Source: a virus. From it: a stretch of 64,000 nt of DNA. Position 1 is the first letter of the stretch, and each line of letters starts with the position of its first letter. Shown piece after piece: positions 1-64,000 of this stretch. Position numbers and translations under genes: made by a program. The notes beneath the pieces are model-generated. The model worked only from the letters and a program-made list of their open reading frames with translations. It was not told the DNA's origin and did not search any database. The stretch is from positions 1 to 64,000 of the IMG/VR virus record IMGVR_UViG_3300008107_000046; one strand, 5' to 3'.

Positions 1-584
1 CCTGGTACAAAGGTATAACCAGTTCCAACTTCATTGATAGTTACTGATAATATTTGAGTATTTGAAACAACTGGAGTTGCAGTTGCATTTTTTCCTGGTA
101 TTGGTTTTGGTAATACTACGTTAGTATTTGGTTCAACCAAATATTGAGGTGCATTATAGAAAGTTTCATCGACAATTAAATTTGGTTGAACAATAGTAAT
201 TCCATCAGTTGATTTGTATTCTGTGGTTTCATAATGATGAATACCATTATATAAAGTATCATATGATCCATATTTTGATAGTAAATATTTGTCTAATTCA
301 TCTTGAGTTTTTGGCCATTCATCATATACATTCATAATGTTATTTGACATTAAAACAACCCAATCTAAATTTTCATCTCCATAGATTTCATATGCAACAT
401 TATCTGGTCTTTCATTACCAACAACACTATATTGTTGGAAGTAAGAAAGGTTATTAAAAATATCTTCTCTTACTTTTGATCTCATGAATAAATTTTTAAC
501 TTCAATATAATCGTTTGCTGAACGATTATCTTTTAGTCTACTTACGTATTCTAAATTTGGAACCTTTGAGAAGTAATTTGACAT
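1..584 (-). CDS. gp53: baseplate wedge subunit gp53 (runs off left edge)
   Basis: Manual translation from ATG at 584: MSNYFSKVPNLEYVSRLKD...RPDNVAYEIYGDENLDWVVLMSNNIMNVYDEWP...HHYET; directly downstream of gp48. Confidence 0.85.
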   Translation of the reverse strand, partial: MSNYFSKVPNLEYVSRLKDNRSANDYIEVKNLFMRSKVREDIFNNLSYFQQYSVVGNERPDNVAYEIYGDENLDWVVLMSNNIMNVYDEWPKTQDELDKYLLSKYGSYDTLYNGIHHYETTEYKSTDGITIVQPNLIVDETFYNAPQYLVEPNTNVVLPKPIPGKNATATPVVSNTQILSVTINEVGTGYTFVP

Positions 585-586
585 TT

Positions 587-1930
587 TTAGTAACCTATTT
601 CTTGTGTATTTGATCCATACTCATCTTCATAAACTGGTTCTAGTTCCATAAATTGCATTTGCAATCCATAAGAAACCATTGTTCCATCTTCATCAAACGC
701 CATATAAGAACCTTCTGGTGTATAGTCAACATTAAATGTTTGTAAAGCACACTTTTTAATTTTATTTAATCCTGGATGACTATCACTATCTTTAAAAATA
801 TAATTTATTTCAAAAACATGTGGTGCTTTTAAAAATAGATTTTTCTCACTCCTTTGAACTGCCATTCCCTGTTTAAAAAATCTAATAATTTTTTTTATTT
901 CATCTGCTTCAGATTTATTTCTGGCACTTAATTTAAATGCAAAATTAAAAGGTCTTAATGCTGGACCTTCAAAAAGTAATTCTAAATTTGGATTTACTAC
1001 AGCACCAAATAACCTTGATTGTATATTTGTAGCACCTGTTCCTTGCTCTGCAAAATATGATGCAATTATTGTTTTAACTGAATCGTTTACTTGTTGATTT
1101 TGTGTTACTCCTTGCGCTGCAGTAAATGCTGCAGTAAATGCCTCTTCAACACCACCTTGAATGCCAGACATCATTATACCAGTACCAACTAATTGACCAG
1201 CATTCATTACATTTTCATTCCACTTTACTGAATTACTGTCTGATATTTGTGATTGTATTGGTAATTTTACTGATCCCAAACTATTACCAAATGATCTATC
1301 TGAAAATTCTATTCCCGATTGTGCTATTCCTCTATTTCCATATTCCATTATTGTGAATTTTATCCAATCATGTTCTTCTCTACCAACATCTTTAGGATAA
1401 ATTAAATTTCCATAATCATTTCTTTTTCCAGATTTTCCAGTGACATTAAATGAATTTACTTGTTGTGTTGTTAATCCACTAAAAGGTGTAGAAGTACTAC
1501 TTCCAGTTCCATCTCCAGTATTCGTATTATTTGAATCGCCACCAGACGTTCCTGTTGGTTGTGCTGGTGCTTGATTACCAACCCAAGTAGTATAAGGTTG
1601 AAATGAATTTGAACTTACAAAAGATTGTTTTTGGTCAGTAGGTAATTTATTGAGTATTGCTGTTGTATTTTGTGTAAATACGTTTGAATTCTGATTTAAA
1701 AATGCTCCTATGGGCGTATTATCTGTACCTACAGTTGTATTTGCGTCTAACGGTGTCCAAGAATTTGTAGTAGCACTCCAGTTTGCAACAACGTTTCCGT
1801 TTTGATCTACAATATTTGGTGCCGAGTTTGGATTTTGTGGATTTATTTGTATACCAAATCTTCCCGTTGTAGTTCCAGTTTGAACTGGAAACAGTGTTGT
1901 TTGGCTTGTAGGTGTATTTTGTATGGGCAC
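587..1930 (-). CDS. gp48: baseplate tail-tube cap gp48 with low-complexity N-terminal extension
   Basis: NPNLELLFEGPALRPFNFAFKLSARNKSEADEIKKIIRFFK and VDYTPEGSY motifs; synteny with gp53. Confidence 0.85.
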   Translation of the reverse strand: MPIQNTPTSQTTLFPVQTGTTTGRFGIQINPQNPNSAPNIVDQNGNVVANWSATTNSWTPLDANTTVGTDNTPIGAFLNQNSNVFTQNTTAILNKLPTDQKQSFVSSNSFQPYTTWVGNQAPAQPTGTSGGDSNNTNTGDGTGSSTSTPFSGLTTQQVNSFNVTGKSGKRNDYGNLIYPKDVGREEHDWIKFTIMEYGNRGIAQSGIEFSDRSFGNSLGSVKLPIQSQISDSNSVKWNENVMNAGQLVGTGIMMSGIQGGVEEAFTAAFTAAQGVTQNQQVNDSVKTIIASYFAEQGTGATNIQSRLFGAVVNPNLELLFEGPALRPFNFAFKLSARNKSEADEIKKIIRFFKQGMAVQRSEKNLFLKAPHVFEINYIFKDSDSHPGLNKIKKCALQTFNVDYTPEGSYMAFDEDGTMVSYGLQMQFMELEPVYEDEYGSNTQEIGY

Positions 1931-1960
1931 TATTAATCTTCCGTTTTGAAGAAGAGCTTG

Positions 1961-1968
1961 TATTTATT
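1961..1968 (-). promoter_or_regulatory. T4-type late promoter (NATAAATA)
   Basis: AATAAATA on minus strand about 30 nt upstream of gp48. Confidence 0.55.
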
Positions 1969-2320
1969 TAGTAATAAATTTGGCGTATTGGATATTTTGT
2001 AAATCGCTTAATTCATTGTTTCTAACATGATGTAATTGACCAACTACTTCTATCCAGGTGTAGTTTTTTGGTTCTCTCCAGTGATAGTTATATCCTTTAA
2101 ATCCCCATCTTTGAACTTCTAAACATGTTATTAATGGGTGTTGATCATATGTTATACCTGGAGTTTTTGGTATATAAACAAATGTATAATGTTTTCCTGG
2201 TATAGGTATTAAGTCAATATCTTTTAATGCATCCATAATAAAAATCATTAGATCTTCTGGATCTGTTACTCTTTTTATTTTTGACTGTAATAATTTAATC
2301 CTGTTTATTTCTCTTGCCAT
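1964..2320 (-). CDS. gp2-like DNA end protector family protein
   Basis: PGKHYTFVYIPKT...YDQHPLI...GYNYHW resembles the gp2 core; adjacent to gp4. Confidence 0.55.
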   Translation of the reverse strand: MAREINRIKLLQSKIKRVTDPEDLMIFIMDALKDIDLIPIPGKHYTFVYIPKTPGITYDQHPLITCLEVQRWGFKGYNYHWREPKNYTWIEVVGQLHHVRNNELSDLQNIQYAKFITK

Positions 2321-2763
2321 TATTTGATACCTAGATCGTCTTCTGTAATGATTTTAAATTCTAGCAATCTATCTTCACACCATTCTTTCGCCGCTTTCCA
2401 CTTTGCCTTATTTACTTCATAAGTCTTTGCTTCATAGATAAAATTTTTTGTTACCCTTGATTTTTTTACTGGTGGTAAAGTTTGTCTTTTTGGTTTTACT
2501 TCTATTACATAAGTTTTTATTGATCCAGATCTATCTTTCATTTTTACGATAAAATCTGGGTAATACTTATGAACTCTTTTATCAATAGGAGACACATATG
2601 GTATGAAAAATTCCTCACTTGCCCATTCAAGAATACTATCATTTAAATCACACCACCTACAGAATTTTCTTTCCCAACTACTTCTACAAATTATATTATT
2701 AGGATTACCTTTATATTTCTCTGGATTTTCTGGTTTATATTTACTTTTTATACTTTCTCCCAT
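2320..2763 (-). CDS. gp4: head completion nuclease gp4
   Basis: YKPENPEKYKGNPNNIICRSSWE, YYPDF, IEVKP, NKAKWKAA motifs. Confidence 0.92.
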   Translation of the reverse strand: MGESIKSKYKPENPEKYKGNPNNIICRSSWERKFCRWCDLNDSILEWASEEFFIPYVSPIDKRVHKYYPDFIVKMKDRSGSIKTYVIEVKPKRQTLPPVKKSRVTKNFIYEAKTYEVNKAKWKAAKEWCEDRLLEFKIITEDDLGIK

Positions 2764-2796
2764 TTATCTTGACTACATATAATATAACAGTAGTTT

Positions 2797-2804
2797 TATT
2801 TATA
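2797..2804 (-). promoter_or_regulatory. T4-type late promoter TATAAATA
   Basis: Exact TATAAATA on minus strand upstream of gp4. Confidence 0.7.
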
Positions 2805-2805
2805 G

Positions 2806-3603
2806 ATGGCTGCTCCAAAGACGGTTGCCCAATTAAAATCTAGTATTTTAAGACCAGCATTAACATCTCACTACTCCGTATTAATTACTGGTGTGCCTTC
2901 GACTGCTCAGACTTTTATAAGTCAAAATGCTCAAATATCAAGCACACCTGTAGAATATCTTGAATTGTCTTGCTGTGAGGCATCATTACCTGGATCATCT
3001 TTAGCAACACTGGATATTATGAATGATCATACAGGTGTTAATGAAAAACATGCTTATAGAAGATTATATGATGACAGAGCAGACTTTACATTTTATGTTG
3101 ATCATGATTATGTTCCAATAAGATTTTTTGAAGCATGGATGAGATATATTACTACTGAGCAAAGATCCAAAGGAATTGCTAATAGAACATTTACTTCAAG
3201 ACCAACTTGGGTAGATAATTATGCTACCGATCAAATAACCATTGAAAAATTTGAGCGCGATTATAATTCTAGTTTAACATATAAATTTATTAAGGCATTT
3301 CCTGTAAGTATAAATTCTATTCCCGTATCTTACGAATCATCTAATTTATTAAAAGTTACTGTTTCATTTGTTTATAGTAGATATTATATTGATAACTTTA
3401 CTGGAGCACCAGCACAACCTAGCATACAGCAACCAGCACCAGTTTCTCAACAACCAATAACTACAAATACACCATTTACTACTCAAAGAATATTAAGTGA
3501 TGAATATTATAATAATTTTGGACAAAACTCTCAGAACGCCACTAACTTCTCAGATTTTACTAACGGCACTGTAGGTGGTCCATTTGGTCAAGCAGTTGCA
3601 TAA
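2806..3603 (+). CDS. gp54: baseplate tail-tube initiator (gp54 / tube-like)
   Basis: CCEASLPGSSL, FTFYVD, AFPVSINSIPVSY, KVTVSFVY tube-fold motifs; lies between gp4 and gp26. Confidence 0.65.
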   Translation: MAAPKTVAQLKSSILRPALTSHYSVLITGVPSTAQTFISQNAQISSTPVEYLELSCCEASLPGSSLATLDIMNDHTGVNEKHAYRRLYDDRADFTFYVDHDYVPIRFFEAWMRYITTEQRSKGIANRTFTSRPTWVDNYATDQITIEKFERDYNSSLTYKFIKAFPVSINSIPVSYESSNLLKVTVSFVYSRYYIDNFTGAPAQPSIQQPAPVSQQPITTNTPFTTQRILSDEYYNNFGQNSQNATNFSDFTNGTVGGPFGQAVA

Positions 3604-3609
3604 TAAATA
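3602..3609 (+). promoter_or_regulatory. late promoter (AATAAATA)
   Basis: Motif 29 nt upstream of gp26 start. Confidence 0.6.
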
Positions 3610-3637
3610 AAACGACATCTGATTTGTATAGCAGATT

Positions 3638-4357
3638 ATGCCTTTACCAAAAATATCCACACCAACTTATGAGTTGGAACTACCATCTACTGGACAACCT
3701 ATTGAGTATAGACCATTTCTTGTTCGTGAAGAAAAACTCTTAGTAATTGCATTGGAAACTGAAGATTCAAAGCAAATAACCAATGCGATAAAAAATGTAA
3801 TTAAAAATTGTATTTTAACTAAGAATATAAAAGTAGAAACTTTACCTACCTTCGATATTGAATATTTGTTTTTAAATATTCGCGGTAAATCAGTTGGTGA
3901 GGAAGTTGATGTTAATATTATTTGTCCAGATGATGAAGAAACCACTGTACAAGTAAAGATTAATATTGATGATATTCAAGTTCAAAAAAATCCAGAGCAT
4001 AGCAAGCAAATTAAAATTGATGATAGTCTTGCAATTGAAATGAAATATCCATCATTAGATCAATTTATCAAAAGTAATTTTGATTTTACAAATGATAATA
4101 ATATGGAACAATCTTTTGATCTTGTTGCATCATGTGTTGAAAAAATTTATACAGAAGAAGAAATTTGGACTTCATCTGATGTAACTAAAAAGGAGATTGT
4201 TGATTTCCTTGAGCAAATGAATTCTGCTCAATTTAAAAAAATTGAAAAGTTTTTTGAAACAATGCCAAAACTTTCTCATGAAATTAAAGTGAAAAACCCA
4301 AATACGAAAGTTGAAAGCACTGTAGTTCTGGAGGGATTATCCAGTTTTTTCGTATAG
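3638..4357 (+). CDS. gp26: baseplate hub assembly protein gp26
   Basis: MPLPKISTPTYELELPS, YRPFLVREEK, FDIEYLFLNIRGKSVGE, FFETMPKL. Confidence 0.92.
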   Translation: MPLPKISTPTYELELPSTGQPIEYRPFLVREEKLLVIALETEDSKQITNAIKNVIKNCILTKNIKVETLPTFDIEYLFLNIRGKSVGEEVDVNIICPDDEETTVQVKINIDDIQVQKNPEHSKQIKIDDSLAIEMKYPSLDQFIKSNFDFTNDNNMEQSFDLVASCVEKIYTEEEIWTSSDVTKKEIVDFLEQMNSAQFKKIEKFFETMPKLSHEIKVKNPNTKVESTVVLEGLSSFFV

Positions 4358-4359
4358 CA

Positions 4360-4542
4360 TTGGTCCACATGGACCTTGAAAATTATTTTAAGTTGAACTT
4401 CGCCTTGATGCAGTATCATAAATACTCATTAACGGAGATTGAAAATATGTTGCCGTGGGAAAGAGACATTTATGTTGCTTTACTACAAGCGCATTTAGAG
4501 GAAGAAAAACTTAAACAGCAGCAACAAAATGGCATCAAATAA
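4360..4542 (+). CDS. gp51: baseplate hub assembly catalyst gp51
   Basis: NFALMQYHKYSLTEIENMLPWERDIYV; follows gp26. Confidence 0.88.
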   Translation: MVHMDLENYFKLNFALMQYHKYSLTEIENMLPWERDIYVALLQAHLEEEKLKQQQQNGIK

Positions 4543-6988
4543 ACCAAAGTTTATCGATAAATTTTGGCCAGTATCTACAATAGTATCAAGTAGAACTGGA
4601 CAATATAAAAGAATACTTGCTCAACGAATGGAGAGGAACAAGTATTTAATCGAGAATACTTATGGTGTAAAGGCAGATAGAGTTGTAGATACATTCATCA
4701 AAGCATATTTGGCGTCGGATAAAGATTATCCTGCGCCAATTGAAATTGTTCAAAATCCAAGGTCAGAAAAAGATTTCGATTTATATAATCAATACATTAT
4801 ATTTTTGTGGGAATATTATGTAAGAGATAAGAGTAAGAAACCAAAACCAGGTAGAGAAAAACCACCGCCAAATATACCCAATAATCAACAACCTCCAGGT
4901 GATCCTGGGTCATTGACTTTATATGAAGGGAAGAAAGAAGAAGATTTAGTTGATGAAGAAGTTGATGAAAGAATTTTAAAACTTCTTGGATTGCAAGATG
5001 TTTTTGATATTGATTATGGAACTTATCTTACTCTACTAAAAGAGAAGATGATTTCTGCAAGGATGTCATCTACAAGTATTCCTACGGAAGAAATAGAATT
5101 AATAACTAATGAATATAAAAGAGTAAAGGGTAAGGTTGGTAGATTTAAAATAAAAGGTAAGAAAATAAATGCTGATAATATAAAGGCATCTGGTCCAATA
5201 AGAATAACTAAAGATCAATTTTTTCTTGCTGGAAAGGTATCAGTTCCAAATGTTAAATCTGAAGATCAAAAACCGACAGCAGAAACATCTGATTTAAAAA
5301 AAGATATACAAGTAATTAGATCTAGTCTTGAAAATATTGCATCTTTATTAACGGGTCAGAATAAATTATTACAAAAATCATTTGAAACTCAAAGACTACA
5401 AAGAGAAAATAAAAGAAGATCTGATAAGGAAGACAAACTAGAAACTGTAAAAGGTGCATTAAAAAATGTCGCACAAAAAGTATTAGCACCATTTCAAAGT
5501 ATATTGGATAAAATTATTAACTTTATTGTTAATATGCTTCTTGGGAGATTTTTTGTTAAGTTGATGGATTGGCTTGCTAATCCAGAAAATTTTGCTAAAG
5601 TTAAAAATATTTTTAGATTTTTAAAGGATTGGTGGCCTGCTCTTCTAGGTGCATATCTACTTTTTGGTAATGGGTTGGGTAGATTTGTTGTAAAGATCAC
5701 TGCATCTTTAATAAAATATGGATTTAAATTAACTAAAAAAGTATTACCTCAATTATTAAAATTTCTTAAAAGTCCCATTGGAATGGGATTGGGGTTATTT
5801 ACTGCTGGTGCGACAGTACCAATGCTTTTCCCACAAACTGTCAATGCCCAAGAGACTGCAATATCATCTTCTCCTGGAACTAATGAGGATAAGATTGGTA
5901 AACTGAAGCAACAGAAAGAAAATTTAAATTGGTTAGATAAACTTCAGGGGAAAGGATCTGAAATTGATGAGCAAATTCATTTCTTAGAAACTGGAAAAAC
6001 CAAGGCATATACTGGCGGTGGTTTAATTACAAACTCAAAATATAATAGTGGATTATATACACAACCAATAAAAATTAGTGATATTGGATTTGATGGTGGT
6101 GGATCAATACAAAATGATACTGGTGTAAAAGTATCTGGTGCTGGAAAGGATACTCAGTTAATTGCTGCTCAACCAGGTGAAATTGTAATTAATAAACCAA
6201 CAGTAGATGCTTTAGGTAAAAACTTTTTCTTATCTTTGAATTCTAAGTTTGGTGGATCTGGTGCCAATATACCAAAAATGTATAATGATATTCAACTTGC
6301 CGCTAAGGGTGGTCTTGTTGGTGGGTATTCTGGAGATAAAAAAGATAGTCCACCATCAGATGGAAAGAGAAAACCAACTAGTAAAGTTGCTGCAAAGTTA
6401 GCACCTTTCTCTATGAAAGATACATTCATGAATTTATCTCCGTTGAATATTGATAAAAGAACTACTATTTTTAATCAAGATTATACTAAAGATAAATCAA
6501 AATCAAAACCAAAGAATAAACAATTAACACCAATGCAACAATGGGCAAAGAATTTCCCAGAACTTGCTAAAAAAGTTAAACCAGGACAATCTGGATATGA
6601 TGAAATACAAGCAGTAATTAATCCAAAAATTGATATGTCTAATGTATTTTCTACATCATTTACTCCTTTGTTTAATAACATTATTGAAAATACTTTCAAT
6701 AATACTGTTAATGGTTTAAATTTTGGTGATCATCAAAACATTAATATTGAAGGTCCCAAAAAACCTAATTTTATACCTGCTAAACAAAATGTTTATATTC
6801 CTCCATCACCATCAGTTAATAATGCTCCTAATATAATTGCACTTCCACCGATTAGAAAAAATCAAACTTCTAATACTTCTGGTTCTAATAAAAGTATGGG
6901 AAAAGATATACCACAGTTTCCAGCGTTTCAAGATACCGCTACTAGAAAAAACAACCTACAAATTTATGGAATAATAGGGGTAGGTTAG
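4529..6988 (+). CDS. large baseplate hub / tape-measure-like structural protein
   Basis: 819 aa; coiled coil followed by hydrophobic segments; position after gp51. Confidence 0.55.
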   Translation: MASNKPKFIDKFWPVSTIVSSRTGQYKRILAQRMERNKYLIENTYGVKADRVVDTFIKAYLASDKDYPAPIEIVQNPRSEKDFDLYNQYIIFLWEYYVRDKSKKPKPGREKPPPNIPNNQQPPGDPGSLTLYEGKKEEDLVDEEVDERILKLLGLQDVFDIDYGTYLTLLKEKMISARMSSTSIPTEEIELITNEYKRVKGKVGRFKIKGKKINADNIKASGPIRITKDQFFLAGKVSVPNVKSEDQKPTAETSDLKKDIQVIRSSLENIASLLTGQNKLLQKSFETQRLQRENKRRSDKEDKLETVKGALKNVAQKVLAPFQSILDKIINFIVNMLLGRFFVKLMDWLANPENFAKVKNIFRFLKDWWPALLGAYLLFGNGLGRFVVKITASLIKYGFKLTKKVLPQLLKFLKSPIGMGLGLFTAGATVPMLFPQTVNAQETAISSSPGTNEDKIGKLKQQKENLNWLDKLQGKGSEIDEQIHFLETGKTKAYTGGGLITNSKYNSGLYTQPIKISDIGFDGGGSIQNDTGVKVSGAGKDTQLIAAQPGEIVINKPTVDALGKNFFLSLNSKFGGSGANIPKMYNDIQLAAKGGLVGGYSGDKKDSPPSDGKRKPTSKVAAKLAPFSMKDTFMNLSPLNIDKRTTIFNQDYTKDKSKSKPKNKQLTPMQQWAKNFPELAKKVKPGQSGYDEIQAVINPKIDMSNVFSTSFTPLFNNIIENTFNNTVNGLNFGDHQNINIEGPKKPNFIPAKQNVYIPPSPSVNNAPNIIALPPIRKNQTSNTSGSNKSMGKDIPQFPAFQDTATRKNNLQIYGIIGVG

Positions 6989-6989
6989 T

Positions 6990-9900
6990 ATGAACTTAGA
7001 TTCTAAAAAACTTCTTCCACCATCAAAAAAAAGTGAAAGTCAGAAGATAAATGCTGATAAATTTTTAGTACCAGTAAAAAATATACAATATAAAAATATT
7101 GTAAAATTATCTGAGACTAAAGAAGATCAACCAAAAGTTGAAAAGTTTGGTTTAAAAGATGAAATTCTTTCTATAAAAGAATCAATTCTTTCTATTGAAA
7201 AATCTATAGCAAAGTCATTAGATCTACAAAAAGAAAAAATACTAAAGGATAAATTAGATCGAGAAAATAAAAGAAGACAAGATAAAGAAGAGAAATTAGA
7301 ACAAAAAAAGGACTACGGTTTTGGTAAAATAATAAAGAATATTCCTAAACCAAAATTAAGTTTTATTGATTGGATTAAGCGATTTGTTTTAAATATGTTC
7401 CTTGGTTATTTTGCCGTTAGGGTGATTGATTATCTGCCAACTATAATATCAATAGCAAGTAAAATAACTCCAGCAATAAACTTTATTGGTTGGATGGGTA
7501 AAAATTTGTTGAAAGGGTTGATTGATTTTATTGATTGGGGTTATAAAGCATATGATGCAACTCGTGGATTTATAAAACAAGTCGCTGGTGATGGAGCACA
7601 AAAACAATTTGATAGTTTCTCTAAAAATTTAAATGATGTTTTAAATTATACAATAGTTACTGCTCTTGGTATTGCCGCTCTTGCTGATAAAGTTAGGGAT
7701 AAAAATCCAAACAATAAAACAAATAAAAAAGGTCAACCCAGAGATCCTCGTACAAATAGACCAGTACCGACAGATAAAAAGGGAAATTATTCTTTCCATA
7801 GAAGTGGTGGTGCTTATAATAGAGAAGTATTCAGAAAAACTGATTGGTCATATAAGCAATATGACGCGAATGAAAATCAAATAATGAGGAGATACGCCAG
7901 AAAATATGGGCGTGATGCTGCAGTTGATAAGTTTGGTAAGGAAAGTGTAAAGGATATTGGTGGAAAGTATGGAAGATCTAAGTTAACTAATGCTGCAAGA
8001 GCAGGTGCTGTTAAATTAGTTGGAAAGTCTGGAGCAAAGACTGTTTTAAAATTTACTAGACCTCTTCTAAAAAGACTTCCTCTTATTGGAGCACTTATTG
8101 ATTTTGGACTTTCTGTTGCTTTAGGTGAACCATTAGGTAGAGCAGCATTCTCTGCTATTGGTGCTGCTCTTTTAGGTACAATCGGTGCTGGATTTGGTGG
8201 TCCTATTGGAGCAGTTCTTGGTGGACTAGCTGGTAATTGGGCAGGTACAAAATTGTATGATATTTTATTTAATGGGAAGAAAGAACAGGGTAATAAAAAG
8301 GTTAAAGGTAAAGCATCTGGTGGACAGGTCACTTCTAGAGGTGGTACAACTGTAGGTGGATCTATTGGAAGAACACAAAAAGTAATTAGAAGAGTACCAA
8401 AACCACCTAAATTACAAGCACCAGAATCTATTCCAGGAAAAAATATTGGCGGTGAAAAGGTAATAGATAAAGTTTTTCCAAAAGAAACTTCACCAGAACA
8501 TATTAGTCCTCTTAGATCTTTAAAAACTTCTTCAAGTATATTGAAAGGATCTGGGTCTACATTATTAAGTCAAACAATGGCAGTTGGTGTTGATCTTGCT
8601 ATGGGGCAAAAACCAACAAAAGAATTTTATAGTAAATATGGAAAAGCGTTTGGGTCTTTTGTTCAGGAAATGGTTAATACTAATATGGAAATGACCACCC
8701 AAGAAACAGCAAGATCAATACTTGCTATGGCAAACGGTGGAACAGTTCCATATAATATTCCATCTAGGGGACCAAATTTTGGTGAAAAGGTTGGGGAGAT
8801 GGTGGCAACTGCATTTGCCAACACTGTTGAAAAACAATCGTCATTAATATTAAATGCATTGAAAATAGAATCGAATAAAAAATCATATACTGGTATTACT
8901 GAAAGTGATCCTACATTGGAAGGTGATGATGAAGGTGGTGAAGGTGGTATGACTAAAGGTACGTGGGGACCACTTTTAGATTTAATTGCTGGTAAAGAAT
9001 CTGGTGGAAATTATGAGGCAATGTATCCAAGCACTACTTTAAAAGGTGCCACTAAAATGACAATCGCTGAAGTTGCCAGAAGAGCAACTGGTGCTGTAGG
9101 AAAATATCAACAACTTCCACAATACCTTGTCAATCGAGCAAAGGCGGCAGGTCTTAATCCAGATAAAGATCTGTATAGTCCAGAAAATCAAGAAAAGATT
9201 ATTATTAATGTTAATATCAAAGGAAGAGGTGGTGAAAGATGGTTAAAGGGTGAAATAAGTGATGAAGAATTTATGCAAGGATTATCACAAGAATTTGCAT
9301 CTTTACCTAATGCTCAAGGTAAGTTTTATTATCCTGGGCAAAGTAGTGCAATGACCCCTGCAAAGGTAAAAGCAGCATTATCTAAAGTTAAGAAAGGTGG
9401 TTATTCTCAAGCAGAACTTGCTAAAGGTGGTAAAGATCCTTCGATTGGATTGGGTAAAGGATATGGTTCTGCTGGAGGAAAAATTGCTGGTGAATTGGGT
9501 AGGTATCTTAATAAAGCATTAGTTCCTGGAAAAGATTTCCTTAGAGTTACAGAACATCCTGAACATGGTGGAGTTAGAGGTAGACATGCAAGAAATTCTT
9601 ATCACTACGATGGTAGAGCAGTTGATATTGGTGCGTGGGATTGGGAACAACCAAAAATATTAAGAGCGATTGCAGACTTTAATAAGAAGCGTGGTGTAAA
9701 ACCAGTTGAATTATTACATGCAAAAAATGAACCTTCTGGACATAGCGACCACGTTCACGTCGCATATAAACATGGTGGATTAGTAACAAAACCAACACAT
9801 GCTTTAATTGGTGAAACTAAAAAACCAGAAATGGTATTGGATCCAGATACAACTGGGACAATGAATAAAGAATATCCTGGTATGTTGGCAAAGTTAAATG

Positions 9901-10103
9901 CTGCTAAAAATAAAAAGCAAATATCTGAAGTTTTAAATACCTATGCTTCTTATGAAAACAATAATGGTAAGTCTTCTATTATTCTGATACCGATAGAAAA
10001 AATTGTAAATAATACTATAACTAAACAAACACCAGGTCAATCAATGACTGGTGGAAGATCTTTTTCTTCTGATGGTTTAAACATCGAAACTTTACTAGCA
10101 TGA
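6990..10103 (+). CDS. tape-measure/hub-like protein with lysozyme-like and M15-type peptidase domains
   Basis: Glycine-zipper hydrophobic segment; LLDLIAGKESGGNY...AVGKYQ (lysozyme-like); SYHYDGRAVDI...HSDHVHVAY (H-x6-D...HxH zinc peptidase). Confidence 0.7.
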   Translation: MNLDSKKLLPPSKKSESQKINADKFLVPVKNIQYKNIVKLSETKEDQPKVEKFGLKDEILSIKESILSIEKSIAKSLDLQKEKILKDKLDRENKRRQDKEEKLEQKKDYGFGKIIKNIPKPKLSFIDWIKRFVLNMFLGYFAVRVIDYLPTIISIASKITPAINFIGWMGKNLLKGLIDFIDWGYKAYDATRGFIKQVAGDGAQKQFDSFSKNLNDVLNYTIVTALGIAALADKVRDKNPNNKTNKKGQPRDPRTNRPVPTDKKGNYSFHRSGGAYNREVFRKTDWSYKQYDANENQIMRRYARKYGRDAAVDKFGKESVKDIGGKYGRSKLTNAARAGAVKLVGKSGAKTVLKFTRPLLKRLPLIGALIDFGLSVALGEPLGRAAFSAIGAALLGTIGAGFGGPIGAVLGGLAGNWAGTKLYDILFNGKKEQGNKKVKGKASGGQVTSRGGTTVGGSIGRTQKVIRRVPKPPKLQAPESIPGKNIGGEKVIDKVFPKETSPEHISPLRSLKTSSSILKGSGSTLLSQTMAVGVDLAMGQKPTKEFYSKYGKAFGSFVQEMVNTNMEMTTQETARSILAMANGGTVPYNIPSRGPNFGEKVGEMVATAFANTVEKQSSLILNALKIESNKKSYTGITESDPTLEGDDEGGEGGMTKGTWGPLLDLIAGKESGGNYEAMYPSTTLKGATKMTIAEVARRATGAVGKYQQLPQYLVNRAKAAGLNPDKDLYSPENQEKIIINVNIKGRGGERWLKGEISDEEFMQGLSQEFASLPNAQGKFYYPGQSSAMTPAKVKAALSKVKKGGYSQAELAKGGKDPSIGLGKGYGSAGGKIAGELGRYLNKALVPGKDFLRVTEHPEHGGVRGRHARNSYHYDGRAVDIGAWDWEQPKILRAIADFNKKRGVKPVELLHAKNEPSGHSDHVHVAYKHGGLVTKPTHALIGETKKPEMVLDPDTTGTMNKEYPGMLAKLNAAKNKKQISEVLNTYASYENNNGKSSIILIPIEKIVNNTITKQTPGQSMTGGRSFSSDGLNIETLLA

Positions 10104-11389
10104 GCACACCAAACATTGCTGCTAACCCAGCTAATATAACTCTATTTAAAATATATTCTAATGTCAATGGAAACTCTTCTGATGTTAGGGGTGGTGTTGT
10201 AAACTTATCTTATTTTGAAAGCGTATTAGAAAATACTATAAGAGTTAGTGCTACAATAATTGATACTGGATCTGAAAATGGTAATGTATTGCAGTTACTG
10301 GAGTTGTCTGGGTTTGAAAAAGTTGAATTAGAATTCAACGATAATCAAACATCTGAAAATAAACTTAGATTTACTGGAAACAACTCATTGTATATTTCAA
10401 AAATAAGAAACATATATTCACATACACAAAAGACTGCATTCACAATAGACTTAGTTTCTAAAGAATTTCTTCTCAATGAACAAGAAAGTAGTTTAGTTTA
10501 TAAAAGGTATGACGGTGAAATATCAAGTTCTGTTAAAAAAATAATGCAGGACTATCTTAAAACTAGTAAATCTATTTTTACTGATACCACTGTTAATACA
10601 TATAATTTTATTGGTGATGCTAAAAAACCAATGAGATTATGTACTGAGATGGCGAGATTTTGTATACCTGATGGTGTTCCTGGAGCAAAAGGTAAAGTTG
10701 CTGGATACTTATTTTTTGAAACGTATGATGGTTATAATTTCAAGTCTATAGATAAATTGCTAGATCCAGATAGAGGATATAATTCTTACATTTATAATAT
10801 GAATACTGGATTGCCATCTGGATATACTGGTAAAATATTGGAATATTATTCTGATAAAACTATTGATGTTCAAAAAAGATTAATGATTGGTGGATATGGT
10901 ACTAAACTTGAGGGGTTTGATCCATATACGGATAAATTTGGATATGCTTTAGTTGATTCTAAAAATCAACCTCAACTTGGAGGTAAAAAAATGCCTAAAT
11001 TGACTTCTGATTTTACTGGACCTTCTAGAAAATCAATAAGAAGACTTGATATAGGACAACTTCCAAATGGATCAACAAGTAAAGAACAATTGAAAGGTGC
11101 GTTTACTCAAAATTTAGATGCTGGTAATGTCATTGCACAATCTGCAATGAGATACAATCAGTTATTTACTTTAATAATGACTATAACTATTGCTGGAGAT
11201 ATTTCAATTAGGGCAGGTGATTTAATATATTGTGATTTTCCAGGGACAACCCCAAAAGAAAACCCAGATCCAGATAAGGAAATAAGTGGTATATATATGA
11301 TATCGGATATATGCCATTTTATAGAACCAAAAAGAACATTCACTAAAATGAATTTAGTTCGTGGTTCTTTTGGGAGAACACCAAAGTAA
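10100..11389 (+). CDS. baseplate hub protein (gp27-like)
   Basis: GYLFFETYDGYNFKSID, IAGDISIRAGD, SGIYMISDICH; lies upstream of gp5. Confidence 0.6.
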   Translation: MSTPNIAANPANITLFKIYSNVNGNSSDVRGGVVNLSYFESVLENTIRVSATIIDTGSENGNVLQLLELSGFEKVELEFNDNQTSENKLRFTGNNSLYISKIRNIYSHTQKTAFTIDLVSKEFLLNEQESSLVYKRYDGEISSSVKKIMQDYLKTSKSIFTDTTVNTYNFIGDAKKPMRLCTEMARFCIPDGVPGAKGKVAGYLFFETYDGYNFKSIDKLLDPDRGYNSYIYNMNTGLPSGYTGKILEYYSDKTIDVQKRLMIGGYGTKLEGFDPYTDKFGYALVDSKNQPQLGGKKMPKLTSDFTGPSRKSIRRLDIGQLPNGSTSKEQLKGAFTQNLDAGNVIAQSAMRYNQLFTLIMTITIAGDISIRAGDLIYCDFPGTTPKENPDPDKEISGIYMISDICHFIEPKRTFTKMNLVRGSFGRTPK

Positions 11390-11401
11390 GGAGGTTAAAT
11401 T

Positions 11402-11614
11402 ATGGACAATATCAATCAACATATTGACAGAGATAGAAAAATACTTGAGGATCCAACTATTTCTTCTCAGGCAAGAAGACATACTAAAGAAGAACTAACT
11501 TCTCTTGAGAAATATAAGCAGCGTCATCCAGAAGATGATCATGATCCAACACCATTTGAATTATATTGTGATGAAAATCCAAACGCTCTTGAATGTAGGA
11601 TTTACGAAGACTGA
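11402..11614 (+). CDS. cp12: CP12 Calvin-cycle inhibitor (auxiliary metabolic gene)
   Basis: C-terminal ELYCDENPNALECRIYED CP12 signature; RBS AAGGAGG. Confidence 0.9.
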   Translation: MDNINQHIDRDRKILEDPTISSQARRHTKEELTSLEKYKQRHPEDDHDPTPFELYCDENPNALECRIYED

Positions 11615-13980
11615 TGGAATTTACTGGATCTCTTTTTGATACAAATGCCCATGTTAACTATTGGGAAGGTATTGTTGTCGATAGGAATGAATGGCCAAGA
11701 ACGGATACACCAATAAAGGATGCTAAAGAACTTAACAACTGGGGTTATAGAGTTAAAGTAAGAATACAAGGAGTTCACCCTGCGGATAAAAATATATTAC
11801 CAGATTCTAAATTACCCTGGATAGAACTTCCAGGTAGTTTTTTTGGTAGTGGTCATCGTGGTGCTGGAATTACTCCAGGTGTAACTCAAGGGTCTATTGT
11901 TTGGGGTATATGGGCAGTACCTTCACTTAAAAAAACTCCTATTATATTAGGAGTAAAACAAAACAATGAGCAAACAAATTTAAGTAGAACTCAAGTTGGT
12001 GGTTTTGATCCATTTAGTGGGTTTAGTGATACTGATACTGTTCCAGGATATTCTGTACCTTTAACTGAAGGAAATCCATTAGAAGGTATTGCTTTTGGTA
12101 ATTTTTGGAACCAGTCTGATGCTGGTAAAATGGAAGAATATACTTTTGGTATAGATTCACCTAAACCATGTACAGCATCTCCATTATCTGAAATACAACT
12201 TACGATACAATCATTAATACAAAAAATAGAAAAAGTTCAAAGACAATTAAAAACTTGGGCAAGTGCTGCTCAGGGGTGGATTGCTGAAAAACAAGCATAT
12301 ATTAATAAGTTAATTGAAGAGGCAGCAAAAAAAGTTGCTGAAGGTATTAGATGGTTAATGGAAACCATTAGAAAATATGTAATGGAATATGTACAAGACA
12401 AAATTAAAAAATTATATTTTTTAATTAATCCTTCAGATAGAGATAAAGCAAAAACTGCTCAAGATAAAGTTGTTGAACTTATAACATGTTTGTTTAATAA
12501 AATTATCAATGGTTTATTGGGAATAGTTCTTGGTTTATTAAAAAATGCTTTAGGTAGATTTGTTAATGTGCCAAAGTGTGTTGTTGAAAATATAATGTCT
12601 TCACTACTTGGAAATCTTTTTGGGTTTATTGGTGGAGCAATAGACAATATTTTAAGTTCTATTTCATCATTAATTGGTGGAATTGCTAGTGTTGCTGATG
12701 GAATTCTTGGATTATTAAAAACTATACTAGGATTTTTCTCCTGTGATGATAATAATGATTGTCCAGAAACAACACAATGGAATATCTGGGGTGGTGGAAG
12801 ACCATCTGCTACTTTTGATTTAGAATCAATATTTAATGAAGCTAAAAACATTGCATCCACTGTTAAAAATATTGCAGATCCAGATAATTTTAATTTTGAT
12901 TTTACTGGAATGTTTTCTAATCTTGCAAGTGGTGTAACTGGTTGTTTTACTGGACCAGTTTTATGTGGACCACCAAGAGTAGAATTTTTTGGTGGTGGTG
13001 GAAGTGGTGCTAGTGCAAATGCAATTATAAGTGCTACTGGTGAAATTATGGGAGTTGATATTATTACACCTGGATCTGGATACAGTAAAGCACCGTTTGC
13101 TAATATTGTTGATGATTGTGGTAAAGGTAAAGGTGCTGTAGTAAGGGCAGTTATTGGTCCTGTCACAACTCCAACTTCTCCTACTACTGGCGGTACTACT
13201 ACAGGAACTGGTGGAGAAACTGGTGGAACAAATACTGGTACTGGTACGGGTACAGGTGGAGGTGTGGGTACGGGTGTTAATGGTAACGATGGAGGAACTG
13301 GAGCAGGTGCTGGAACAGGCACTGGATTAACAGAAACTTTGGGTGTTATTGCCGTAGTTGTTGAAGAACCAGGATTTGATTATATTCCTTCTCCAGATGG
13401 TGATTTAGGTGGTGATGGTAGGATATGGGCAACTGCTGATCAAACTATTGTCAGAAGAAGTGACGGAACGTATGATGATCCATATAATGACGATGAAGAA
13501 ATACCAAATTTAAATCCTGGTGATTTTGTAAGCACCCCTTCAGATAGAAATAGTTTAATTAACTTAGGTGGTGGAACTGGACAAGGAGTTGTTGGTGATG
13601 GATTTGTTGTTCGCAATTATCCTACTAGTGGTAGTGGTGAATATCCAGTTTTACTTTATCTTTGTGGAGTTGAAGTTGTTAGGTCTGGTATAAATTATTC
13701 TCCTACTGATAGAATTATCATAGAACCAAATATTACTGGTACTATTTTAGAACCAGTTTGGGGACCATTTGGTGTTTTAGAAAAAGTAAATATACTTTCC
13801 CCTGGAATTGGATTTACCGAAAGACCACAAATCTATGTTAAGAGTGACACAGGATATAACGCTCAACTCAATCCTGTATTTTGTGTAAATAGAGTGGGTG
13901 ATGATACTGTTGGTGAAATTCCTTCAGATATTACACCAGATAAAATCTTAAAAGTTGTAGACTGTGTTGGAATAGTTTAA
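11614..13980 (+). CDS. gp5: baseplate central spike gp5-like protein (N-terminal OB fold)
   Basis: WEGIVVD...GYRVKVRIQGVHP...LPW OB-fold motif; Gly/Thr linker; GSGYSKAP-type repeats. Confidence 0.75.
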   Translation: MEFTGSLFDTNAHVNYWEGIVVDRNEWPRTDTPIKDAKELNNWGYRVKVRIQGVHPADKNILPDSKLPWIELPGSFFGSGHRGAGITPGVTQGSIVWGIWAVPSLKKTPIILGVKQNNEQTNLSRTQVGGFDPFSGFSDTDTVPGYSVPLTEGNPLEGIAFGNFWNQSDAGKMEEYTFGIDSPKPCTASPLSEIQLTIQSLIQKIEKVQRQLKTWASAAQGWIAEKQAYINKLIEEAAKKVAEGIRWLMETIRKYVMEYVQDKIKKLYFLINPSDRDKAKTAQDKVVELITCLFNKIINGLLGIVLGLLKNALGRFVNVPKCVVENIMSSLLGNLFGFIGGAIDNILSSISSLIGGIASVADGILGLLKTILGFFSCDDNNDCPETTQWNIWGGGRPSATFDLESIFNEAKNIASTVKNIADPDNFNFDFTGMFSNLASGVTGCFTGPVLCGPPRVEFFGGGGSGASANAIISATGEIMGVDIITPGSGYSKAPFANIVDDCGKGKGAVVRAVIGPVTTPTSPTTGGTTTGTGGETGGTNTGTGTGTGGGVGTGVNGNDGGTGAGAGTGTGLTETLGVIAVVVEEPGFDYIPSPDGDLGGDGRIWATADQTIVRRSDGTYDDPYNDDEEIPNLNPGDFVSTPSDRNSLINLGGGTGQGVVGDGFVVRNYPTSGSGEYPVLLYLCGVEVVRSGINYSPTDRIIIEPNITGTILEPVWGPFGVLEKVNILSPGIGFTERPQIYVKSDTGYNAQLNPVFCVNRVGDDTVGEIPSDITPDKILKVVDCVGIV

Positions 13981-14558
13981 TGGCAAAACCTAAAACAGAA
14001 TCCAGAAGAATGGGAACTCATGAAGGTGAGTTAAAATTTGGTCATGTTGATATGAATGGAACAATGTCTGGTGTTCAATTGAGAAATGGTCCACCAGGAC
14101 CAGATGCTGAACATTTTATGCAATTTTGTTCCACTGGAAAGATGAAAGGTGGTACAATTAATCGATGCCCTACGGTATATCAAATTCATTGTGCGGAAAA
14201 ATCTGTTGATGGTATAGGATTTATATTAAATGTTGCTGATGGTGATATTGTTTTACGTGCTGCAAATGGAAGAATACGTTTGATTGCTGATAATATTGAT
14301 TTAAAAGCGCGAGGTAAGGACGGTAAAAATGGATTTATAAATCTTGACGCTGATGAAAAAGTTGTAATGCGAGCAAAAAATATTGAGGTAAATGGTACGT
14401 CAGTAGTTAAATTTTTCTCTTCTGGATTGTGTGAAATTGTTGGTAAAAATACTCTAAATTTTTATGGGGGTCTTGTTGATTGTGCTGATGGTGCAACTAC
14501 TGGATTAAATTCTAAACATACTTCTGGTTTAGAAATACAAGAAATGTTTACTGTATAA
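13980..14558 (+). CDS. gp5 C-terminal beta-helix-like spike protein
   Basis: GDIVLRAANGRIRLIADNIDLKA beta-helix-like repeats directly after gp5. Confidence 0.55.
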   Translation: MAKPKTESRRMGTHEGELKFGHVDMNGTMSGVQLRNGPPGPDAEHFMQFCSTGKMKGGTINRCPTVYQIHCAEKSVDGIGFILNVADGDIVLRAANGRIRLIADNIDLKARGKDGKNGFINLDADEKVVMRAKNIEVNGTSVVKFFSSGLCEIVGKNTLNFYGGLVDCADGATTGLNSKHTSGLEIQEMFTV

Positions 14559-14562
14559 GAAT

Positions 14563-15246
14563 ATGAAATTACCAGACATAGAAATAGGAAAAAGATTATT
14601 TTGTGGTAAAGGAAATCCTACAAATGTTTTAGGTGTTGGTCCTACAGAAGTTCGTGGTTCTGGATATATTGAAGGTCCAACTGTAACTGGGGATCCTAGT
14701 TTGTTTAAACCAGCGCCACAAGAAATGGCAACGGTGATGTGTGGTCCAACAAAAAATCCAGATGTTGTTAAAGTTGGCACTATACCATTTCTTTCCTTGT
14801 TTGTGCAAACTTATGCAAGGATTAAAGCTTTTTTGAAAGTTGATACTTTATTGTCAGTCAGGTTAATTAAATCTGATGTGATTTATACTAATGTTTTAAT
14901 GGCGAACACTAAAAATTTCGTTATAGATCATCCATTAAAAGAGGGTAAAAAATTAGTTCATGGATGCCTTGAAGGACCAGAACATTCTGTATATGTTAGA
15001 GGAAGATTAAGAAATAATAATATAATTGAATTGCCAGACTATTGGATTAACTTAGTTGATGAAACTACAATTACAGTTTCTTTGACTGCTATTGGTGCAG
15101 AACAATCTTTATTTGTTGCAAAAATTAAAGATAATAAAATAGTTGTAGGTAACTATATGACTGAATTTGGTGAGTTACCAATAGATTGTTTTTACCATGT
15201 GTTCGCTGAAAGGAAAGATGTAAATAAATTAGAAACGGAGATTTGA
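14563..15246 (+). CDS. tail/spike-associated protein with conserved C-terminal domain
   Basis: KNFVIDHPL...LVHGCLEGPE...VYVRG...IELPDYW...AERKD; paralogous to next ORF. Confidence 0.55.
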   Translation: MKLPDIEIGKRLFCGKGNPTNVLGVGPTEVRGSGYIEGPTVTGDPSLFKPAPQEMATVMCGPTKNPDVVKVGTIPFLSLFVQTYARIKAFLKVDTLLSVRLIKSDVIYTNVLMANTKNFVIDHPLKEGKKLVHGCLEGPEHSVYVRGRLRNNNIIELPDYWINLVDETTITVSLTAIGAEQSLFVAKIKDNKIVVGNYMTEFGELPIDCFYHVFAERKDVNKLETEI

Positions 15247-16049
15247 TTATGCCAGCATTTAATTTTAAACAATATGGTACGTTTACTGGACCAGCAAAAA
15301 ATTATGAGTTCATTGATGATGATGCAACTTGGTGGAGTGATCTTCCAATAGATAGTTCATTTAAACTTAGTGATATTGGTGTTCTATTTTTCAATAACCA
15401 GGCAGACTATGCATATTTCCATTTGTATGGAGTATCAACAAGCTTAGTTACTTTTGAAAAAAACAGCGGAGATTTACCTAACTTACTTGCCAATATTCAA
15501 AATACTATATTTAATGGAAATATAATCATTAATGGAACTACTGTAGCAAATGATAATATTGTATGTAATGCTAACGTTTCTTGTAATGGTGTATTAAATT
15601 TATCTGGAGTTGGTAATGCTGCTTCATACATGACAACTACCAGAACTATTGCTCAATCTAAAAAGTCTTTTGATATTCCTCATCCGTTAAAAGATGACCA
15701 TAGACTTAGATATGTTTGTTTAGAAGGTCCTGCAGCAGAAGTTTATATCAGAGGTAAATTAGAAAATGAAAATATTATTACGTTACCAGAATATTGGAGT
15801 AGTTTAATAGATCAAGAAACAATAGGGGTAACATTAACACCTATTGGATATCATCAAGAATTATTTGTTGAAAAAATAGAGTGGGGATCCAGAATTGTCA
15901 TTAAAAATAATTCTGGTGGAGCAGTAAATTGTTATTACACAGTTACTGCAGAGAGAAAAGATACCCCCAAAAACATTCCAGAATATAAGGGGTTGACACC
16001 AAACGACTATCCAGGAGATAATGATACTTATAATGTGAATGGACTATAG
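15243..16049 (+). CDS. tail/spike-associated protein, paralogue of 14563-15246
   Basis: KSFDIPHPL...LRYVCLEGP...VYIRG...ITLPEYW...AERKD. Confidence 0.55.
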   Translation: MIMPAFNFKQYGTFTGPAKNYEFIDDDATWWSDLPIDSSFKLSDIGVLFFNNQADYAYFHLYGVSTSLVTFEKNSGDLPNLLANIQNTIFNGNIIINGTTVANDNIVCNANVSCNGVLNLSGVGNAASYMTTTRTIAQSKKSFDIPHPLKDDHRLRYVCLEGPAAEVYIRGKLENENIITLPEYWSSLIDQETIGVTLTPIGYHQELFVEKIEWGSRIVIKNNSGGAVNCYYTVTAERKDTPKNIPEYKGLTPNDYPGDNDTYNVNGL

Positions 16050-16726
16050 TGAATAAAATACATGAAATATTTCCATTGGTTGTTTATCAAGGAACAATAG
16101 ATTGTCATAATGAATTTAAAGAAAAACATGTAAATTCATTGCGGGATTATTGGTTTAATGGGTATCAAAATGAAAGTCCAGAGTATTCTGGTAGAATTTT
16201 TGTTCACCATAATAAAGAATATAAGATGTTCTTTGATGATCTTAAAAAAAATTTAGATCAATATATGGAACACTTGAATGTTGATTATAGTAAGTTAAGT
16301 TATCATATTATTAAAGCATGGGTTGGATATCATAAAGATGACGAAACACCATCTATTCAACCACATTATCATAATGAAGCAAACATTAGTTTTGTATATT
16401 ATTTAAAAACCGATGAGACTTCTGATAAACTTTGCATCCAACAGCAAACAAATAGAAATGAATTTGCTGGTGGATTATTTGAAGTTGCTCAACAAAGAAA
16501 TACTCTAATTGGATACAATAAGTATAACTGTAATTACTACACAGTGACACCAACTGAAGGTACTATTGTGATGTTTCCAAGTGATGTATATCACTTTACT
16601 CAAAAAACTACTGAAAGAAAAGGTGAAAGAATTGTTATTCCTGGTGATATTCGGATAACATTAAAGGAAGATAATCCAGACTATCATCAAGGGTCTACTC
16701 ATCCATCTCAGTGGTTAGAATTATAA
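16049..16726 (+). CDS. 2OG-Fe(II) oxygenase (HxH type)
   Basis: PHYHNEANISFVYYL...EGTIVMFPSDVYH...ERIVI. Confidence 0.75.
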   Translation: MNKIHEIFPLVVYQGTIDCHNEFKEKHVNSLRDYWFNGYQNESPEYSGRIFVHHNKEYKMFFDDLKKNLDQYMEHLNVDYSKLSYHIIKAWVGYHKDDETPSIQPHYHNEANISFVYYLKTDETSDKLCIQQQTNRNEFAGGLFEVAQQRNTLIGYNKYNCNYYTVTPTEGTIVMFPSDVYHFTQKTTERKGERIVIPGDIRITLKEDNPDYHQGSTHPSQWLEL

Positions 16727-16762
16727 ATTAAAAAATAAATAACTTAACAGCATACCATAGTT

Positions 16763-17962
16763 ATGACAACATTATCAACAGTTGGACAGACAGTTGTTTC
16801 TGGTTTAACATCAGAATCTTCAAATAGAACAGAAAGTAATTCTACTTTTGCAATTCCATTAGGAATAGCTGGTACTTCTATTAGTCAGTACCAATTGCCT
16901 GCAAGAGAATTAGATCTTGAAATACTTGAAAATGTTCAACCAATATTAGATCAAATAAATGCTAAAAAATCACAAATAGTTTCTATTTGTGATCAAGTAA
17001 TGTCTTCTTATATTCCTGGAATAGCACCACCTTTATGTGCTGTTGAATCGGAACCGTCAAATTTAGATTCTCCAGTTATTTCTGATACTGATAAATATCC
17101 TGCCGTTATTGGTGGTTTTAGTGTTGCTGGAACTCCTAATCCAGGGACACCTCAAATTGCATATGGAAATGTCAGACCAGATAATATAAGAATATTGAGA
17201 TACCCTAATTTAGAGAATAGAGTTGCTCCTAATGATAATGCTTTAGAGAATTATAAGTTTCCTGTATTGACATCTCAGAATGCTGGGCAAGGAAAAATAG
17301 ATTCTTTTTTCAAAAATTCAAAATACAACGATGGTGTTCTTACTTACTATGTAACTAGTGATTCTGGCAATTGGAGTAGTGAAGCATGGAATAGTAATAG
17401 TAATGTAATTGGTCAGTATGTCAAAGTTACTGGACCAGGAATTGGTACTGTGGGAATTCCTGGAGCATATGATCATCCATCTCAAACATTTACACCAGAA
17501 CCAGAATATTCTTCAATAGTTTCTGGATTAACTGGTATTACTACTGGAACTTTTAATGGTATTAGTGTTAATTTTAATCCAACAACATTGAAAATGGAAT
17601 CAACTGGATTTTTTCCATTATTTCTTTCTACCACAGGAACACTTGTTATTGCTTCTGGACTTAATGCAACAACTATTATTAATAGTATTAGTACTTTAGA
17701 ATCTGAAATTGAAGCATTGAGGGTTGGGATTAGTACATGGTTCACTGAAGTTAATACTTTAAAAGAAAGAAGACATGGGCAACAGTTGAGAGTGTGGAGT
17801 TATAAGAGAGTTCAGCAGAGAAATAGCACTGAAAATGTTAATATTGGATTGGGAATAACTTCTGTTGAACGAGTTGATCCTAGACTACCAACTACAATTT
17901 ACAACTTCTCTAGTGAAGATAATAGATTTGATGATACCAGTATAACATTCGATGCTAACTGA
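16763..17962 (+). CDS. virion structural protein
   Basis: Late promoter AATAAATA at 16734-16741; C-terminal FDDTSITFD motif; S/T/G-rich. Confidence 0.5.
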   Translation: MTTLSTVGQTVVSGLTSESSNRTESNSTFAIPLGIAGTSISQYQLPARELDLEILENVQPILDQINAKKSQIVSICDQVMSSYIPGIAPPLCAVESEPSNLDSPVISDTDKYPAVIGGFSVAGTPNPGTPQIAYGNVRPDNIRILRYPNLENRVAPNDNALENYKFPVLTSQNAGQGKIDSFFKNSKYNDGVLTYYVTSDSGNWSSEAWNSNSNVIGQYVKVTGPGIGTVGIPGAYDHPSQTFTPEPEYSSIVSGLTGITTGTFNGISVNFNPTTLKMESTGFFPLFLSTTGTLVIASGLNATTIINSISTLESEIEALRVGISTWFTEVNTLKERRHGQQLRVWSYKRVQQRNSTENVNIGLGITSVERVDPRLPTTIYNFSSEDNRFDDTSITFDAN

Positions 17963-17995
17963 TAATAAATAATAACAAAATTATTTTATATAATA

Positions 17996-18592
17996 ATGGC
18001 AAAATCACTTATTAGTATTGGATCGACATCTAATGATGGAACTGGAGATACATTAAGAGCGGGCGCAGAAAAAATTAACGCCAATTTTGATGAAATCTAC
18101 AGCACATTTGGAAATGGAACATCTTTAAGTTCTTCAGTTTCAAATGCAACAACATCTTCTTATGCATCAGTTGCTGGTATTGCAACAATTGCACAGGGAT
18201 TAAGTGGCGCTCCTAATATTACTGCAGGAATTGTAACTACATCTGGAAATTTAAATGTAGTTGGAATTATTACTTCATCAGGCGCAACAATTTACAACAC
18301 AACTACATTAAACAATGTGGTTATTAGTGGTGTAAATACGCACAGCAATGTATCAAATTTCACTAATACTGTTAATTTTACTGGGACTAGTAATAGTATT
18401 AATCAATCTGCAGGAACCGCTGCCATTAATAGATTAGTTGTATCTGGGGTCACGACTTCTGGTGTAGGTAATACTGCAACTCTTGGTACTAATAGTACCA
18501 TGCAATTTTTCCTTCAAAATGATACAACTCTACGTGTTGCAGTTAGAGGTAGTGATGGGGTAACTAGATATGGAACAATCTCACTTGCTTAA
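17996..18592 (+). CDS. baseplate wedge / tail-fibre connector-like protein (gp9/gp10-type N-terminus)
   Basis: IGSTSNDGTGDTLRAGAEKINANFDEIY; late promoter at 17964-17971. Confidence 0.7.
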   Translation: MAKSLISIGSTSNDGTGDTLRAGAEKINANFDEIYSTFGNGTSLSSSVSNATTSSYASVAGIATIAQGLSGAPNITAGIVTTSGNLNVVGIITSSGATIYNTTTLNNVVISGVNTHSNVSNFTNTVNFTGTSNSINQSAGTAAINRLVVSGVTTSGVGNTATLGTNSTMQFFLQNDTTLRVAVRGSDGVTRYGTISLA

Positions 18593-18596
18593 GGGC

Positions 18597-18625
18597 TTGA
18601 CATACTGGTTTTGACCTTGTATAAT
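18597..18625 (+). promoter_or_regulatory. consensus sigma70-type promoter
   Basis: TTGACA-17 nt-TATAAT, perfect consensus. Confidence 0.85.
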
Positions 18626-18649
18626 GATGAGGTAAACAAAGGTGATGCC

Positions 18650-18853
18650 ATGATTGTTGATGATGGAGATGAGTATCTGACACGTTGCGTCGTGGATCCC
18701 AGCACTCGTACTTTTTTAATTTATTCAAACATGGGTAATGAAAAAGTAATTGATTGTGCTAATAGTGATGAATTCCTGAATGTTCTCAGTTTTGTTCGGA
18801 GCGTCCTTGGATCTGATACTTTAGTTTACGCTGATCCCCTTGTGAAAGGGTGA
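18650..18853 (+). CDS. conserved cyanophage hypothetical protein
   Basis: Start reassigned to ATG 18650 because the track start overlaps the promoter. Confidence 0.6.
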   Translation: MIVDDGDEYLTRCVVDPSTRTFLIYSNMGNEKVIDCANSDEFLNVLSFVRSVLGSDTLVYADPLVKG

Positions 18854-18858
18854 TCCCT

Positions 18859-18929
18859 GCGGGTGTGGTGTAGAGGTAACATCTGAGCCTTCCAAGCTCC
18901 AGTCACGGGTTCGATCCCCGTCACCCGCT
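18859..18929 (+). tRNA. trnG: tRNA-Gly(TCC)
   Basis: Acceptor GCGGGTG/CACCCGC, anticodon loop CT-TCC-AA, T arm ACGGG-TTCGATC-CCCGT; no encoded CCA. Confidence 0.93.
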
Positions 18930-18984
18930 TACCAAAATTGGACTTTAATTCCATTTTTGGTCGAAAAAATTTCCCGCCAAAAAT

Positions 18985-19212
18985 TTGTTAAAAAACCTTT
19001 TTATGAATCCTTATAAAATTTCATATAAAAAATTGCAGGAAGAAGTAGTTAAAACAACTCCTGAAAATGTTAAAGAAGCAAATGAGGGTTTATTTCATGC
19101 CAAAATGACTTTGCCAGCAGCAGCAAAACATTGTGGAATGACACAAAAAGAAATGAAATTGACTTTTTTTGAATATCTTAAATATAATAAACCTACTTAT
19201 CAGGGGGAATAA
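18985..19212 (+). CDS. conserved cyanophage hypothetical protein (HTH-like)
   Basis: KTTPENVKEANEGLF...MTLPAAAKHCGMTQKEMKLTF; true start probably the internal Met. Confidence 0.6.
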   Translation: MLKNLFMNPYKISYKKLQEEVVKTTPENVKEANEGLFHAKMTLPAAAKHCGMTQKEMKLTFFEYLKYNKPTYQGE

Positions 19213-19221
19213 CTAAAGGGA

Positions 19222-19539
19222 TTGAGTATAACTCTCCGCCCCCATAAAATAAGGGAGGTAACAATGGCGTATAAAATCAATACTACATATTGTTGGTATG
19301 AATTGGACAATGAATATGTCATTGTTAAAATGTATTTTATTAATCATTGTCCATTTACCTTTGATGAGTTATCATCTATTGTTAGGCAAGACCCTGAAAT
19401 AATCTCAATAGCAGATAAAAATGTAAAATTTTGCCCAGAAGATTTGTACAAGTCTTCTTTTTATTTGATAGATGAACAAGTACATCCATGTTTATTTACA
19501 CTAGATTTAGAAAATCCAGAAGAGTTGCCAAATGATTGA
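19222..19539 (+). CDS. hypothetical protein
   Basis: ORF; likely start MAYKIN after GGAGG. Confidence 0.55.
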   Translation: MSITLRPHKIREVTMAYKINTTYCWYELDNEYVIVKMYFINHCPFTFDELSSIVRQDPEIISIADKNVKFCPEDLYKSSFYLIDEQVHPCLFTLDLENPEELPND

Positions 19540-20017
19540 AAAATTTTGTAAATATTTTGAAGGGTATTTTAACAATCAAAAACAAGCATTTTCTAATCCA
19601 AGTTCATTTGCTTTGATTGAACTTGAACATTTTCAATTGTCAAGTAATAAATTTAGAATTATCCAAAAGTATAATATTGATCCTACTCCATATAGAAAAA
19701 ATATTATCGAAATTTTTGAAGAAAATGATCACTTGTTAATTAAAAATTATAAAGATAATGAAGAATTGACTTATCTTTCTGGGTGTGATATTATTATGGA
19801 ATATAAAGATAATAAATTTTTTGGTAAAAATACTTGTAAAGACTGTATTGTTAACTGGCAAGAAAAGTCTACATATTTAATTACTGAAAGTATTCTTACT
19901 GAAAATCTTTATGAAGTAGTTGATCGTGGATTTGATACTACGACTGATGAACAAATTTGGGGTTCTTTTTTTGGATCTTTTCAGTTTAATAAAATTAAAT
20001 CTTTAATTGAGGAGTAA
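19532..20017 (+). CDS. cpeT: CpeT/CpcT-like phycobiliprotein lyase
   Basis: FEGYFNNQKQAFSNP, PYR, GCDI, DRGFD...QIWGS motifs. Confidence 0.85.
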   Translation: MIEKFCKYFEGYFNNQKQAFSNPSSFALIELEHFQLSSNKFRIIQKYNIDPTPYRKNIIEIFEENDHLLIKNYKDNEELTYLSGCDIIMEYKDNKFFGKNTCKDCIVNWQEKSTYLITESILTENLYEVVDRGFDTTTDEQIWGSFFGSFQFNKIKSLIEE

Positions 20018-20028
20018 TCCTCTATTTT

Positions 20029-20102
20029 GCCTCTGTAGCTCAGTTGGATAGAGCAGGGCTTTTGTAAAGCTCAGGTCGCAAGTTCAAGTCTTGTCGGGGG
20101 CT
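20029..20102 (+). tRNA. trnT: tRNA-Thr(TGT)
   Basis: Acceptor GCCTCTG/CGGGGGC, D arm GCTC/GAGC, anticodon arm GGGCT-TT TGT AA-AGCTC, TTCAAGT T loop. Confidence 0.92.
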
Positions 20103-20121
20103 TTGAGTTAATAACTCTAAT

Positions 20122-21258
20122 ATGAAAAACGAAGTAAATTTTAAATATATTGATGTCTTTGATAACAAAGATGTAACTTATGATTTGGAAAAATATCCAA
20201 TGAATAAGATTATTCTTAGGGAAGTACAAAAATATTATCCAAGTGTCCAAGATCTAAGTCTTCTTCATGAACATATTGAAGGTGGAAAAGTATCTGATTT
20301 AATGTCTAAGGTAAGTAAAGACTTAACAAAGACTGAATTTTACGAGTACTTTGATGATATTGTTAAACAATATGTTGTATCCCAAATTGATCGTGATGTT
20401 TTAATCCAAAAATTTGGAAATGTTAGGGCAGTTATTCCAAATCAAGACAAAATTGGCGCTCTTCTTCATTTTCATCAAGGAAGATGGGTTGGTAACGGTC
20501 TTGGATTAAGAACTGTTTGGATGGCATTTACTGATTGTTATGAAAGTAATAGTTTACAAATTCTTCCTTTAGAGGAAAGTAGAAAAATTACGATTGACGC
20601 AGTTAAAGAAAATTGGACATATGAAAAACTCCAAGAAGAATGTACAAAATATGCATTCCCTGTAACTATTAAACCTGGACAGTTTCATTTGTTTACTCAG
20701 GAACATATTCATGGCAATTTTCCAAATCTCACTAATAAAACGAGAATTAGTATTGATGTAAGAATTCTATTGAAAGATGGTCAACCACACCGTAAATGGC
20801 CTGGTGCTTACTTTAGGAAATTGGGAGATCTTGATATTAATTCTACACCAGTAGAAATTAAATCAGGTGAATCTACAGCAACATATGCTGAGTATGAAGG
20901 ATTTAAAACAAAAGGAATTGATCTTCATTTTCAAACTCTTACCGTAAGAAATTATTGTTCCAGAATGGGATATGTTTTCCCATATCAACATGCGGATAAT
21001 GAAGGTACTCACCATGCACATTTAGAACATTTAATTGAGCATGGAAATATTGATCATTTGTTCCTGTTTAGTATTTTTTCACTACCAGATGATCCAGATA
21101 GAAGACAATATTTAATGAATTTAGCTTTAAAGAGTAATTGTAAACTGCACTTTGCAAATGAAGAATTTGTACTTGACAATGAGAAAATGTTGAGTAAAAT
21201 AGAGTACTTACGATCGTTTACGAATGATTGGACAAATCCTGTTGATCAAGTTCTATGA
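20122..21258 (+). CDS. 2OG-Fe(II) dioxygenase-fold enzyme with HxG motif fused to a carbohydrate-cluster-type C-terminal domain
   Basis: FHQGRW...VWMAFTDCYESNSL...HIHGNFPNLTNKTRISIDVR; C-terminal FSIFSLPDD...LHFANE. Confidence 0.65.
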   Translation: MKNEVNFKYIDVFDNKDVTYDLEKYPMNKIILREVQKYYPSVQDLSLLHEHIEGGKVSDLMSKVSKDLTKTEFYEYFDDIVKQYVVSQIDRDVLIQKFGNVRAVIPNQDKIGALLHFHQGRWVGNGLGLRTVWMAFTDCYESNSLQILPLEESRKITIDAVKENWTYEKLQEECTKYAFPVTIKPGQFHLFTQEHIHGNFPNLTNKTRISIDVRILLKDGQPHRKWPGAYFRKLGDLDINSTPVEIKSGESTATYAEYEGFKTKGIDLHFQTLTVRNYCSRMGYVFPYQHADNEGTHHAHLEHLIEHGNIDHLFLFSIFSLPDDPDRRQYLMNLALKSNCKLHFANEEFVLDNEKMLSKIEYLRSFTNDWTNPVDQVL

Positions 21259-21437
21259 AAATTAATCTTTGGTATTGTAATGATATGAAACAATGGCGTT
21301 GGACCTTATGTGATGATTCGAGACCTATATTAAAGCAAGAATCTGGTCAACAACCAAATCTTAGAGATGCAATGAATGATGTGGCAAATACTGTTGAATA
21401 TATACTTGACAAACAAGAAAATGGTGCTATAATTTAA
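21255..21437 (+). CDS. conserved cyanophage hypothetical protein
   Basis: MKINLWYCNDMKQWRWTL...QESGQ...AMNDVANTVEY. Confidence 0.65.
   Translation: MKINLWYCNDMKQWRWTLCDDSRPILKQESGQQPNLRDAMNDVANTVEYILDKQENGAII
21406..21433 (+). promoter_or_regulatory. sigma70-type promoter with extended -10
   Basis: TTGACA-16 nt-TATAAT with TG-n before the -10. Confidence 0.7.
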
Positions 21438-21438
21438 T

Positions 21439-21505
21439 TGCGATACTAATTCGCAGTGACCCAAAAAGTGTGACTTCAGAACCCTCTTTTAGAGGGTTTT
21501 GTTGT
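21439..21505 (+). ncRNA. candidate small RNA (5' hairpin, linker, terminator)
   Basis: Lies between a consensus promoter and an intrinsic terminator; no ATG-initiated ORF. Confidence 0.45.
21477..21505 (+). terminator. intrinsic terminator
   Basis: CAGAACCCTCT-TTT-AGAGGGTTTTG stem followed by U-rich tail. Confidence 0.75.
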
Positions 21506-21566
21506 ATTAAAATCACTATTTTTTATGTGAATAAATAAAACATAGTAGAAACCTAAGAGTAATAAA

Positions 21567-24500
21567 ATGGGTCTTAGTCGCTTAGATAATTTCTTAAAAA
21601 ATAGCAGAGGAAATACTCTGTATGTCGATCCATCGAGTATTGACGCTACAGACAGTATTGAAAATCAAGGTAATTCTCTTGCTCGCCCGTTTAAAACAAT
21701 TCAGAGAGCACTGATAGAAGCAGCAAGATTTTCATATCAGCGAGGATTTGATAATGATAGGTTTGGTAGAACCACTATCATAGTTTATCCTGGTGATCAT
21801 ATTATTGATAATAGACCTGGATGGATACCTATTCATGAAGCACCTGTAAGTGGTAGTAACTGGAGACAAAGAAGTGGTGCATTATCAAATGATTTTACTG
21901 CGTTTAATTTAGATTCTAATTTTGATGTATTTGATGATAATAATGATCTGTATAAATTTAATAGTGTTTATGGTGGAGTAATAATACCTCGTGGTACATC
22001 TTTAGTAGGACTTGATTTAAGAAAGACTAAAATCAGACCAAGATTTGTACCTGATCCTACAAATGATAATATTCAAACAACTGCTATTTTCAGAGTAACT
22101 GGTTCTTGCTATTTTTATCAGTTTACTCTTTTTGATGCCGATCCAGCAGGAACTGTTTATAATTCTTATAATAATACAAAATTTGTACCTAATTTTTCAC
22201 ATCATAAAGTAACTGCGTTTGAATATGCGGATGGAGCAAATCCAGTAAGTATTAATGATACATTTTTAAACTATTATACTGATAGAACTGATTTAGACTT
22301 ATATTATCAAAAAATTGGACTTGCTTATGGTCCTTCAAGTGGAAGAGAAATTGCTAATGATTATCCTAGCACCGCTATAGATGTTCAAGCAAAAGTAGAT
22401 GAATTTAGAATTGTTGGATCAAAAGGACAAGATGTTGGTATTACTAGCATAAGATCTGGTGATGGTGTAACTGCTAGTACCACAATTACTGTTGATTTAG
22501 AAGAAATTATTCCAGGTTTGGATGTAGATACTCCAATCAGAATTGAAGGAGTTCCAGTATCTGGATATAATGGTCAATATGTAATTTCTACAGTAGAAAC
22601 TCCAACTAGGATTACCTATAAAACTTCAGTCGCTCCTGTTAATCCTTTACCACTAATAGTAAGTGGTTCTCCTACATTAAACGTTGTAGTTGACACTGTA
22701 ACATCATCTTCTCCATACATATTCAACTGTTCTTTAAGATCAGTTTTTGGTATGTGTGGTCTTCATGCTGATGGAAGTAAATCAGATGGATTTAAATCAA
22801 TGGTTGTTGCCCAATTCACAGGAATTGGACTTCAAAAAGATGATAATGCTTTTGTAAGATATAATAATTCTACAGGTGTATATGAGGATAATACTGCAGT
22901 AACGAATATTCACACAAATTCTTCTGCATTATATAAACCAACTTATGAAAGTTTCCATATTAAAGCATCTAATGATGCATTCCTACAATTAGTATCTATT
23001 TTTGCTATTGGTTATGCAAATCACTTCTTAGTGGAAAGTGGTGGTGATCACTCTATTACTAACTCAAACTCCAACTTTGGTGCAAAGGCATTAGTTGCAA
23101 GAGGATTTAAGCGTGACGCTTTCCCAAGAGATGATACTGGATTTATAACTCACATTATACCACCAAAAGAAATTGAAACCTCAGATGTTACGATTGAATT
23201 TGATGCTATTGATGTTAATGCAACTGTTGGTGTTGGATCAACAACTAGACTGTACTTATATAACAGAACCAACCCTAATGACCCACCAAATCACATTGTA
23301 GAAGGATACAGAATTGGTGCTAAAGTAGACGATAGTTTGCATGTGTTGTTGAATGATGGTAGTGGTACTACAAGATCACTATCTGCTAGAATTATTATGC
23401 CTAATACCCAAAATACGGGTGTTTACGAATCAACTTCTAGAAAAATAGTTCATGTTGGTAGAACGACTGCAGGAATTAATAGTATTGCTGCGGATACATT
23501 AACATTTACTACTCCACATAAATTTATTAATGGTGAAACTATTAGAATTACCAGTAGCACTGGTGAATTACCTGATGGATTAAGACATAATCAGGTTTAC
23601 TATGCAATAACAAATGGTGTAAACTCTGACCAAATTCAAATTGCACAGACATTTAATGATACTGTTACTGCAGATGCAATTTCAATTAATAATAAAGGTG
23701 GTATATTAGTCGTAGAAAGTAGAGTATCTGATAAAGTTTCTGGTGATATTGGACATCCTATTCAGTTTGATAGTAATATAGGGCAATGGTATTTAACTGT
23801 AAGTGGAATTTCTACATTTAATAATCTTACTTCTGCTATTGTTGGTCTAGGGACAAATGGATTAGGTAGTGCGACTTCCAGATCATTTATAAAAAGAACC
23901 CCAGATACTAGATCTTTATCCGATAAAATTTACAAAGCAAGATATATTATTCCAAGAGATTCTGTTGTTGTTGCTAGACCACCTCAGGAAGGATTTGTAA
24001 TTCAAGAATCTAATGATAATATTGGACCAAATGCTGCCGAAATTATAAAGTACAATAGTGTAGATTCTGTAAACTTATCTAATAGTTCTGAATTAAGAAA
24101 CTATAGATTAATATCTGATGCTATTTGGGATAATTTAGTTGGTATTGCAACTTTTACTACAGAAGTTGCACATGAACTTTCTGCAGGTTCTTTAATTGAG
24201 ATTAAAAATATTAAGACAACTACCAATGTAAATGGTATTGGAAACAGTGGATTTAATGGATACCATGTAGTTTCATCAAAACCAACCAGAAGAACATTTA
24301 CAGTTGGATTGACTACAAATCCTGGTACTTTTATAAACAATACTTCTGTTAGAGATGAAAATCTACCTTATTATAGTAGAGCAAAATTCAATAATACATT
24401 CGTAGTATATAAGTCTGATGAAATTCAAGAGTATGTTCCAAATGATAAAGATGGAATTTATCATTTAACCCTGCTAAGTGTTTCGAATTCACCAAATGTA

Positions 24501-27452
24501 GTACCATTTGATGGACTAAGATTTTCTCAACCAATTAAAAATCTTTATCCTCAGTTAGATCGTGATAATTCAAATTCCGATCCACAAAAGGCAACATCGT
24601 TTGCACTACCAAATCCAATTGGTTTAGTTGAAGTTGATAACCCAGAACATAGTATTACTAGAGAAACTTTAGTTAATAAATTACATGATTTTGCAGTTGG
24701 TTTTGGACTAACTGACATTCAATCATCATCTGGTGTTGCTCATACCTTATATACAAAATTAGATCATGGTCTTAATAGAATTACTAGAGTTGGTATTGTA
24801 AGTACTGGACGAAATTATGGAAATGGTTCAGGAACAGATCAAACTTTATACAATGCAAAGTTAGTTGGATTTGCTGGATCTACTACTGGTAAGTATGCAA
24901 CTGCTAATATAAAAATTAATGCATCTGGTTCTATTACTGCTGTTAATATTGTTGATGGTGGTAGTGCATATGGCATTGGTAATACTTTAGCAATCGTTGG
25001 TGTTGCAACAACTTCCGCTCATATTGTTGGTGTTGTAAGTGTAACTCAAATTTATAATAATATCGGTGATACCATTGCAGTAGAAGGTGTTCAGGGAGAT
25101 ACTTTTAAAACATATAATAACTTATACAGAATTACAAGTATAAATGTGGGGCAAGAGAAACAAATTCAAGTTTCTTCTGCATCAACAATTACTGCAGATT
25201 ATGAATTTATTGGATCATTACCAATAATTGGTGTTAATACTAATGGATTGGTCAAAGTTAATACTGATGCTTTATTGTATACTGCAGCATATGTAACTGG
25301 AAAAACCATAGGAATTTCATCAATATCCTATCAAAAAACAACTGGTATTGCTAGTGTTACATTTTCACAACCTCATGGATATTATGTTGATAATAAAGTA
25401 AGAATTAGTGGATTTAATGAGAATTTCTTTAATGGGGATTTTATTGTTAAGAAAATTAATAGTGTAAATTCTTTTGATATTAATGTTGGTGTAAATACTA
25501 TTTCCTTAGGAACTACTACAAATACTGGTGCATATGCATTTAAACCTGGATTTGGTGCTCAAGGTGGATTTTTAAATGTTAATAATGAAAGAAGTTCTGG
25601 TAGAATTACCCCATATTATGCTGGAATTACAACTACGTTATCTATTGCATTAACAAACCCAAATACAAATACACTTACTGTTGCTGATGCTCTAAGACTT
25701 AATCTGCAGGTTGGTGATTATCTTATTGTAGATAGTGAGATAATGAGAGTTTCTTCTACAGTAACATCTTCAACACAAATTAATGTTTTCCGTGGTTTAT
25801 TTGGTAGTTCTAAAGAAAGTCATCCACTTAATTCTGTTGTAAGAAGAGTTAAATTTATCCCAATTGAATTTAGAAGGAACTCAATTCTTCGTGCTTCTGG
25901 TCATACATTTGAGTATCTTGGATTTGGTCCTGGTAACTATTCTACTGCTCTTCCAGAAAGACAGGATAGAAAGTTTACTGATACTGAAAGAGTACTGTCA
26001 CAATCAGTAAGTGATGATGGTGGTGCTCCAATTTACACTGGTATGGATGACAGAGGTAATAATTATACTGTTAATGCTGTTACTAATTCATCTACTGGTC
26101 AAGAACTTCTTGTAAATACTCCAATACCTTCTGTTAGAGGTGAAGATTTAACATCAGACACAACTTCTGTTGGATTTGATGTACAATCAACATCAGAGTT
26201 AACAATTCAAAGATCATTAAAAGTTGAAGGTGGAAATGCTGGAACTATAATTTCGGAATTTAATGGTCCTGTTATATTCAACAATAAGTTATCATCTAAT
26301 TCTGATGAAGGTATTGAAGCAAATTCCCTATATTTACAGGGTGATGCTACTATCTCTAGAAAGTACACTGTTGGTGTATCGCAACCATCTTTAGCAGGTA
26401 ACCCAGGAGATATTGTATTTTATTCTGATCCTCATCCAGGTGGAACGATTGGATGGGTTTATACAGTAGAAAATAATTGGAAAGAATTTGCACCAATTAA
26501 GAATGAAAATGGGCACTTTGTTGGTATCTTCAGTGGTTCATTTATTGGTGATGGATCTGCTCTTAGTAGTGTATCTGATATTTGGGTTTTTGATGGTGTT
26601 GGTATTTCAACGACTGCTAATGTTGGTATCGAAACAACTTCAGCAAAACCAGGATATTCGCTTTATGCTTCTGGACCAGTATTATTTGAAAATAACGTAG
26701 AATTTAGATCTCAGTCTCTACTTTGGAATATTACTAATGGTTTCTTAGTTAATACTGGTATTACTACATTTAATCAACAATTGAATGCTAATACATTTAG
26801 AACTGTTGGTGTTGCTACGTTCCAAAATGATATTATTGTAACTACTAATCCAGCAACAACTGGAGATACTGCTGGTAATTATTTAAAATTTGTTCAAACT
26901 GATACTGCTATCAACTCTTCGTATTTCTATGGTGGAATTCTTTGGGATGGTAATGATACTGGTAATAATGGAACTAGAGGATATATTAGAGGAGAATCTG
27001 AAGGAACTTCTGGTCAATTTGCTATAACTTTTGGTACTCAATCAACTGGTGCAAGTAATCCACAGGAAAGATTGAGACTTGATAGTGTTGGTGATGTTAA
27101 TGTCACTAACAATTTAAATGTTGGTATTAATATTGTTGCTTCTGGTGAAATAACTGCCAATTCTGATGAAAGAATTAAAACTAATATTAAGACTATTGAT
27201 AATGCACTTGATAAAGTTCTTCAACTTCGTGGAGTTGAGTATGATCGTACAGATATTGAAAAGCATCAAATTGGTGTTATTGCTCAAGAGGTTGAGAAAG
27301 TCTTACCAGACTTAGTTTTAGATGGTGAGAAAAAGTCTGTTGCGTATGGTAACATGGTAGCAGTTCTTATCGAAGCGATCAAAGAGCAACAAAAACAAAT
27401 TGATGCTCAAGGTAAGCAAATCGAGGAACTTTTAAAGAGACTTGACGGATAA
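21567..27452 (+). CDS. large tail fibre / structural protein with C-terminal intramolecular chaperone (peptidase S74) domain
   Basis: MGLSRLDNFLKN...RPFKTIQRALIEAARFSY; C-terminal SDERIKTNI...GVIAQEVEKVLP...VAYGNMVAVLIEAIKEQ; late promoter at 21530-21537. Confidence 0.85.
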   Translation: MGLSRLDNFLKNSRGNTLYVDPSSIDATDSIENQGNSLARPFKTIQRALIEAARFSYQRGFDNDRFGRTTIIVYPGDHIIDNRPGWIPIHEAPVSGSNWRQRSGALSNDFTAFNLDSNFDVFDDNNDLYKFNSVYGGVIIPRGTSLVGLDLRKTKIRPRFVPDPTNDNIQTTAIFRVTGSCYFYQFTLFDADPAGTVYNSYNNTKFVPNFSHHKVTAFEYADGANPVSINDTFLNYYTDRTDLDLYYQKIGLAYGPSSGREIANDYPSTAIDVQAKVDEFRIVGSKGQDVGITSIRSGDGVTASTTITVDLEEIIPGLDVDTPIRIEGVPVSGYNGQYVISTVETPTRITYKTSVAPVNPLPLIVSGSPTLNVVVDTVTSSSPYIFNCSLRSVFGMCGLHADGSKSDGFKSMVVAQFTGIGLQKDDNAFVRYNNSTGVYEDNTAVTNIHTNSSALYKPTYESFHIKASNDAFLQLVSIFAIGYANHFLVESGGDHSITNSNSNFGAKALVARGFKRDAFPRDDTGFITHIIPPKEIETSDVTIEFDAIDVNATVGVGSTTRLYLYNRTNPNDPPNHIVEGYRIGAKVDDSLHVLLNDGSGTTRSLSARIIMPNTQNTGVYESTSRKIVHVGRTTAGINSIAADTLTFTTPHKFINGETIRITSSTGELPDGLRHNQVYYAITNGVNSDQIQIAQTFNDTVTADAISINNKGGILVVESRVSDKVSGDIGHPIQFDSNIGQWYLTVSGISTFNNLTSAIVGLGTNGLGSATSRSFIKRTPDTRSLSDKIYKARYIIPRDSVVVARPPQEGFVIQESNDNIGPNAAEIIKYNSVDSVNLSNSSELRNYRLISDAIWDNLVGIATFTTEVAHELSAGSLIEIKNIKTTTNVNGIGNSGFNGYHVVSSKPTRRTFTVGLTTNPGTFINNTSVRDENLPYYSRAKFNNTFVVYKSDEIQEYVPNDKDGIYHLTLLSVSNSPNVVPFDGLRFSQPIKNLYPQLDRDNSNSDPQKATSFALPNPIGLVEVDNPEHSITRETLVNKLHDFAVGFGLTDIQSSSGVAHTLYTKLDHGLNRITRVGIVSTGRNYGNGSGTDQTLYNAKLVGFAGSTTGKYATANIKINASGSITAVNIVDGGSAYGIGNTLAIVGVATTSAHIVGVVSVTQIYNNIGDTIAVEGVQGDTFKTYNNLYRITSINVGQEKQIQVSSASTITADYEFIGSLPIIGVNTNGLVKVNTDALLYTAAYVTGKTIGISSISYQKTTGIASVTFSQPHGYYVDNKVRISGFNENFFNGDFIVKKINSVNSFDINVGVNTISLGTTTNTGAYAFKPGFGAQGGFLNVNNERSSGRITPYYAGITTTLSIALTNPNTNTLTVADALRLNLQVGDYLIVDSEIMRVSSTVTSSTQINVFRGLFGSSKESHPLNSVVRRVKFIPIEFRRNSILRASGHTFEYLGFGPGNYSTALPERQDRKFTDTERVLSQSVSDDGGAPIYTGMDDRGNNYTVNAVTNSSTGQELLVNTPIPSVRGEDLTSDTTSVGFDVQSTSELTIQRSLKVEGGNAGTIISEFNGPVIFNNKLSSNSDEGIEANSLYLQGDATISRKYTVGVSQPSLAGNPGDIVFYSDPHPGGTIGWVYTVENNWKEFAPIKNENGHFVGIFSGSFIGDGSALSSVSDIWVFDGVGISTTANVGIETTSAKPGYSLYASGPVLFENNVEFRSQSLLWNITNGFLVNTGITTFNQQLNANTFRTVGVATFQNDIIVTTNPATTGDTAGNYLKFVQTDTAINSSYFYGGILWDGNDTGNNGTRGYIRGESEGTSGQFAITFGTQSTGASNPQERLRLDSVGDVNVTNNLNVGINIVASGEITANSDERIKTNIKTIDNALDKVLQLRGVEYDRTDIEKHQIGVIAQEVEKVLPDLVLDGEKKSVAYGNMVAVLIEAIKEQQKQIDAQGKQIEELLKRLDG

Positions 27453-27513
27453 TTGACCAATTGATAAACTGTCACAAGGGGTCCCCCAGGACCCCTTTGT
27501 TTTGCTGTATAAT
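27453..27513 (+). promoter_or_regulatory. palindromic box + hairpin + TATAAT early-type promoter (hairpin may also terminate the fibre gene)
   Basis: TGACCAATTGATAAACTGTCACA; AAGGGGTCC-CCCA-GGACCCCTT; TATAAT at 27508. Confidence 0.65.
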
Positions 27514-27526
27514 AATTACATCATCA

Positions 27527-28768
27527 ATGAGTTCCATGTTCCAACTTCGCCCCCATCAGAAATCTGCTCTTGAGGCGATGCTGCTCCATGCAAAAGGTAT
27601 TGTCGTTGCTCCTACAGGCGCAGGTAAGAGCATCATCGCTATCTATGATACTATTCGCCATTTCGCTTTGGGAAACCAAACTGTGGTTGTGGTTGCTCCT
27701 AGACTGCTTCTTGCTCAGCAGTTGTGTTCTGAGTTCATGGAGCACATCACTGATGCTTCTGTAATGCATGTTCACTCTGCTAAAGACTGCAATTACTTTG
27801 CTACAACTAAACCTGATGAGATTGGCGATTGGTGTGAAAATACTCAAGGTAACAAACTGATTTTTACAACTTATAATTCTCTTCAGCGCATCGTTGACGC
27901 AGGTATTCATGTCAATGCTATCTATTTTGACGAAGCACACAATTCTGTTAAAAAATCATTTTTTGATGGCACACGCATTCTATCTAAGTATGCTAACCAT
28001 TGCTATTTCTTTACTGCAACTCCGAAATATTCTTCTACTCCGAAAAAACCAGGAATGAATGATCATGAAGTTTATGGTAAGATCATCTTTAATGTTCCTG
28101 CTCCTGAACTAATTGCCAATGGTTCCATTCTTCCTCCTAAAATCAATGCTATGAATATTGGTTCTGCTCGTGATAAGGATCAGAATGCTGCTGAGAGGGA
28201 TTGTATGACCCTCCTGGATACTATTCTGAATGAAGATCATATGGACAAAGTTCTTGTTGCTGCTCCTAACACCAAGGTTTTAATTCGTATGATTGCTGAG
28301 ACTGATTTCATGACAGAAGTTCAGTCTTATGGTTATGATGTTCTTTGGATCACTGCTAAGTATGGTGCATTTATCAACAACACAAAAATCAGTCGTGAAG
28401 AGTTCTTTAACAAGATCTCTGACTTTGGTAAAGATCCTAACAAAAAGTTCATTGTCCTTCATTACTCCATCCTTAGTGAAGGTATTTCTGTGCCTGGTCT
28501 TACTTCTCTTGTTATGATGCGTCAGATGAATGTGATTGAGATGTGTCAGTCTATCGGTCGCGTTATCCGTCTTCATCTTGATGACATCAAAGCAATTCAG
28601 AACGGTCAAATCAAGGCGGGTGACTTGAATTCATATACTAAATCTTTTGGTCTAATCCATGTTCCTGTTTACAGCAACACTGGTATTTCCACAGTGCGTC
28701 GTCTTCAATCTGTTGTCGATACTGTGTTTGTTGAGGGTCAACCTGCTATTTCAGTAATTAAAAAATGA
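27527..28768 (+). CDS. superfamily II (DEAH / type III Res-like) helicase
   Basis: LRPHQ, APTGAGKS, FDEAH, FTATP, ILSEGISVP, QSIGRVIR; start moved downstream of promoter. Confidence 0.88.
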   Translation: MSSMFQLRPHQKSALEAMLLHAKGIVVAPTGAGKSIIAIYDTIRHFALGNQTVVVVAPRLLLAQQLCSEFMEHITDASVMHVHSAKDCNYFATTKPDEIGDWCENTQGNKLIFTTYNSLQRIVDAGIHVNAIYFDEAHNSVKKSFFDGTRILSKYANHCYFFTATPKYSSTPKKPGMNDHEVYGKIIFNVPAPELIANGSILPPKINAMNIGSARDKDQNAAERDCMTLLDTILNEDHMDKVLVAAPNTKVLIRMIAETDFMTEVQSYGYDVLWITAKYGAFINNTKISREEFFNKISDFGKDPNKKFIVLHYSILSEGISVPGLTSLVMMRQMNVIEMCQSIGRVIRLHLDDIKAIQNGQIKAGDLNSYTKSFGLIHVPVYSNTGISTVRRLQSVVDTVFVEGQPAISVIKK

Positions 28769-29202
28769 AATACGAAGTTATACGAGATCAATTTTATGAG
28801 TGTTTGGATCTGACCTGGGATGTTATCAACACTCAAGTTGAAAAAGAAATTCAAAATAATACATGTAGAATTATAGGTAACGATGAAGAAAAGACTATTC
28901 TTCTTTTAGATAATGAGAATTTTCATCCAATCATATCTAAAATGTATGCTATAATGAGATATAAGTATCGTCTTACGACTTTACATATATACACTTCACA
29001 AAATAATGCACAGACATTTGGAAGGCATTGTGATCAGTCAGACGTTTTAATTGTTCAATCAATAGGTAAAATGTCTTATAAATTTGATGATGGTGAATTA
29101 ATCGTATTAAAACCTGGAGATGGGGTTTACATCCCAAAAGGAATGTATCATGATCCTATTCCTATCGAACCTAGAGTGTCATTAAGTTTTTCTTGGAATT
29201 AA
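28765..29202 (+). CDS. JmjC/cupin-type 2OG oxygenase
   Basis: FGRHCDQSDVLIVQSIG...LKPGDGVYIPKGMYH...RVSLSF. Confidence 0.75.
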   Translation: MKYEVIRDQFYECLDLTWDVINTQVEKEIQNNTCRIIGNDEEKTILLLDNENFHPIISKMYAIMRYKYRLTTLHIYTSQNNAQTFGRHCDQSDVLIVQSIGKMSYKFDDGELIVLKPGDGVYIPKGMYHDPIPIEPRVSLSFSWN

Positions 29203-29378
29203 TTATGTTAGAAGGATTTGTAACAAAAGATGGGTATGCAGCAGTACCTTTTGGAAAACAACTTATGGTTATTTACGATGGACAGCAGTTGAAAGTATGC
29301 AGAACAGAAAGTTCTGCTAGGAATTTTATTAAAAAACACTCTTCTCAACCAAAACCTGGAACTATTTTTGTACAATGA
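29193..29378 (+). CDS. conserved cyanophage hypothetical protein
   Basis: GFVTKDGYAAVPFGKQLMVIYDGQQL. Confidence 0.6.
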   Translation: MELIMLEGFVTKDGYAAVPFGKQLMVIYDGQQLKVCRTESSARNFIKKHSSQPKPGTIFVQ

Positions 29379-29584
29379 TGATGAAAAAGGAAAAAACTAA
29401 ATTTGTTTGTGTTTCCCCTCTTTCAAACAAAGCACGATATCACTTTCATTTGCATATGGATAATCTCCATTCGTGCCGAGTAAAAGATGAAAAGGATGGT
29501 AAAATCTATCTTGAGTCTTTAAATAAACAGCATTATTTTTGGATCGATAAAAACTCTGATAAAAATTGGAAAATTGAAAAATGA
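29375..29584 (+). CDS. conserved cyanophage hypothetical protein
   Basis: FVCVSPLSNKAR...MDNLHSCRV...YLESLN. Confidence 0.6.
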   Translation: MMMKKEKTKFVCVSPLSNKARYHFHLHMDNLHSCRVKDEKDGKIYLESLNKQHYFWIDKNSDKNWKIEK

Positions 29585-29787
29585 AAGTTCAAACAGAAAC
29601 AGATGCTCTGGTAACTATTACTGTTGACAGAGAAGGTTTAGAAACAATGATTAATGCAGCTTCTGCTGCTATTACTTATCTGAATGAATGGAATATGGGT
29701 GATGAATATGATACTGACATCACCCCTTATCATGAAATTTTATACACTCTTAAACAAAAATACGAAAGTGTCTATGGAAAATTTTAG
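29581..29787 (+). CDS. hypothetical protein
   Basis: Coupled ORF (ATGA overlap). Confidence 0.5.
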   Translation: MKVQTETDALVTITVDREGLETMINAASAAITYLNEWNMGDEYDTDITPYHEILYTLKQKYESVYGKF

Positions 29788-29977
29788 TATTGCTCGTTCT
29801 GAATTGATGCATTATAGACTGCAGGCATTCCTAAGGGAATTTAACTGCTCAGACATTGAATATATTGGGTTGCGTAATTCTGAACATTGGTATAAAATTG
29901 ATGGGCATGAGGTAAATGTAAAGGATATTGAGGAATTTGATCAAATTGATGATGATGAACAAACAGTTACTTATTAA
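29774..29977 (+). CDS. conserved cyanophage hypothetical protein
   Basis: ELMHYRLQAFLRE...EYIG...HWYKI; start reassigned to ATG 29774. Confidence 0.55.
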   Translation: MENFSIARSELMHYRLQAFLREFNCSDIEYIGLRNSEHWYKIDGHEVNVKDIEEFDQIDDDEQTVTY

Positions 29978-30440
29978 TGATAAAAATCTAATAAATTATT
30001 TTTTAAATTTATTAGATTTTATCCAAAATTATCCTCAAGTTTATAGGGATGTGACAAACCATTGCTTGTCTCCAAACTGTTTTGCATCAAATAATCTTTT
30101 AAATCTAATAACCGATAATCAATTTGTAAATAAAATCAACTTTATTCTGGGAGAATGTGAGAAACATATTCCAGATAAGGTTGATTATTTTTATATTCAT
30201 ATGGTTGACTATAAAAATGGTGGGGATATGTTAATACATAAACATGATCACAATGAAGATTATTCGTTTATTTTATATTTGAATGACTGTGATGATGGGT
30301 ATACAACTTTATATACTGATAGACCTATCAGAGTAAAACCAGAAACTGGTAAAATTCTTATATTTTCTTCTGATGTTTATCATTCAGCAACTTCTTCAAA
30401 TAGTAAAAAAGTATTAGTCGGAGGATTAAAAATAAAATGA
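29928..30440 (+). CDS. 2OG-Fe(II) oxygenase
   Basis: HKHDHNEDYSFILYLND...GKILIFSSDVYH; true start likely a few codons later. Confidence 0.7.
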   Translation: MRNLIKLMMMNKQLLINDKNLINYFLNLLDFIQNYPQVYRDVTNHCLSPNCFASNNLLNLITDNQFVNKINFILGECEKHIPDKVDYFYIHMVDYKNGGDMLIHKHDHNEDYSFILYLNDCDDGYTTLYTDRPIRVKPETGKILIFSSDVYHSATSSNSKKVLVGGLKIK

Positions 30441-31060
30441 AGAGAAAATATCCACCAGATACTAGAGAATTTACCACAATGAATTATTTTGGTAATACTT
30501 TGTATCATGCATATAATATTTTGTCGGAAGAAGATAGACTTGGACTTTTGGAAGAAATTGAAGATGAAATAAAAACCAATTCTTCTGGTGGATATAATAT
30601 TGTTGAAGCAACTAGTACTTTACCGACACGAAAAATAAAAAATAAAAAGTGTTGGTATAATTTCTTTAAAGTTGTTAAAAAGCATCTTTATGAATATGCA
30701 AAAATAACTAATAATCCTAAAATAAAAACATTAAAAGTTGCTGAATATTGGGCAAAAAGAATGGGACCTGACATTAGTGACGAGGATTACCATAATGAGA
30801 TGTACATATATTATGGTAATAGTCATTCTCATAATAATCTTGACTTGGGTATCATATATTATTTGCAAAATCCATCTAGAATTTATGGAACTATTATGGA
30901 ACAAGATGGTGTAGAATTTATTGTTCCAGGAGATCAAAATTCTTTAATTATTCATCACCCAGATATTAATCATGAAGCAGTTCTTCCCCATCCATCATTT
31001 TTAGATGGAACTTGTAGATGTGTCCTGATAGTTGACTTTAAATACTCTAAATATACTTAA
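30437..31060 (+). CDS. 2OG-Fe(II) oxygenase-like protein (paralogue of 32861-33493)
   Basis: HSH...GIIYYLQ...NHEA...RCVLIVDF. Confidence 0.55.
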   Translation: MKRKYPPDTREFTTMNYFGNTLYHAYNILSEEDRLGLLEEIEDEIKTNSSGGYNIVEATSTLPTRKIKNKKCWYNFFKVVKKHLYEYAKITNNPKIKTLKVAEYWAKRMGPDISDEDYHNEMYIYYGNSHSHNNLDLGIIYYLQNPSRIYGTIMEQDGVEFIVPGDQNSLIIHHPDINHEAVLPHPSFLDGTCRCVLIVDFKYSKYT

Positions 31061-31238
31061 CTACGACAATTATCTTATGGATAATGATAAATGGAATAGA
31101 GGATTGGATCTATTCATTGAAAGTGTTCATAAACCAGATCCTGAATTGAGGCAATGTGCCCACAATCAAAAGTGCTATAATGAATTAATGTCAGTTCGTG
31201 AACATGTTCTTGAATATTTAAAAACAATAAGAAAGTGA
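31032..31238 (+). CDS. conserved cyanophage hypothetical protein
   Basis: WNRGLDLFIESVHKPDPELRQCAHNQKCYNELM. Confidence 0.65.
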   Translation: MTLNTLNILNYDNYLMDNDKWNRGLDLFIESVHKPDPELRQCAHNQKCYNELMSVREHVLEYLKTIRK

Positions 31239-31239
31239 T

Positions 31240-31776
31240 ATGAAGAATTATTTTGAAGCATTTACAATACCATATTGGCAAACTAAAGTAATAGATTGGG
31301 AATACAAGAAAAAATCTTTGCTATCATTACACTATAATAATAAACATAATATGTGTGGTGGTGATGAACAATATACTGATTATAATAGTAAGAACTCTTA
31401 TCATTCTCAAGTACAATCTATTTTATTAGATGATCTTTATTCTGCTCGTAAAGCTTTAAACTTAGAACACCATACGCTCAGAGTGACCACTGCATGGTTT
31501 CAAATGTATGAGCAATATCACCATCATCCAATTCATAATCATGGTATAAATGGATTTAGTTCTGTTTGTTATATTGAATATGACCATAATGAACATGAAC
31601 CTACAAGATTTGTATGTCCATTTAATAGTTATATTAATAATGATATGATAGAATTTATACCGAATGATATTGAAGAAGGTTCTATAGTATTCTTTCCTAG
31701 TAATGTACCTCACTATGTCGCACCAAATAAATCAACAAAACCTAGATTAATATTATCCTTTAATATAACTTACTAA
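31240..31776 (+). CDS. 2OG-Fe(II) oxygenase (HxH type)
   Basis: AWFQMY...HPIHNHG...FSSVCYI...EGSIVFFPSNVPH...RLILSFN. Confidence 0.8.
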   Translation: MKNYFEAFTIPYWQTKVIDWEYKKKSLLSLHYNNKHNMCGGDEQYTDYNSKNSYHSQVQSILLDDLYSARKALNLEHHTLRVTTAWFQMYEQYHHHPIHNHGINGFSSVCYIEYDHNEHEPTRFVCPFNSYINNDMIEFIPNDIEEGSIVFFPSNVPHYVAPNKSTKPRLILSFNITY

Positions 31777-32030
31777 TGATATATACCCAACAATATATTT
31801 TTTACTTATTAGTATTTTCTTTCATCGCTTATTTTGTAGTGACAGATGAGAGTATTGCTGCATTAGTTATTTTAAGTATAAAAATTTTAAGAAATAATAT
31901 AGAAAGATTAATTTGGATGATTAGATTTCATCCTTTAGTAACTACAAACAAAATTATGCAGTGGTATATGATGCGTAAATATATGAAGGAGGCAGAAAAA
32001 TTGCAAAAAGAACTATTTAAAGATGATTAG
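31776..32030 (+). CDS. membrane-anchored hypothetical protein
   Basis: N-terminal hydrophobic helix. Confidence 0.55.
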   Translation: MIYTQQYIFYLLVFSFIAYFVVTDESIAALVILSIKILRNNIERLIWMIRFHPLVTTNKIMQWYMMRKYMKEAEKLQKELFKDD

Positions 32031-32841
32031 AATACCTCACGAAGTTCAGTTACACATAACACATTCATGCAATTTGACATGTGAAGGATGTACTCACTAT
32101 AGTAATCATGGACATTCTGGAATGTTATCTTTGGAAGAAGGATCAGAATGGATGGATAGGTGGAATAAAAGAATAATTCCAGAAAGATTTACTATTCTTG
32201 GTGGAGAACCAGCATTGAATAAAGATCTTACTAAATTCATTTATCTTGCAAAAGAAAAATGGCCTAATTCATATTTGGAATTAATTTCCAATGGATTTCA
32301 TTTACACAAACACCCAGATCTACCAAAGGCTTTGATTGATACCCAAACTGTTATTGGTATTTCTGTTCATTCTAGAGAACATCCAGATTACATTGAGAAA
32401 TTTAAACCAGTTTATAAATTGGCAAAAAAATGGTTATTGATGGGTGTAAAGGTCGAAATGAGACATTCATCTCTTGATTGGTTAAGGCAATATCAAGGGT
32501 ATGGGGATAATATGCTCCCCTATGAAGACAATAATCCAGAATCAAGTTGGAAAAACTGTGTTTCTAGAATGTGTATACAACTACATGAAGGTAAAATCTG
32601 GAAATGTCCAGGTTTAGCGTATTTACCTATGCAAGCAGAAAAATATAATCTTTCTGAAAAATGGGATAAATATCTGAAATATGAACCATTGCATCATGAT
32701 TGTTCTGATGAAGAACTTGTTGAATTTTTTAATAGGAAATGGGAAACGTACTGTGATATGTGTCCAGCAAATAAAGAACATTTCAAACCATCTGCAGATC
32801 CATTATTACCAGTTAGTTATTGGAAAAAACTCAACAAATAA
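32023..32841 (+). CDS. radical SAM protein with C-terminal Cys cluster
   Basis: CNLTCEGC (CxxxCxxC), LGGEP, SNG, C-terminal C..C..WKCP..CDMC. Confidence 0.88.
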   Translation: MIRIPHEVQLHITHSCNLTCEGCTHYSNHGHSGMLSLEEGSEWMDRWNKRIIPERFTILGGEPALNKDLTKFIYLAKEKWPNSYLELISNGFHLHKHPDLPKALIDTQTVIGISVHSREHPDYIEKFKPVYKLAKKWLLMGVKVEMRHSSLDWLRQYQGYGDNMLPYEDNNPESSWKNCVSRMCIQLHEGKIWKCPGLAYLPMQAEKYNLSEKWDKYLKYEPLHHDCSDEELVEFFNRKWETYCDMCPANKEHFKPSADPLLPVSYWKKLNK

Positions 32842-32860
32842 TTTCACATATTAATTTAAA

Positions 32861-33493
32861 ATGACAAAGCGTAAGAGAATATATCCACCAGATACAAGAA
32901 CATTTACCACAATGAATTATTTTGGTAAGACTTTATATCATGCATATAATGTCTTATCTGAAGAAGATATTGTAGGATTGATAGCAGAAATAGATGATGA
33001 GTTAAAAAATACTTCGGATAATAGAGATGGGTACGTTGAAGCAACTAATTGTTTATCTGCAAGAAAAATAAAAAATAAAAAATGTTGGTATAATTTTTTT
33101 AAAATGGTGAAAACTCACCTTTATAATTATTCTGAGATAGTAAACCAACCATCAATTAAATCTTTGAAGGTTGCTTCATATTGGGCAAAAAGAATGTATA
33201 AAGGGATTACAGACGAACAATATGAAGAACAGATGTACATTAATTATGGAAATGTTCACTCACACAATGATCTTGATTTGGGGATTATATATTACTTACA
33301 AAATCCATCTAGAATATATGGAACATTAATAGAACATCAAGGTAGAGAGTTTATAGTTCCTGGAGATGAAAATTCTATGATTATCCATCATTCTGACATG
33401 AACCATGCCGCAGTTTTACCACCTCCAATACTAACAAAAGATGACCCAAGATGCACTATTGTAGTAGATTTTAAATATGGACACAAATTCTGA
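32861..33493 (+). CDS. 2OG-Fe(II) oxygenase-like protein (paralogue of 30437-31060)
   Basis: Shared YPPDTR.FTTMNYFG, HSHN.LDLGIIYYLQNPSRIYGT. Confidence 0.55.
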   Translation: MTKRKRIYPPDTRTFTTMNYFGKTLYHAYNVLSEEDIVGLIAEIDDELKNTSDNRDGYVEATNCLSARKIKNKKCWYNFFKMVKTHLYNYSEIVNQPSIKSLKVASYWAKRMYKGITDEQYEEQMYINYGNVHSHNDLDLGIIYYLQNPSRIYGTLIEHQGREFIVPGDENSMIIHHSDMNHAAVLPPPILTKDDPRCTIVVDFKYGHKF

Positions 33494-33941
33494 AAAAGAA
33501 AAAAGATTATCAGTAGTTAAAAAACAACTAGAACATCTTATTACCAAAATTAATAATAGATGTAACCCAGAAAATTATAACTCATTTTCTGAATTGTATG
33601 AATATGTTAAAACAACATCTACTACAGGTGTTCCATCTTTTCTTAGTCCAGCGGAAGTTAGATTTATTCAATCAAATCCGCAGATTGAAAACAATATTTT
33701 AGATTTGTGTATTAAACAAAGAGAAAATGATAAAAAAAATAATTATTTCACAATAGGTAATATTTTAGATATTCTTTTGTTTACTAATAATTCTAATGAT
33801 CTTTATAATTCAAAAATGACTGGTTTTAATAATCCTGACTTAGGTACTAGATTTTTGAAAGATCCTTCTTCACAACCAATACATGGGACTATAGAAGAAG
33901 TATTGGTCATGTTAGATTTGAGTATTGTTCCTTATAGATGA
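33477..33941 (+). CDS. hypothetical protein
   Basis: 154 aa ORF in operon. Confidence 0.5.
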   Translation: MDTNSEKEKRLSVVKKQLEHLITKINNRCNPENYNSFSELYEYVKTTSTTGVPSFLSPAEVRFIQSNPQIENNILDLCIKQRENDKKNNYFTIGNILDILLFTNNSNDLYNSKMTGFNNPDLGTRFLKDPSSQPIHGTIEEVLVMLDLSIVPYR

Positions 33942-33998
33942 TAGACACTTTCGCAAGTGTCTATGGATATGGTTTCAAAGTCTATTATGTGCTATACT
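33941..33998 (+). promoter_or_regulatory. palindromic box + extended -10 promoter
   Basis: ATAGACACTT-TCGC-AAGTGTCTAT perfect inverted repeat; TGC-TATACT at 33990-33998. Confidence 0.65.
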
Positions 33999-34019
33999 AT
34001 GATTAATTACAGAATTGAA

Positions 34020-35189
34020 ATGTTGAACTATCAATTTCCACAAATCAATAATATTTCCGATATTATTTGTCATATTGATGGTAGGGATGAATATAAAGTA
34101 AGTGTGAAAGACTGGTATACTGTTGTTAATTATGCAGTTGCTTTTGAGGATACATTTAAATGGGATGATGCTGATCAAATTGGATCTAAAATTCGTAGAG
34201 AATGTCGTGGTCTGATCTTTGATACTGAAACTGGGAAAATCATTTCTCGTCCGTATCATAAGTTCTTCAACGTTGGTGAGCGAGAAGAAACTGCTATCAA
34301 CAAAGTTAATCTGTATGAACCTCATGTAGTTCTGGAGAAACTGGATGGTTCTATGATCCGTCCGATTCCTACTAAAGAAGGTTTTCGTCTTGGGACTAAA
34401 GCAGGCATTACTGATGTAGCAATGAACGCAGAAGTGTTTATCGCAGATAAACCAGAGTATCGTGAGTTCATTCTTGCTATGCTTGATGGTGGAATGACAC
34501 CCATTTTTGAATGGTGTTCGCGTAAAAATCGTATTGTTGTAGATTATCCTGATGATCAACTGATTCTCACTGGGGTTCGTAATACATTTAAGGGAACTTA
34601 TCTTCTTCACTGGAACTTGGAAGAGTTTGGTGAACACTATGGTATTCCTGTTGTAAAAGCAGTGGATGGTCTTGCTGTTCAAGATATTAACCTGTTTGTC
34701 AAGCAGGTTCGGGAATGGGATGATGGTGAGGGTATTGTGCTACGATTTGACGATGGGCACATGGTTAAAGTGAAAGCGGATGAATATGTGCTCCGTCACA
34801 AATCGAAAGAACAAATTAGTCAAGAAAAAAATGTTCTTCAAATTATCATCAATGATTCTGTTGATGATATTGTCCCCTTATTGACACAAAATGATGCAAC
34901 TCGTCTTAAAGAGTTTCAGACTGCTTTTTGGGCATCTGTAGATGATTTGGCATATGAGATGGCACAGATCTATTTGGGTGGCAATACAGTGTATCCTGAT
35001 AAGAAAGATTTTGCTGTTGAGTTTGTTCAGAAGAAGATTTTACCAATTCATGCTCCGATCATGTATGCTATGAAAGGTGGCAAGGGTTCCCGTGCTACCA
35101 TTGTTGACATGATTAGTAAATCCTTGACTACTCAAACTAAAATTGATCAAAATCGTTGGTTATGGGGAGGTCTTGAATGGAATTCTTAA
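34020..35189 (+). CDS. rnlA: T4 Rnl1-type RNA ligase
   Basis: RECRGLIFD, RPYHKFFNVGE, EKLDGSMI (KxDG), FEW, EGIV, VKVKADEY; start moved downstream of promoter. Confidence 0.92.
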   Translation: MLNYQFPQINNISDIICHIDGRDEYKVSVKDWYTVVNYAVAFEDTFKWDDADQIGSKIRRECRGLIFDTETGKIISRPYHKFFNVGEREETAINKVNLYEPHVVLEKLDGSMIRPIPTKEGFRLGTKAGITDVAMNAEVFIADKPEYREFILAMLDGGMTPIFEWCSRKNRIVVDYPDDQLILTGVRNTFKGTYLLHWNLEEFGEHYGIPVVKAVDGLAVQDINLFVKQVREWDDGEGIVLRFDDGHMVKVKADEYVLRHKSKEQISQEKNVLQIIINDSVDDIVPLLTQNDATRLKEFQTAFWASVDDLAYEMAQIYLGGNTVYPDKKDFAVEFVQKKILPIHAPIMYAMKGGKGSRATIVDMISKSLTTQTKIDQNRWLWGGLEWNS

Positions 35190-35217
35190 TAGATAGAATG
35201 TAGAGTAAATTAATTCA

Positions 35218-35694
35218 ATGGATCATCTAAAAATTGAATCCTACAAAACAATTTTAGTTCTTAATTCTAGTTATGAACCAATAAATTTTACTAATTGGAA
35301 GAGAGCGGTTGTATTGTTATTAAAAGAGAAAGCGCAAATATTATCATCTAGAGTAATACGTTTATTGAATTATGTAAAGTTACCATTAAAAAAAATTATG
35401 GACGAAAAACCTTCACGAGCAATGATTTACAAAAGGGATAACCATACCTGTCAATATTGTGGATCGAAAAAATCACTTACTATTGATCATGTTATTCCTA
35501 AATCTAAAGGTGGACAAGATACATGGGAAAATATGGTAGTTGCTTGTGCGCCATGTAATACTAAAAAAGGGCATACTTTACTTGAGCAAACTGGAATGAA
35601 ATTGGTTAGGAAACCAAAAGCACCTCCAAATAAGATGATTTTAGATATTGATAAATCTAATGTTCCAGAATGGAAAGAATATAACTATGTCTGA
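35218..35694 (+). CDS. HNH endonuclease (McrA-like)
   Basis: LVLNSSYEP; RDNHTCQYCG...TIDHVIPKSKGG..WENMVVACAPCNTKKG. Confidence 0.9.
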   Translation: MDHLKIESYKTILVLNSSYEPINFTNWKRAVVLLLKEKAQILSSRVIRLLNYVKLPLKKIMDEKPSRAMIYKRDNHTCQYCGSKKSLTIDHVIPKSKGGQDTWENMVVACAPCNTKKGHTLLEQTGMKLVRKPKAPPNKMILDIDKSNVPEWKEYNYV

Positions 35695-36163
35695 ACTTAT
35701 TATGCTATGTGGAATTCCTACTTCTGGAAAATCCACATATGTTGAAAAACTGAAGAAACTGGACTACTGGAAAGATGCAGTAGTTCTTTCTACTGACAAT
35801 TACATTGAGAAACAAGCACAACGTCTTGGACTGACTTATAATCAGGTCTTTGATGATGTAATCAAAGATGCTACACGGGAACTTGAAATGGAGTTCAACT
35901 GGTCAAAATCTAAGGGTAGGAACATCATCTGGGATCAGACAAACTTATCGGTCAAGACCCGAAAGAAAAAACTTTCTAAACTTCCTTCCATCTATAAGAG
36001 AGGTGTGGTATACTTTACTGTATCACTTGAGGACGCACTGGAACGAAACAACCACCGTGAGGGAAAGTTTATTCCTGAAAGCATCTTAAAAAGGATGTAC
36101 GAACAGTTTGCAATTCCAACTATTGAAGAGGGTTTTGATTATGTTGAAAAAGTTGAAAGTTAA
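35687..36163 (+). CDS. polynucleotide 5'-kinase (Pnkp kinase domain)
   Basis: GIPTSGKST P-loop, LSTD, IIWDQTNL, RNNHR lid. Confidence 0.8.
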   Translation: MSELIMLCGIPTSGKSTYVEKLKKLDYWKDAVVLSTDNYIEKQAQRLGLTYNQVFDDVIKDATRELEMEFNWSKSKGRNIIWDQTNLSVKTRKKKLSKLPSIYKRGVVYFTVSLEDALERNNHREGKFIPESILKRMYEQFAIPTIEEGFDYVEKVES

Positions 36164-36368
36164 AGAACCTTACAATCATCACTTTGAGTATCAGAGCGAC
36201 ATTGATCGCATCGTAAAAATCTTTGCCGATCGTGGTTATGAGATTTCACATTCTGATGCTGTTCGTGCGTGGGAACAATTCTCTGATGGTATGGCAGCAG
36301 GTTGGATGAGTTTAGGTTCTGATGCTGAGGTTTTTGATGATGCTTTTTATTATTTTGAGGAAGTATAA
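36141..36368 (+). CDS. hypothetical protein
   Basis: DIDRIVKIFADRGY...AWEQFSDGMAAGWM. Confidence 0.55.
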   Translation: MLKKLKVKEPYNHHFEYQSDIDRIVKIFADRGYEISHSDAVRAWEQFSDGMAAGWMSLGSDAEVFDDAFYYFEEV

Positions 36369-36811
36369 TGAAACCGAGTTGTTATGTTTTTGATCTTGAT
36401 GGTACTATTTGTAACGTCAAGCATCGCCGTCAGTATGTTGCCACTAAACCTCGCAACTGGGATGCCTGGAACGCTGGACTTGTGAATGATAAACCAAATG
36501 AAGCGGTTCTTGGAATTATTCATTCTCTCACATATTATTATCCGATTTTTATTGTTAGTGGAAGGTCTGATGATTACAGAGTTCAAACCGAAGAATGGTT
36601 AGAAAAGCATGGTATTTCTTATAATGCTTTGTATATGAGAAAATATAAGGATCATCGTGATGATGCTGTAGTTAAGGCAGAAATTGCAGATGAAATTGAT
36701 AAAACTCATCATATTATTGGTGTTTTTGATGATCGAAAGAGAGTTGTTGATATGTGGATTAATAGAGGTATATGGGTTTTTGATGTTGGACAGGGCAAAG
36801 GTGAGTTTTAG
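36368..36811 (+). CDS. HAD-family polynucleotide 3'-phosphatase (PseT C-terminal domain)
   Basis: VFDLDGT, VSGR, LYMR...DHRDDAVVK, FDDRKRVVDMW. Confidence 0.85.
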   Translation: MKPSCYVFDLDGTICNVKHRRQYVATKPRNWDAWNAGLVNDKPNEAVLGIIHSLTYYYPIFIVSGRSDDYRVQTEEWLEKHGISYNALYMRKYKDHRDDAVVKAEIADEIDKTHHIIGVFDDRKRVVDMWINRGIWVFDVGQGKGEF

Positions 36812-36813
36812 TT

Positions 36814-37362
36814 ATGTCTTATATTAAGTTAAAAGATAAATTTTTTGTAGGTAAATATGATATAATTTCTAGAAAATATCAGTATGGATTAAATACACCT
36901 AATGGATTTTATGGAATAAAATATTCATATATTGATCTTTCAAATTCCAATGAACTTCTTCAAGTAATACCCGAACACCATAGAGACAAATGTACATTGT
37001 CTGTGATGGATTTAAATCATAGAATTCCACCACACACTGACAGTGGCATTGAAGCAATTATTAATTTTTACATAAAAACTGATAATTGTAAAACTCAATT
37101 TTATAAGTTTAAAACTTCAGATCCTAAAGAATTTAAATTACCAACACAAAGAGATGGATCTATTTTTGATGAAAATGATCTGGATGAAACAGAAAGTTTT
37201 ATTTCTCAAGTTGGCGATGCGTATCTTTTAGACGTATCGCAACCTCATGCTGTTATTCCACTGCATGATGGACCTGTTGATAGGAAAGCAATTTGTCTTC
37301 AGTTGCTTTACACTACTTTTTCTGAAGCAAAACAACTCTTAAAACAAACTAATCAAATTTGA
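36814..37362 (+). CDS. cupin / 2OG oxygenase-like protein
   Basis: IPPHTDSG...INFY...YLLDVSQPHAV...RKAI. Confidence 0.6.
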   Translation: MSYIKLKDKFFVGKYDIISRKYQYGLNTPNGFYGIKYSYIDLSNSNELLQVIPEHHRDKCTLSVMDLNHRIPPHTDSGIEAIINFYIKTDNCKTQFYKFKTSDPKEFKLPTQRDGSIFDENDLDETESFISQVGDAYLLDVSQPHAVIPLHDGPVDRKAICLQLLYTTFSEAKQLLKQTNQI

Positions 37363-37366
37363 AACT

Positions 37367-37681
37367 ATGGTTGGAACTTTGATTGCTGGACTGACTTGTG
37401 GGATTGCAACATTTTACGGAATTGGAGATGGATTTCATGGACAAAAAACCGCTAGCGGTGAACGGTTTAATGCTTATCGTTGGACTGCAGCTCATCCTTA
37501 TCTTCCTATGGGTACAAAGATTAGGGTAACAAATCAAAATAATATGAAACAAGTTATTGTCCGTATTAATGATCGTGGTCCTTATTCTCATGCTGACTTA
37601 GATCTTAGTTACTCCGCATTTTCCCATATCGAATCTGCAAGAAGAGGTAATGCTACTGTTTGTTGGCGAGTAGTTGGATAA
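37367..37681 (+). CDS. rlpA: RlpA-like (DPBB) lytic transglycosylase
   Basis: ATFYG..FHGQKTASGERFN..TAAHPYLPMGTKIRVTN...VRINDRGPY..DLS. Confidence 0.88.
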   Translation: MVGTLIAGLTCGIATFYGIGDGFHGQKTASGERFNAYRWTAAHPYLPMGTKIRVTNQNNMKQVIVRINDRGPYSHADLDLSYSAFSHIESARRGNATVCWRVVG

Positions 37682-37682
37682 G

Positions 37683-38522
37683 TTACGATTTAAAGAATTC
37701 CTCTGATTCTTTTACAGACATCAGAGGATTTTTTGTAGATTTTACATAGTTTTTATACGCTGGACACATTCCACAAACAGGTTCTGATTTTCTATTAAAA
37801 AACTCTATTAATTCTTCATGACTACAATTTGGTTCTAGTGGGACATAGTTTAAATAAGGATCCCATTTTTCCGATATATTATATTTTTCTGCCATTAGAG
37901 GTAAGTATGCCAAAGGAGGACATTTCCATATTTTACCTTCATGTAATTGGAAACAGGTTCCTTCCATGAAACAGTTATTCCAACTACTTTCTGGATTATT
38001 ATCTTCAAATGGCATTATATTTTCACCATAACCATTATAGATTTTTGTCCAGTATTCATGGGTGGTATTTATAGATACATTAATACCAAGTTCACGTTTC
38101 CATTTTAAACATAAATTTAAATTATCTTTTATTTTGCTGAGATAATCTTTTGATTTACTATGAATTGATATTGATAGATTGATATTATTTTCTTTTATAG
38201 CATTTCCTAAATCTTTGTGTTTGTCCAGGAAAAATCCGTTAGTCGTAAGTTTTATGTAAGTGCTTCCCCATAGTTCTCTAGACAGATATAAGAAATCTAT
38301 CAAATCTTTATGTAAAGTTGGTTCTCCTCCAAGTATTATAAATTGTTTTGGTTGAACTCTATCTTTCCAATAAGATATCCATTGTCTTCCTTCAGTTAAC
38401 GATATCATTCTAGAATGTCCATGATTTGTGAAATCAGAACAACTTTCGCAAGTTAGATTGCAATTATGTGTTATGTGAAAATCTAGAATTGGTATTTTTA
38501 CTTTTGGATGCATTATTATCAT
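37683..38522 (-). CDS. radical SAM protein (paralogue of 32023-32841)
   Basis: CNLTCESC, LGGEP, TTNG, EDNNPESSW, QLHEGKIWKCP. Confidence 0.88.
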   Translation of the reverse strand: MIIMHPKVKIPILDFHITHNCNLTCESCSDFTNHGHSRMISLTEGRQWISYWKDRVQPKQFIILGGEPTLHKDLIDFLYLSRELWGSTYIKLTTNGFFLDKHKDLGNAIKENNINLSISIHSKSKDYLSKIKDNLNLCLKWKRELGINVSINTTHEYWTKIYNGYGENIMPFEDNNPESSWNNCFMEGTCFQLHEGKIWKCPPLAYLPLMAEKYNISEKWDPYLNYVPLEPNCSHEELIEFFNRKSEPVCGMCPAYKNYVKSTKNPLMSVKESEEFFKS

Positions 38523-38552
38523 GCTATAATCAGTATATAGTTAAAATGTGTT

Positions 38553-39752
38553 ATGAATAAACCTCATTGTATAGTTCCTTGGATATATTTTTTTGCGGAG
38601 GCAAATGGTGATGTAATGCCATGTTGTGTTAATAATACTTTTCTTGGAAACATACAAGTTAATGATTACAAAAAGGTGTGGAATTCGCATCAAATGAAAA
38701 AATTTAGACGTAAAATGTTAGACGGTGAGTTGCCAAAAACATGTGAAATATGCATAGAAAATAAGACTTTAACAGATGATGTTAATAACACATATAATCT
38801 TAAAGATTATTATAATAATTTTTTTAAATCTTCATTTGATGAAATTGAAAAAATTACTAATGAGGATGGATCTATTAAAGAAGATGAAATAAAATTTAAA
38901 GCGTTTTCATTCAAAGTTAGTAATAAATGTAATTTTAAATGTAGAATGTGTAATGCATACAATAGTTCTTTGATAGCAGGTGGTGTAATTGAAAATGGTG
39001 AGTTCTATAAATCTTTTGTTAAAGAAAACATTAATGATTTAGAATTAATAGAATTTATAGGTGGTGAATCATTTTTAATGGAAGAAACTTATGATATTTT
39101 ACAGTATTTAATTGATAGAAACAAACCACATCCACATCTACATTTTAATACTAACATGTCGGTATTGAGTTTGGGTGATAGAAACATTTTTGATTATTTG
39201 GAAAAATTAGATATCTCTAAAGTAGAAATAGTTGCTAGTGTTGATGAACTTGATGAGAGAGCAGAATATATTAGAAAAGGATGTAACTGGAAATCTATAG
39301 AAAAAAATCTAAAAAAACTTTCAAAAAAAGACTTTAAAACTAACACTAATATTGTAGCAAGTTGTTATAATGTTTTTAGATTACCTGAAATTATTACTCG
39401 TTTAGTTGATATTGGTCATATAAATGAAAAGCATAACTATGAAAATTTTATGTTCAATCCAGTAATTGGAGATTGTGATATAATTTTACTAAGCGATGAA
39501 TTTAAAAATAAAATAATGGATAAATTGTATAATTTTATTGCTGAATATAATAAGACCTATAATGTTGATATTTCTTATAAGTTTAAGATTATCATAGGTA
39601 AATTAAAACAAGAATTGCCAGATAATATTAATGAATTAAGAGTTCAATTCTTATATGAAAATCACAAAAAAGATAAAAAACGTGGTGAAAAGTTACTAAA
39701 AACTATACCAGAAATGAAAGATGTAGTTTATTTGTTGAAAAATGGAAACTGA
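38553..39752 (+). CDS. radical SAM protein with N-terminal SPASM/twitch-like domain
   Basis: CIVPW...GDVMPCC...CEIC then CNFKCRMC, GGE, FNTN. Confidence 0.85.
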   Translation: MNKPHCIVPWIYFFAEANGDVMPCCVNNTFLGNIQVNDYKKVWNSHQMKKFRRKMLDGELPKTCEICIENKTLTDDVNNTYNLKDYYNNFFKSSFDEIEKITNEDGSIKEDEIKFKAFSFKVSNKCNFKCRMCNAYNSSLIAGGVIENGEFYKSFVKENINDLELIEFIGGESFLMEETYDILQYLIDRNKPHPHLHFNTNMSVLSLGDRNIFDYLEKLDISKVEIVASVDELDERAEYIRKGCNWKSIEKNLKKLSKKDFKTNTNIVASCYNVFRLPEIITRLVDIGHINEKHNYENFMFNPVIGDCDIILLSDEFKNKIMDKLYNFIAEYNKTYNVDISYKFKIIIGKLKQELPDNINELRVQFLYENHKKDKKRGEKLLKTIPEMKDVVYLLKNGN

Positions 39753-40239
39753 AATTTTATTAGAATTATCTGCAAAATATGCTAGGTATAATTTTCATAG
39801 AGAAGAAGAACCTGTTTATAAAGAGTTTTCAGAATTATCTACATTAATGACTTTTGAGGAATATAAAAAATGGGTAAAAAGTAGGTTTGAAAATTATTAC
39901 ACTATTATTTGTTTGATGTGGAAAGGTGATGAGAAGAGAATTGAGATGCAACTTTTAGATGATTACACTAATTTGGTTGACATTTATAGAGAAAAAAATG
40001 ATAACGTAAAACCGATTATAAATGAGACCACAAAAAATTTAAAAGATTTGTTATCATTTGCGATATATTTTTGTGAGTATAGGATTCAGCACATAACATT
40101 TGATAAATTTTCTGAAGGAAAAGAATACCAAGAAATATGTTTTGATACTCAATATTTTAGAGAAAAAAAGGAAATGTGGTTAAAACAATATGATAAATTA
40201 ATGAAAATGATTTATGAAGATCTAACCCATTCTGCATAA
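39742..40239 (+). CDS. hypothetical protein
   Basis: 165 aa ORF coupled to the radical SAM gene. Confidence 0.5.
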   Translation: METEILLELSAKYARYNFHREEEPVYKEFSELSTLMTFEEYKKWVKSRFENYYTIICLMWKGDEKRIEMQLLDDYTNLVDIYREKNDNVKPIINETTKNLKDLLSFAIYFCEYRIQHITFDKFSEGKEYQEICFDTQYFREKKEMWLKQYDKLMKMIYEDLTHSA

Positions 40240-40733
40240 ATTCTATTGTTGTTATCATACTTTAGATCTGTACATGTGAATTTAAAAACATTTGCAAATT
40301 TCATATGTAAATCATAAGACCATGGAAAGAAATCAATATTTTCGCATTCTTCATTTCCATGATCTTTTCTTCCTGGATTGCATCTCCAATAAATTCTTGC
40401 AGATGGTTTAAGTAACTTTACTACTGAATTAATTTCTGATATGATTTTATCTCCTGGTCCAAAGTTGATACTACCCAAACAAAAAGCAACATCAAATCTT
40501 ATGTCTGTTTTGAATTTGTCTATAGTTACTTTGTAATCCGCTTCATCAAATGCTGGGTCTATCCCAATTAAGTTTTTAATCTTACCTTTAAATGGGTTTG
40601 GTCCACATCCAACATCTAATACACACTCATCGTCGGATACTTTATTAATTAAATCCCAACCAGAGTATTTGTATTGGTCTAAATTACTAGACCATTTAGT
40701 TGCAAAATAATTATTCAATTCTTCTTGTTTCAT
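40212..40733 (-). CDS. class I SAM-dependent methyltransferase
   Basis: VLDVGCG motif I, IGIDP, FDVAFCLGSINF, LLKPSARIYWR. Confidence 0.8.
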   Translation of the reverse strand: MKQEELNNYFATKWSSNLDQYKYSGWDLINKVSDDECVLDVGCGPNPFKGKIKNLIGIDPAFDEADYKVTIDKFKTDIRFDVAFCLGSINFGPGDKIISEINSVVKLLKPSARIYWRCNPGRKDHGNEECENIDFFPWSYDLHMKFANVFKFTCTDLKYDNNNRIYAEWVRSS

Positions 40734-41310
40734 GAAATTACCTAAGAGAATATTTTTTACTGGAGTTCCTGGATCCCGTTGGAGTGGTATCGCTCAGACA
40801 TTAGAAACGATGTCTGGTATGAATACCTCTGATCGTACTCCTGAGCGTGAATACGTTCATCATAGTTATACTGGACATAAAGGAGCATATTTTGGACCTG
40901 GAATGGAATTTGAACCAATTCTTGATCCTGATTATATTGATCAGGCATGGGTTAAACCTCAAGGTTGTAAACTTGTTAAAAGTCATGAATGGTCTTATTA
41001 TCTAGGTCAAATAAAAAATAAGTTTCCTGATGATTGGATTGTTATGGTTTATAGACCTGACATGAATAGTTATGCCTGGTGGCATGAAGCAGGTGGGTTT
41101 CAAATTAAATATCCAAACTATACATCTTATAAAAACAGTGCTATAATGATGTCTGAGATTATGAAACAAAATTCTGAAATATTGAATTTTGGTATGATAA
41201 ATAAGTGCAAGTGGGAGTATTTTACTCCAACTTGGATAAATCAAAACTTTGGTCAGAACATTGAAGTGAAAACCGTATTTAATGATATTTTGATTACATT
41301 AATTAAATAA
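40732..41310 (+). CDS. P-loop / sulfotransferase-like protein
   Basis: IFFTGVPGSRWSG, LVKSH, IVMVYRP. Confidence 0.5.
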   Translation: MKLPKRIFFTGVPGSRWSGIAQTLETMSGMNTSDRTPEREYVHHSYTGHKGAYFGPGMEFEPILDPDYIDQAWVKPQGCKLVKSHEWSYYLGQIKNKFPDDWIVMVYRPDMNSYAWWHEAGGFQIKYPNYTSYKNSAIMMSEIMKQNSEILNFGMINKCKWEYFTPTWINQNFGQNIEVKTVFNDILITLIK

Positions 41311-41316
41311 TAAATA
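41309..41316 (+). promoter_or_regulatory. late promoter (AATAAATA)
   Basis: Upstream of ferritin-like gene, followed by RBS AAGGAG. Confidence 0.6.
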
Positions 41317-41344
41317 ATAGTACAATTTAAAGGAGTCTTTAAAA

Positions 41345-42019
41345 ATGCTTTCTGGAAAAGAATTTGTTAAAAAAATTAAGGAAGAGAATGCTGAACTTTT
41401 TGAGCAGTCACGCTTGAATGTTCGTCGTTTCTTTGCTTCAAATCCAAGCAAAGAGCATATGGTTGAGCACTTCCGTGGTCGCATGGTAAACGAAGCAATG
41501 AACATGAAGGCAATTGCTGCTGAAGTTGCTGCTGCTCCTGCATCCATGGACGTTACCGAACTTGAGTTGCTGACCAAGCAAGCACAAGATGAGGCAAAGC
41601 ACTTCCGTATGGTTAAGGAAGTTATTGAGCACATCTCAGGCGAAACCGTAGATGTTGATGCTGCATTTGCTGCAGAAGCATCAGCACCACAAGCAAAAGG
41701 TGCTACCCTTTTGGATAAGTACGGTGCATCTGAAGATCCTGCTGCTCTTGCTGCATACCAACTCGTTGCTGAAGGTCGTGCAGAAGCAGTTTGGAATGAA
41801 ATGGCAGAATGTGTAGAAGATGAGTTTATCTCTTCACGTTATGCTGCTATTGCTAAGGACGAAGGTTTCCATGCTAACATCGGTGGTTGGAAACTTGAGA
41901 AACTCGTAGAGGGTGCTTCTGACCTTCAAGAGCGTATCCTTGCAATGGTTGCTCAAATGCGTTCTGATCTCCTTGAGATCAGCAACAAGAACACCGCTGT
42001 TCCTTTTGCTGCCGTCTGA
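41345..42019 (+). CDS. ferritin-like diiron-carboxylate protein
   Basis: E..(DEAKH)...E...(DEGFH): two ExxH motifs in a helical protein. Confidence 0.8.
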   Translation: MLSGKEFVKKIKEENAELFEQSRLNVRRFFASNPSKEHMVEHFRGRMVNEAMNMKAIAAEVAAAPASMDVTELELLTKQAQDEAKHFRMVKEVIEHISGETVDVDAAFAAEASAPQAKGATLLDKYGASEDPAALAAYQLVAEGRAEAVWNEMAECVEDEFISSRYAAIAKDEGFHANIGGWKLEKLVEGASDLQERILAMVAQMRSDLLEISNKNTAVPFAAV

Positions 42020-42036
42020 TAGATAATTAAAATATT

Positions 42037-42291
42037 ATGAGTACAGTGGAATTGAGAAGACGTAAAGATAAAACTCGCATAATTAAGTGGGTTAGCGCCA
42101 GCACAATACTCATCGCAATGGTGTTTCATGTGCTGGGGCTAACCCCTTGGAATAGCATCCTACAACTAATTGGTGCTTCAGGGTGGACGTATGTTGGATT
42201 TAAATGGAAAGAACGTTCAATTATAATGAACTTTCTTCCACAATTTTTTATTATTATACCTGGATTGTTTTACTTATTTTTTATAAAATGA
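42037..42291 (+). CDS. small 3-TM membrane protein
   Basis: IKWVSASTILIA..PWNSILQLIG..GWTYVGFKWKERSII. Confidence 0.65.
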   Translation: MSTVELRRRKDKTRIIKWVSASTILIAMVFHVLGLTPWNSILQLIGASGWTYVGFKWKERSIIMNFLPQFFIIIPGLFYLFFIK

Positions 42292-43244
42292 CTGAAGAAA
42301 TTGATGAGTTAAAAAATTCTTTAGATTTTAGTAAAATAAGAATAGGATCACATAGATGGAGTGTTGAATCTAATAGAGAATTAGAATATATTGAGTGGGA
42401 TAGTTTACCTGATGATGTTGATGAACAACGAGATAACTTAAAAAGGTTTTTTTATGATCGTGATTATGAAAATATTTTATTGATTTTTTTTAAAAGTGGT
42501 GCTGGTGGGTTATTCTTATCAAATTGTCTTGCATTAAGTGATAGTGTTGGTAGTATTTTCATTGATATTGAAGAGAAAATAAGATTTTTTAATAAGTATC
42601 TTGAATCTCAAAAAGTTTTTTGGAATGATTGTTATATAAACAATACTTCACCAGAAGTCCATCAAAATAATAAAGAATACTTTAGAAAAAGATATCATTT
42701 TGTTTATGAACATAATCCAAAATATATAAAGCATCATTTAAAATTTTGGAGTAATTGTAATGTAATATACTTTACAAATCCAGATTTATTTTGTAAAATA
42801 CGTCAGTTATTGAAAAATATAGATGGGAATTTGGGATACATTAGTTATGAAAAAGTCAAAGAAGACTTAGATGATTATCCAATACCAAAAAGTTTTAAGG
42901 ATTTTTTTAATCTCCCTAAAAAAACTCAAGAAAGTTTAAAAAATGCTTATAAGAGTGATGAAAATTTAAGCACATTTTGCTTTCTTAAAAACAAAAAGTT
43001 ATTTTATGTTTGGGATACGAATTGGTATTTTTCTGAAGAAGATACTGTAACTCATATTAGAGAACTTTATGATTTATTTGGATTTAAAGATTTTAATGAT
43101 GAAGTGATACGCGAATTTTATAGAAAATGGATTTCAAAATTGGATTATTTTGCAGAGAGAGAAATTCCAGATAATATACAAGAATTACTTAAAGATAAAA
43201 AAAATTTTGATAAAGACATAACTTCTTTTTGGGATTTATACTGA
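42288..43244 (+). CDS. sulfotransferase-like P-loop paralogue 1
   Basis: KSGAGGLFLSNCLALS...WDTNWYFSEED; start reassigned to ATGA overlap at 42288. Confidence 0.5.
   Translation: MTEEIDELKNSLDFSKIRIGSHRWSVESNRELEYIEWDSLPDDVDEQRDNLKRFFYDRDYENILLIFFKSGAGGLFLSNCLALSDSVGSIFIDIEEKIRFFNKYLESQKVFWNDCYINNTSPEVHQNNKEYFRKRYHFVYEHNPKYIKHHLKFWSNCNVIYFTNPDLFCKIRQLLKNIDGNLGYISYEKVKEDLDDYPIPKSFKDFFNLPKKTQESLKNAYKSDENLSTFCFLKNKKLFYVWDTNWYFSEEDTVTHIRELYDLFGFKDFNDEVIREFYRKWISKLDYFAEREIPDNIQELLKDKKNFDKDITSFWDLY
43005..43099 (+). repeat. 95-bp near-identical direct repeat, copy 1
   Basis: 94/95 identical to 43934-44028. Confidence 0.85.
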
Positions 43245-44185
43245 TGACTAAAGAAATTAAAATTGGATCTCATAGATGGAACTCTAATTCTGGTAGACAA
43301 CTTGAATATATCAAGTGGCATGGTGTTCCAGATAACATAGAATATCAAAGAAAAAAATTAAAAAGATCTTTTTATGATCGTGATTACGATAAAGTTATAA
43401 TTTTGTTTTTCCAAAGTGGTGCTGGTGGACTGTTTTTAGCAAATTGTTTGTCTTTAAGTATTTCTGTTTGTAGTTCATTTGTTCATTTAAATGAGAAAAT
43501 AGAATTATTAAATAAGTATTTAAATTCTCAAGGGACTTTTTGGAATGATCTTTATCTGAATAATTATTATCCAGAATTGTTTTTAGAACAACCAGAAGAA
43601 GGTGTTTGGCACACTACAGACGGGTATTTTTTTGTTCATGAACATGAAGGTAAAAATATACCTTTACATTTAGATTTTTGGAATAATGCAAGTATGATTT
43701 ATTTCAAAAATACAGATCTTTTTTGTAAAATTAGAAAATTACTTAAAAATATTGATGGTAAAGCAGGTTATATAAGTTATGAACCACTGCTACCTAATAA
43801 AGAAGAATATCCTATCCCTCATAGTTTTTCTGAATTTTTTAATTTATCTACTAAAGAGCAAGATGATTTAAAAAATGCTTATAGAAGTGCAGATTTATAT
43901 TCATCATCATTTTTAAAAAATAAAAAACCTTTATATGTTTGGGATACGAATTGGTATTTTTCTGAAGAAGATACTGTAACTCATATTAAAGAACTTTATG
44001 ATTTATTTGGATTTAAAGATTTTAATGAAAAAATTATAACTTCGTATTATAGAAAGTGGATATCAACTTTAGATGAATTAAGCAAAACTGCGATACCTAA
44101 AATGCTTAATATTGATGAATTATTAAAAGATAGGCAAAATTATGATGTTGCAATATCTAACTTTAAAGATATTACAAAAAAATAA
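43244..44185 (+). CDS. sulfotransferase-like P-loop paralogue 2
   Basis: QSGAGGLFLANCLSLS...WDTNWYFSEED. Confidence 0.5.
   Translation: MTKEIKIGSHRWNSNSGRQLEYIKWHGVPDNIEYQRKKLKRSFYDRDYDKVIILFFQSGAGGLFLANCLSLSISVCSSFVHLNEKIELLNKYLNSQGTFWNDLYLNNYYPELFLEQPEEGVWHTTDGYFFVHEHEGKNIPLHLDFWNNASMIYFKNTDLFCKIRKLLKNIDGKAGYISYEPLLPNKEEYPIPHSFSEFFNLSTKEQDDLKNAYRSADLYSSSFLKNKKPLYVWDTNWYFSEEDTVTHIKELYDLFGFKDFNEKIITSYYRKWISTLDELSKTAIPKMLNIDELLKDRQNYDVAISNFKDITKK
43934..44028 (+). repeat. 95-bp near-identical direct repeat, copy 2
   Basis: 94/95 identical to 43005-43099. Confidence 0.85.
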
Positions 44186-45078
44186 TGAAAAAAATATTTT
44201 CTTATCTTTGGAGTTCTCATGGTGTAGAATATAAGTTAATTGATGAACATGAAATAAAAAATGACAAGGAAAGAATATATTCTTATATAAATCCAGATTA
44301 TAAAAATGTACTATTCATTTACTACAAAAGTGGTGCTGGAGGACTATTTTTGGCAAATTGTTTGGCACTAAGTGAACAGGTATATACTTTACATTCTACT
44401 TTAGATAGTAAAATTGAGTATTTAAATAATTCTTTAGAAAAACAAGAATTATTTTGGAATGATGTATATTTAATACCACCTATAATTGAATATGATACTC
44501 CAGAACATGTTCATAAAAACAGATACACAATAATATTTGATCATGATCCAAAAAATATAAAACTTCATTTGAAACATTGGAATAATCTGGATGTAATATA
44601 TTTTACAAATCCAGATTTATTCTGTAAAGTTAGAAGATTGTTAAAAAATTATGATGGTGTATTTGTTAAAGATAGTGTAGAATACATAAAAGATTGTGAT
44701 GAAAAAATGATTCCATCATCTATAAATGGATTTAGTTCTCTTGAAAAAGAAAAGCAGATAAAATTAAAAAATATTTTTAAAAGTGGCGAAAACCTAAACA
44801 ATTTTTGCTTTCTCAAAAACAAAAAATTATTTTATGTTTGGGATACAAACTGGTATTTTTCTGAAGATTGTACTATAATGCAAATAAAGGAACTTTATGA
44901 ACATTTAAATTTTCCAGATTTTCATGAAGATGTAGTACGCTCTTATTATAAAAAATGGATTTTAAAACTAGATGATTTGAGGTCTAAAGAAATACCTACT
45001 GATTTTACTAGTATTATTAATGATGAGAAGTACTACGATAAATCCATAGCAATACACGAAGAAAAAACCCCCATCTAA
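44185..45078 (+). CDS. sulfotransferase-like P-loop paralogue 3
   Basis: KSGAGGLFLANCLALS...YFTNPDLFCK...WDTNWYFSED. Confidence 0.5.
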   Translation: MKKIFSYLWSSHGVEYKLIDEHEIKNDKERIYSYINPDYKNVLFIYYKSGAGGLFLANCLALSEQVYTLHSTLDSKIEYLNNSLEKQELFWNDVYLIPPIIEYDTPEHVHKNRYTIIFDHDPKNIKLHLKHWNNLDVIYFTNPDLFCKVRRLLKNYDGVFVKDSVEYIKDCDEKMIPSSINGFSSLEKEKQIKLKNIFKSGENLNNFCFLKNKKLFYVWDTNWYFSEDCTIMQIKELYEHLNFPDFHEDVVRSYYKKWILKLDDLRSKEIPTDFTSIINDEKYYDKSIAIHEEKTPI

Positions 45079-45083
45079 AGATT

Positions 45084-45707
45084 ATGAAAAAAATGGTAAT
45101 TCTTACTGGACCACAAGGGTCTGGTAATCATCTTTGGTCTAAGATATTCTCACTGCACCCAGAAGTATTTGGGTGGAAGACACTTCTTGATAACTATTGG
45201 GAAGCACATAGATTTGCAGAACCATTCTGTGAACATTGGAAAGACCCATCAAAACTTAAGGACTTTGATTGGTCTACTCATGACTATTTCTTTACAAGTA
45301 TTAGTGTTCCTCTTGGTATTCAAGAAACTAAGTGGGAACCAAACATCATGAAGTTTGCAAATGAAGTTGAGAAACTTGGTATTGAAACTCAGATTGTTGT
45401 AATCGGTAGAGATCAAAATATTCTCAGACATCAACAGAATAGATTGAGAAAAGAAAGTACTCTTCATCATTTCATGAAACAACTTCCAGAGTTTCGTAAT
45501 CCAATCTTTTTGAGTTATGAACTTCTTTATCTCTACAAACAAGATTATTTGAAGTCTCTGAATGTTGGTATTCCAATTGCTTGGGATGATGATAGAGTAG
45601 ATGAAATACTATCTAATGATTCTAATGATAAGTATATTCAACATGTGCAGGAATATTTTCTAGATAATTGTAATAAAACTGGTATTCCATTAAAAACTCC
45701 AAAATAG
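45084..45707 (+). CDS. sulfotransferase-like P-loop protein, family B copy 1
   Basis: ILTGPQGSGNHLWSKIFSLHP, IGRDQNI, LSYELL. Confidence 0.55.
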   Translation: MKKMVILTGPQGSGNHLWSKIFSLHPEVFGWKTLLDNYWEAHRFAEPFCEHWKDPSKLKDFDWSTHDYFFTSISVPLGIQETKWEPNIMKFANEVEKLGIETQIVVIGRDQNILRHQQNRLRKESTLHHFMKQLPEFRNPIFLSYELLYLYKQDYLKSLNVGIPIAWDDDRVDEILSNDSNDKYIQHVQEYFLDNCNKTGIPLKTPK

Positions 45708-45708
45708 A

Positions 45709-46437
45709 ATGGAATGGCAACCATTTTTTCCAGCGCGTTATAATTTTAATTTTGAAACACATGATGAAAGAATAATTGATTTTTATTCTAAATTTAAAAA
45801 TAATAATAAAAACTCAAATTCCATTTTAATTATTTTTGAAGGAGGTTCTGGTGGAGGATTTCTTGCAAATTGCTTATCATTTAGCAGTAAAATTTCTTCC
45901 AAAATTAATAATAAATTAGAATACTTATTGGAAAAATTAAATATAATGGATGTTGTTTGGGATGATTTTCACTTAAACAATGTGATAGATGAAAACAATT
46001 ATTTCTTTATATTAGATCATCCACTTACAACAAATGTTTTAAAATATCATCTAAATTATTGGAAAAGTCCTACAGTCATTTTGTTTAAAAATCCCACATT
46101 ATTTTGTAAATTGAGGAGATGTGTTTGGGACGTTTCTGGGGAGATATGTTATGACCCAAATTATTTGGATGGTCAATTAAAAGATTATAATAAGTTTGGG
46201 GAATATAATGATAAAAATCAATTATATTCCTTTTGTGATATAAAAACAAAAACTAATTTTTACATTTGGGATACTAATTGGTATTTTTCATCAAAAGATA
46301 CTATTGAAAATTTGAAGATAATTTATCATTCTTTAGATCTTGGAGAATTTGACGAAAAATCTATATTGAAGTATTATAAATCATGGATTAATAAGATAAA
46401 TTATTTAAAGACTTTACCTGTTGTAGATAATGAATGA
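45709..46437 (+). CDS. sulfotransferase-like P-loop paralogue 4
   Basis: EGGSGGGFLANCLSFS...WDTNWYFS. Confidence 0.5.
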   Translation: MEWQPFFPARYNFNFETHDERIIDFYSKFKNNNKNSNSILIIFEGGSGGGFLANCLSFSSKISSKINNKLEYLLEKLNIMDVVWDDFHLNNVIDENNYFFILDHPLTTNVLKYHLNYWKSPTVILFKNPTLFCKLRRCVWDVSGEICYDPNYLDGQLKDYNKFGEYNDKNQLYSFCDIKTKTNFYIWDTNWYFSSKDTIENLKIIYHSLDLGEFDEKSILKYYKSWINKINYLKTLPVVDNE

Positions 46438-46786
46438 ATATTCAAAGTTAATAAAACTTGCAGAAAGTAATAGCACTACTCAGGATAAACTTGAAGAGTT
46501 ATCTAAACATGAGCACTATGGTATAAGATATCGAGTAGCAAAAAATTCTAATACATCATCTAAAATATTGTCTTCATTTATTTGTGATGAAAGTATATCA
46601 GTAAGATATGAAACTGCAAAAAATAAAAATGCTGATGTAAAAGATTTAGTTTCTTTACTTAAAGATAAGAGTTCAATAGTTGTCGATGCTGCTAAAAAAA
46701 CATTAGAATTAAAGACTGGTAAAGAAATTTCAACAACAACTACTACTGGGATAAGAAAAGTTAAACTCATTACTGATTATTTTTAA
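46430..46786 (+). CDS. HEAT / leucine-rich-variant repeat protein
   Basis: Repeats L..D....VR..VAKN.N. Confidence 0.65.
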   Translation: MNEYSKLIKLAESNSTTQDKLEELSKHEHYGIRYRVAKNSNTSSKILSSFICDESISVRYETAKNKNADVKDLVSLLKDKSSIVVDAAKKTLELKTGKEISTTTTTGIRKVKLITDYF

Positions 46787-46787
46787 T

Positions 46788-47438
46788 ATGAAAAAACTCT
46801 TAATTATCACTGGACCACAAGGATCTGGTAACCATTTCTTCAGCAGGGTATTCAGTACTCACCCTAAAGTTGGTGGATGGAAAAGTCTCCTTGATAAGTA
46901 TTGGGTTCCAAGTGATGAAGAATACTTCGCTAAGTATTGGGTTCACCCAGAAGAACTCACCGAAAAGGATTTTGATGGATTTGATTATTGGTTGGCGAAT
47001 GTAAGTTGTCCATTCTTCTATGATGGTGTTAGGTATATTCCTAAGATCAAAGAGTTTGCAGAACGAGCACAATCTTTTGGGATTGATGTTCAGATTGCAA
47101 TTATTGTGAGAGAACCAAACATTAATGCTCAGCAGCAACTCCGTGTAAGAAAAGAGATTACAACTCCTATTGCTCAGGATTACTATTATAATACTCTTAT
47201 TCCTTCTGGATTTAAAATACACTTCTTAGATAATGAAGCATTCTTTTTGCATCGCCAACATTATCTAAAGTGGGTGAGCGAACTTTTAGACTTCCCAGTT
47301 GATTATGATAATCCTGATATCTTTAAGTTTATTGTGGATGATCCAAATAAAAAATATGTTAAGTATATTGATGAATATTGGTTGGACAAAGAGGTGTTGG
47401 ATGGTGTAAGATCGAAGAAAGAGAGAGGAGTTTCCTAA
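46788..47438 (+). CDS. sulfotransferase-like P-loop protein, family B copy 2
   Basis: IITGPQGSGNHFFSRVFSTHP, IVREPNI; paralogue of 45084. Confidence 0.55.
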   Translation: MKKLLIITGPQGSGNHFFSRVFSTHPKVGGWKSLLDKYWVPSDEEYFAKYWVHPEELTEKDFDGFDYWLANVSCPFFYDGVRYIPKIKEFAERAQSFGIDVQIAIIVREPNINAQQQLRVRKEITTPIAQDYYYNTLIPSGFKIHFLDNEAFFLHRQHYLKWVSELLDFPVDYDNPDIFKFIVDDPNKKYVKYIDEYWLDKEVLDGVRSKKERGVS

Positions 47439-47617
47439 TGAACACTAGTCCACAATTTCCTTATCCTGGATTTCCTTATAAATTACAACATTTGGATAAA
47501 AAAGATAAGAAAGTTTGTTACTTTGAATGCAAAGAACACCTGGATAAATATCTACTGAGAAATAATCTGAAGAAAAAGGACGTTAACATTGAAATTAATA
47601 AAAAAACTAATAAGTGA
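47438..47617 (+). CDS. conserved cyanophage hypothetical protein
   Basis: FPYPGFPYKL...KVCYFECKEHLDKYL; start reassigned. Confidence 0.6.
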   Translation: MNTSPQFPYPGFPYKLQHLDKKDKKVCYFECKEHLDKYLLRNNLKKKDVNIEINKKTNK

Positions 47618-47693
47618 TATTAAAGATTATTATTACTTGATTAGATTGAAAAAAAGATTAAAAGGAAAAAAAGATCCGTTTATTTACAAATGA
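47589..47693 (+). CDS. 34-aa basic peptide ending KKDPFIYK, coupled to carbamoyltransferase
   Basis: TTG start; stop overlaps the carbamoyltransferase ATG (ATGA). Confidence 0.5.
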   Translation: MKLIKKLISDIKDYYYLIRLKKRLKGKKDPFIYK

Positions 47694-49114
47694 TTACTTG
47701 GGGAATTTCATCCGAAAGTCATAATGCTGCACTTTCTGTTTTTATGAATGATACTCTCATTTTTGCGAGTGAAAGTGAGAGATTTAGTGGTATCAAGAAT
47801 GATCCTCAATTGAATGATGGCATAATTAACTATGCATTATCATTTGGAAAACCAGAATTGGTCTGTTGGTATGAAAACCCATATAAAAAAACACTTAGAC
47901 AACTTCTTGCTGGTCAAGGATGGATCCAAAACGTCAAGAAGTATGTTGATGCTCCGATCAAGTATTATGATCACCATTATACTCATGCTTGTGCTGGTTA
48001 TTTCACCAGCAAGTTTGACGAGTGTTGCGTGGTGGTTATTGATGCTATAGGAGAATTTCAAACACTTACAATTTGGGAAGCAAAGGGTAATAAACTAAAA
48101 CTTAAATTTCAACGTAGATATCCACACAGCGTCGGACTTTGGTACTCTGCAATGACCCAAAGGTGTGGATTGAAACCAAATGAAGAAGAATATATCCTCA
48201 TGGGCATGTCTGCTTATGGGGATAAACTGCGTTATGAAAATGATATTTACCGAGATTTTATAGGATTTAGAACTGCGGCATTTAAAAAAAACTTACATAA
48301 AGGATGTAAGGATTGGAGACCAGATATTAATAATACTTTTGATATTGCTGCTGCAACTCAAGACATTTATGAAACAATATTTAGAGATATACTGCAGAAG
48401 GCATCTAATATTGTTAAAAGTAATAATTTAGTTTTGATGGGTGGGTGTGCGTTGAATTGTGTTGCAAATCCAATTGCGTATTATTATTATGATAATGTGT
48501 GGATTATGCCTGCACCTGGAGATAATGGATCTGCAATTGGTGCTGTGCTTGCACACAAAAAGAAACATATTGATTGGCATGGACCTTATCTTGGATATCA
48601 TATTAAATCAGTTGCATCAAACGAAGAAATTGTTAATCACTTGATGGATCATGGTCTTTGTGGAGTTGCAAGGGGTCGTGCAGAGTTTGGTCCCAGGGCA
48701 TTAGGTAATCGTAGTTTGCTTGCTGATCCTAGAGATCCTCAGATTAAGTCAATGGTTAATAATATCAAACAAAGACAACAGTTCAGACCATTTGCTCCTG
48801 TGATTATGGAGGAATATGTACATGATTATTTTAGGATGCCTACGAATTCTTCACCATATATGCAGTATGCAGTAAAATGTAGATATTCTAAAAAGTTTCC
48901 TGCGATTGTTCATGTAGATAAGACAAGTAGAGTTCAAACTGTAAATAGACAGCAGAATGCAGAACTTTATGATCTTTTGAAATTGTGGTATGAAAAAACT
49001 GGTTGTCCTATGTTACTGAATACCAGTTTAAATATTAAAGGAAAACCAATGGTGAATGACGAAAAAGATTGTAAAGAGTGGGAAGATATGTATAAGGTTA
49101 AAGTTTTTATATGA
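47690..49114 (+). CDS. NodU/CmcH-family O-carbamoyltransferase
   Basis: ESERFSGIKND, HHYTHA, GGCALN, PAPGDNGSAIG, GRAEFGPRALGNRS, FRPFAP, LNTSLN. Confidence 0.93.
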   Translation: MITWGISSESHNAALSVFMNDTLIFASESERFSGIKNDPQLNDGIINYALSFGKPELVCWYENPYKKTLRQLLAGQGWIQNVKKYVDAPIKYYDHHYTHACAGYFTSKFDECCVVVIDAIGEFQTLTIWEAKGNKLKLKFQRRYPHSVGLWYSAMTQRCGLKPNEEEYILMGMSAYGDKLRYENDIYRDFIGFRTAAFKKNLHKGCKDWRPDINNTFDIAAATQDIYETIFRDILQKASNIVKSNNLVLMGGCALNCVANPIAYYYYDNVWIMPAPGDNGSAIGAVLAHKKKHIDWHGPYLGYHIKSVASNEEIVNHLMDHGLCGVARGRAEFGPRALGNRSLLADPRDPQIKSMVNNIKQRQQFRPFAPVIMEEYVHDYFRMPTNSSPYMQYAVKCRYSKKFPAIVHVDKTSRVQTVNRQQNAELYDLLKLWYEKTGCPMLLNTSLNIKGKPMVNDEKDCKEWEDMYKVKVFI

Positions 49115-50478
49115 ATTATACTACAAATTTAGATGAATATTATGAAATAAAAACTAGTTTTGATGGAGTAACTTATCATAAAGTTAATGAGAAAAATAAT
49201 ATAGATGATGGAATTTATATTAATAAAAACTATGATAAAGTTGTTTTAGTTGCCTATGAATATAGTTCTGGGGGAAATTTTTTAATAAATTCTTTATCTC
49301 TTAGTGATGATGTTTGTTCTTCTTTTAATTCTATTAAAGAAAAGGAGGAATATTTTAATAAAAGTTTAAATGATATAAATTTGTATTGGTCAGACTTTAC
49401 TATTTGTGATAAATTTTTTACTTATGAAGATATTAAAAATAATAATAAAGAAAAGTATTTTTTCATATTTACACATATTGTTGATAAAGAAGAAACTAAG
49501 TCTCAAATAAATTATCATTTAAAACGTTTAAAAAATTGTAAAGTAATATATTTCGTAAACTCACATCTTTTTGTTAAATTAAGAAGGTGTGTTCATAATT
49601 ATAAAGGATCATATAATTTTTCTAAATTTAAATCTTTGGATAATATTAAATTTTCTGATTATTTTACATTATCAGAAAAAGATAAAACAGCACTGAAAAA
49701 TAAGTATACTGATGTAAAAAAATATTCTTATTGTGATCTAAGCACAAAACAAGAAATTTATATATGGGATGTAAATTCATTTTTATCTGAAGAAGATTAT
49801 TTAAATGATATAAAACAATTTTATATTGGTTTTAATTTATCCAAATTTGATGAAAAGTCTTTGAGAAAAATTTATAGATCATGGATTAAAAAACTATCTG
49901 ATTTATCAGAAATTCCTATACCAAAAAAATATAAACCATGGACAGCACTTATATCAAAGTTGTATAATGATGATATGGATTTTCTTGATGTTAGAACTAG
50001 TACATTATACCAAAATTTTGATTTCGACCTTGATAACGAAAAAGCAATATTATTTTTGACGGAATCAAAATATGATTTTAATCTTGTTGTTAATTGTCTA
50101 TCTTTTAGTAAATATGTTTCATGTTCAAAAACATTAAGATATGATTTTCTAATTGAAAACATAAATGATAGATATTTCTTTTTAAATGATTGTACCGCTG
50201 AAGGTAAATACTTTTTTATTGTTGATCATTTGTGGACTAAAAGAACATTAAGTTTTCATAAATCACATTGGAAAAATTCAACTGTTATAGTTTGTAGTGA
50301 AAATGAATATTATAATGATTTGGCATATAAATGGGACCCTAATTTCTATCTAAAATTGAAAGACTTTTTAATTAATATTAAAAAATTATATAATTTTCTT
50401 GGTTTTGATGATTATGATGAGGATTTAATAAAAAAATACTATATTGCATGGATGAGTAATAAAAAAATTGACAATTAA
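49111..50478 (+). CDS. sulfotransferase-like paralogue 5 (one full plus one degenerate domain)
   Basis: YSSGGNFLINSLSLS...IWDVNSFLSEED, then a second NCLSFS...WDPNFYL unit. Confidence 0.5.
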   Translation: MNYTTNLDEYYEIKTSFDGVTYHKVNEKNNIDDGIYINKNYDKVVLVAYEYSSGGNFLINSLSLSDDVCSSFNSIKEKEEYFNKSLNDINLYWSDFTICDKFFTYEDIKNNNKEKYFFIFTHIVDKEETKSQINYHLKRLKNCKVIYFVNSHLFVKLRRCVHNYKGSYNFSKFKSLDNIKFSDYFTLSEKDKTALKNKYTDVKKYSYCDLSTKQEIYIWDVNSFLSEEDYLNDIKQFYIGFNLSKFDEKSLRKIYRSWIKKLSDLSEIPIPKKYKPWTALISKLYNDDMDFLDVRTSTLYQNFDFDLDNEKAILFLTESKYDFNLVVNCLSFSKYVSCSKTLRYDFLIENINDRYFFLNDCTAEGKYFFIVDHLWTKRTLSFHKSHWKNSTVIVCSENEYYNDLAYKWDPNFYLKLKDFLINIKKLYNFLGFDDYDEDLIKKYYIAWMSNKKIDN

Positions 50479-50519
50479 AAATACTTCTGATAAATTGGAT
50501 AATGTCTTTTCTAAAAACT

Positions 50520-50663
50520 ATGACCACTAAAACGCACGTACAAAAAGATGGAACTATTTGGGAATGGATTGAAACCCCAGAACTCAAAGAATGGATTTCT
50601 GTACAAGTAGCAAAAAAGACGCTTCTTCAACTTGACGATCCTAAAGTAAAAAATAATAACTGA
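50520..50663 (+). CDS. small hypothetical protein
   Basis: Manual ORF MTTKTHVQKDGTIWEWIETPEL; TTGACA-17-TAAATT upstream. Confidence 0.5.
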   Translation: MTTKTHVQKDGTIWEWIETPELKEWISVQVAKKTLLQLDDPKVKNNN

Positions 50664-50665
50664 AT

Positions 50666-50872
50666 ATGGAAAAAACATTTATTGATGATGCTTTTTATGT
50701 TGAACAAAAAAGATGGGGAACATGGCAATCATATGATAAAGAAGGTAACGGGTTATTAACATCATTAACTGAAACACAATGTATTTCTGCTACTAGATGG
50801 TATCTGAAGAAAAAACAAGAAGGATTTGATGATGTGCAGGTTTATGAAGGTGTTGTAGGTGGAAAACTCTAA
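50666..50872 (+). CDS. conserved cyanophage hypothetical protein
   Basis: FIDDAFYVE...TRWYLK...YEGVVGGKL. Confidence 0.65.
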   Translation: MEKTFIDDAFYVEQKRWGTWQSYDKEGNGLLTSLTETQCISATRWYLKKKQEGFDDVQVYEGVVGGKL

Positions 50873-51020
50873 TAATTATCCATATCATGTTTTAGATCCT
50901 ACGACACCATGGTTTGAGTGGTTATCATACTGTGAATGTTGTCTTAGTTTAGGTGTTGAACCACGACTTGGTAGGTTTATGCGTTATAGAGAATATCTTA
51001 AAGAAGTTGGACTTTTATGA
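50859..51020 (+). CDS. small conserved hypothetical protein
   Basis: Manual ORF YPYHVLDPTTPWFEWLSYCECC...RFMRYREYLK. Confidence 0.55.
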   Translation: MENSNNYPYHVLDPTTPWFEWLSYCECCLSLGVEPRLGRFMRYREYLKEVGLL

Positions 51021-51235
51021 AAGTAAGAACCAAAAAAATTATCTTTTTTTGTATTATTGCATGGGCATTTTTTACAACAATAATTAGTCTCAATTTAATG
51101 AATAGAATTACTAAATTGGAAATTAATCAAGCGTTTAATGATGAAAATGTTAAATCTTCAATTCAAAGATTATCATATGACATACATCAACTTCGGATAA
51201 ATACCACACAGTATGATGGTGAAAATTTTGAATGA
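51017..51235 (+). CDS. single-pass membrane protein
   Basis: N-terminal TM helix plus coiled coil. Confidence 0.5.
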   Translation: MKVRTKKIIFFCIIAWAFFTTIISLNLMNRITKLEINQAFNDENVKSSIQRLSYDIHQLRINTTQYDGENFE

Positions 51236-51492
51236 ATAATATCATTTCTTGGATTTTTGGACCAAAAAAAGAACAAAAATACGTGATCAATTGTATTGAT
51301 CATAATGAAGGTAAAAAAACTTCTTTGATGGAATTGATTTCTAATTTGGAAGAGAGAATTGAAAAATTAGAAAAAGAGAACATTGAACTTACTAATTCAT
51401 TATATGAGGTTGAAAATACTTTACAATCTCAAATTGATGAGATAAAATTGCCTATATATAACTTACAAATGTATACCTTAGGAGAAAAATAA
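51232..51492 (+). CDS. coiled-coil hypothetical protein
   Basis: LEERIEKLEKENIELTNSLYEVENTLQSQID. Confidence 0.55.
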   Translation: MNNIISWIFGPKKEQKYVINCIDHNEGKKTSLMELISNLEERIEKLEKENIELTNSLYEVENTLQSQIDEIKLPIYNLQMYTLGEK

Positions 51493-51783
51493 ATGTCTTT
51501 TGATATTACGTTCGTAAATGCTGATGGGGTAGAAACTGTAGTACCTTGTGAAGCAGATCAATATATTCTTGAAGCAGCAGATGAAGCAGGTGTAGATCTT
51601 CCTTATTCTTGTCGTGCTGGTGCATGTTCTTCTTGTGCTGGTAAAGTCATTGAAGGTGAAGTTGACAATTCTGAACAAACTTTTCTTGATGACGATCAGA
51701 TGAATGAAGGATTTACTCTTTTGTGTGTTGCATATCCACTTTCTGATTGTAAAATTCTTACTGAACAAGAGGAAAATCTATAA
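51493..51783 (+). CDS. petF: plant-type [2Fe-2S] ferredoxin
   Basis: [16 protein letters not shown]...QTFLDDDQ...LLCVAYP. Confidence 0.97.
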
Positions 51784-51965
51784 TGTATGAAGAGTTAAAC
51801 ACATTTGAAACTGCTCTTTCTCATTTTGGGACTAGAGTTGATATTATATGTGCTTTAGAAATGGGAGGAAAAATTGATGCTGAAACTGCTTACAAAAATA
51901 TTAAATTTGAACTTAAAGAACTCAAAAAAATTAGAAAACGTTCAAAAAAAGACCAGGATATGTGA
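51783..51965 (+). CDS. small protein resembling a conserved cyanobacterial hypothetical
   Basis: FGTRVDIICALEMGGKIDAETAYKNIK. Confidence 0.6.
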   Translation: MYEELNTFETALSHFGTRVDIICALEMGGKIDAETAYKNIKFELKELKKIRKRSKKDQDM

Positions 51966-52083
51966 CAAATGTGGAGTTGAAAAACCCCTAACTATTGAAA
52001 ATTTTCAAACTGTGAAATATTTCAGAGATGGGTTTTCTTATTACTGTAATGAGTGTTCTACCGTAAATGGTAAGTCTAAATAA
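51874..52083 (+). CDS. small zinc-finger protein
   Basis: CDKC...CNEC; start uncertain. Confidence 0.5.
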   Translation: MMLKLLTKILNLNLKNSKKLENVQKKTRICDKCGVEKPLTIENFQTVKYFRDGFSYYCNECSTVNGKSK

Positions 52084-52121
52084 CAATAAATAAGTAAATA
52101 ACAAAGAAATCTTGAGATACG

Positions 52122-52682
52122 ATGGCAGTATTAACCGCAACTGGTGTCACTTTTAGTGATGCTACATCATTAACATCTAAGTATGGAGTGTTACCGCAAT
52201 CCACAGTATCTGTATTTTTTCAAGCAGCAGCACCTACTGGTTGGACAAAAAGTACAACCCACGATGATAAAGCATTGAGAGTTGTAAGTGGAACTGGTGG
52301 TGGATTTGGATCTGGTGGTACTGCAGGTGCTGGAGGTATTTCATTTACTTCTGCTTTTCCCGCTACAGCAAAACCGATTGCAGTTCCTATTTCAGTAACT
52401 GCGCCTGTGACTGCTACTGTTGGCAATACAACTCTTACTACAGCACAAATACCTCAGCATACTCATAATAGTTTAACTGGATCTGATGCTGCTGCAGCAT
52501 CAGGATCTTCACAATTTAGAACTCCTGGAAATACTGCTACTGGTGGTGTAGATAGTCCTTTGGGTACTGGAGGAGCACACACTCACCCATGGACAGGAAA
52601 CGTGGCACTATCTACGACAGGTAATACTACAATGGACTTGAGAGTTCAATATGTAGACGTAATTCTTTGCTCATTTAACTAA
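52122..52682 (+). CDS. mini tail-fibre / tail-collar-like protein 1
   Basis: FQAAAPTGWTK..HDDKALRVVSG, TLTTAQIPQHTH, GGAHTH; late promoter at 52085-52092. Confidence 0.7.
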   Translation: MAVLTATGVTFSDATSLTSKYGVLPQSTVSVFFQAAAPTGWTKSTTHDDKALRVVSGTGGGFGSGGTAGAGGISFTSAFPATAKPIAVPISVTAPVTATVGNTTLTTAQIPQHTHNSLTGSDAAAASGSSQFRTPGNTATGGVDSPLGTGGAHTHPWTGNVALSTTGNTTMDLRVQYVDVILCSFN

Positions 52683-52683
52683 G

Positions 52684-53253
52684 ATGGCGGTTTTAACAAA
52701 TACTGGAATACAATTTGCTGTTGGTAATGAAATAAATTCAAAGTATTGGATGTATCCTGTTGGAACAAAAAAATTGTTTGTCCAATCTGCTGCTCCAACT
52801 GGATGGACTAAAGATACTACCCATGATAATAAAGCACTGAGAGTTGTATCTGGAAATGGTGGTGGAAGTGGTGGTACAAATAGTTTTACTACAACTTTTC
52901 CAGCATCTACTATACCAATTTCAGTACCATTTAGTTCAACACCTCAAGTAACTTCTCCAACTGGGCAAACAACATATACAGTTGGACAAACAACACTTTC
53001 AATTACACAAATTCCACAACATACTCACAGTAGTCTTCAAGGAGTATCTGGTGGATCTGGTGCAAACCCATTCAGTAATGCTGGAACATTTAGGGTTGCT
53101 GGAAGCACTTCAACTCCAGGAATGGTAGAATCGACTGGTGGTGGTGCTCACGATCATAGTTTTAGTGGAACTGCATCAGTAACAACTACTGGAAACACTG
53201 CAATGGACTTGAGAGTTCAATATGTTGATGCTATAATTTGCACATTAAACTAA
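52684..53253 (+). CDS. mini tail-fibre / tail-collar-like protein 2
   Basis: VQSAAPTGWTK..HDNKALRVVSG, TLSITQIPQHTH, GGAHDH. Confidence 0.7.
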   Translation: MAVLTNTGIQFAVGNEINSKYWMYPVGTKKLFVQSAAPTGWTKDTTHDNKALRVVSGNGGGSGGTNSFTTTFPASTIPISVPFSSTPQVTSPTGQTTYTVGQTTLSITQIPQHTHSSLQGVSGGSGANPFSNAGTFRVAGSTSTPGMVESTGGGAHDHSFSGTASVTTTGNTAMDLRVQYVDAIICTLN

Positions 53254-53289
53254 ATATGTTATAATTTTTATTAATAGGTTGAAATTATT

Positions 53290-53628
53290 ATGCAAGTAAA
53301 ACCAGGTAATTATTGTCCACTAATTAAAAAAGATTGTATTGGTCTCAAATGTGCTTGGTACACGCACGTTAGAGGTATGAACCCAAATACTGGGCAAGAA
53401 GTTGATGAATGGTCTTGTGCTATTAATTGGTTGCCAATGATGCTTATTGAAAATTCTCAACAACAAAGATCTACTGGCGCTGCTGTAGAATCTTTCAGAA
53501 ATGAGATGGTCAAAGCAAATGAAACTAATATTAATGTTTTATCTGCAGCAGCACAAATGTTGCAGGCATCCAGAGATGAGCGTGAAACAAAAATTCTTCC
53601 AACTGAAGTAAGAGAGGTAAACGAATGA
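53290..53628 (+). CDS. Cys-rich conserved phage protein (fibre-associated)
   Basis: CPLIKKDCIGLKCAW...DEWSCAINWLP...TGAAVESFRNEMVKAN. Confidence 0.6.
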   Translation: MQVKPGNYCPLIKKDCIGLKCAWYTHVRGMNPNTGQEVDEWSCAINWLPMMLIENSQQQRSTGAAVESFRNEMVKANETNINVLSAAAQMLQASRDERETKILPTEVREVNE

Positions 53629-54410
53629 GAGTAACTGTTATTTACGATGATCATTATATTTCTGTAGATGGTCAAGGAATTCATTTTGTTGATAATTGGC
53701 CATTTGATGAAGAAAATATTCATGCTATTCAATGGTATGCTGATCATGGTGAATTGGAGTACAAAGACACTTCTCCAAATTTAGAATTTACCGATTATCC
53801 AATTATTGCAAAATACATAAGTCACTTTACTAAAGAAAAAGAACGTATTGAAGAAGAAAGAAGAAGAATTGAGGAAGAAGAGCGTAAAAGGCATGAAATG
53901 TGGCAGTTAGCAATGCAAGAACTGCAAAAAGAATTGAATGAAACCAAAATGAATTATGAAAATACTATCCGAAATTTTGAGGAAGTCAAAACTAATTTGG
54001 ATATTATGAGTAAGAGTTACATGGAAACTCAAGAGCAGTTGTCAATTGCAAATCAAGTTAATTATGAAATTCAAAAGATTAATGAACAAATAAGTTATGT
54101 TAATCCAGACACTGAAATTATGAATATAATTCAACCAAATGTTATTGATAATATTGCTGAGTTCAGTGATGGTGTTGATATGTCCTTATTTGAAGATGAT
54201 GAATCTATTATACAACAATTGGAAGAACTTCAATCTTTAGAAACTGAAAGAACTGAATTTGATGTAAAAGCATTTGAAGAGAATTTTGATATTGATCTAT
54301 TGGATGAAGTTAATCTTGCCAATCCTCAAGAAAACGATGGTGAGGAGGATTATATTCTTTCTATCGAATCTTTATTAGATGAACTTGATTTAGAAGAAGA
54401 AACCAATTAA
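53625..54410 (+). CDS. tail-fibre assembly chaperone-like protein with acidic coiled-coil tail
   Basis: MRVTVIYDD..ISVDG...IHAIQW...GELEY; acidic C-terminus. Confidence 0.5.
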   Translation: MRVTVIYDDHYISVDGQGIHFVDNWPFDEENIHAIQWYADHGELEYKDTSPNLEFTDYPIIAKYISHFTKEKERIEEERRRIEEEERKRHEMWQLAMQELQKELNETKMNYENTIRNFEEVKTNLDIMSKSYMETQEQLSIANQVNYEIQKINEQISYVNPDTEIMNIIQPNVIDNIAEFSDGVDMSLFEDDESIIQQLEELQSLETERTEFDVKAFEENFDIDLLDEVNLANPQENDGEEDYILSIESLLDELDLEEETN

Positions 54411-54430
54411 AGTAAAAAATATATGTTGTT

Positions 54431-55636
54431 ATGATTAAAGAATTAACTGAAAATAACTACTTAGTAGTTCCTAGTTTCGTAATTAAAGAAAAAGCAAATC
54501 AATTAGCAAACGATTTTAAAAACTATTCCGAAAAAAATAATCTTTTAGGTGATAGTCAAGTACAAAATTCATACTCAAAATATGATTATATTTCATTCCT
54601 AGAACTTTTGTGTGAAAAAACACCAGAAGTTTCTAGGATTATTGGTGAAACGGTTCTTCCGACATATTCTTATGTACGAATTTATAAGAATGGAAATACC
54701 TTACCACATCATGTAGATAGAAAGGCATGTGAAATTTCTATTACTGTTAATTTAGATTGTGACATTCCTTGGGATATTTGGATCGTCACTCCATCAGGAG
54801 AAAAAAGGTCTGTAACTCTTCTTCCTGGTGATGCTATGATTTATTTGGGGTGTGCTGCAACTCATTGGAGGGAAGAATACTCTGGTAATTATTGCTCACA
54901 AGTATTTTTACACTATGTAAGAAGTCGTGGTCCTTACTCAAATGTGTATTTTGATAAGAAGGAATATAAAGAAAATAACGACATCTTGGAAGAAACCATT
55001 GAAGAAAAAGTTTCTTCTCCTACATTGATTGTAAAAGAACCACAAAAAGATGAAGCGGTTATTATTCATAACAGTAAAACACCATTAGATGAATACATTA
55101 AGATTTTTTATAATGTAATTCCTAATGATACTTGCGATCTAATTCTTAATGAATATGTTTCATCTAATGACTGGACTGAAAGTAGAACTGGTGATGGGAA
55201 TGTTAACAAGCACATTAGAAATTGTGATATTATAAGTATTTCTCAAGCAAATGTTATTAATAAAAATCCAGAAACAAGACAAAAAATAGATCATTTACTT
55301 TTTAGTGCATCTGGTGAAGCACTAAAAAGATACATTGAATTAATTCCAATGTGTGAAGTTAATACTGATAGTGGGTATGATCTATTAAGATATAATGAAG
55401 GTGGATATTATTCACTACATACAGATTCTTTCAAAGATATTCCTCGTTCTGTGTCATGTTCATTTAATTTAAATGATGACTATGAAGGTGGAGAATTTGC
55501 TTTCTTCAATAAAGAATATGTCATCCGAGCACCTAAAGGTTCTGCAATAGTATTTCCATCGAATTTTATGTATCCTCATGAAATTATGGAAGTTAAAAAA
55601 GGATCTAGATATTCTATAGTTACTTGGTTTATTTGA
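54431..55636 (+). CDS. tandem two-domain 2OG-Fe(II) oxygenase (prolyl-hydroxylase-like)
   Basis: Domain 1 LPHHVDRKACEISIT...HWRE; domain 2 LHTDS...YEGGEF...FPSNFMYPHEI...RYSIVTW. Confidence 0.85.
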   Translation: MIKELTENNYLVVPSFVIKEKANQLANDFKNYSEKNNLLGDSQVQNSYSKYDYISFLELLCEKTPEVSRIIGETVLPTYSYVRIYKNGNTLPHHVDRKACEISITVNLDCDIPWDIWIVTPSGEKRSVTLLPGDAMIYLGCAATHWREEYSGNYCSQVFLHYVRSRGPYSNVYFDKKEYKENNDILEETIEEKVSSPTLIVKEPQKDEAVIIHNSKTPLDEYIKIFYNVIPNDTCDLILNEYVSSNDWTESRTGDGNVNKHIRNCDIISISQANVINKNPETRQKIDHLLFSASGEALKRYIELIPMCEVNTDSGYDLLRYNEGGYYSLHTDSFKDIPRSVSCSFNLNDDYEGGEFAFFNKEYVIRAPKGSAIVFPSNFMYPHEIMEVKKGSRYSIVTWFI

Positions 55637-56214
55637 TGCAGGAAGAATATCAAGATTTTATTGGGATATACCGTAATGTAATTCCTAAGGAAGAATGTGT
55701 AGAGTTTGTATCAACTATAGAAAATTATTTTCAGAATGCAGATCAAACTACTATTCTTCCTGGTGTAACTCAATTTCAAAATACTGAATTGGGTAGAAAT
55801 GATTACTCTACCAATGGATTTGTAAATCTTCCTTACGAATCGATGGCAATTCAAAATAAATTGAATGAATGTATGTTTAAATACGCTCACAAGTATTTTA
55901 TTGTTAAACAGTTGACTGCTTCTTCAAAAGAGGTTAAAATACAAAAAACACCCCCTAGAGGTGGTTACCATCAATGGCATTGTGAGCAATGTAATATTGA
56001 AACTTCAACTAGAGTTTTAGGATGGATGGTTTATCTTAATGATATTCCAGATGGAGAGGGTGAAACTGAATTCATATGGCAAAAATTAAGAGTAAAACCA
56101 GAAGCAGGTAAGTTTTTAATTTGGCCTGCTTCCTTTACTCACACCCATAGGGGAAATCCTGTTTATTCTTGTAGTAAATATATTGCTACAGGTTGGTATA
56201 CATTGGATACTTAA
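55624..56214 (+). CDS. 2OG-Fe(II) oxygenase
   Basis: GGYHQWHCE...MVYLND..GETEF...WPASFTHTHRGNP..KYIATGW. Confidence 0.88.
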   Translation: MVYLMQEEYQDFIGIYRNVIPKEECVEFVSTIENYFQNADQTTILPGVTQFQNTELGRNDYSTNGFVNLPYESMAIQNKLNECMFKYAHKYFIVKQLTASSKEVKIQKTPPRGGYHQWHCEQCNIETSTRVLGWMVYLNDIPDGEGETEFIWQKLRVKPEAGKFLIWPASFTHTHRGNPVYSCSKYIATGWYTLDT

Positions 56215-56243
56215 TTATATTCTAACATTGGATTGAAAATTAA

Positions 56244-56465
56244 ATGGCACTATCTAAATCGGTTGAAGAATCTTTAAAAGAAGCAGAAGCATCTCTTCGT
56301 AATGCTCTTTCTTATGCTGCTCGTCAAGAAAAACCATTCATTGGTAAACATATTGCAGATATGATTTTAGAAATTGATAATCTCATTAAAACTGATGAAC
56401 TTATTGATAAACTTGAAAATCGTATGAACGGTGATAGTGGTAAATGGGGACCTTTTGGTGAGTAA
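56244..56465 (+). CDS. conserved cyanophage hypothetical protein
   Basis: MALSKSVEESLKEAEASLRNALSYAARQEKP. Confidence 0.65.
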   Translation: MALSKSVEESLKEAEASLRNALSYAARQEKPFIGKHIADMILEIDNLIKTDELIDKLENRMNGDSGKWGPFGE

Positions 56466-56467
56466 AT

Positions 56468-57754
56468 ATGAATAAAAAACCTTTATGCATAATGCCATGG
56501 ACATATCTAGAAATATTAACTACTGGTGATGTTACGCCATGCTGTGCTAGTTATTATTTGTATGGAAATGTAAAGGAAAAAAGTATAGAGGAAATATGGA
56601 ATGATGATCCAATAAAAAAACTTCGTCTTGACATGTTCAGTGATAAACTTCCTGAAGCATGTCATACTTGTAGAGAAATAGAAGAAACTGGTAGTGAATG
56701 TAGTTTAAGGATTATTAACAATGATAAGTTTAAATCTACTTTCGATGACATAGAACAAATTACAAATCCTGATGGTTCTATTTCTCAACTTAAATTTAGG
56801 GGTTGGGACTTTAAATTAAAAAATAAATGCAACTTTAAGTGTAGAACATGCACTCCTTGGGAGAGTGAATTAATTGCAAAAGAAAATAAAGAAATTGTAG
56901 ATCATAAGAGTAATTTAAGTTCGGTTAAAGGATCTTTTGATACTGATGATGTTCCAACATTAGAAAATACTTGCCAATCAGTAACTGATGATTTTGATTT
57001 TCGTCAATTTGCATTAGATCAAATTGATAATTTAGAAATGATTGAATTTGCTGGTGGTGAAACATTAATCATGGATGAACATTATGAATTGTTAGACATA
57101 TTATTGAAAAATAATAAGACTGATATACATCTCTCTTATAACACTAATATGTCTATCATGAAGTATAAGTCTTATCATATACTAGACTATTGGCGTAAAT
57201 GGAACCCAGATAAATTAACTGTTATTGCTAGTATTGATGAAATCGGTGAACGTGCTGAACACATTAGAAAAGGGACTGTTTGGAAAGTAGTAGAAAAAAA
57301 TTTAAAGACAATAGTTTCTGAAGGTTTCAACAGAAGAACAAATGATGTTATAGGATGTCATAATGTCTTTAGATTACCTGAAATAATAACTTATTTGACA
57401 GAAATTGATTACATTTCACCAAAATTTGATTGTTTAAATTTTGATTTGTCAGTTGAAATTTCTAACTATGATTTAAGAGCATTGTCTGATGAGTTTAAAA
57501 GTGATATAATTATTAAGTTAAACAATTTTATAGAAATTTATAACAAAAAATATAATACGGACATTTCTGCTAAATTTATCCATGTGATTGAAACTTTAAA
57601 AGAACCCCATCATATCAAATATGCAATGAGATATTTTAAAGAAACTATCAAAAGAGATAAATTTAGAAATGAAAACACTTTTGAAGTAATTCCAGAAATG
57701 AAAGATATTAAAAAAAGTATTAAAAAGTATCTGAAAGAAAATTCTGTAAAGTAA
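56468..57754 (+). CDS. radical SAM protein with N-terminal SPASM/twitch-like domain (paralogue of 38553)
   Basis: CIMPW..GDVTPCC..CHTC; CNFKCRTC; AGGE; YNTN. Confidence 0.85.
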   Translation: MNKKPLCIMPWTYLEILTTGDVTPCCASYYLYGNVKEKSIEEIWNDDPIKKLRLDMFSDKLPEACHTCREIEETGSECSLRIINNDKFKSTFDDIEQITNPDGSISQLKFRGWDFKLKNKCNFKCRTCTPWESELIAKENKEIVDHKSNLSSVKGSFDTDDVPTLENTCQSVTDDFDFRQFALDQIDNLEMIEFAGGETLIMDEHYELLDILLKNNKTDIHLSYNTNMSIMKYKSYHILDYWRKWNPDKLTVIASIDEIGERAEHIRKGTVWKVVEKNLKTIVSEGFNRRTNDVIGCHNVFRLPEIITYLTEIDYISPKFDCLNFDLSVEISNYDLRALSDEFKSDIIIKLNNFIEIYNKKYNTDISAKFIHVIETLKEPHHIKYAMRYFKETIKRDKFRNENTFEVIPEMKDIKKSIKKYLKENSVK

Positions 57755-57841
57755 TATTGCAGAAATCCGAATAAAACATTAAGAATTTAATAATTAAATT
57801 GATATCCTGTTAGAATATCCTCACAAATTCACGAGGCGCTT

Positions 57842-58048
57842 ATGTCCCTTCCTTCCAATCGAACAAAAGAACTCACCAATGATGAGTGGAATGAATTAGT
57901 TGCACTGAAGGATGCAATTAATAGTAATCCAGCATCAGTTCATCCTGAAAAGATGGAGTTGTTTACTGAATTACTTGTTCGGTCACTTGATGGGAAGTGT
58001 GATCCTCCGACGCCAAAAAATTGGAGAGGTGGATCTTTATCTGAATAA
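57842..58048 (+). CDS. conserved cyanophage hypothetical protein
   Basis: EWNELVALKDAINSNPASVHPEKMELFTELLVRSL. Confidence 0.6.
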   Translation: MSLPSNRTKELTNDEWNELVALKDAINSNPASVHPEKMELFTELLVRSLDGKCDPPTPKNWRGGSLSE

Positions 58049-58082
58049 TTTAATACATAATAGTATTAGCACCTTAAGATAA

Positions 58083-58505
58083 ATGGACGAAAATTATTAT
58101 TCACTGTTTCCAGAAAAAAGAGTTTTAGAATTACAAAGAATTCAAAATATCATTGATAATACTCAGAAATTATGTGATCATTTGAATAAGGATTATTGTA
58201 ATGAAACTCTAAGAATAAGTTCAAGATTAATTAGTTCTGGTGTTGATATTGAAAAAAATGAAACAATTATTGAAAATATAAATTCTGGAAACTTTCCAAA
58301 GTTCAGATATGAGGAAGGAAAAAAATATTATAAAGTAATACAAGATATTTCCACTGATAAAACACAGACCTATTGTTTTATTGATATGGAAACTGGAGAA
58401 CTTTATAAACCAGCAACTTCATCCTCCCCTTATAAAAATAAAGTTTATGATTTAGAAGAAACTATTTCACTTGCAGATTGGAGAGGGAATTATTTTAAAT
58501 CATAA
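58083..58505 (+). CDS. hypothetical protein, paralogue of 61790-62227
   Basis: GKKYYKVI...CFIDMETGELYKPA...ADWRGNY. Confidence 0.55.
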   Translation: MDENYYSLFPEKRVLELQRIQNIIDNTQKLCDHLNKDYCNETLRISSRLISSGVDIEKNETIIENINSGNFPKFRYEEGKKYYKVIQDISTDKTQTYCFIDMETGELYKPATSSSPYKNKVYDLEETISLADWRGNYFKS

Positions 58506-58506
58506 C

Positions 58507-58566
58507 GTGTACCAGTTGCTTAACTGTCCACTGCCTCTTGACGGGGCATTTTTTATGCGTTATATT
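58507..58566 (+). promoter_or_regulatory. palindromic box + hairpin + promoter (TTGACG-17-TATATT)
   Basis: GTGTACCAGTTGCTTAACTGTCCAC; TGCCTC-TTGAC-GGGGCA plus T run. Confidence 0.7.
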
Positions 58567-58589
58567 ATGGAGGTAAATCAAACACAGAC

Positions 58590-58889
58590 ATGATTTCCCT
58601 TCCAAACTTCTCTGAGTATGCTGAAAGCGTTAATTCTGATGAAGAATTAAACGAGACTAACTACTGCGATCAGAAAGCAGTTACAATGGAATTTACTTTT
58701 GAAGAGCATGATCTTTTGAATGATATTTTAAATCATTCTCTTGAAACAATTGATTTTGCTATTGGGTCTACTTTGATTTTTGATGCTTATGAACTTGATA
58801 AAGCGTCAGAAATTCGTAAGCGTTATGAAATGCTTGAGGGAATGAAAAAACGCTCATATGAACTTTGGTCAAAACGATTTGGTAACTGA
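58590..58889 (+). CDS. hypothetical early protein
   Basis: First gene after promoter. Confidence 0.55.
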   Translation: MISLPNFSEYAESVNSDEELNETNYCDQKAVTMEFTFEEHDLLNDILNHSLETIDFAIGSTLIFDAYELDKASEIRKRYEMLEGMKKRSYELWSKRFGN

Positions 58890-58891
58890 TT

Positions 58892-59017
58892 ATGATTACA
58901 ACTATTATGGCAGCGTTTGCCTTTGGTTATTGTGTTGCTGATATTGTTATCTGCATCAATAACAAAAAACGCGACAAAGAACTTTTGGAACAAATTCTTG
59001 GAGAATCTAAACGATGA
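58892..59017 (+). CDS. 41-aa membrane-anchored peptide
   Basis: Manual ORF MITTIMAAFAFGYCVADIVICINNKKR; ATGA-coupled to next gene. Confidence 0.5.
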   Translation: MITTIMAAFAFGYCVADIVICINNKKRDKELLEQILGESKR

Positions 59018-59202
59018 AAACTTCTACTGCTCTTGGTGCTGCCTTTTTTCTAATTGTTCTTGCAACTGCTGGTCTCTTCTTTGAAGCATGGTTGCTTGGT
59101 CTCATTCTGTCTTGGTTTGGTGTATCCCTTTCCTTCTGGCAGAACTTTGCTATCATCTTCCTTGCTAACGCTATCTTTAAAACTAACGTATCTTCTAAAT
59201 GA
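59014..59202 (+). CDS. small 2-TM membrane protein
   Basis: Almost entirely hydrophobic. Confidence 0.6.
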   Translation: MKTSTALGAAFFLIVLATAGLFFEAWLLGLILSWFGVSLSFWQNFAIIFLANAIFKTNVSSK

Positions 59203-59390
59203 AAAACGGATACACTCTCGTTGAACTGATGATTGTTGTTGCTATTGCTGGTATTGGATGTGCTATTTTGTTTGGCATTGCTACTGGCAATTCTGTAGTC
59301 CCAGGAAAACAAGCGTGTTTGAATGCTGGTGGAAAATGGTCTGAAGGTATTCAATACGGTCGTATTACTCAACTTTGTACTTATAATTGA
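59199..59390 (+). CDS. short type IV prepilin-like protein
   Basis: MKNG|YTLVELMIVVAIAGI: class III signal peptide with G-1, aromatic +1, E+5; C-terminal Cys pair. Confidence 0.75.
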   Translation: MKNGYTLVELMIVVAIAGIGCAILFGIATGNSVVPGKQACLNAGGKWSEGIQYGRITQLCTYN

Positions 59391-59391
59391 T

Positions 59392-59709
59392 ATGAAACCT
59401 ATTCTTGCTATTGTCGGCGGTGTCGTTGGTGTTGGTGCCCTTGCCTGGGGCCTTACCTATCACGAACTGATTTTTACGTCATTCTTTGCTCCTAAGTTTG
59501 AGAATGTTCGTAGGAACACTTTTGAACAGTCAAAGTCCTTCCGAACTGGTGCTGTTCAAGAACTGCAAAATATGCAGTTTGAATACATCAAAGCATCACC
59601 TGAACATAAGAAAGCACTTGCAGATATTATTCGGCATCGTGCTGTAGAAGTTCCTGCCGATGCTATGCCTTCTGACCTCCAATCCTTTATCTCTAATCTT
59701 CCTCAATGA
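59392..59709 (+). CDS. membrane-anchored phage protein
   Basis: N-terminal TM; FFAPKFENVRRNTFEQSKS; start reassigned. Confidence 0.6.
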   Translation: MKPILAIVGGVVGVGALAWGLTYHELIFTSFFAPKFENVRRNTFEQSKSFRTGAVQELQNMQFEYIKASPEHKKALADIIRHRAVEVPADAMPSDLQSFISNLPQ

Positions 59710-60191
59710 AAACCATCGTTTCTGTTGCTGCACTTGCTGTTCTTGGTCTTACTCTGACTGGTTGTGAAATTGAACAAAATTCTGATGATACTCAGCGTTC
59801 CCAACAAGAGCGAATTCTGAAGGAAGGTACTGCTCAAAGTGGTATGCCTGCCATCAAGAACTTCCGTGAACGTAAGTTGCTGAAGCAGATTATTGAAATG
59901 CGTGACCAAGATGGTCTGGTGACTTATACTTATACTGTTCCTGAAACTACTGGTCGTCCTGTGTTTCTGTGTAATTCTATTGGGTATGGTCTTCCTGCTG
60001 CCACTCAATACACTAATCCAGAGAAGTATGAATACACTGGCACAACTCTTCCACAGGCAGATCCTAATGGTCTCTTCTCTCCTGACAGTGCCGAAGGTAC
60101 TTGGGTGATGTGTTCTGATCCTGATGGTAGTGGCAAAACCCGTCCTGTTTATGTTGAACCTCGCATTATTGTTTCACCTTTCAAACTTTGA
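59706..60191 (+). CDS. lipoprotein
   Basis: Signal peptide with lipobox LTGC; GYGLPAATQYTNP...LPQADPNGLF. Confidence 0.7.
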   Translation: MKTIVSVAALAVLGLTLTGCEIEQNSDDTQRSQQERILKEGTAQSGMPAIKNFRERKLLKQIIEMRDQDGLVTYTYTVPETTGRPVFLCNSIGYGLPAATQYTNPEKYEYTGTTLPQADPNGLFSPDSAEGTWVMCSDPDGSGKTRPVYVEPRIIVSPFKL

Positions 60192-60616
60192 TTATGACTA
60201 AAGTAGTATATAACGCCAAATACGGTGGGTTCAGTCTGTCCCGTGAGGCGTGTCAACGTTACTGGGAACTTAAAGGTCAACAAGTTTGGATTGAAGATGG
60301 TGACTTCCTGGATATGTTCACTGTTTGGTTGGTTCCGCCTGAAGAACGAGTAGTCAAATCAGAAAACTGGTATGATATTCCTACAGATGAACGTATTGCT
60401 TACAACCGAAAGTATAACGAACAAACTTGGTATGACCGTAATGTTTCCCGTCACGACCCTATTCTTGTTCAAGTTGTAGAAGAACTGGGTGAGAAAGCAG
60501 ACGGAATGTGTGCTAAACTTGCTATTGCTGAGGTCTCTGGTCCTTATCGTATTGATGAATATGATGGATATGAGACTGTCAAACAACCTGATGGTTACGA
60601 TTGGATTACTCCCTGA
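60188..60616 (+). CDS. conserved phage hypothetical protein
   Basis: KVVYNAKYGGFSLS...RHDPILVQVVEELG...YRIDEYDGYE. Confidence 0.7.
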   Translation: MIMTKVVYNAKYGGFSLSREACQRYWELKGQQVWIEDGDFLDMFTVWLVPPEERVVKSENWYDIPTDERIAYNRKYNEQTWYDRNVSRHDPILVQVVEELGEKADGMCAKLAIAEVSGPYRIDEYDGYETVKQPDGYDWITP

Positions 60617-60635
60617 ACTTTATTTGAGGTAAATT

Positions 60636-61043
60636 ATGACTCGTTACAATGACCCCAACACCCCTGTTGCTATCGTATTTGGTGCTGGATTTGTAGTTGT
60701 TGTTGCTCTACTATTCTTTGGTGGGCCACTCTACAATGTTTGGCAACAATCTCTTGCTGGTAAAGCAGAACTACAGAAGGCAGAGTATACTCGTCAGGTG
60801 GCAGTTCTTGAAGCACAAGCAAAGAAAGATAGTGCTCAACAACTTGCTGATGCTGAAATCATTCGTGCTACTGGTGTTGCTAAAGCAAACCAAATCATCG
60901 GTGATAGTCTGAAAGACAATCGTGAGTACCTCCAGTATCTGTATATCACTGGTCTTGAAGATGGTAGCAAGAATGGTAACGTGACCATCTATGTTCCTAC
61001 TGAAGGTGGTATGCCCGTTCCTACTCTTCAAATGAACAAATGA
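60636..61043 (+). CDS. membrane protein with SPFH/band-7-like coiled coil
   Basis: TM then AEAQ-type heptads: AEIIRATGVAKANQIIGDSL...YLQYL..IYVPTE. Confidence 0.6.
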   Translation: MTRYNDPNTPVAIVFGAGFVVVVALLFFGGPLYNVWQQSLAGKAELQKAEYTRQVAVLEAQAKKDSAQQLADAEIIRATGVAKANQIIGDSLKDNREYLQYLYITGLEDGSKNGNVTIYVPTEGGMPVPTLQMNK

Positions 61044-61204
61044 TTGAATTTCTAATTGCAGCAGCGGTGTCTACTGCTCCCATGGACCGTTCGGAACAGA
61101 TTAATCGGTTCTGTGCTTATGTAGTGGGTATTCCATATGCTAGTGATAACTTCACAGACGAGGAATGGGAACGGTTCAAATATTGTAGAGAAAATCTTCA
61201 GTAA
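61040..61204 (+). CDS. small secreted/hypothetical protein
   Basis: Manual ORF MIEFLIAAAVS...FCAYVVGIPYASDNFTDEEW. Confidence 0.55.
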   Translation: MIEFLIAAAVSTAPMDRSEQINRFCAYVVGIPYASDNFTDEEWERFKYCRENLQ

Positions 61205-61230
61205 TTCATTATCTTAATTTAAATCTAATT

Positions 61231-61710
61231 ATGGCAACCTGGAAAGCAGACGTATTTGTTAATTCTCAAGTTGGTAGGATTACTACAGAAGTTGAAGCAT
61301 CAACTTTTCAAGGAGCACAGCAACAAATCTATGCTAAACATGGTGATGTCCAACAAATCACAAATCTTCGTCAAGTAAGAAATTCAAATTCATCTAGTTC
61401 ATCTTCTAGTTCTGATGTTGGAGGAACTGTTGCTCTTGTTGGATTAATTGCTGTTGGATGGGCATTTGTTTCTTTTACTCCATGGATTTTAATGGGAGTT
61501 GGTGGAGCATTTGGTACTTGGATTGGTCAACTTGCAACTGGTCAAACAGTAGAAGAATATGCGGAAAGTAATTCTGATACTGGGCATACTAAAGCAGCAA
61601 TTACTTTGGCACTAGCACTTCTTCTTGGTGGAATTGGGTTTGTTCAGGGAAATGAAATCAAAAAAGGATTTGATGTTCCTGATGCTCCTCAAACTCAACA
61701 GGTGAAGTGA
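61231..61710 (+). CDS. multi-pass membrane protein
   Basis: Soluble N-domain, Ser linker, 3 hydrophobic segments. Confidence 0.6.
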   Translation: MATWKADVFVNSQVGRITTEVEASTFQGAQQQIYAKHGDVQQITNLRQVRNSNSSSSSSSSDVGGTVALVGLIAVGWAFVSFTPWILMGVGGAFGTWIGQLATGQTVEEYAESNSDTGHTKAAITLALALLLGGIGFVQGNEIKKGFDVPDAPQTQQVK

Positions 61711-61765
61711 CAGTTTAGATAGTGGCACACTTTGGGTTCTCAGTGCCCTGAGAACCCTTTATAAT
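61707..61765 (+). promoter_or_regulatory. palindromic box + hairpin + TATAAT promoter
   Basis: GTGACAGTTTAGATAGTGGCACAC; GGGTTCTCAG-TGCC-CTGAGAACCC; TATAAT at 61760. Confidence 0.7.
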
Positions 61766-61789
61766 ATCAAAGTAATCAACGGATCACTC

Positions 61790-62227
61790 ATGACCACCAC
61801 CTTCGCTGAATACGCCGCTGCTGCTGAGGCACAGAAGAACATTGCAGAAGCAGTTCTAGGGCATACCTATGCTCTTTGTGAGGCACTGAGGCAGAATTAC
61901 ATTGATTATTCTATTCGCAGTCATCAAAAGTTCATTGCTGATGCTGATACTCACAACTATCACAAAGAACAGATTGCTAAACTGAAGCAAGGTATTAGTG
62001 ATTATGAGTTCTATCCTGAGACTGGTAGAAAGTATCACAAAGTTATTATGAGCGCAAATGGTTCGCGCAGTGTGCATTGCTTCATCGACAAGAAGACTGG
62101 TGAAGTTTACAAGTCTGCATCTTGGAAAGCACCTGCTAAAGGTGTTCGCTTTGACCTTCGCATCATCAATCAACGTGAATGGTTGCTTCAACACGCCGAT
62201 TGGGCAGGTGGTTATCTTTATAAGTGA
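61790..62227 (+). CDS. conserved early cyanophage protein
   Basis: GRKYHKVI...SVHCFIDKKTGEVYKSASWKAPAKGVRFDL...ADWAGGYLY. Confidence 0.7.
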   Translation: MTTTFAEYAAAAEAQKNIAEAVLGHTYALCEALRQNYIDYSIRSHQKFIADADTHNYHKEQIAKLKQGISDYEFYPETGRKYHKVIMSANGSRSVHCFIDKKTGEVYKSASWKAPAKGVRFDLRIINQREWLLQHADWAGGYLYK

Positions 62228-62634
62228 TGAATGAATTTACTTTTCGCCAAATCATGTTTCTTTTACATAAAGATTCTTCAGATCAAGCATATGATGCAAT
62301 GGAATATTTTTTCTATGAGTATCTTCCAGATGATGTAGATCCTGATGTTACACTAATTGATTATCTTGATTCTATGATGTATGTATGACTAATCAACAAC
62401 TAAGAAGTGAGCTTGATTTTATTCTGTATGCATTGGGCGAAACTCTTTGCTATGCTGAAGCAGATCCAGATTGTGATGTGGATGAAATTCCAGAACTTGT
62501 GTTTGATGCACAAAAAAGACTTTTGAATCTTCGTTCTTTTTTCAATGACAAAGACTGACAAACTGATCTTTATGGGATCATTCATTTGGTTAATGCATTG
62601 GGGTGTACGGGTTGTTGAAGAGTTGTTAAAATAA
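62227..62634 (+). other. three coupled small ORFs (62227-62388, 62385-62558, 62545-62634)
   Basis: Manually translated overlapping 53, 57 and 29 aa ORFs continuing the early operon. Confidence 0.45.
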
Positions 62635-62649
62635 ATAAAAGTAAAAAAT

Positions 62650-63696
62650 ATGAACACCCTAAGAGTAAAAGTTCCGAGGAGTGATAAAAATTATGGAATA
62701 TCTTTAGGTGATTCATTACAAAGATGGTATCAGGCATATTATTTGGTACAAAAATCTGGTTTAAATTGCAAGATAATTCTTCAAGAACAAGATTGGCCAG
62801 AATTAAATTTTATATCTTTACCGATTACTGAAACAAGAAAAACCGATATTACTAAAAATGCACAAAAGATTGATCTTGACTGTGTAATAAAATTATTAGT
62901 AGATAATGATTATAGTGTATTAAAAGATTATGATAATTGGTATATTGAAGATTGGTTTTTCTTTAATAATATATTTGAATATTATATTGATGATAATTTA
63001 ATTAACGAAAAACTTTATTTTTACAAAGATATTCAAAAAGATTATTTAAATTTAGTTAGATTTAACGATAATGAAATCAATGACTTTTTTGATGAACAAT
63101 TTAGTGATATTATTTCACTTCATTTTGAAAGAGATTTTGATATTAGGATAACACAATATGATGTAATGTCATTTCCTGATGATGTTAGAATGAAATTTTA
63201 TAAAGATTATCTTACTAAAAGAGTGCAGTATAGAGGGGTTAAAGAGAACATATACTATCCAAATTTTATATCTGATATAGAATATTATGGTATAATAGAA
63301 GAATGTTTAGAATATGAAATTAATCAAAATTTTTATATAAGCACATCTTCACAAATAGAATTTTTTCAAAATTATAAAGAAAGATACAGAAACATAAAAA
63401 ATAAATTTGATTATATTGACATATTTTTAAAACTATTGGTTGAAAAATATGGGAAAAATTCTATAAAGGATTTAACTGTAATTTATAGGTTATTTGATCT
63501 GTTTGTCTTATTGAAAAGTAAACTTGTAGTACAACCTCATTCATCACCATTTGCTAAATTTTCTACACAAAATGAGAATGCGAGAGAATTAATTTTACCA
63601 GTTAAATACGGTAAATATAAGTCTAAGTCTATAAGAAAAGTTTATAATGGGAAATTTAAGTATGCTGAATTAAATATATTAGAAAATTTCACTTAA
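62650..63696 (+). CDS. divergent GT-B glycosyltransferase (GT11/fucosyltransferase-like)
   Basis: SLGDSLQRWYQAY (GLGNQ-like), ISLHFER (HxR-like), FDLFVLLKSKLVV...SPF; late promoter at 62630-62637. Confidence 0.45.
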   Translation: MNTLRVKVPRSDKNYGISLGDSLQRWYQAYYLVQKSGLNCKIILQEQDWPELNFISLPITETRKTDITKNAQKIDLDCVIKLLVDNDYSVLKDYDNWYIEDWFFFNNIFEYYIDDNLINEKLYFYKDIQKDYLNLVRFNDNEINDFFDEQFSDIISLHFERDFDIRITQYDVMSFPDDVRMKFYKDYLTKRVQYRGVKENIYYPNFISDIEYYGIIEECLEYEINQNFYISTSSQIEFFQNYKERYRNIKNKFDYIDIFLKLLVEKYGKNSIKDLTVIYRLFDLFVLLKSKLVVQPHSSPFAKFSTQNENARELILPVKYGKYKSKSIRKVYNGKFKYAELNILENFT

Positions 63697-64000
63697 ATGA
63701 AAACTATTACAGTCATTACACCAAAATCAAATAATCTGGATGGATCTATAGGTAATAGTATATTCATGTGGGCGCAAGCATATTACTTAAATTATAAATG
63801 CAATTTTGAATACAAAATAATATTAGATTATTCTACATGGTCTGAATTGAATTTGGTTGAATTTCCATATACAGAACTAGGAAACATTGAAATTTCGGCA
63901 AATTATCATATAATTGATTGTAATTTGATAAAAGAAGTTTTATTGAATAATAATATAAAAAATTTCATAAAACATGATCATTTAGTTATCGATAAATGGT
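63697..64000 (+). CDS. GT11-like paralogue (runs off right edge)
   Basis: MKTITVITPKSNNLDGSIGNSIFMWAQAYYLN...KIILD..WSELNLVEFP, parallels the previous ORF. Confidence 0.45.
   Translation, partial: MKTITVITPKSNNLDGSIGNSIFMWAQAYYLNYKCNFEYKIILDYSTWSELNLVEFPYTELGNIEISANYHIIDCNLIKEVLLNNNIKNFIKHDHLVIDKW

What the first reader, a model, noticed from the sequence alone, without database searches (positions are those of the whole stretch)
20122..21258. Candidate phage-encoded Fe(II)/2OG halogenase (HxG) fused to a carbohydrate-cluster domain
Seen: the first iron-binding motif reads H-Q-G (20473-20481; LLHFHQGRWVG) where this fold normally has H-x-D/E. The distal His and the 2OG-binding Arg (HGNFPNLTNKTRISIDVR) are intact. 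Established: replacing the carboxylate with Gly/Ala frees the halide site in 2OG halogenases (SyrB2 HxA; WelO5 and BesD HxG). From memory, the two halves resemble the normally separate 'sporadic carbohydrate cluster' proteins (TIGR04324 oxygenase and TIGR04323 partner), here fused. Inference: a virus-encoded radical halogenase acting on a sugar or nucleotide-sugar, which I do not know to be described in phages.
Basis: partly seen in the sequence, partly recalled or inferred. Interest (0 to 1): 0.8.

Follow-up and report, generated by a model that had tools for sequence, protein, structure and literature searches.

The report
Phage iron oxygenase with Gly-Gln site
A lake cyanophage carries a well-conserved two-domain iron/2-oxoglutarate enzyme in which the usual iron-binding aspartate is glycine, always paired with one particular glutamine, so it is either an oxygenase with a rebuilt iron site or (less likely) the first viral radical halogenase, and only an assay or a metal-bound structure can decide.

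Summary
ORF 20122-21258 (378 aa) reads H118-Q119-G120 at 20473-20481, with distal H197 and R208-x-S210 intact. Its halves match TIGR04324 (86 bits, under the 150 cut-off) and TIGR04323 (56.4 against 55).

Gly120 lies in the Asp column of 97 H-x-D relatives and of PtlH. All 117 H-x-G relatives with a complete N domain keep it, and dN/dS is about 0.03. The fusion is ordinary for this clade (112 of 117). At least 292 IMG/VR contigs carry the gene, but no cultured phage in INPHARED does. Bacterial relatives lie in glycan-synthesis clusters.

That spacing matches the relocated Glu iron ligand of the sugar oxygenase HygX (H-X-G...E-X3-H). In my alignments the same column is a Ser in the halogenases SyrB2 and CytC3.

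I therefore rate a non-halogenating oxygenase with a rebuilt 2-His(+Gln) site at about 0.45 and a halogenase at about 0.3.

The C-terminal domain has a serine-recombinase catalytic-domain fold without the Ser/Arg motif.

The scan has found this family before on other DNA, with similar verdicts.

The parts
20122..21258 (+). Whole gene: 378-aa two-domain Fe(II)/2OG enzyme
   Evidence: ORF. AF2 model has pLDDT 92.6 and pTM 0.90. dN/dS is 0.024-0.030 against close phage copies.
20122..20826 (+). N-terminal PhyH-like double-stranded beta-helix oxygenase domain (residues 1-235)
   Evidence: TIGR04324 86.2 bits and Pfam PhyH. By VIA, PtlH gives Z 13.8 over 204 residues. Foldseek's top hits are CurA Hal, SyrB2, ThoJ and PtlH at E about 1e-7.
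20473..20481 (+). H118-Q119-G120: proximal His ligand, with Gly in the Asp column
20698..20700 (+). Gln193, four residues before the distal His and strictly coupled to Gly120
   Evidence: Q in 117/117 H-x-G rows and 2/97 H-x-D rows. The column aligns to Ser in SyrB2 and CytC3. The spacing matches the relocated Glu of HygX.
20710..20712 (+). Distal His197
   Evidence: Invariant.
20743..20751 (+). R208-I-S210, the RxS 2OG-binding motif
   Evidence: R is present in 214/214 and S in 211/214 complete N domains.
20860..21255 (+). C-terminal TIGR04323 (LIC12192-family) domain with a serine-recombinase catalytic-domain-like fold
   Evidence: TIGR04323 56.4 bits. Domain model pLDDT 85.6. The top 12 VIA matches are all serine recombinases, Z 12.6-8.7, followed by a drop to Z 7. 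Foldseek gives TP901-1 integrase at E 7.7e-6.
20029..20102 (+). tRNA-Thr(TGT) immediately upstream; conserved left border of the gene's position
   Evidence: The arrangement is the same in copies of 96-97% and 62-63% identity. Bellamy has the tRNA but not the gene.
21255..21437 (+). 60-aa ORF whose ATG overlaps the stop codon (ATGA); conserved right border
   Evidence: 61% identical to Bellamy gp26, which in Bellamy follows tRNA-Thr directly.

Best explanation
The gene encodes an active two-domain Fe(II)/2-oxoglutarate enzyme. It belongs to the wider family around NCBIfam TIGR04324 (oxygenase) and TIGR04323 (partner protein), in a Gly/Gln variant of the iron site.

Shown:
- H118 and H197 (iron) and R208/S210 (2OG) are kept.
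- The Asp ligand is Gly120.
- Gln193, four residues before the distal His, accompanies the Gly without exception.

Inferred:
- Gln193 occupies the space the Asp carboxylate left. It either ligates iron through its amide oxygen or stays hemilabile next to it. This parallels HygX, which relocated its acidic ligand to the same spacing.
- The enzyme then performs oxygenase-type chemistry (hydroxylation or oxidative cyclisation), not halogenation.
- The substrate is a sugar-type molecule such as an NDP-sugar or a glycan intermediate.
- The resolvase-fold C domain is its obligatory partner, for substrate binding or assembly.

In the phage the gene is a long-resident accessory gene between tRNA-Thr and the tail-fibre module. 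It probably modifies a host or virion glycan during infection.
For: - Ligand and 2OG residues are invariant or nearly so, and selection is strongly purifying.
- The G120-Q193 coupling is 117/117 against 2/97.
- On a careful tree, starred branches force at least 5 G/D switches. Q193 follows in 4 of 5 independent pairs and never goes the other way.
- HygX is a proven sugar-modifying Fe/2OG oxygenase with H-X-G...E-X3-H, meaning its acid ligand was relocated to -4 from the distal His (review PMC13374393).
- By VIA, hydroxylases and cyclases rank at or above the level of any halogenase. PtlH gives Z 13.8, EvdMO1 12.5 and AviO1 12.1, and no halogenase is in the top 50.
- Bacterial relatives lie beside GDP-mannose dehydratase, epimerases, FUT8/NodZ-like, GT2 and GT15 glycosyltransferases, a sulfotransferase and a Bac_transf sugar transferase.
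- Near-identical DNA occurs in freshwater and lake metagenomes of 15 studies, where halide is scarce.
Against: - Gln is never Glu in 117 diverse sequences, although Q to E is a single base change. If the only need were a relocated ligand, Glu would be expected at least sometimes. A neutral amide is also a good hydrogen-bond donor to a bound anion.
- I could not read model coordinates, so the Gln193-iron distance was never measured.
- HygX itself did not appear in my sequence or fold hit lists. The correspondence rests on motif spacing taken from a review.
- H-x-G/A with an intact 2OG site is the criterion the field uses to call halogenases.
- The phage locus has no sugar genes next to it.
Confidence: 0.45

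Rival explanations
1. It is a radical halogenase. Gly120 frees a coordination site for chloride or bromide. Gln193 does not ligate iron but holds the halide through its amide N-H. The ferryl abstracts a hydrogen from a sugar-type substrate and the halogen rebounds. This would be the first virus-encoded Fe/2OG halogenase.
For: - H-x-G is invariant with an intact His, His and RxS. This is the accepted diagnostic of these halogenases.
- The Gln193 column aligns to Ser in SyrB2 and CytC3. From memory, unverified, SyrB2 Ser231 lines the chloride pocket.
- Gln and never Glu fits an anion-holding role.
- Repeated G/D switching among close relatives resembles, from memory, the mixed hydroxylase and halogenase families around BesD.
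- Foldseek's first hits are CurA Hal and SyrB2, although only by a factor of about 5 in E-value.
- As an analogy only: dimetal-carboxylate halogenases also carry a halogenase-specific Gln.
Against: - HygX shows that H-X-G with a ligand at -4 gives a non-halogenating oxygenase.
- The halogenases aligned here have a small residue (Ser) at -4 and do not need Gln.
- TIGR01762 'chlorinating enzyme' scores 16.7 bits against a cut-off of 226.
- This phage lives in lakes.
- No halogenated bacterial or viral glycan is known to me (memory).
- D-to-G alone often gives inactive enzymes or enzymes that still hydroxylate.
Confidence: 0.3
2. The protein supplies only two His ligands. The third, anionic ligand comes from the substrate itself (a carboxylate, phosphate or sulfate of a sugar derivative). 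Gln193 hydrogen-bonds to that group, so iron becomes reactive only when the right substrate is bound.
For: - Strict Gln rather than Glu.
- A sulfotransferase and nucleotide-sugar genes lie near the bacterial relatives.
Against: I know of no precedent among 2OG oxygenases (memory), and the substrate is unknown. Nothing here separates this reading from the other two.
Confidence: 0.12
3. It is a catalytically dead oxygenase fold kept as a binding or structural protein.
For: Loss of a facial-triad residue often marks pseudo-enzymes (general knowledge).
Against: - Both His, the 2OG-binding Arg and Gln193 are invariant, and Ser210 is present in 115 of 117 H-x-G relatives spanning 27-97% identity to the window.
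- dN/dS is about 0.03.
Confidence: 0.03

Closest known systems
NCBIfam TIGR04324 'sporadic carbohydrate cluster 2OG-Fe(II) oxygenase' with TIGR04323 'LIC12192 family sporadic carbohydrate cluster protein'
   Same: These are the best HMM matches for the two halves. The PhyH-like fold, distal His and RxS are shared. Bacterial relatives sit in glycan clusters.
   Different: The N half scores 86 bits against a cut-off of 150. Proteins above the cut-off are unfused, about 240-250 aa, and H-S-D. Here the two proteins are fused, and Asp is Gly with a coupled Gln193.
HygX, hygromycin B orthoester synthase (Fe/2OG oxygenase; PDB 4XCA, 4XCB)
   Same: It has H-X-G in place of H-x-D/E and a functional residue four before the distal His (E-X3-H in HygX, Q-X3-H here). 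It acts on a sugar substrate and is not a halogenase. Its relatives AviO1 and EvdMO1 match the model at Z 12.1-12.5.
   Different: The residue is Gln, never Glu (117/117). HygX itself was not among my sequence or fold hits. HygX has no TIGR04323 domain. The role of HygX Lys137 could not be mapped onto R121.
Fe(II)/2OG halogenases SyrB2, CytC3 and CurA Hal (H-x-A); WelO5, BesD, AdaV and DAH (H-x-G)
   Same: Same fold class and loss of the carboxylate ligand, with 2OG binding kept. CurA Hal and SyrB2 are the top Foldseek hits.
   Different: There is no sequence membership (TIGR01762 16.7 bits against 226). SyrB2 and CytC3 have Ser where this family has its invariant Gln. No carrier-protein or natural-product context is present. 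Activity is untested.
PtlH, 1-deoxypentalenic acid 11-beta-hydroxylase (PDB 2RDN)
   Same: It is the closest solved structure both by sequence (E 3.5e-7 with the family profile) and by VIA (Z 13.8, rmsd 3.5, 204 residues aligned).
   Different: PtlH has a canonical H-Q-D triad and Ala at -4. It has a single domain and a terpenoid substrate.
Serine recombinase (resolvase/invertase) catalytic domain, compared with the C-terminal domain only
   Same: The alpha/beta fold is shared. PhiC31-type integrase gives Z 12.6 and TP901-1, Sin, gamma-delta and Tn3 give Z 9-10.7. Foldseek gives E 7.7e-6.
   Different: No invariant Ser or Arg follows strand 1. The invariant residues are Y255, Q271, Y278, E294, L301, S317, L321, R328, H343, N346, E347 and P373. 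There is no DNA-binding domain. The domain is fused to an oxygenase.
VirX1 / PrnA-like flavin-dependent halogenases of cyanophages
   Same: These are the only halogenases discussed for cyanophages in the papers I read.
   Different: They are an unrelated enzyme class, flavin-dependent and electrophilic, acting on aromatic substrates.

Membership tests
Fe(II)/2OG-dependent halogenases | Double-stranded beta-helix fold with two His ligands and a 2OG-binding Arg | tested here: met
   AF2 pLDDT 92.6. PhyH-fold matches. H118, H197 and R208 are invariant and S210 nearly so.
Fe(II)/2OG-dependent halogenases | Gly or Ala in place of the carboxylate of H-x-D/E | tested here: met
   G120 lies in the Asp column of 97 relatives and of PtlH.
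Fe(II)/2OG-dependent halogenases | No protein side chain takes over the vacated coordination site, so a halide can bind | tested here: inconclusive
   The invariant, coupled Gln193 has the -4 spacing of HygX's relocated Glu ligand.
Fe(II)/2OG-dependent halogenases | Halide-dependent C-H halogenation | not testable with these tools
   This needs an enzyme assay.
Fe(II)/2OG-dependent halogenases | Sequence membership in a known halogenase family (TIGR01762) | tested here: not met
   16.7 bits against a cut-off of 226.3, covering residues 177-209 only.
TIGR04324 sporadic carbohydrate cluster 2OG-Fe(II) oxygenase | HMM score over the curated cut-off | tested here: not met
   86.2 bits against 150. 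The own-genome search gave 87.3 bits, also under the cut-off.
TIGR04324 sporadic carbohydrate cluster 2OG-Fe(II) oxygenase | Partnered with a TIGR04323 protein | tested here: met
   Fused in one polypeptide.
TIGR04324 sporadic carbohydrate cluster 2OG-Fe(II) oxygenase | Location in a carbohydrate-biosynthesis cluster | tested here: inconclusive
   Met for bacterial relatives. In phages the neighbours are baseplate genes, other 2OG oxygenases, folE, radical SAM genes and tRNAs.
TIGR04323 LIC12192-family protein | HMM score over the curated cut-off | tested here: met
   56.4 bits against 55, residues 255-363. The margin is small.
HygX-type oxygenases with a relocated iron ligand | H-X-G at the first motif | tested here: met
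HygX-type oxygenases with a relocated iron ligand | Acidic residue four before the distal His (E-X3-H) that binds iron | tested here: not met
   The residue is Gln in 117/117 and never Glu. Whether Gln binds iron is unknown.
Serine recombinases (C-terminal domain) | Catalytic-domain fold | tested here: met
   Z 12.6-8.7 for the top 12 matches, all serine recombinases.
Serine recombinases (C-terminal domain) | Nucleophilic Ser with Arg just after strand 1, and a DNA-binding domain | tested here: not met
   No invariant Ser or Arg follows Y255 in 20 sequences, and the protein ends after the domain. This was judged from sequence and predicted secondary structure, not from a residue-level superposition.

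The most novel reading that the evidence does not exclude
A clade of two-domain Fe(II)/2OG enzymes consists of radical halogenases that act on sugar-type substrates. The clade is common in uncultured aquatic T4-like phages (at least 292 IMG/VR contigs) and present in several bacterial phyla. Gln193 serves as the halide-holding residue. Viruses would then make carbon-halogen bonds on glycans or nucleotide sugars during infection, a chemistry not described for any virus or for any glycan pathway.
Probability: 0.3. Interest if true: 0.85.

Novelty: new variant of a known kind. Interest (0 to 1): 0.6.

Why it matters
Either outcome would be new enzymology. One is a natural 2-His-plus-Gln iron site in a 2OG oxygenase. 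The other is a new halogenase clade with a sugar-type substrate, and the first from a virus.

The gene is abundant in uncultured aquatic myoviruses yet absent from cultured phages in INPHARED, so its role in infection is unstudied. Possible roles include remodelling host or virion glycans.

The Gly/Gln against Asp/small-residue toggle recurs several times among close relatives. It offers a natural experiment on how the facial triad of these enzymes can be rebuilt.

The finding also warns that H-x-G alone over-calls halogenases in genome mining.

Finally, it gives the TIGR04323 family a fold for the first time as far as I could find: the serine-recombinase catalytic domain, without its catalytic motif.

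Tried and rejected
- Upstream H-F-H pair as a ligand: rejected. H116 is His in 3 of 117.
- E194 or D212 as a compensating acidic ligand: rejected. E194 is Glu in only 83 of 117. D212 is equally conserved in H-x-D relatives.
- PHROGs: no family for the protein.
- tblastn against 50,697 phage records: no match.
- 'Shorter' protein search: only fragments.
- Foldseek ranking as evidence for a halogenase: rejected. E-values differ about five-fold, and VIA puts hydroxylases first.
- HygX was not found by profile searches of PDB sequences or among the top 50 VIA entries. The primary HygX paper is not held, so the HygX motif comes from a review.
- Literature check of SyrB2 Ser231: nothing useful.
- 'Sporadic carbohydrate cluster': no papers.
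- AU test of a single origin of H-x-G: not finished within the time limit. The careful tree gave 0 of 200 bootstrap trees with one change.
- Independent-pairs sign test of G120/Q193: 4 same, 0 opposite, 1 tie, p 0.125. There are too few pairs for significance.
- Model coordinates are not exposed, so no iron-site geometry was measured.
- Sequencing runs: no RNA holder listed.
- The di-iron protein at 41345-42019 was checked for the CylC-type halogenase motifs ExxQExxH and HxxDExxH. Neither is complete.

Full report
**What is there.** The window is the first 64 kb of a 74.7-kb IMG/VR virus record that CheckV rates 34% complete. It is a T4-like cyanomyovirus. It has a gp9/10-like baseplate protein, a CpeT-like gene and a 1961-aa tail fibre. 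Its nearest cultured relatives by DNA are Synechococcus phages Bellamy, S-SM2 and SynMITS9220M01. Near-identical DNA is held by freshwater and lake metagenomes of 15 studies, so this is a lake phage. ORF 20122-21258 (+, 378 aa) follows tRNA-Thr(TGT) at 20029-20102. Its stop codon overlaps the ATG of a 60-aa ORF. In phage Bellamy the tRNA-Thr is followed directly by the homologue of that small ORF (61% identity) and then by the tail fibre. The oxygenase gene is therefore an extra gene at this exact spot. The same tRNA-Thr-to-gene arrangement recurs in viral contigs whose protein is only 62-63% identical, so it is a long-standing resident and not a recent insertion.

**Check of the observation.** CAT CAA GGA at 20473-20481 encodes H118-Q119-G120, and H197, R208 and S210 follow as described. 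TIGR04324 covers residues 29-215 (86.2 bits, below the 150 cut-off). TIGR04323 covers residues 255-363 (56.4 bits, just above the cut-off of 55). Pfam sees PhyH. The full-length AF2 model is confident (pLDDT 92.6, pTM 0.90).

**How widespread, and is Gly really in the Asp column?**
- A word-based search found 95 full-length relatives of 32-96% identity.
- A scan of species genomes found fused relatives in Roseivirga, Planctomycetota and Alphaproteobacteria.
- A scan of IMG/VR found 292 viral contigs with a relative.
- No record among 50,697 deposited phage genomes matched.
- A profile of the N domain searched against 1.84 billion representatives gave 1839 hits.
- I aligned all retrieved proteins to that profile. 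Among 214 complete N domains, 117 have H-x-G (107 HQG, 9 HTG, 1 HNG) and 97 have H-x-D, without gaps between the two.
- Proteins that pass the TIGR04324 cut-off are unfused, about 240-250 aa, and H-S-D.
- With a mostly H-x-D profile, PtlH aligns its H-Q-D to this motif.

Gly120 does occupy the carboxylate column. The change characterises a clade and is not an accident of this phage. The gene is under strong purifying selection: dN/dS is 0.024-0.030 against five copies with dS 0.44-0.65. The fusion is the rule in the H-x-G set (112 of 117) and common in the H-x-D set (48 of 97).

**The coupled glutamine.** I asked which columns track the Gly/Asp state. The strongest by far is residue 193, four residues before the distal His. 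It is Gln in all 117 H-x-G proteins. In H-x-D proteins it is Pro, Ser, Ala, Gly and others, and Gln in only 2 of 97. A careful tree of the 41-protein clade holding all H-x-G proteins, plus eight outgroups, was built without these two columns. On it, Gly and Asp forms are interleaved. Well-supported branches force at least five changes, and none of 200 bootstrap trees allows a single change. Gln193 goes with Gly in four of five independent contrasts and never against it. That is too few for a significant sign test (p 0.125). Other candidates fail:
- H116 of the 'H-F-H' pair is His in 3 of 117.
- E194 is Glu in 83 of 117.
- D212 is conserved in both states.

**What position -4 means.** In HMM alignments this column is Ser in the halogenases SyrB2 and CytC3 and Ala in PtlH. 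From memory, unverified here, SyrB2 Ser231 lines the chloride pocket. Earlier notes of this scan on other genomes pointed to HygX. I checked a 2026 review. HygX is the Fe/2OG orthoester synthase of hygromycin B and acts on a sugar. It has 'H-X-G...E-X3-H': the acidic ligand is relocated and its old place is taken by Gly, 'reminiscent of halogenases', yet the enzyme is an oxidative cyclase. Q193-E-H-I-H197 has exactly this spacing. So the residue that always accompanies Gly120 stands where a proven relocated iron ligand stands. Gln and Glu are the same length, so the simplest reading is that the Gln amide reaches the iron site.

Two things speak against a plain copy of HygX. The residue is never Glu, although Q to E is one base change away. 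A neutral amide is also a typical hydrogen-bond donor to a bound anion. I could not settle this, because the structure tool does not expose coordinates. HygX itself did not surface in my sequence or fold searches, although AviO1 and EvdMO1 did (Z 12.1-12.5).

**Fold evidence.** Foldseek ranks CurA Hal and SyrB2 first, but within a factor of about five of PtlH, ThoJ and GriE. VIA-align puts PtlH first (Z 13.8, rmsd 3.5, 204 aligned), and no halogenase is among the top 50 entries. The fold says 'PhyH-like 2OG oxygenase' and nothing more.

**The C-terminal domain.** Folded alone from 20 diverse sequences, it gives pLDDT 85.6. It matches the catalytic domain of serine recombinases. The top 12 VIA hits are all of that family (Z 12.6 to 8.7), followed by a drop to Z 7 for periplasmic binding proteins. 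Foldseek agrees (TP901-1 integrase, E 7.7e-6, TM 0.66). The recombinase Ser/Arg motif after strand 1 is absent and there is no DNA-binding domain. The invariant residues are Y255, Q271, Y278, E294, L301, S317, L321, R328, H343, N346, E347 and P373. It is therefore a diverged resolvase-fold module and the obligatory partner of this oxygenase family, separate or fused. Its role is unknown. I infer substrate binding or assembly.

**Context and substrate.** Bacterial relatives lie beside the following genes:
- GDP-mannose 4,6-dehydratase and NAD-dependent epimerases.
- FUT8/NodZ-like, GT2, GT15 and STELLO-like glycosyltransferases.
- A sulfotransferase.
- An ABC-transporter ATPase.
- A Bac_transf sugar transferase.

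This supports a sugar-type substrate. In phages the conserved neighbours are a gp5-like baseplate hub, proteins of unknown function (phrog_17490, phrog_4134), other small 2OG oxygenases, GTP cyclohydrolase I and a B12-radical-SAM enzyme. The phage context therefore says little about the substrate.

**Verdict.** The halogenase reading is legitimate by the field's own criterion. It is weakened by the strict Gly/Gln coupling, the HygX precedent, the lack of any closer kinship to halogenases and the freshwater habitat. My ratings:
- Non-halogenating oxygenase with a rebuilt 2-His(+Gln) site: about 0.45.
- Halogenase: about 0.3.
- Site completed by a substrate anion: about 0.12.
- Dead enzyme: about 0.03.
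- The remainder is unassigned.

No paper on this family turned up in my searches. Only flavin-dependent halogenases are discussed for cyanophages. Earlier follow-ups of this scan reached similar verdicts for homologues on at least eight other genomes. My analyses up to the coupling were made before I read them. The HygX link came from them and was only partly checked here.

Noticed in passing
window 21406-21501: A perfect sigma-70-type promoter (TTGACA, 16 nt, TATAAT, with a TG extension) at 21406-21433 is followed by an 11-bp-stem terminator at 21477-21501. No ORF lies between them. The unit sits between the small ORF and the tail-fibre gene and looks like a short stand-alone transcript, as another first-reader note says.
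   Followed up: partly
window 19532-20017: A CpeT/CpcT-family gene (phycobiliprotein lyase-like, Pfam 2.9e-25) lies just upstream of tRNA-Thr. It is a typical cyanophage auxiliary gene.
   Followed up: no
window 28765-29202: A small 145-aa JmjC/cupin-like protein follows a DEAD/ResIII helicase gene. It is another candidate 2OG or cupin enzyme in this phage.
   Followed up: no
window 32023-32841, 37683-38522 (-), 38553-39752: Three radical-SAM genes, one of them with a SPASM domain placed N-terminal to the radical-SAM core.
   Followed up: no
window 41345-42019: A di-iron ferritin-like protein with two ExxH motifs. I checked it for the CylC-type dimetal halogenase motifs ExxQExxH and HxxDExxH, and neither is complete.
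   Followed up: partly
window 42204-50478: A low-GC block (26-29% GC) of paralogous genes without Pfam matches ends in a carbamoyltransferase (47690-49114). A Sulfotransfer_2 gene also lies near the Roseivirga homologue of the oxygenase (L005:5820-6638).
   Followed up: no
L013-L092 (IMG/VR loci): In 51 of 80 viral loci a roughly 95-aa protein (phrog_4134, unknown function) lies directly upstream of the oxygenase gene on the same strand. GTP cyclohydrolase I or a B12-binding radical-SAM gene often lies directly next to it.
   Followed up: partly
P0113, P0119, P0124, P0126, P0127, P0130 (relatives): Six H-x-D proteins are nested inside the H-x-G clade. Five of them have also lost Gln193. P0130 keeps it (H-N-D with Q) and P0113 has Glu there. 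They look like natural revertants or intermediates and would be useful controls in assays.
   Followed up: partly

Follow-up and report, generated by a model that had tools for sequence, protein, structure and literature searches.

What would a T4-like cyanophage do with a pilin that stops shortly after its first helix? The question is raised by a 63-codon gene, here called the mini-pilin gene, in a stretch of viral DNA of 64,000 nucleotides (the window; positions 1 to 64,000 of IMG/VR record IMGVR_UViG_3300008107_000046). The N-terminus of the encoded protein reads MKNG|YTLVE, hydrophobic sequence extends up to residue 29, and two cysteines follow at positions 40 and 60. The open reading frame, basic leader, Gly-1, Glu+5, hydrophobic helix and Cys pair from which a truncated type IV pilin had been proposed (the original prediction) are all present in the sequence, and the start codon overlaps the stop of the upstream two-TM gene in an ATGA (59199-59202), as that prediction had described. 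The HMM check that it had suggested gave 30.5 bits (E 2.4e-7) against Pfam N_methyl (PF07963), for which the curated gathering cut-off is 21.2 bits; the protein also scored 24.9 bits against TIGR02532, above the cut-off of 16.3. Its mature length of 59 aa is arithmetic for a putative cut behind Gly4. When the 74.7-kb viral record (about 34% complete by CheckV) was scanned in all six frames over its full length, this gene gave the single N_methyl match, and neither Peptidase_A24 nor a T2SSE (PilB/GspE-type) ATPase was found, which agrees with the earlier statement that no further pilus genes accompany it. Judged by these profile matches, the prepilin-type signal of the mini-pilin is real.

A search of 5.8 billion proteins returned 126 homologues, all of 52-79 aa and many of them labelled merely 'prepilin-type N-terminal cleavage/methylation domain-containing protein'. 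Conservation was counted in an alignment of 117 of these 126. The hallmarks of a pilin helix are retained at Gly-1 (111/117), Phe/Tyr+1 (115/117), Thr+2 (116/117), Glu+5 (114/117), Leu+6 (110/117), Ile+8 (111/117) and Gly+14 (96/117); most other helix positions drift, and the positions of low entropy are exactly the pilin hallmarks. A lack of conservation of Gly-1 and Glu+5 among phage homologues had been named as a result that would refute the original prediction; both residues are kept at these frequencies, so that the prediction is not refuted by this test. The leaders of the family are mostly 4-8 residues long and contain Lys. From Cys40 to the end, the region that we call the head, almost every position is kept in at least 115 of the 117 homologues, and both Cys are kept in all of them. 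Selection was estimated from 22 distinct coding sequences out of related loci. The overall dN/dS ratio is 0.35; by region it falls from 0.66 (signal and helix) to 0.39 (linker) and 0.09 (head), with dS similar along the gene (about 0.55-0.72; 0.67 in the head). The strongest selection acts on the Cys-loop head, not on the signal. The gene is translated and evolves under purifying selection, and a ratio this low at such a dS means that the surface of the head is constrained.

In the AF2 model computed with the family alignment (mean pLDDT 77.9), residues 7-29 form a long helix (block pLDDT up to 93), which is followed by a linker of low confidence, by a second, short helix (residues 37-42) and by a beta-hairpin (residues 46-52/55-61). 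The two Cys are placed in the short helix and in the second strand, positions from which they could staple the predicted head. Thirty-four residues follow the long helix, and the model lacks a globular pilin body, i.e. alpha1-C or the pilin beta-sheet. Because only a six-residue helix and one beta-hairpin are predicted after alpha1-N, the protein is best described as a pilin-like stub and not as a canonical pilin, and its fit into a filament is uncertain since the helix ends at residue 29 with neither alpha1-C nor a beta-sheet body behind it. Foldseek against the PDB returned nothing at E <= 0.001, VIA-align over 48,161 chains reached a best Z of 3.2 through long helices only, and BFVD gave nothing significant, its top row (E 0.12) pointing to an Aeromonas phage 31 protein. 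The ESM Atlas returned solely the viral cluster of the mini-pilin itself.

With the family profile, the PDB sequences matched were pilin N-termini only. The best match was Geobacter PilA-N (9egp, E 1.6e-5; also 7tgg and 2m7g), over residues 2-26 only. PilA-N ('Geopilin domain 1', 61 aa mature) is a naturally truncated pilin of the same size as the mini-pilin; it is cellular and pairs with PilA-C, whereas the phage mini-pilin has no conserved partner gene. A search of 1.84 billion representative proteins with just the head gave 12 matches, all of them short members or recombinants of the cyanophage family bar one spurious repeat protein, and a search of the PDB sequences gave none at E <= 10. 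Since the head thus finds its own family only, and nothing in the PDB, it is a phage-only invention on a pilin N-terminus.

Natural variants separate the head from the signal. Arg replaces Gly-1 in sequences of two distinct backgrounds, and Lys at +5 recurs on several contigs of another group, in each case with the head intact; the exceptions at -1, confined to few lineages, are Arg, Gln or Glu. In P0120 and P0127 the head is kept behind an N-terminus like that of the 105-aa neighbour, in P0121 the C-terminus of a lipoprotein is joined to the head, and in L037 (509-634) the start resembles that of the two-TM neighbour. The P0121 fusion is the single one of its kind, and the search for longer relatives of the mini-pilin found none beyond it. 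The recombinants P0132 and P0133 lack the first Cys and are clearly broken. Each anchor-swapped or hallmark-loss form is rare, and the anchor-swapped ones are singletons or rare. Together, these forms show that a canonical class III signal is not required for the head to persist, which is the strongest point for the rival reading discussed below. Because the head stays intact in them, competence for processing or assembly may be dispensable. The in-frame recombinants tie the head to the lipoprotein or to the N-terminus of the 105-aa TM or of the two-TM protein, and some delete the first Cys; judging from these forms (P0120, P0121, P0127, L037, P0132 and P0133), short deletions evidently rearrange the genes of this block.

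The family was found in 40 IMG/VR viral loci, i.e. in viral or metagenomic DNA only. A pattern scan of 185,579 prokaryote species genomes (one genome each) revealed no relative, and tblastn with the mini-pilin protein gave no match at E <= 1 in 50,697 isolate phage records; in a control with the Aeromonas protein described below, tblastn found such heads despite the masked hydrophobic N-terminus. Three carrier genomes are complete (225, 249 and 258 kb). Each contains exactly one N_methyl gene together with psbA, and Peptidase_A24 and T2SSE are absent from all three. As these complete genomes have no Peptidase_A24, their phages, which are cyanophages, would have to use a host peptidase, and dependence on host PilD is plausible.

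Of the isolate phages, S-SRM01 (Kyanoviridae), which infects freshwater Synechococcus, and S-PM2 are nearest to the window, and from the kinship to T4-like cyanomyoviruses we infer a lytic lifestyle of the carrier. In S-SRM01 the flanking genes follow one another as in the window, but the mini-pilin is missing, and so is any N_methyl motif genome-wide; the mini-pilin is likewise absent from S-CRM01, Syn9, P-SSM2 and S-PM2. When the 80 IMG/VR loci nearest to the 135-aa gene of the window were inspected, the mini-pilin was present within 4 kb in just 8 of them. Taken with S-SRM01, which lacks the gene, this identifies the mini-pilin as accessory. The window stretch was found in freshwater and lake metagenomes from at least ten studies. 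Six runs labelled 'fungus metagenome' (X6-X8 and X11-X13) share 50-67% of the words of the stretch, and the label probably hides aquatic samples. In sum, uncultured freshwater T4-like cyanophages carry the mini-pilin gene as a genuine accessory gene, and it encodes a minimal prepilin: the leader, an alpha1-N helix of the canonical type IVa pilin kind, a short linker and a disulfide-loop head of 24 residues. That it might instead be a chance open reading frame or a decaying, functionless remnant is suggested by its very short length and by its absence from all cultured cyanophages checked. This idea deserves next to no credence, as the selection analysis already refutes it: the frame is conserved in about 120 homologues, dN/dS lies far below 1 at saturating dS both overall and, above all, in the head, and the gene is carried by the three complete genomes of 225-258 kb and by the metagenomes mentioned above.

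The neighbours are generic small envelope proteins, with no pilus gene nearby according to Pfam and PHROG (Table 1). About half of the 40 related loci have the two-TM gene immediately upstream, and S-SRM01, which is without the mini-pilin, has it too; on the other side, the next gene begins one base past the mini-pilin stop. The placement varies among loci. The mini-pilin follows either the two-TM or the lipoprotein gene and precedes the 105-aa, 142-aa or 135-aa gene, the position of the 105-aa and lipoprotein genes relative to it differs, and no neighbour is fixed as a partner across the related loci. The 135-aa gene stands directly after the mini-pilin in many loci, and phrog_200, which its product matches in part, is the profile of SPFH lipoproteins. 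In the 258-kb cyanophage (L031), the mini-pilin gene is overlapped on both sides by small two-TM genes, and a 270-aa Band_7 protein (5381-6193) is encoded two genes downstream.

Proteins of the SPFH/Band_7-type phrog_200 occur near a mini-pilin in Aeromonas phage 31 (ORF098c, L055:2120-3043), in L031 (5381-6193) and in the window (60636-61043, the C-terminal-like 135-aa protein). The link is not universal: the Aeh1 ORFs 040c and 064c are far apart in numbering, and S-SRM01 and S-PM2 have an SPFH-like gene without a mini-pilin. In S-SRM01, a 275-nt 'intergenic' gap (L047; record 72351-72625) contains two unannotated genes, which encode a 63-aa homologue of the two-TM protein (L047:2730-2921) and a 28-aa homologue of a 41-aa TM protein (2918-3004).

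Table 1 Positions in the window of the mini-pilin gene, its parts and its surroundings
Feature	Position	Strand	Basis or remark
Hairpin overlapping a sigma-70-like promoter (TTGACG, 17 nt, TATATT)	58532..58566	+	5' of the gene block; consensus match only
62-aa two-TM protein, phrog_4743	59014..59202	+	Upstream; ATGA overlap with the mini-pilin
Mini-pilin gene, 63 codons + stop	59199..59390	+	ORF list; N_methyl and TIGR02532 above cut-off; ~120 homologues; dN/dS 0.35
Basic leader MKNG ending in Gly-1, putative prepilin-peptidase cut site	59199..59210	+	Sequence; Gly in 111/117
Pilin alpha1-N-like hydrophobic helix, residues 5-29, with Tyr+1, Thr+2, Glu+5, Gly+14	59211..59285	+	AF2; conservation; PDB profile matches
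Linker, residues 30-39, with conserved Gly30, Pro35, Lys37, Gln38	59286..59315	+	Per-column conservation; dN/dS 0.39
Near-invariant Cys-loop head, residues 40-63, Cys40 to Cys60, core GGKWSEGIQYGR	59316..59387	+	Conservation; dN/dS; AF2
105-aa TM-anchored protein and 161-aa lipoprotein (phrog_24725)	59392..60191	+	82.8% DNA identity to S-SRM01
142-aa protein (phrog_16527) and 135-aa TM protein	60188..61043	+	135-aa protein matches the C-terminal part of phrog_200, and phrog_11227
GC-rich hairpin with T tail overlapping the next promoter-like site, likely block end	61734..61765	+	Consensus match only

A GC-rich hairpin lies over a sigma-70-like promoter at both ends of the block (58532-58566 and 61734-61765), and the hairpin at 61734 also resembles a terminator; these pairs could be the combined terminator-promoter punctuation of early units. 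Sigma-70-like sites are not more numerous in the region than in shuffled sequences. The T4 late-promoter consensus TATAAATA was not found near the mini-pilin gene. Relatives at 90-95% identity cover the mini-pilin in RNA-library contigs from four studies, e.g. in a 757-nt contig over 59205-59703. Such contigs cannot show transcription, DNA carry-over is possible, and they were not counted as evidence. One RNA-library contig (run X20) joins the 3' end of a mini-pilin relative to the 142-aa gene (59387/60189), skipping 801 nt. Because this joint reproduces the gene order of loci L013-L018, several gene arrangements co-occur in nature.

Phage-encoded pilins have a published record. N-terminal methylation motifs were tabulated by Nolan et al. 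(2006) for 44RR2.8t ORF097c and Aeh1 ORF040c (PMC1524935, Table 3). Sztanko et al. (Cell Rep 2026) showed that FimU-like minor pilins of prophages enter the pilus and block tip-binding phages (PMC12952977). In section 17 of the same paper they also reported that virulent phages of four types encode PilA-like proteins, for which they suggested either incorporation without phage-binding sites or inhibition of assembly (PMC12952977). Archaeal provirus pilins employ the host machinery (PMC12426801). Our literature search found no description of a cyanophage-encoded pilin, and a preprint on huge-phage envelope proteins does not mention pilins. The novelty originally claimed for the gene was thus overstated, since N_methyl ORFs of T4-like Aeromonas phages were tabulated in 2006 and truncated PilA-like proteins were discussed in 2026. 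Likewise, the assertion that the known phage pilus inhibitors are not pilins holds for Tip, Zip, PfsE and Aqs1 but overlooked the phage pilins already published (PMC12952977, PMC12426801, PMC1524935).

Two groups of Pseudomonas phage proteins allow a closer comparison. 'P-PilA' (six virulent phages, approximately the N-terminal 60 residues) resembles the mini-pilin in belonging to a non-temperate phage and in combining a pilin signal with alpha1-N, and the mini-pilin, at 63 aa and in a T4-like cyanomyovirus context, fits the description of a truncated PilA-like protein. Compared by published description, the two differ in the host group, which is cyanobacterial for the mini-pilin, and in its disulfide-loop head, which is found nowhere else. 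P-FimU, the prophage minor pilin of F10-like phages, is also phage-encoded and type IV pilin-like; it is used in phage-versus-phage competition and depends on the host pilus machinery (PMC12952977). Unlike P-FimU, which is of full length, functions as a minor pilin and has surface loops of high diversity, the mini-pilin of this lytic-type phage is a stub of 59 aa whose head is invariant. The mini-pilin therefore falls outside the P-FimU type, as it has no pilin body and its head is invariant, not diverse.

A further counterpart lies in Aeromonas phages. ORF097c of phage 31 is 72 aa long, with a three-residue leader, a canonical alpha1-N, a Pro linker, a Cys pair and a conserved loop; it defines phrog_11263, is present in 38 T4-like isolate records and is flanked by the genes of an SPFH/Band_7 lipoprotein (phrog_200) and of a DUF1190 membrane protein. 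ORF097c of 44RR2.8t and 31 shares with the mini-pilin the T4-like virulent myovirus, the architecture and the kind of neighbourhood, but the Aeromonas family is known from those 38 isolate records and the cyanophage family from none. The mini-pilin matches phrog_11263 weakly (E 1.9e-4, residues 3-40 only). Against the Aeromonas family, hhalign gave a probability of 97.6% with the alignment ending at the first Cys, and BLASTP gave 45% identity over 40 residues. Because the alignment ends at the first Cys, the cyanophage and Aeromonas heads are not demonstrably homologous. In Aeromonas phages AS4 (L056:1189-1644) and GomatiRiver_11 (L058:1186-1644), the annotated mini-pilin ORF is extended at its N-terminus, so that about 79 conserved aa directly precede G|FTLIEL. 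If this extension is real, a prepilin-peptidase cut would free a cytoplasmic domain plus the mini-pilin.

The best reading of these observations, which we hold tentatively, is that the mini-pilin is cut by host PilD and interferes with host pili, and the pilus-jamming decoy of the original prediction is plausible in this respect. Briefly, a sigma-70-like promoter would drive the small membrane-protein genes of the block, and the protein made from it would insert N-in/C-out in the host inner membrane and, as the phage has no prepilin peptidase, would be cut by that of the host. The cut mini-pilin would then enter the membrane pool of pilins, and alpha1-N with Glu+5 would bring it to the assembly site of the type IV pilus or of a related type II secretion-like system. 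There, a bodiless subunit with an invariant head might block or cap assembly, or bind to some conserved component of the machine in the periplasm. Phage-collecting pili would no longer be displayed by the infected cell, and the outcome would be superinfection exclusion or protection of the progeny. The processing, location, target and benefit of the mini-pilin in this scheme are what we infer. In established pilin biology, cleavage requires Gly-1 but not Glu+5, which methylation and assembly depend on, and a segment that only served as an anchor would pay a price for a buried Glu. Interference with pili is suggested because the pilin hallmarks, including the membrane-buried Glu, are retained in an otherwise drifting helix, and because the phage is without a peptidase of its own. 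The invariant head fits a conserved partner and not an arms-race surface like that of P-FimU. Furthermore, the patchy distribution of the gene fits the statement that no more than about one in four picocyanobacteria encode pili (PMC7994388). A selective reason for interference would be that marine Synechococcus cells encounter cyanophages more often when they have pili (bioRxiv 10.1101/2025.09.20.677514), and P-FimU and the truncated PilA-like proteins provide a published precedent (PMC12952977). A more specific version, which we consider unlikely as it stands, makes the head a ligand of a conserved periplasmic part of the picocyanobacterial pilus machine, delivered by the pilin signal; infected freshwater cells would lose their pili within minutes, with consequences for phage encounter, sinking and DNA uptake in lakes, and together with its SPFH-type and small TM neighbours the mini-pilin might belong to an exclusion module common to Aeromonas and cyanobacterial T4-like phages.

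The main rival, possible though doubtful in our view, is that the mini-pilin is a membrane-anchored periplasmic effector acting independently of pili, with a pilin N-terminus that was taken from a captured pilin gene and serves mainly as an N-in/C-out anchor. Example targets would be the injection/lysozyme apparatus of an incoming phage (as for T4 Imm and Sp), lysis timing or peptidoglycan. Small early or moron-type envelope proteins of two groups invite comparison: Tip, Zip, PfsE and Aqs1 are non-pilin phage inhibitors of type IV pili acting on PilB, PilZ or PilC, Imm and Sp of T4 exclude superinfecting phage at the injection step, and none of them has a class III signal. They resemble the mini-pilin in size and type, and the proposed outcome for all is that phages are kept from entering a cell that is already infected or is lysogenic. 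The distribution of constraint, with dN/dS of 0.09 in the head versus 0.66 in the signal and helix, speaks for an effector, and the head is kept where the class III signal is replaced or damaged (P0120, P0127 and P0121; the Arg-1 and Lys+5 lineages). The setting of the gene points the same way, as in both cyanophages and Aeromonas phages it is surrounded by genes of small TM proteins, of a lipoprotein and of a protein of SPFH type. However, more than 93% of the members keep Gly-1, Thr+2 and Glu+5 while the remaining helix drifts, and a plain anchor would keep neither a membrane-buried Glu nor a cleavage-site Gly. The anchor swaps are singletons or rare, and the similar recombinants P0132 and P0133, with their first Cys lost, are broken. 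The mini-pilin has no sequence or profile similarity to Imm, Sp or lysis proteins: T4 Imm, Sp, lysis (lysis-inhibition) and pilus-inhibitor families are all missing from its Pfam and PHROG matches.

Two further alternatives leave the mini-pilin within pilus biology. It might be a working subunit, at the tip or in the fibre, that alters the surface or dynamics of functional pili. Viral pilins that assemble are known by experiment, namely P-FimU in Pseudomonas prophages (PMC12952977) and the SNJ2 pilins in haloarchaea (PMC12426801), and the intact pilin hallmarks including Glu+5, as well as an invariant Cys pair that recalls the pilin D-region, agree with such a role. We regard it as quite unlikely, as just 34 residues without a pilin body follow the helix, the surfaces of P-FimU are highly diverse as receptor masking predicts whereas the mini-pilin head is invariant (PMC12952977), and functional host pili would be of little gain to a lytic T4-like phage. 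The mini-pilin could also serve solely as a decoy substrate, which through early over-production titrates PilD and leaves the host pilins and pseudopilins unprocessed. The canonical cleavage site and the lack of a phage peptidase are compatible with this, but PilD is catalytic and hard to titrate, and the invariant head and the conserved Glu+5, which cleavage does not need, would be left unexplained; titration as the sole function is very improbable.

In conclusion, the phage pilin stub is an element type already in print. New here are the first cyanophage family of such mini-pilins, a head that, by the searches above, is phage-only and nearly invariant, and natural variants whose sequences dissociate the head from the pilin signal. 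With its invariant head and its anchor-swap variants, the family is a good case in which to distinguish action of phage 'pilin stubs' on the pilus machinery from the mere reuse of a pilin anchor. Type IV pili of picocyanobacteria affect buoyancy and grazing. If a phage gene switches these pili off, infection would be linked to buoyancy, grazing and cyanophage encounter, and the mini-pilin, at 63 residues, would be a small and readily tested tool in which Gly-1, Glu+5 and both Cys are obvious sites for point mutants.
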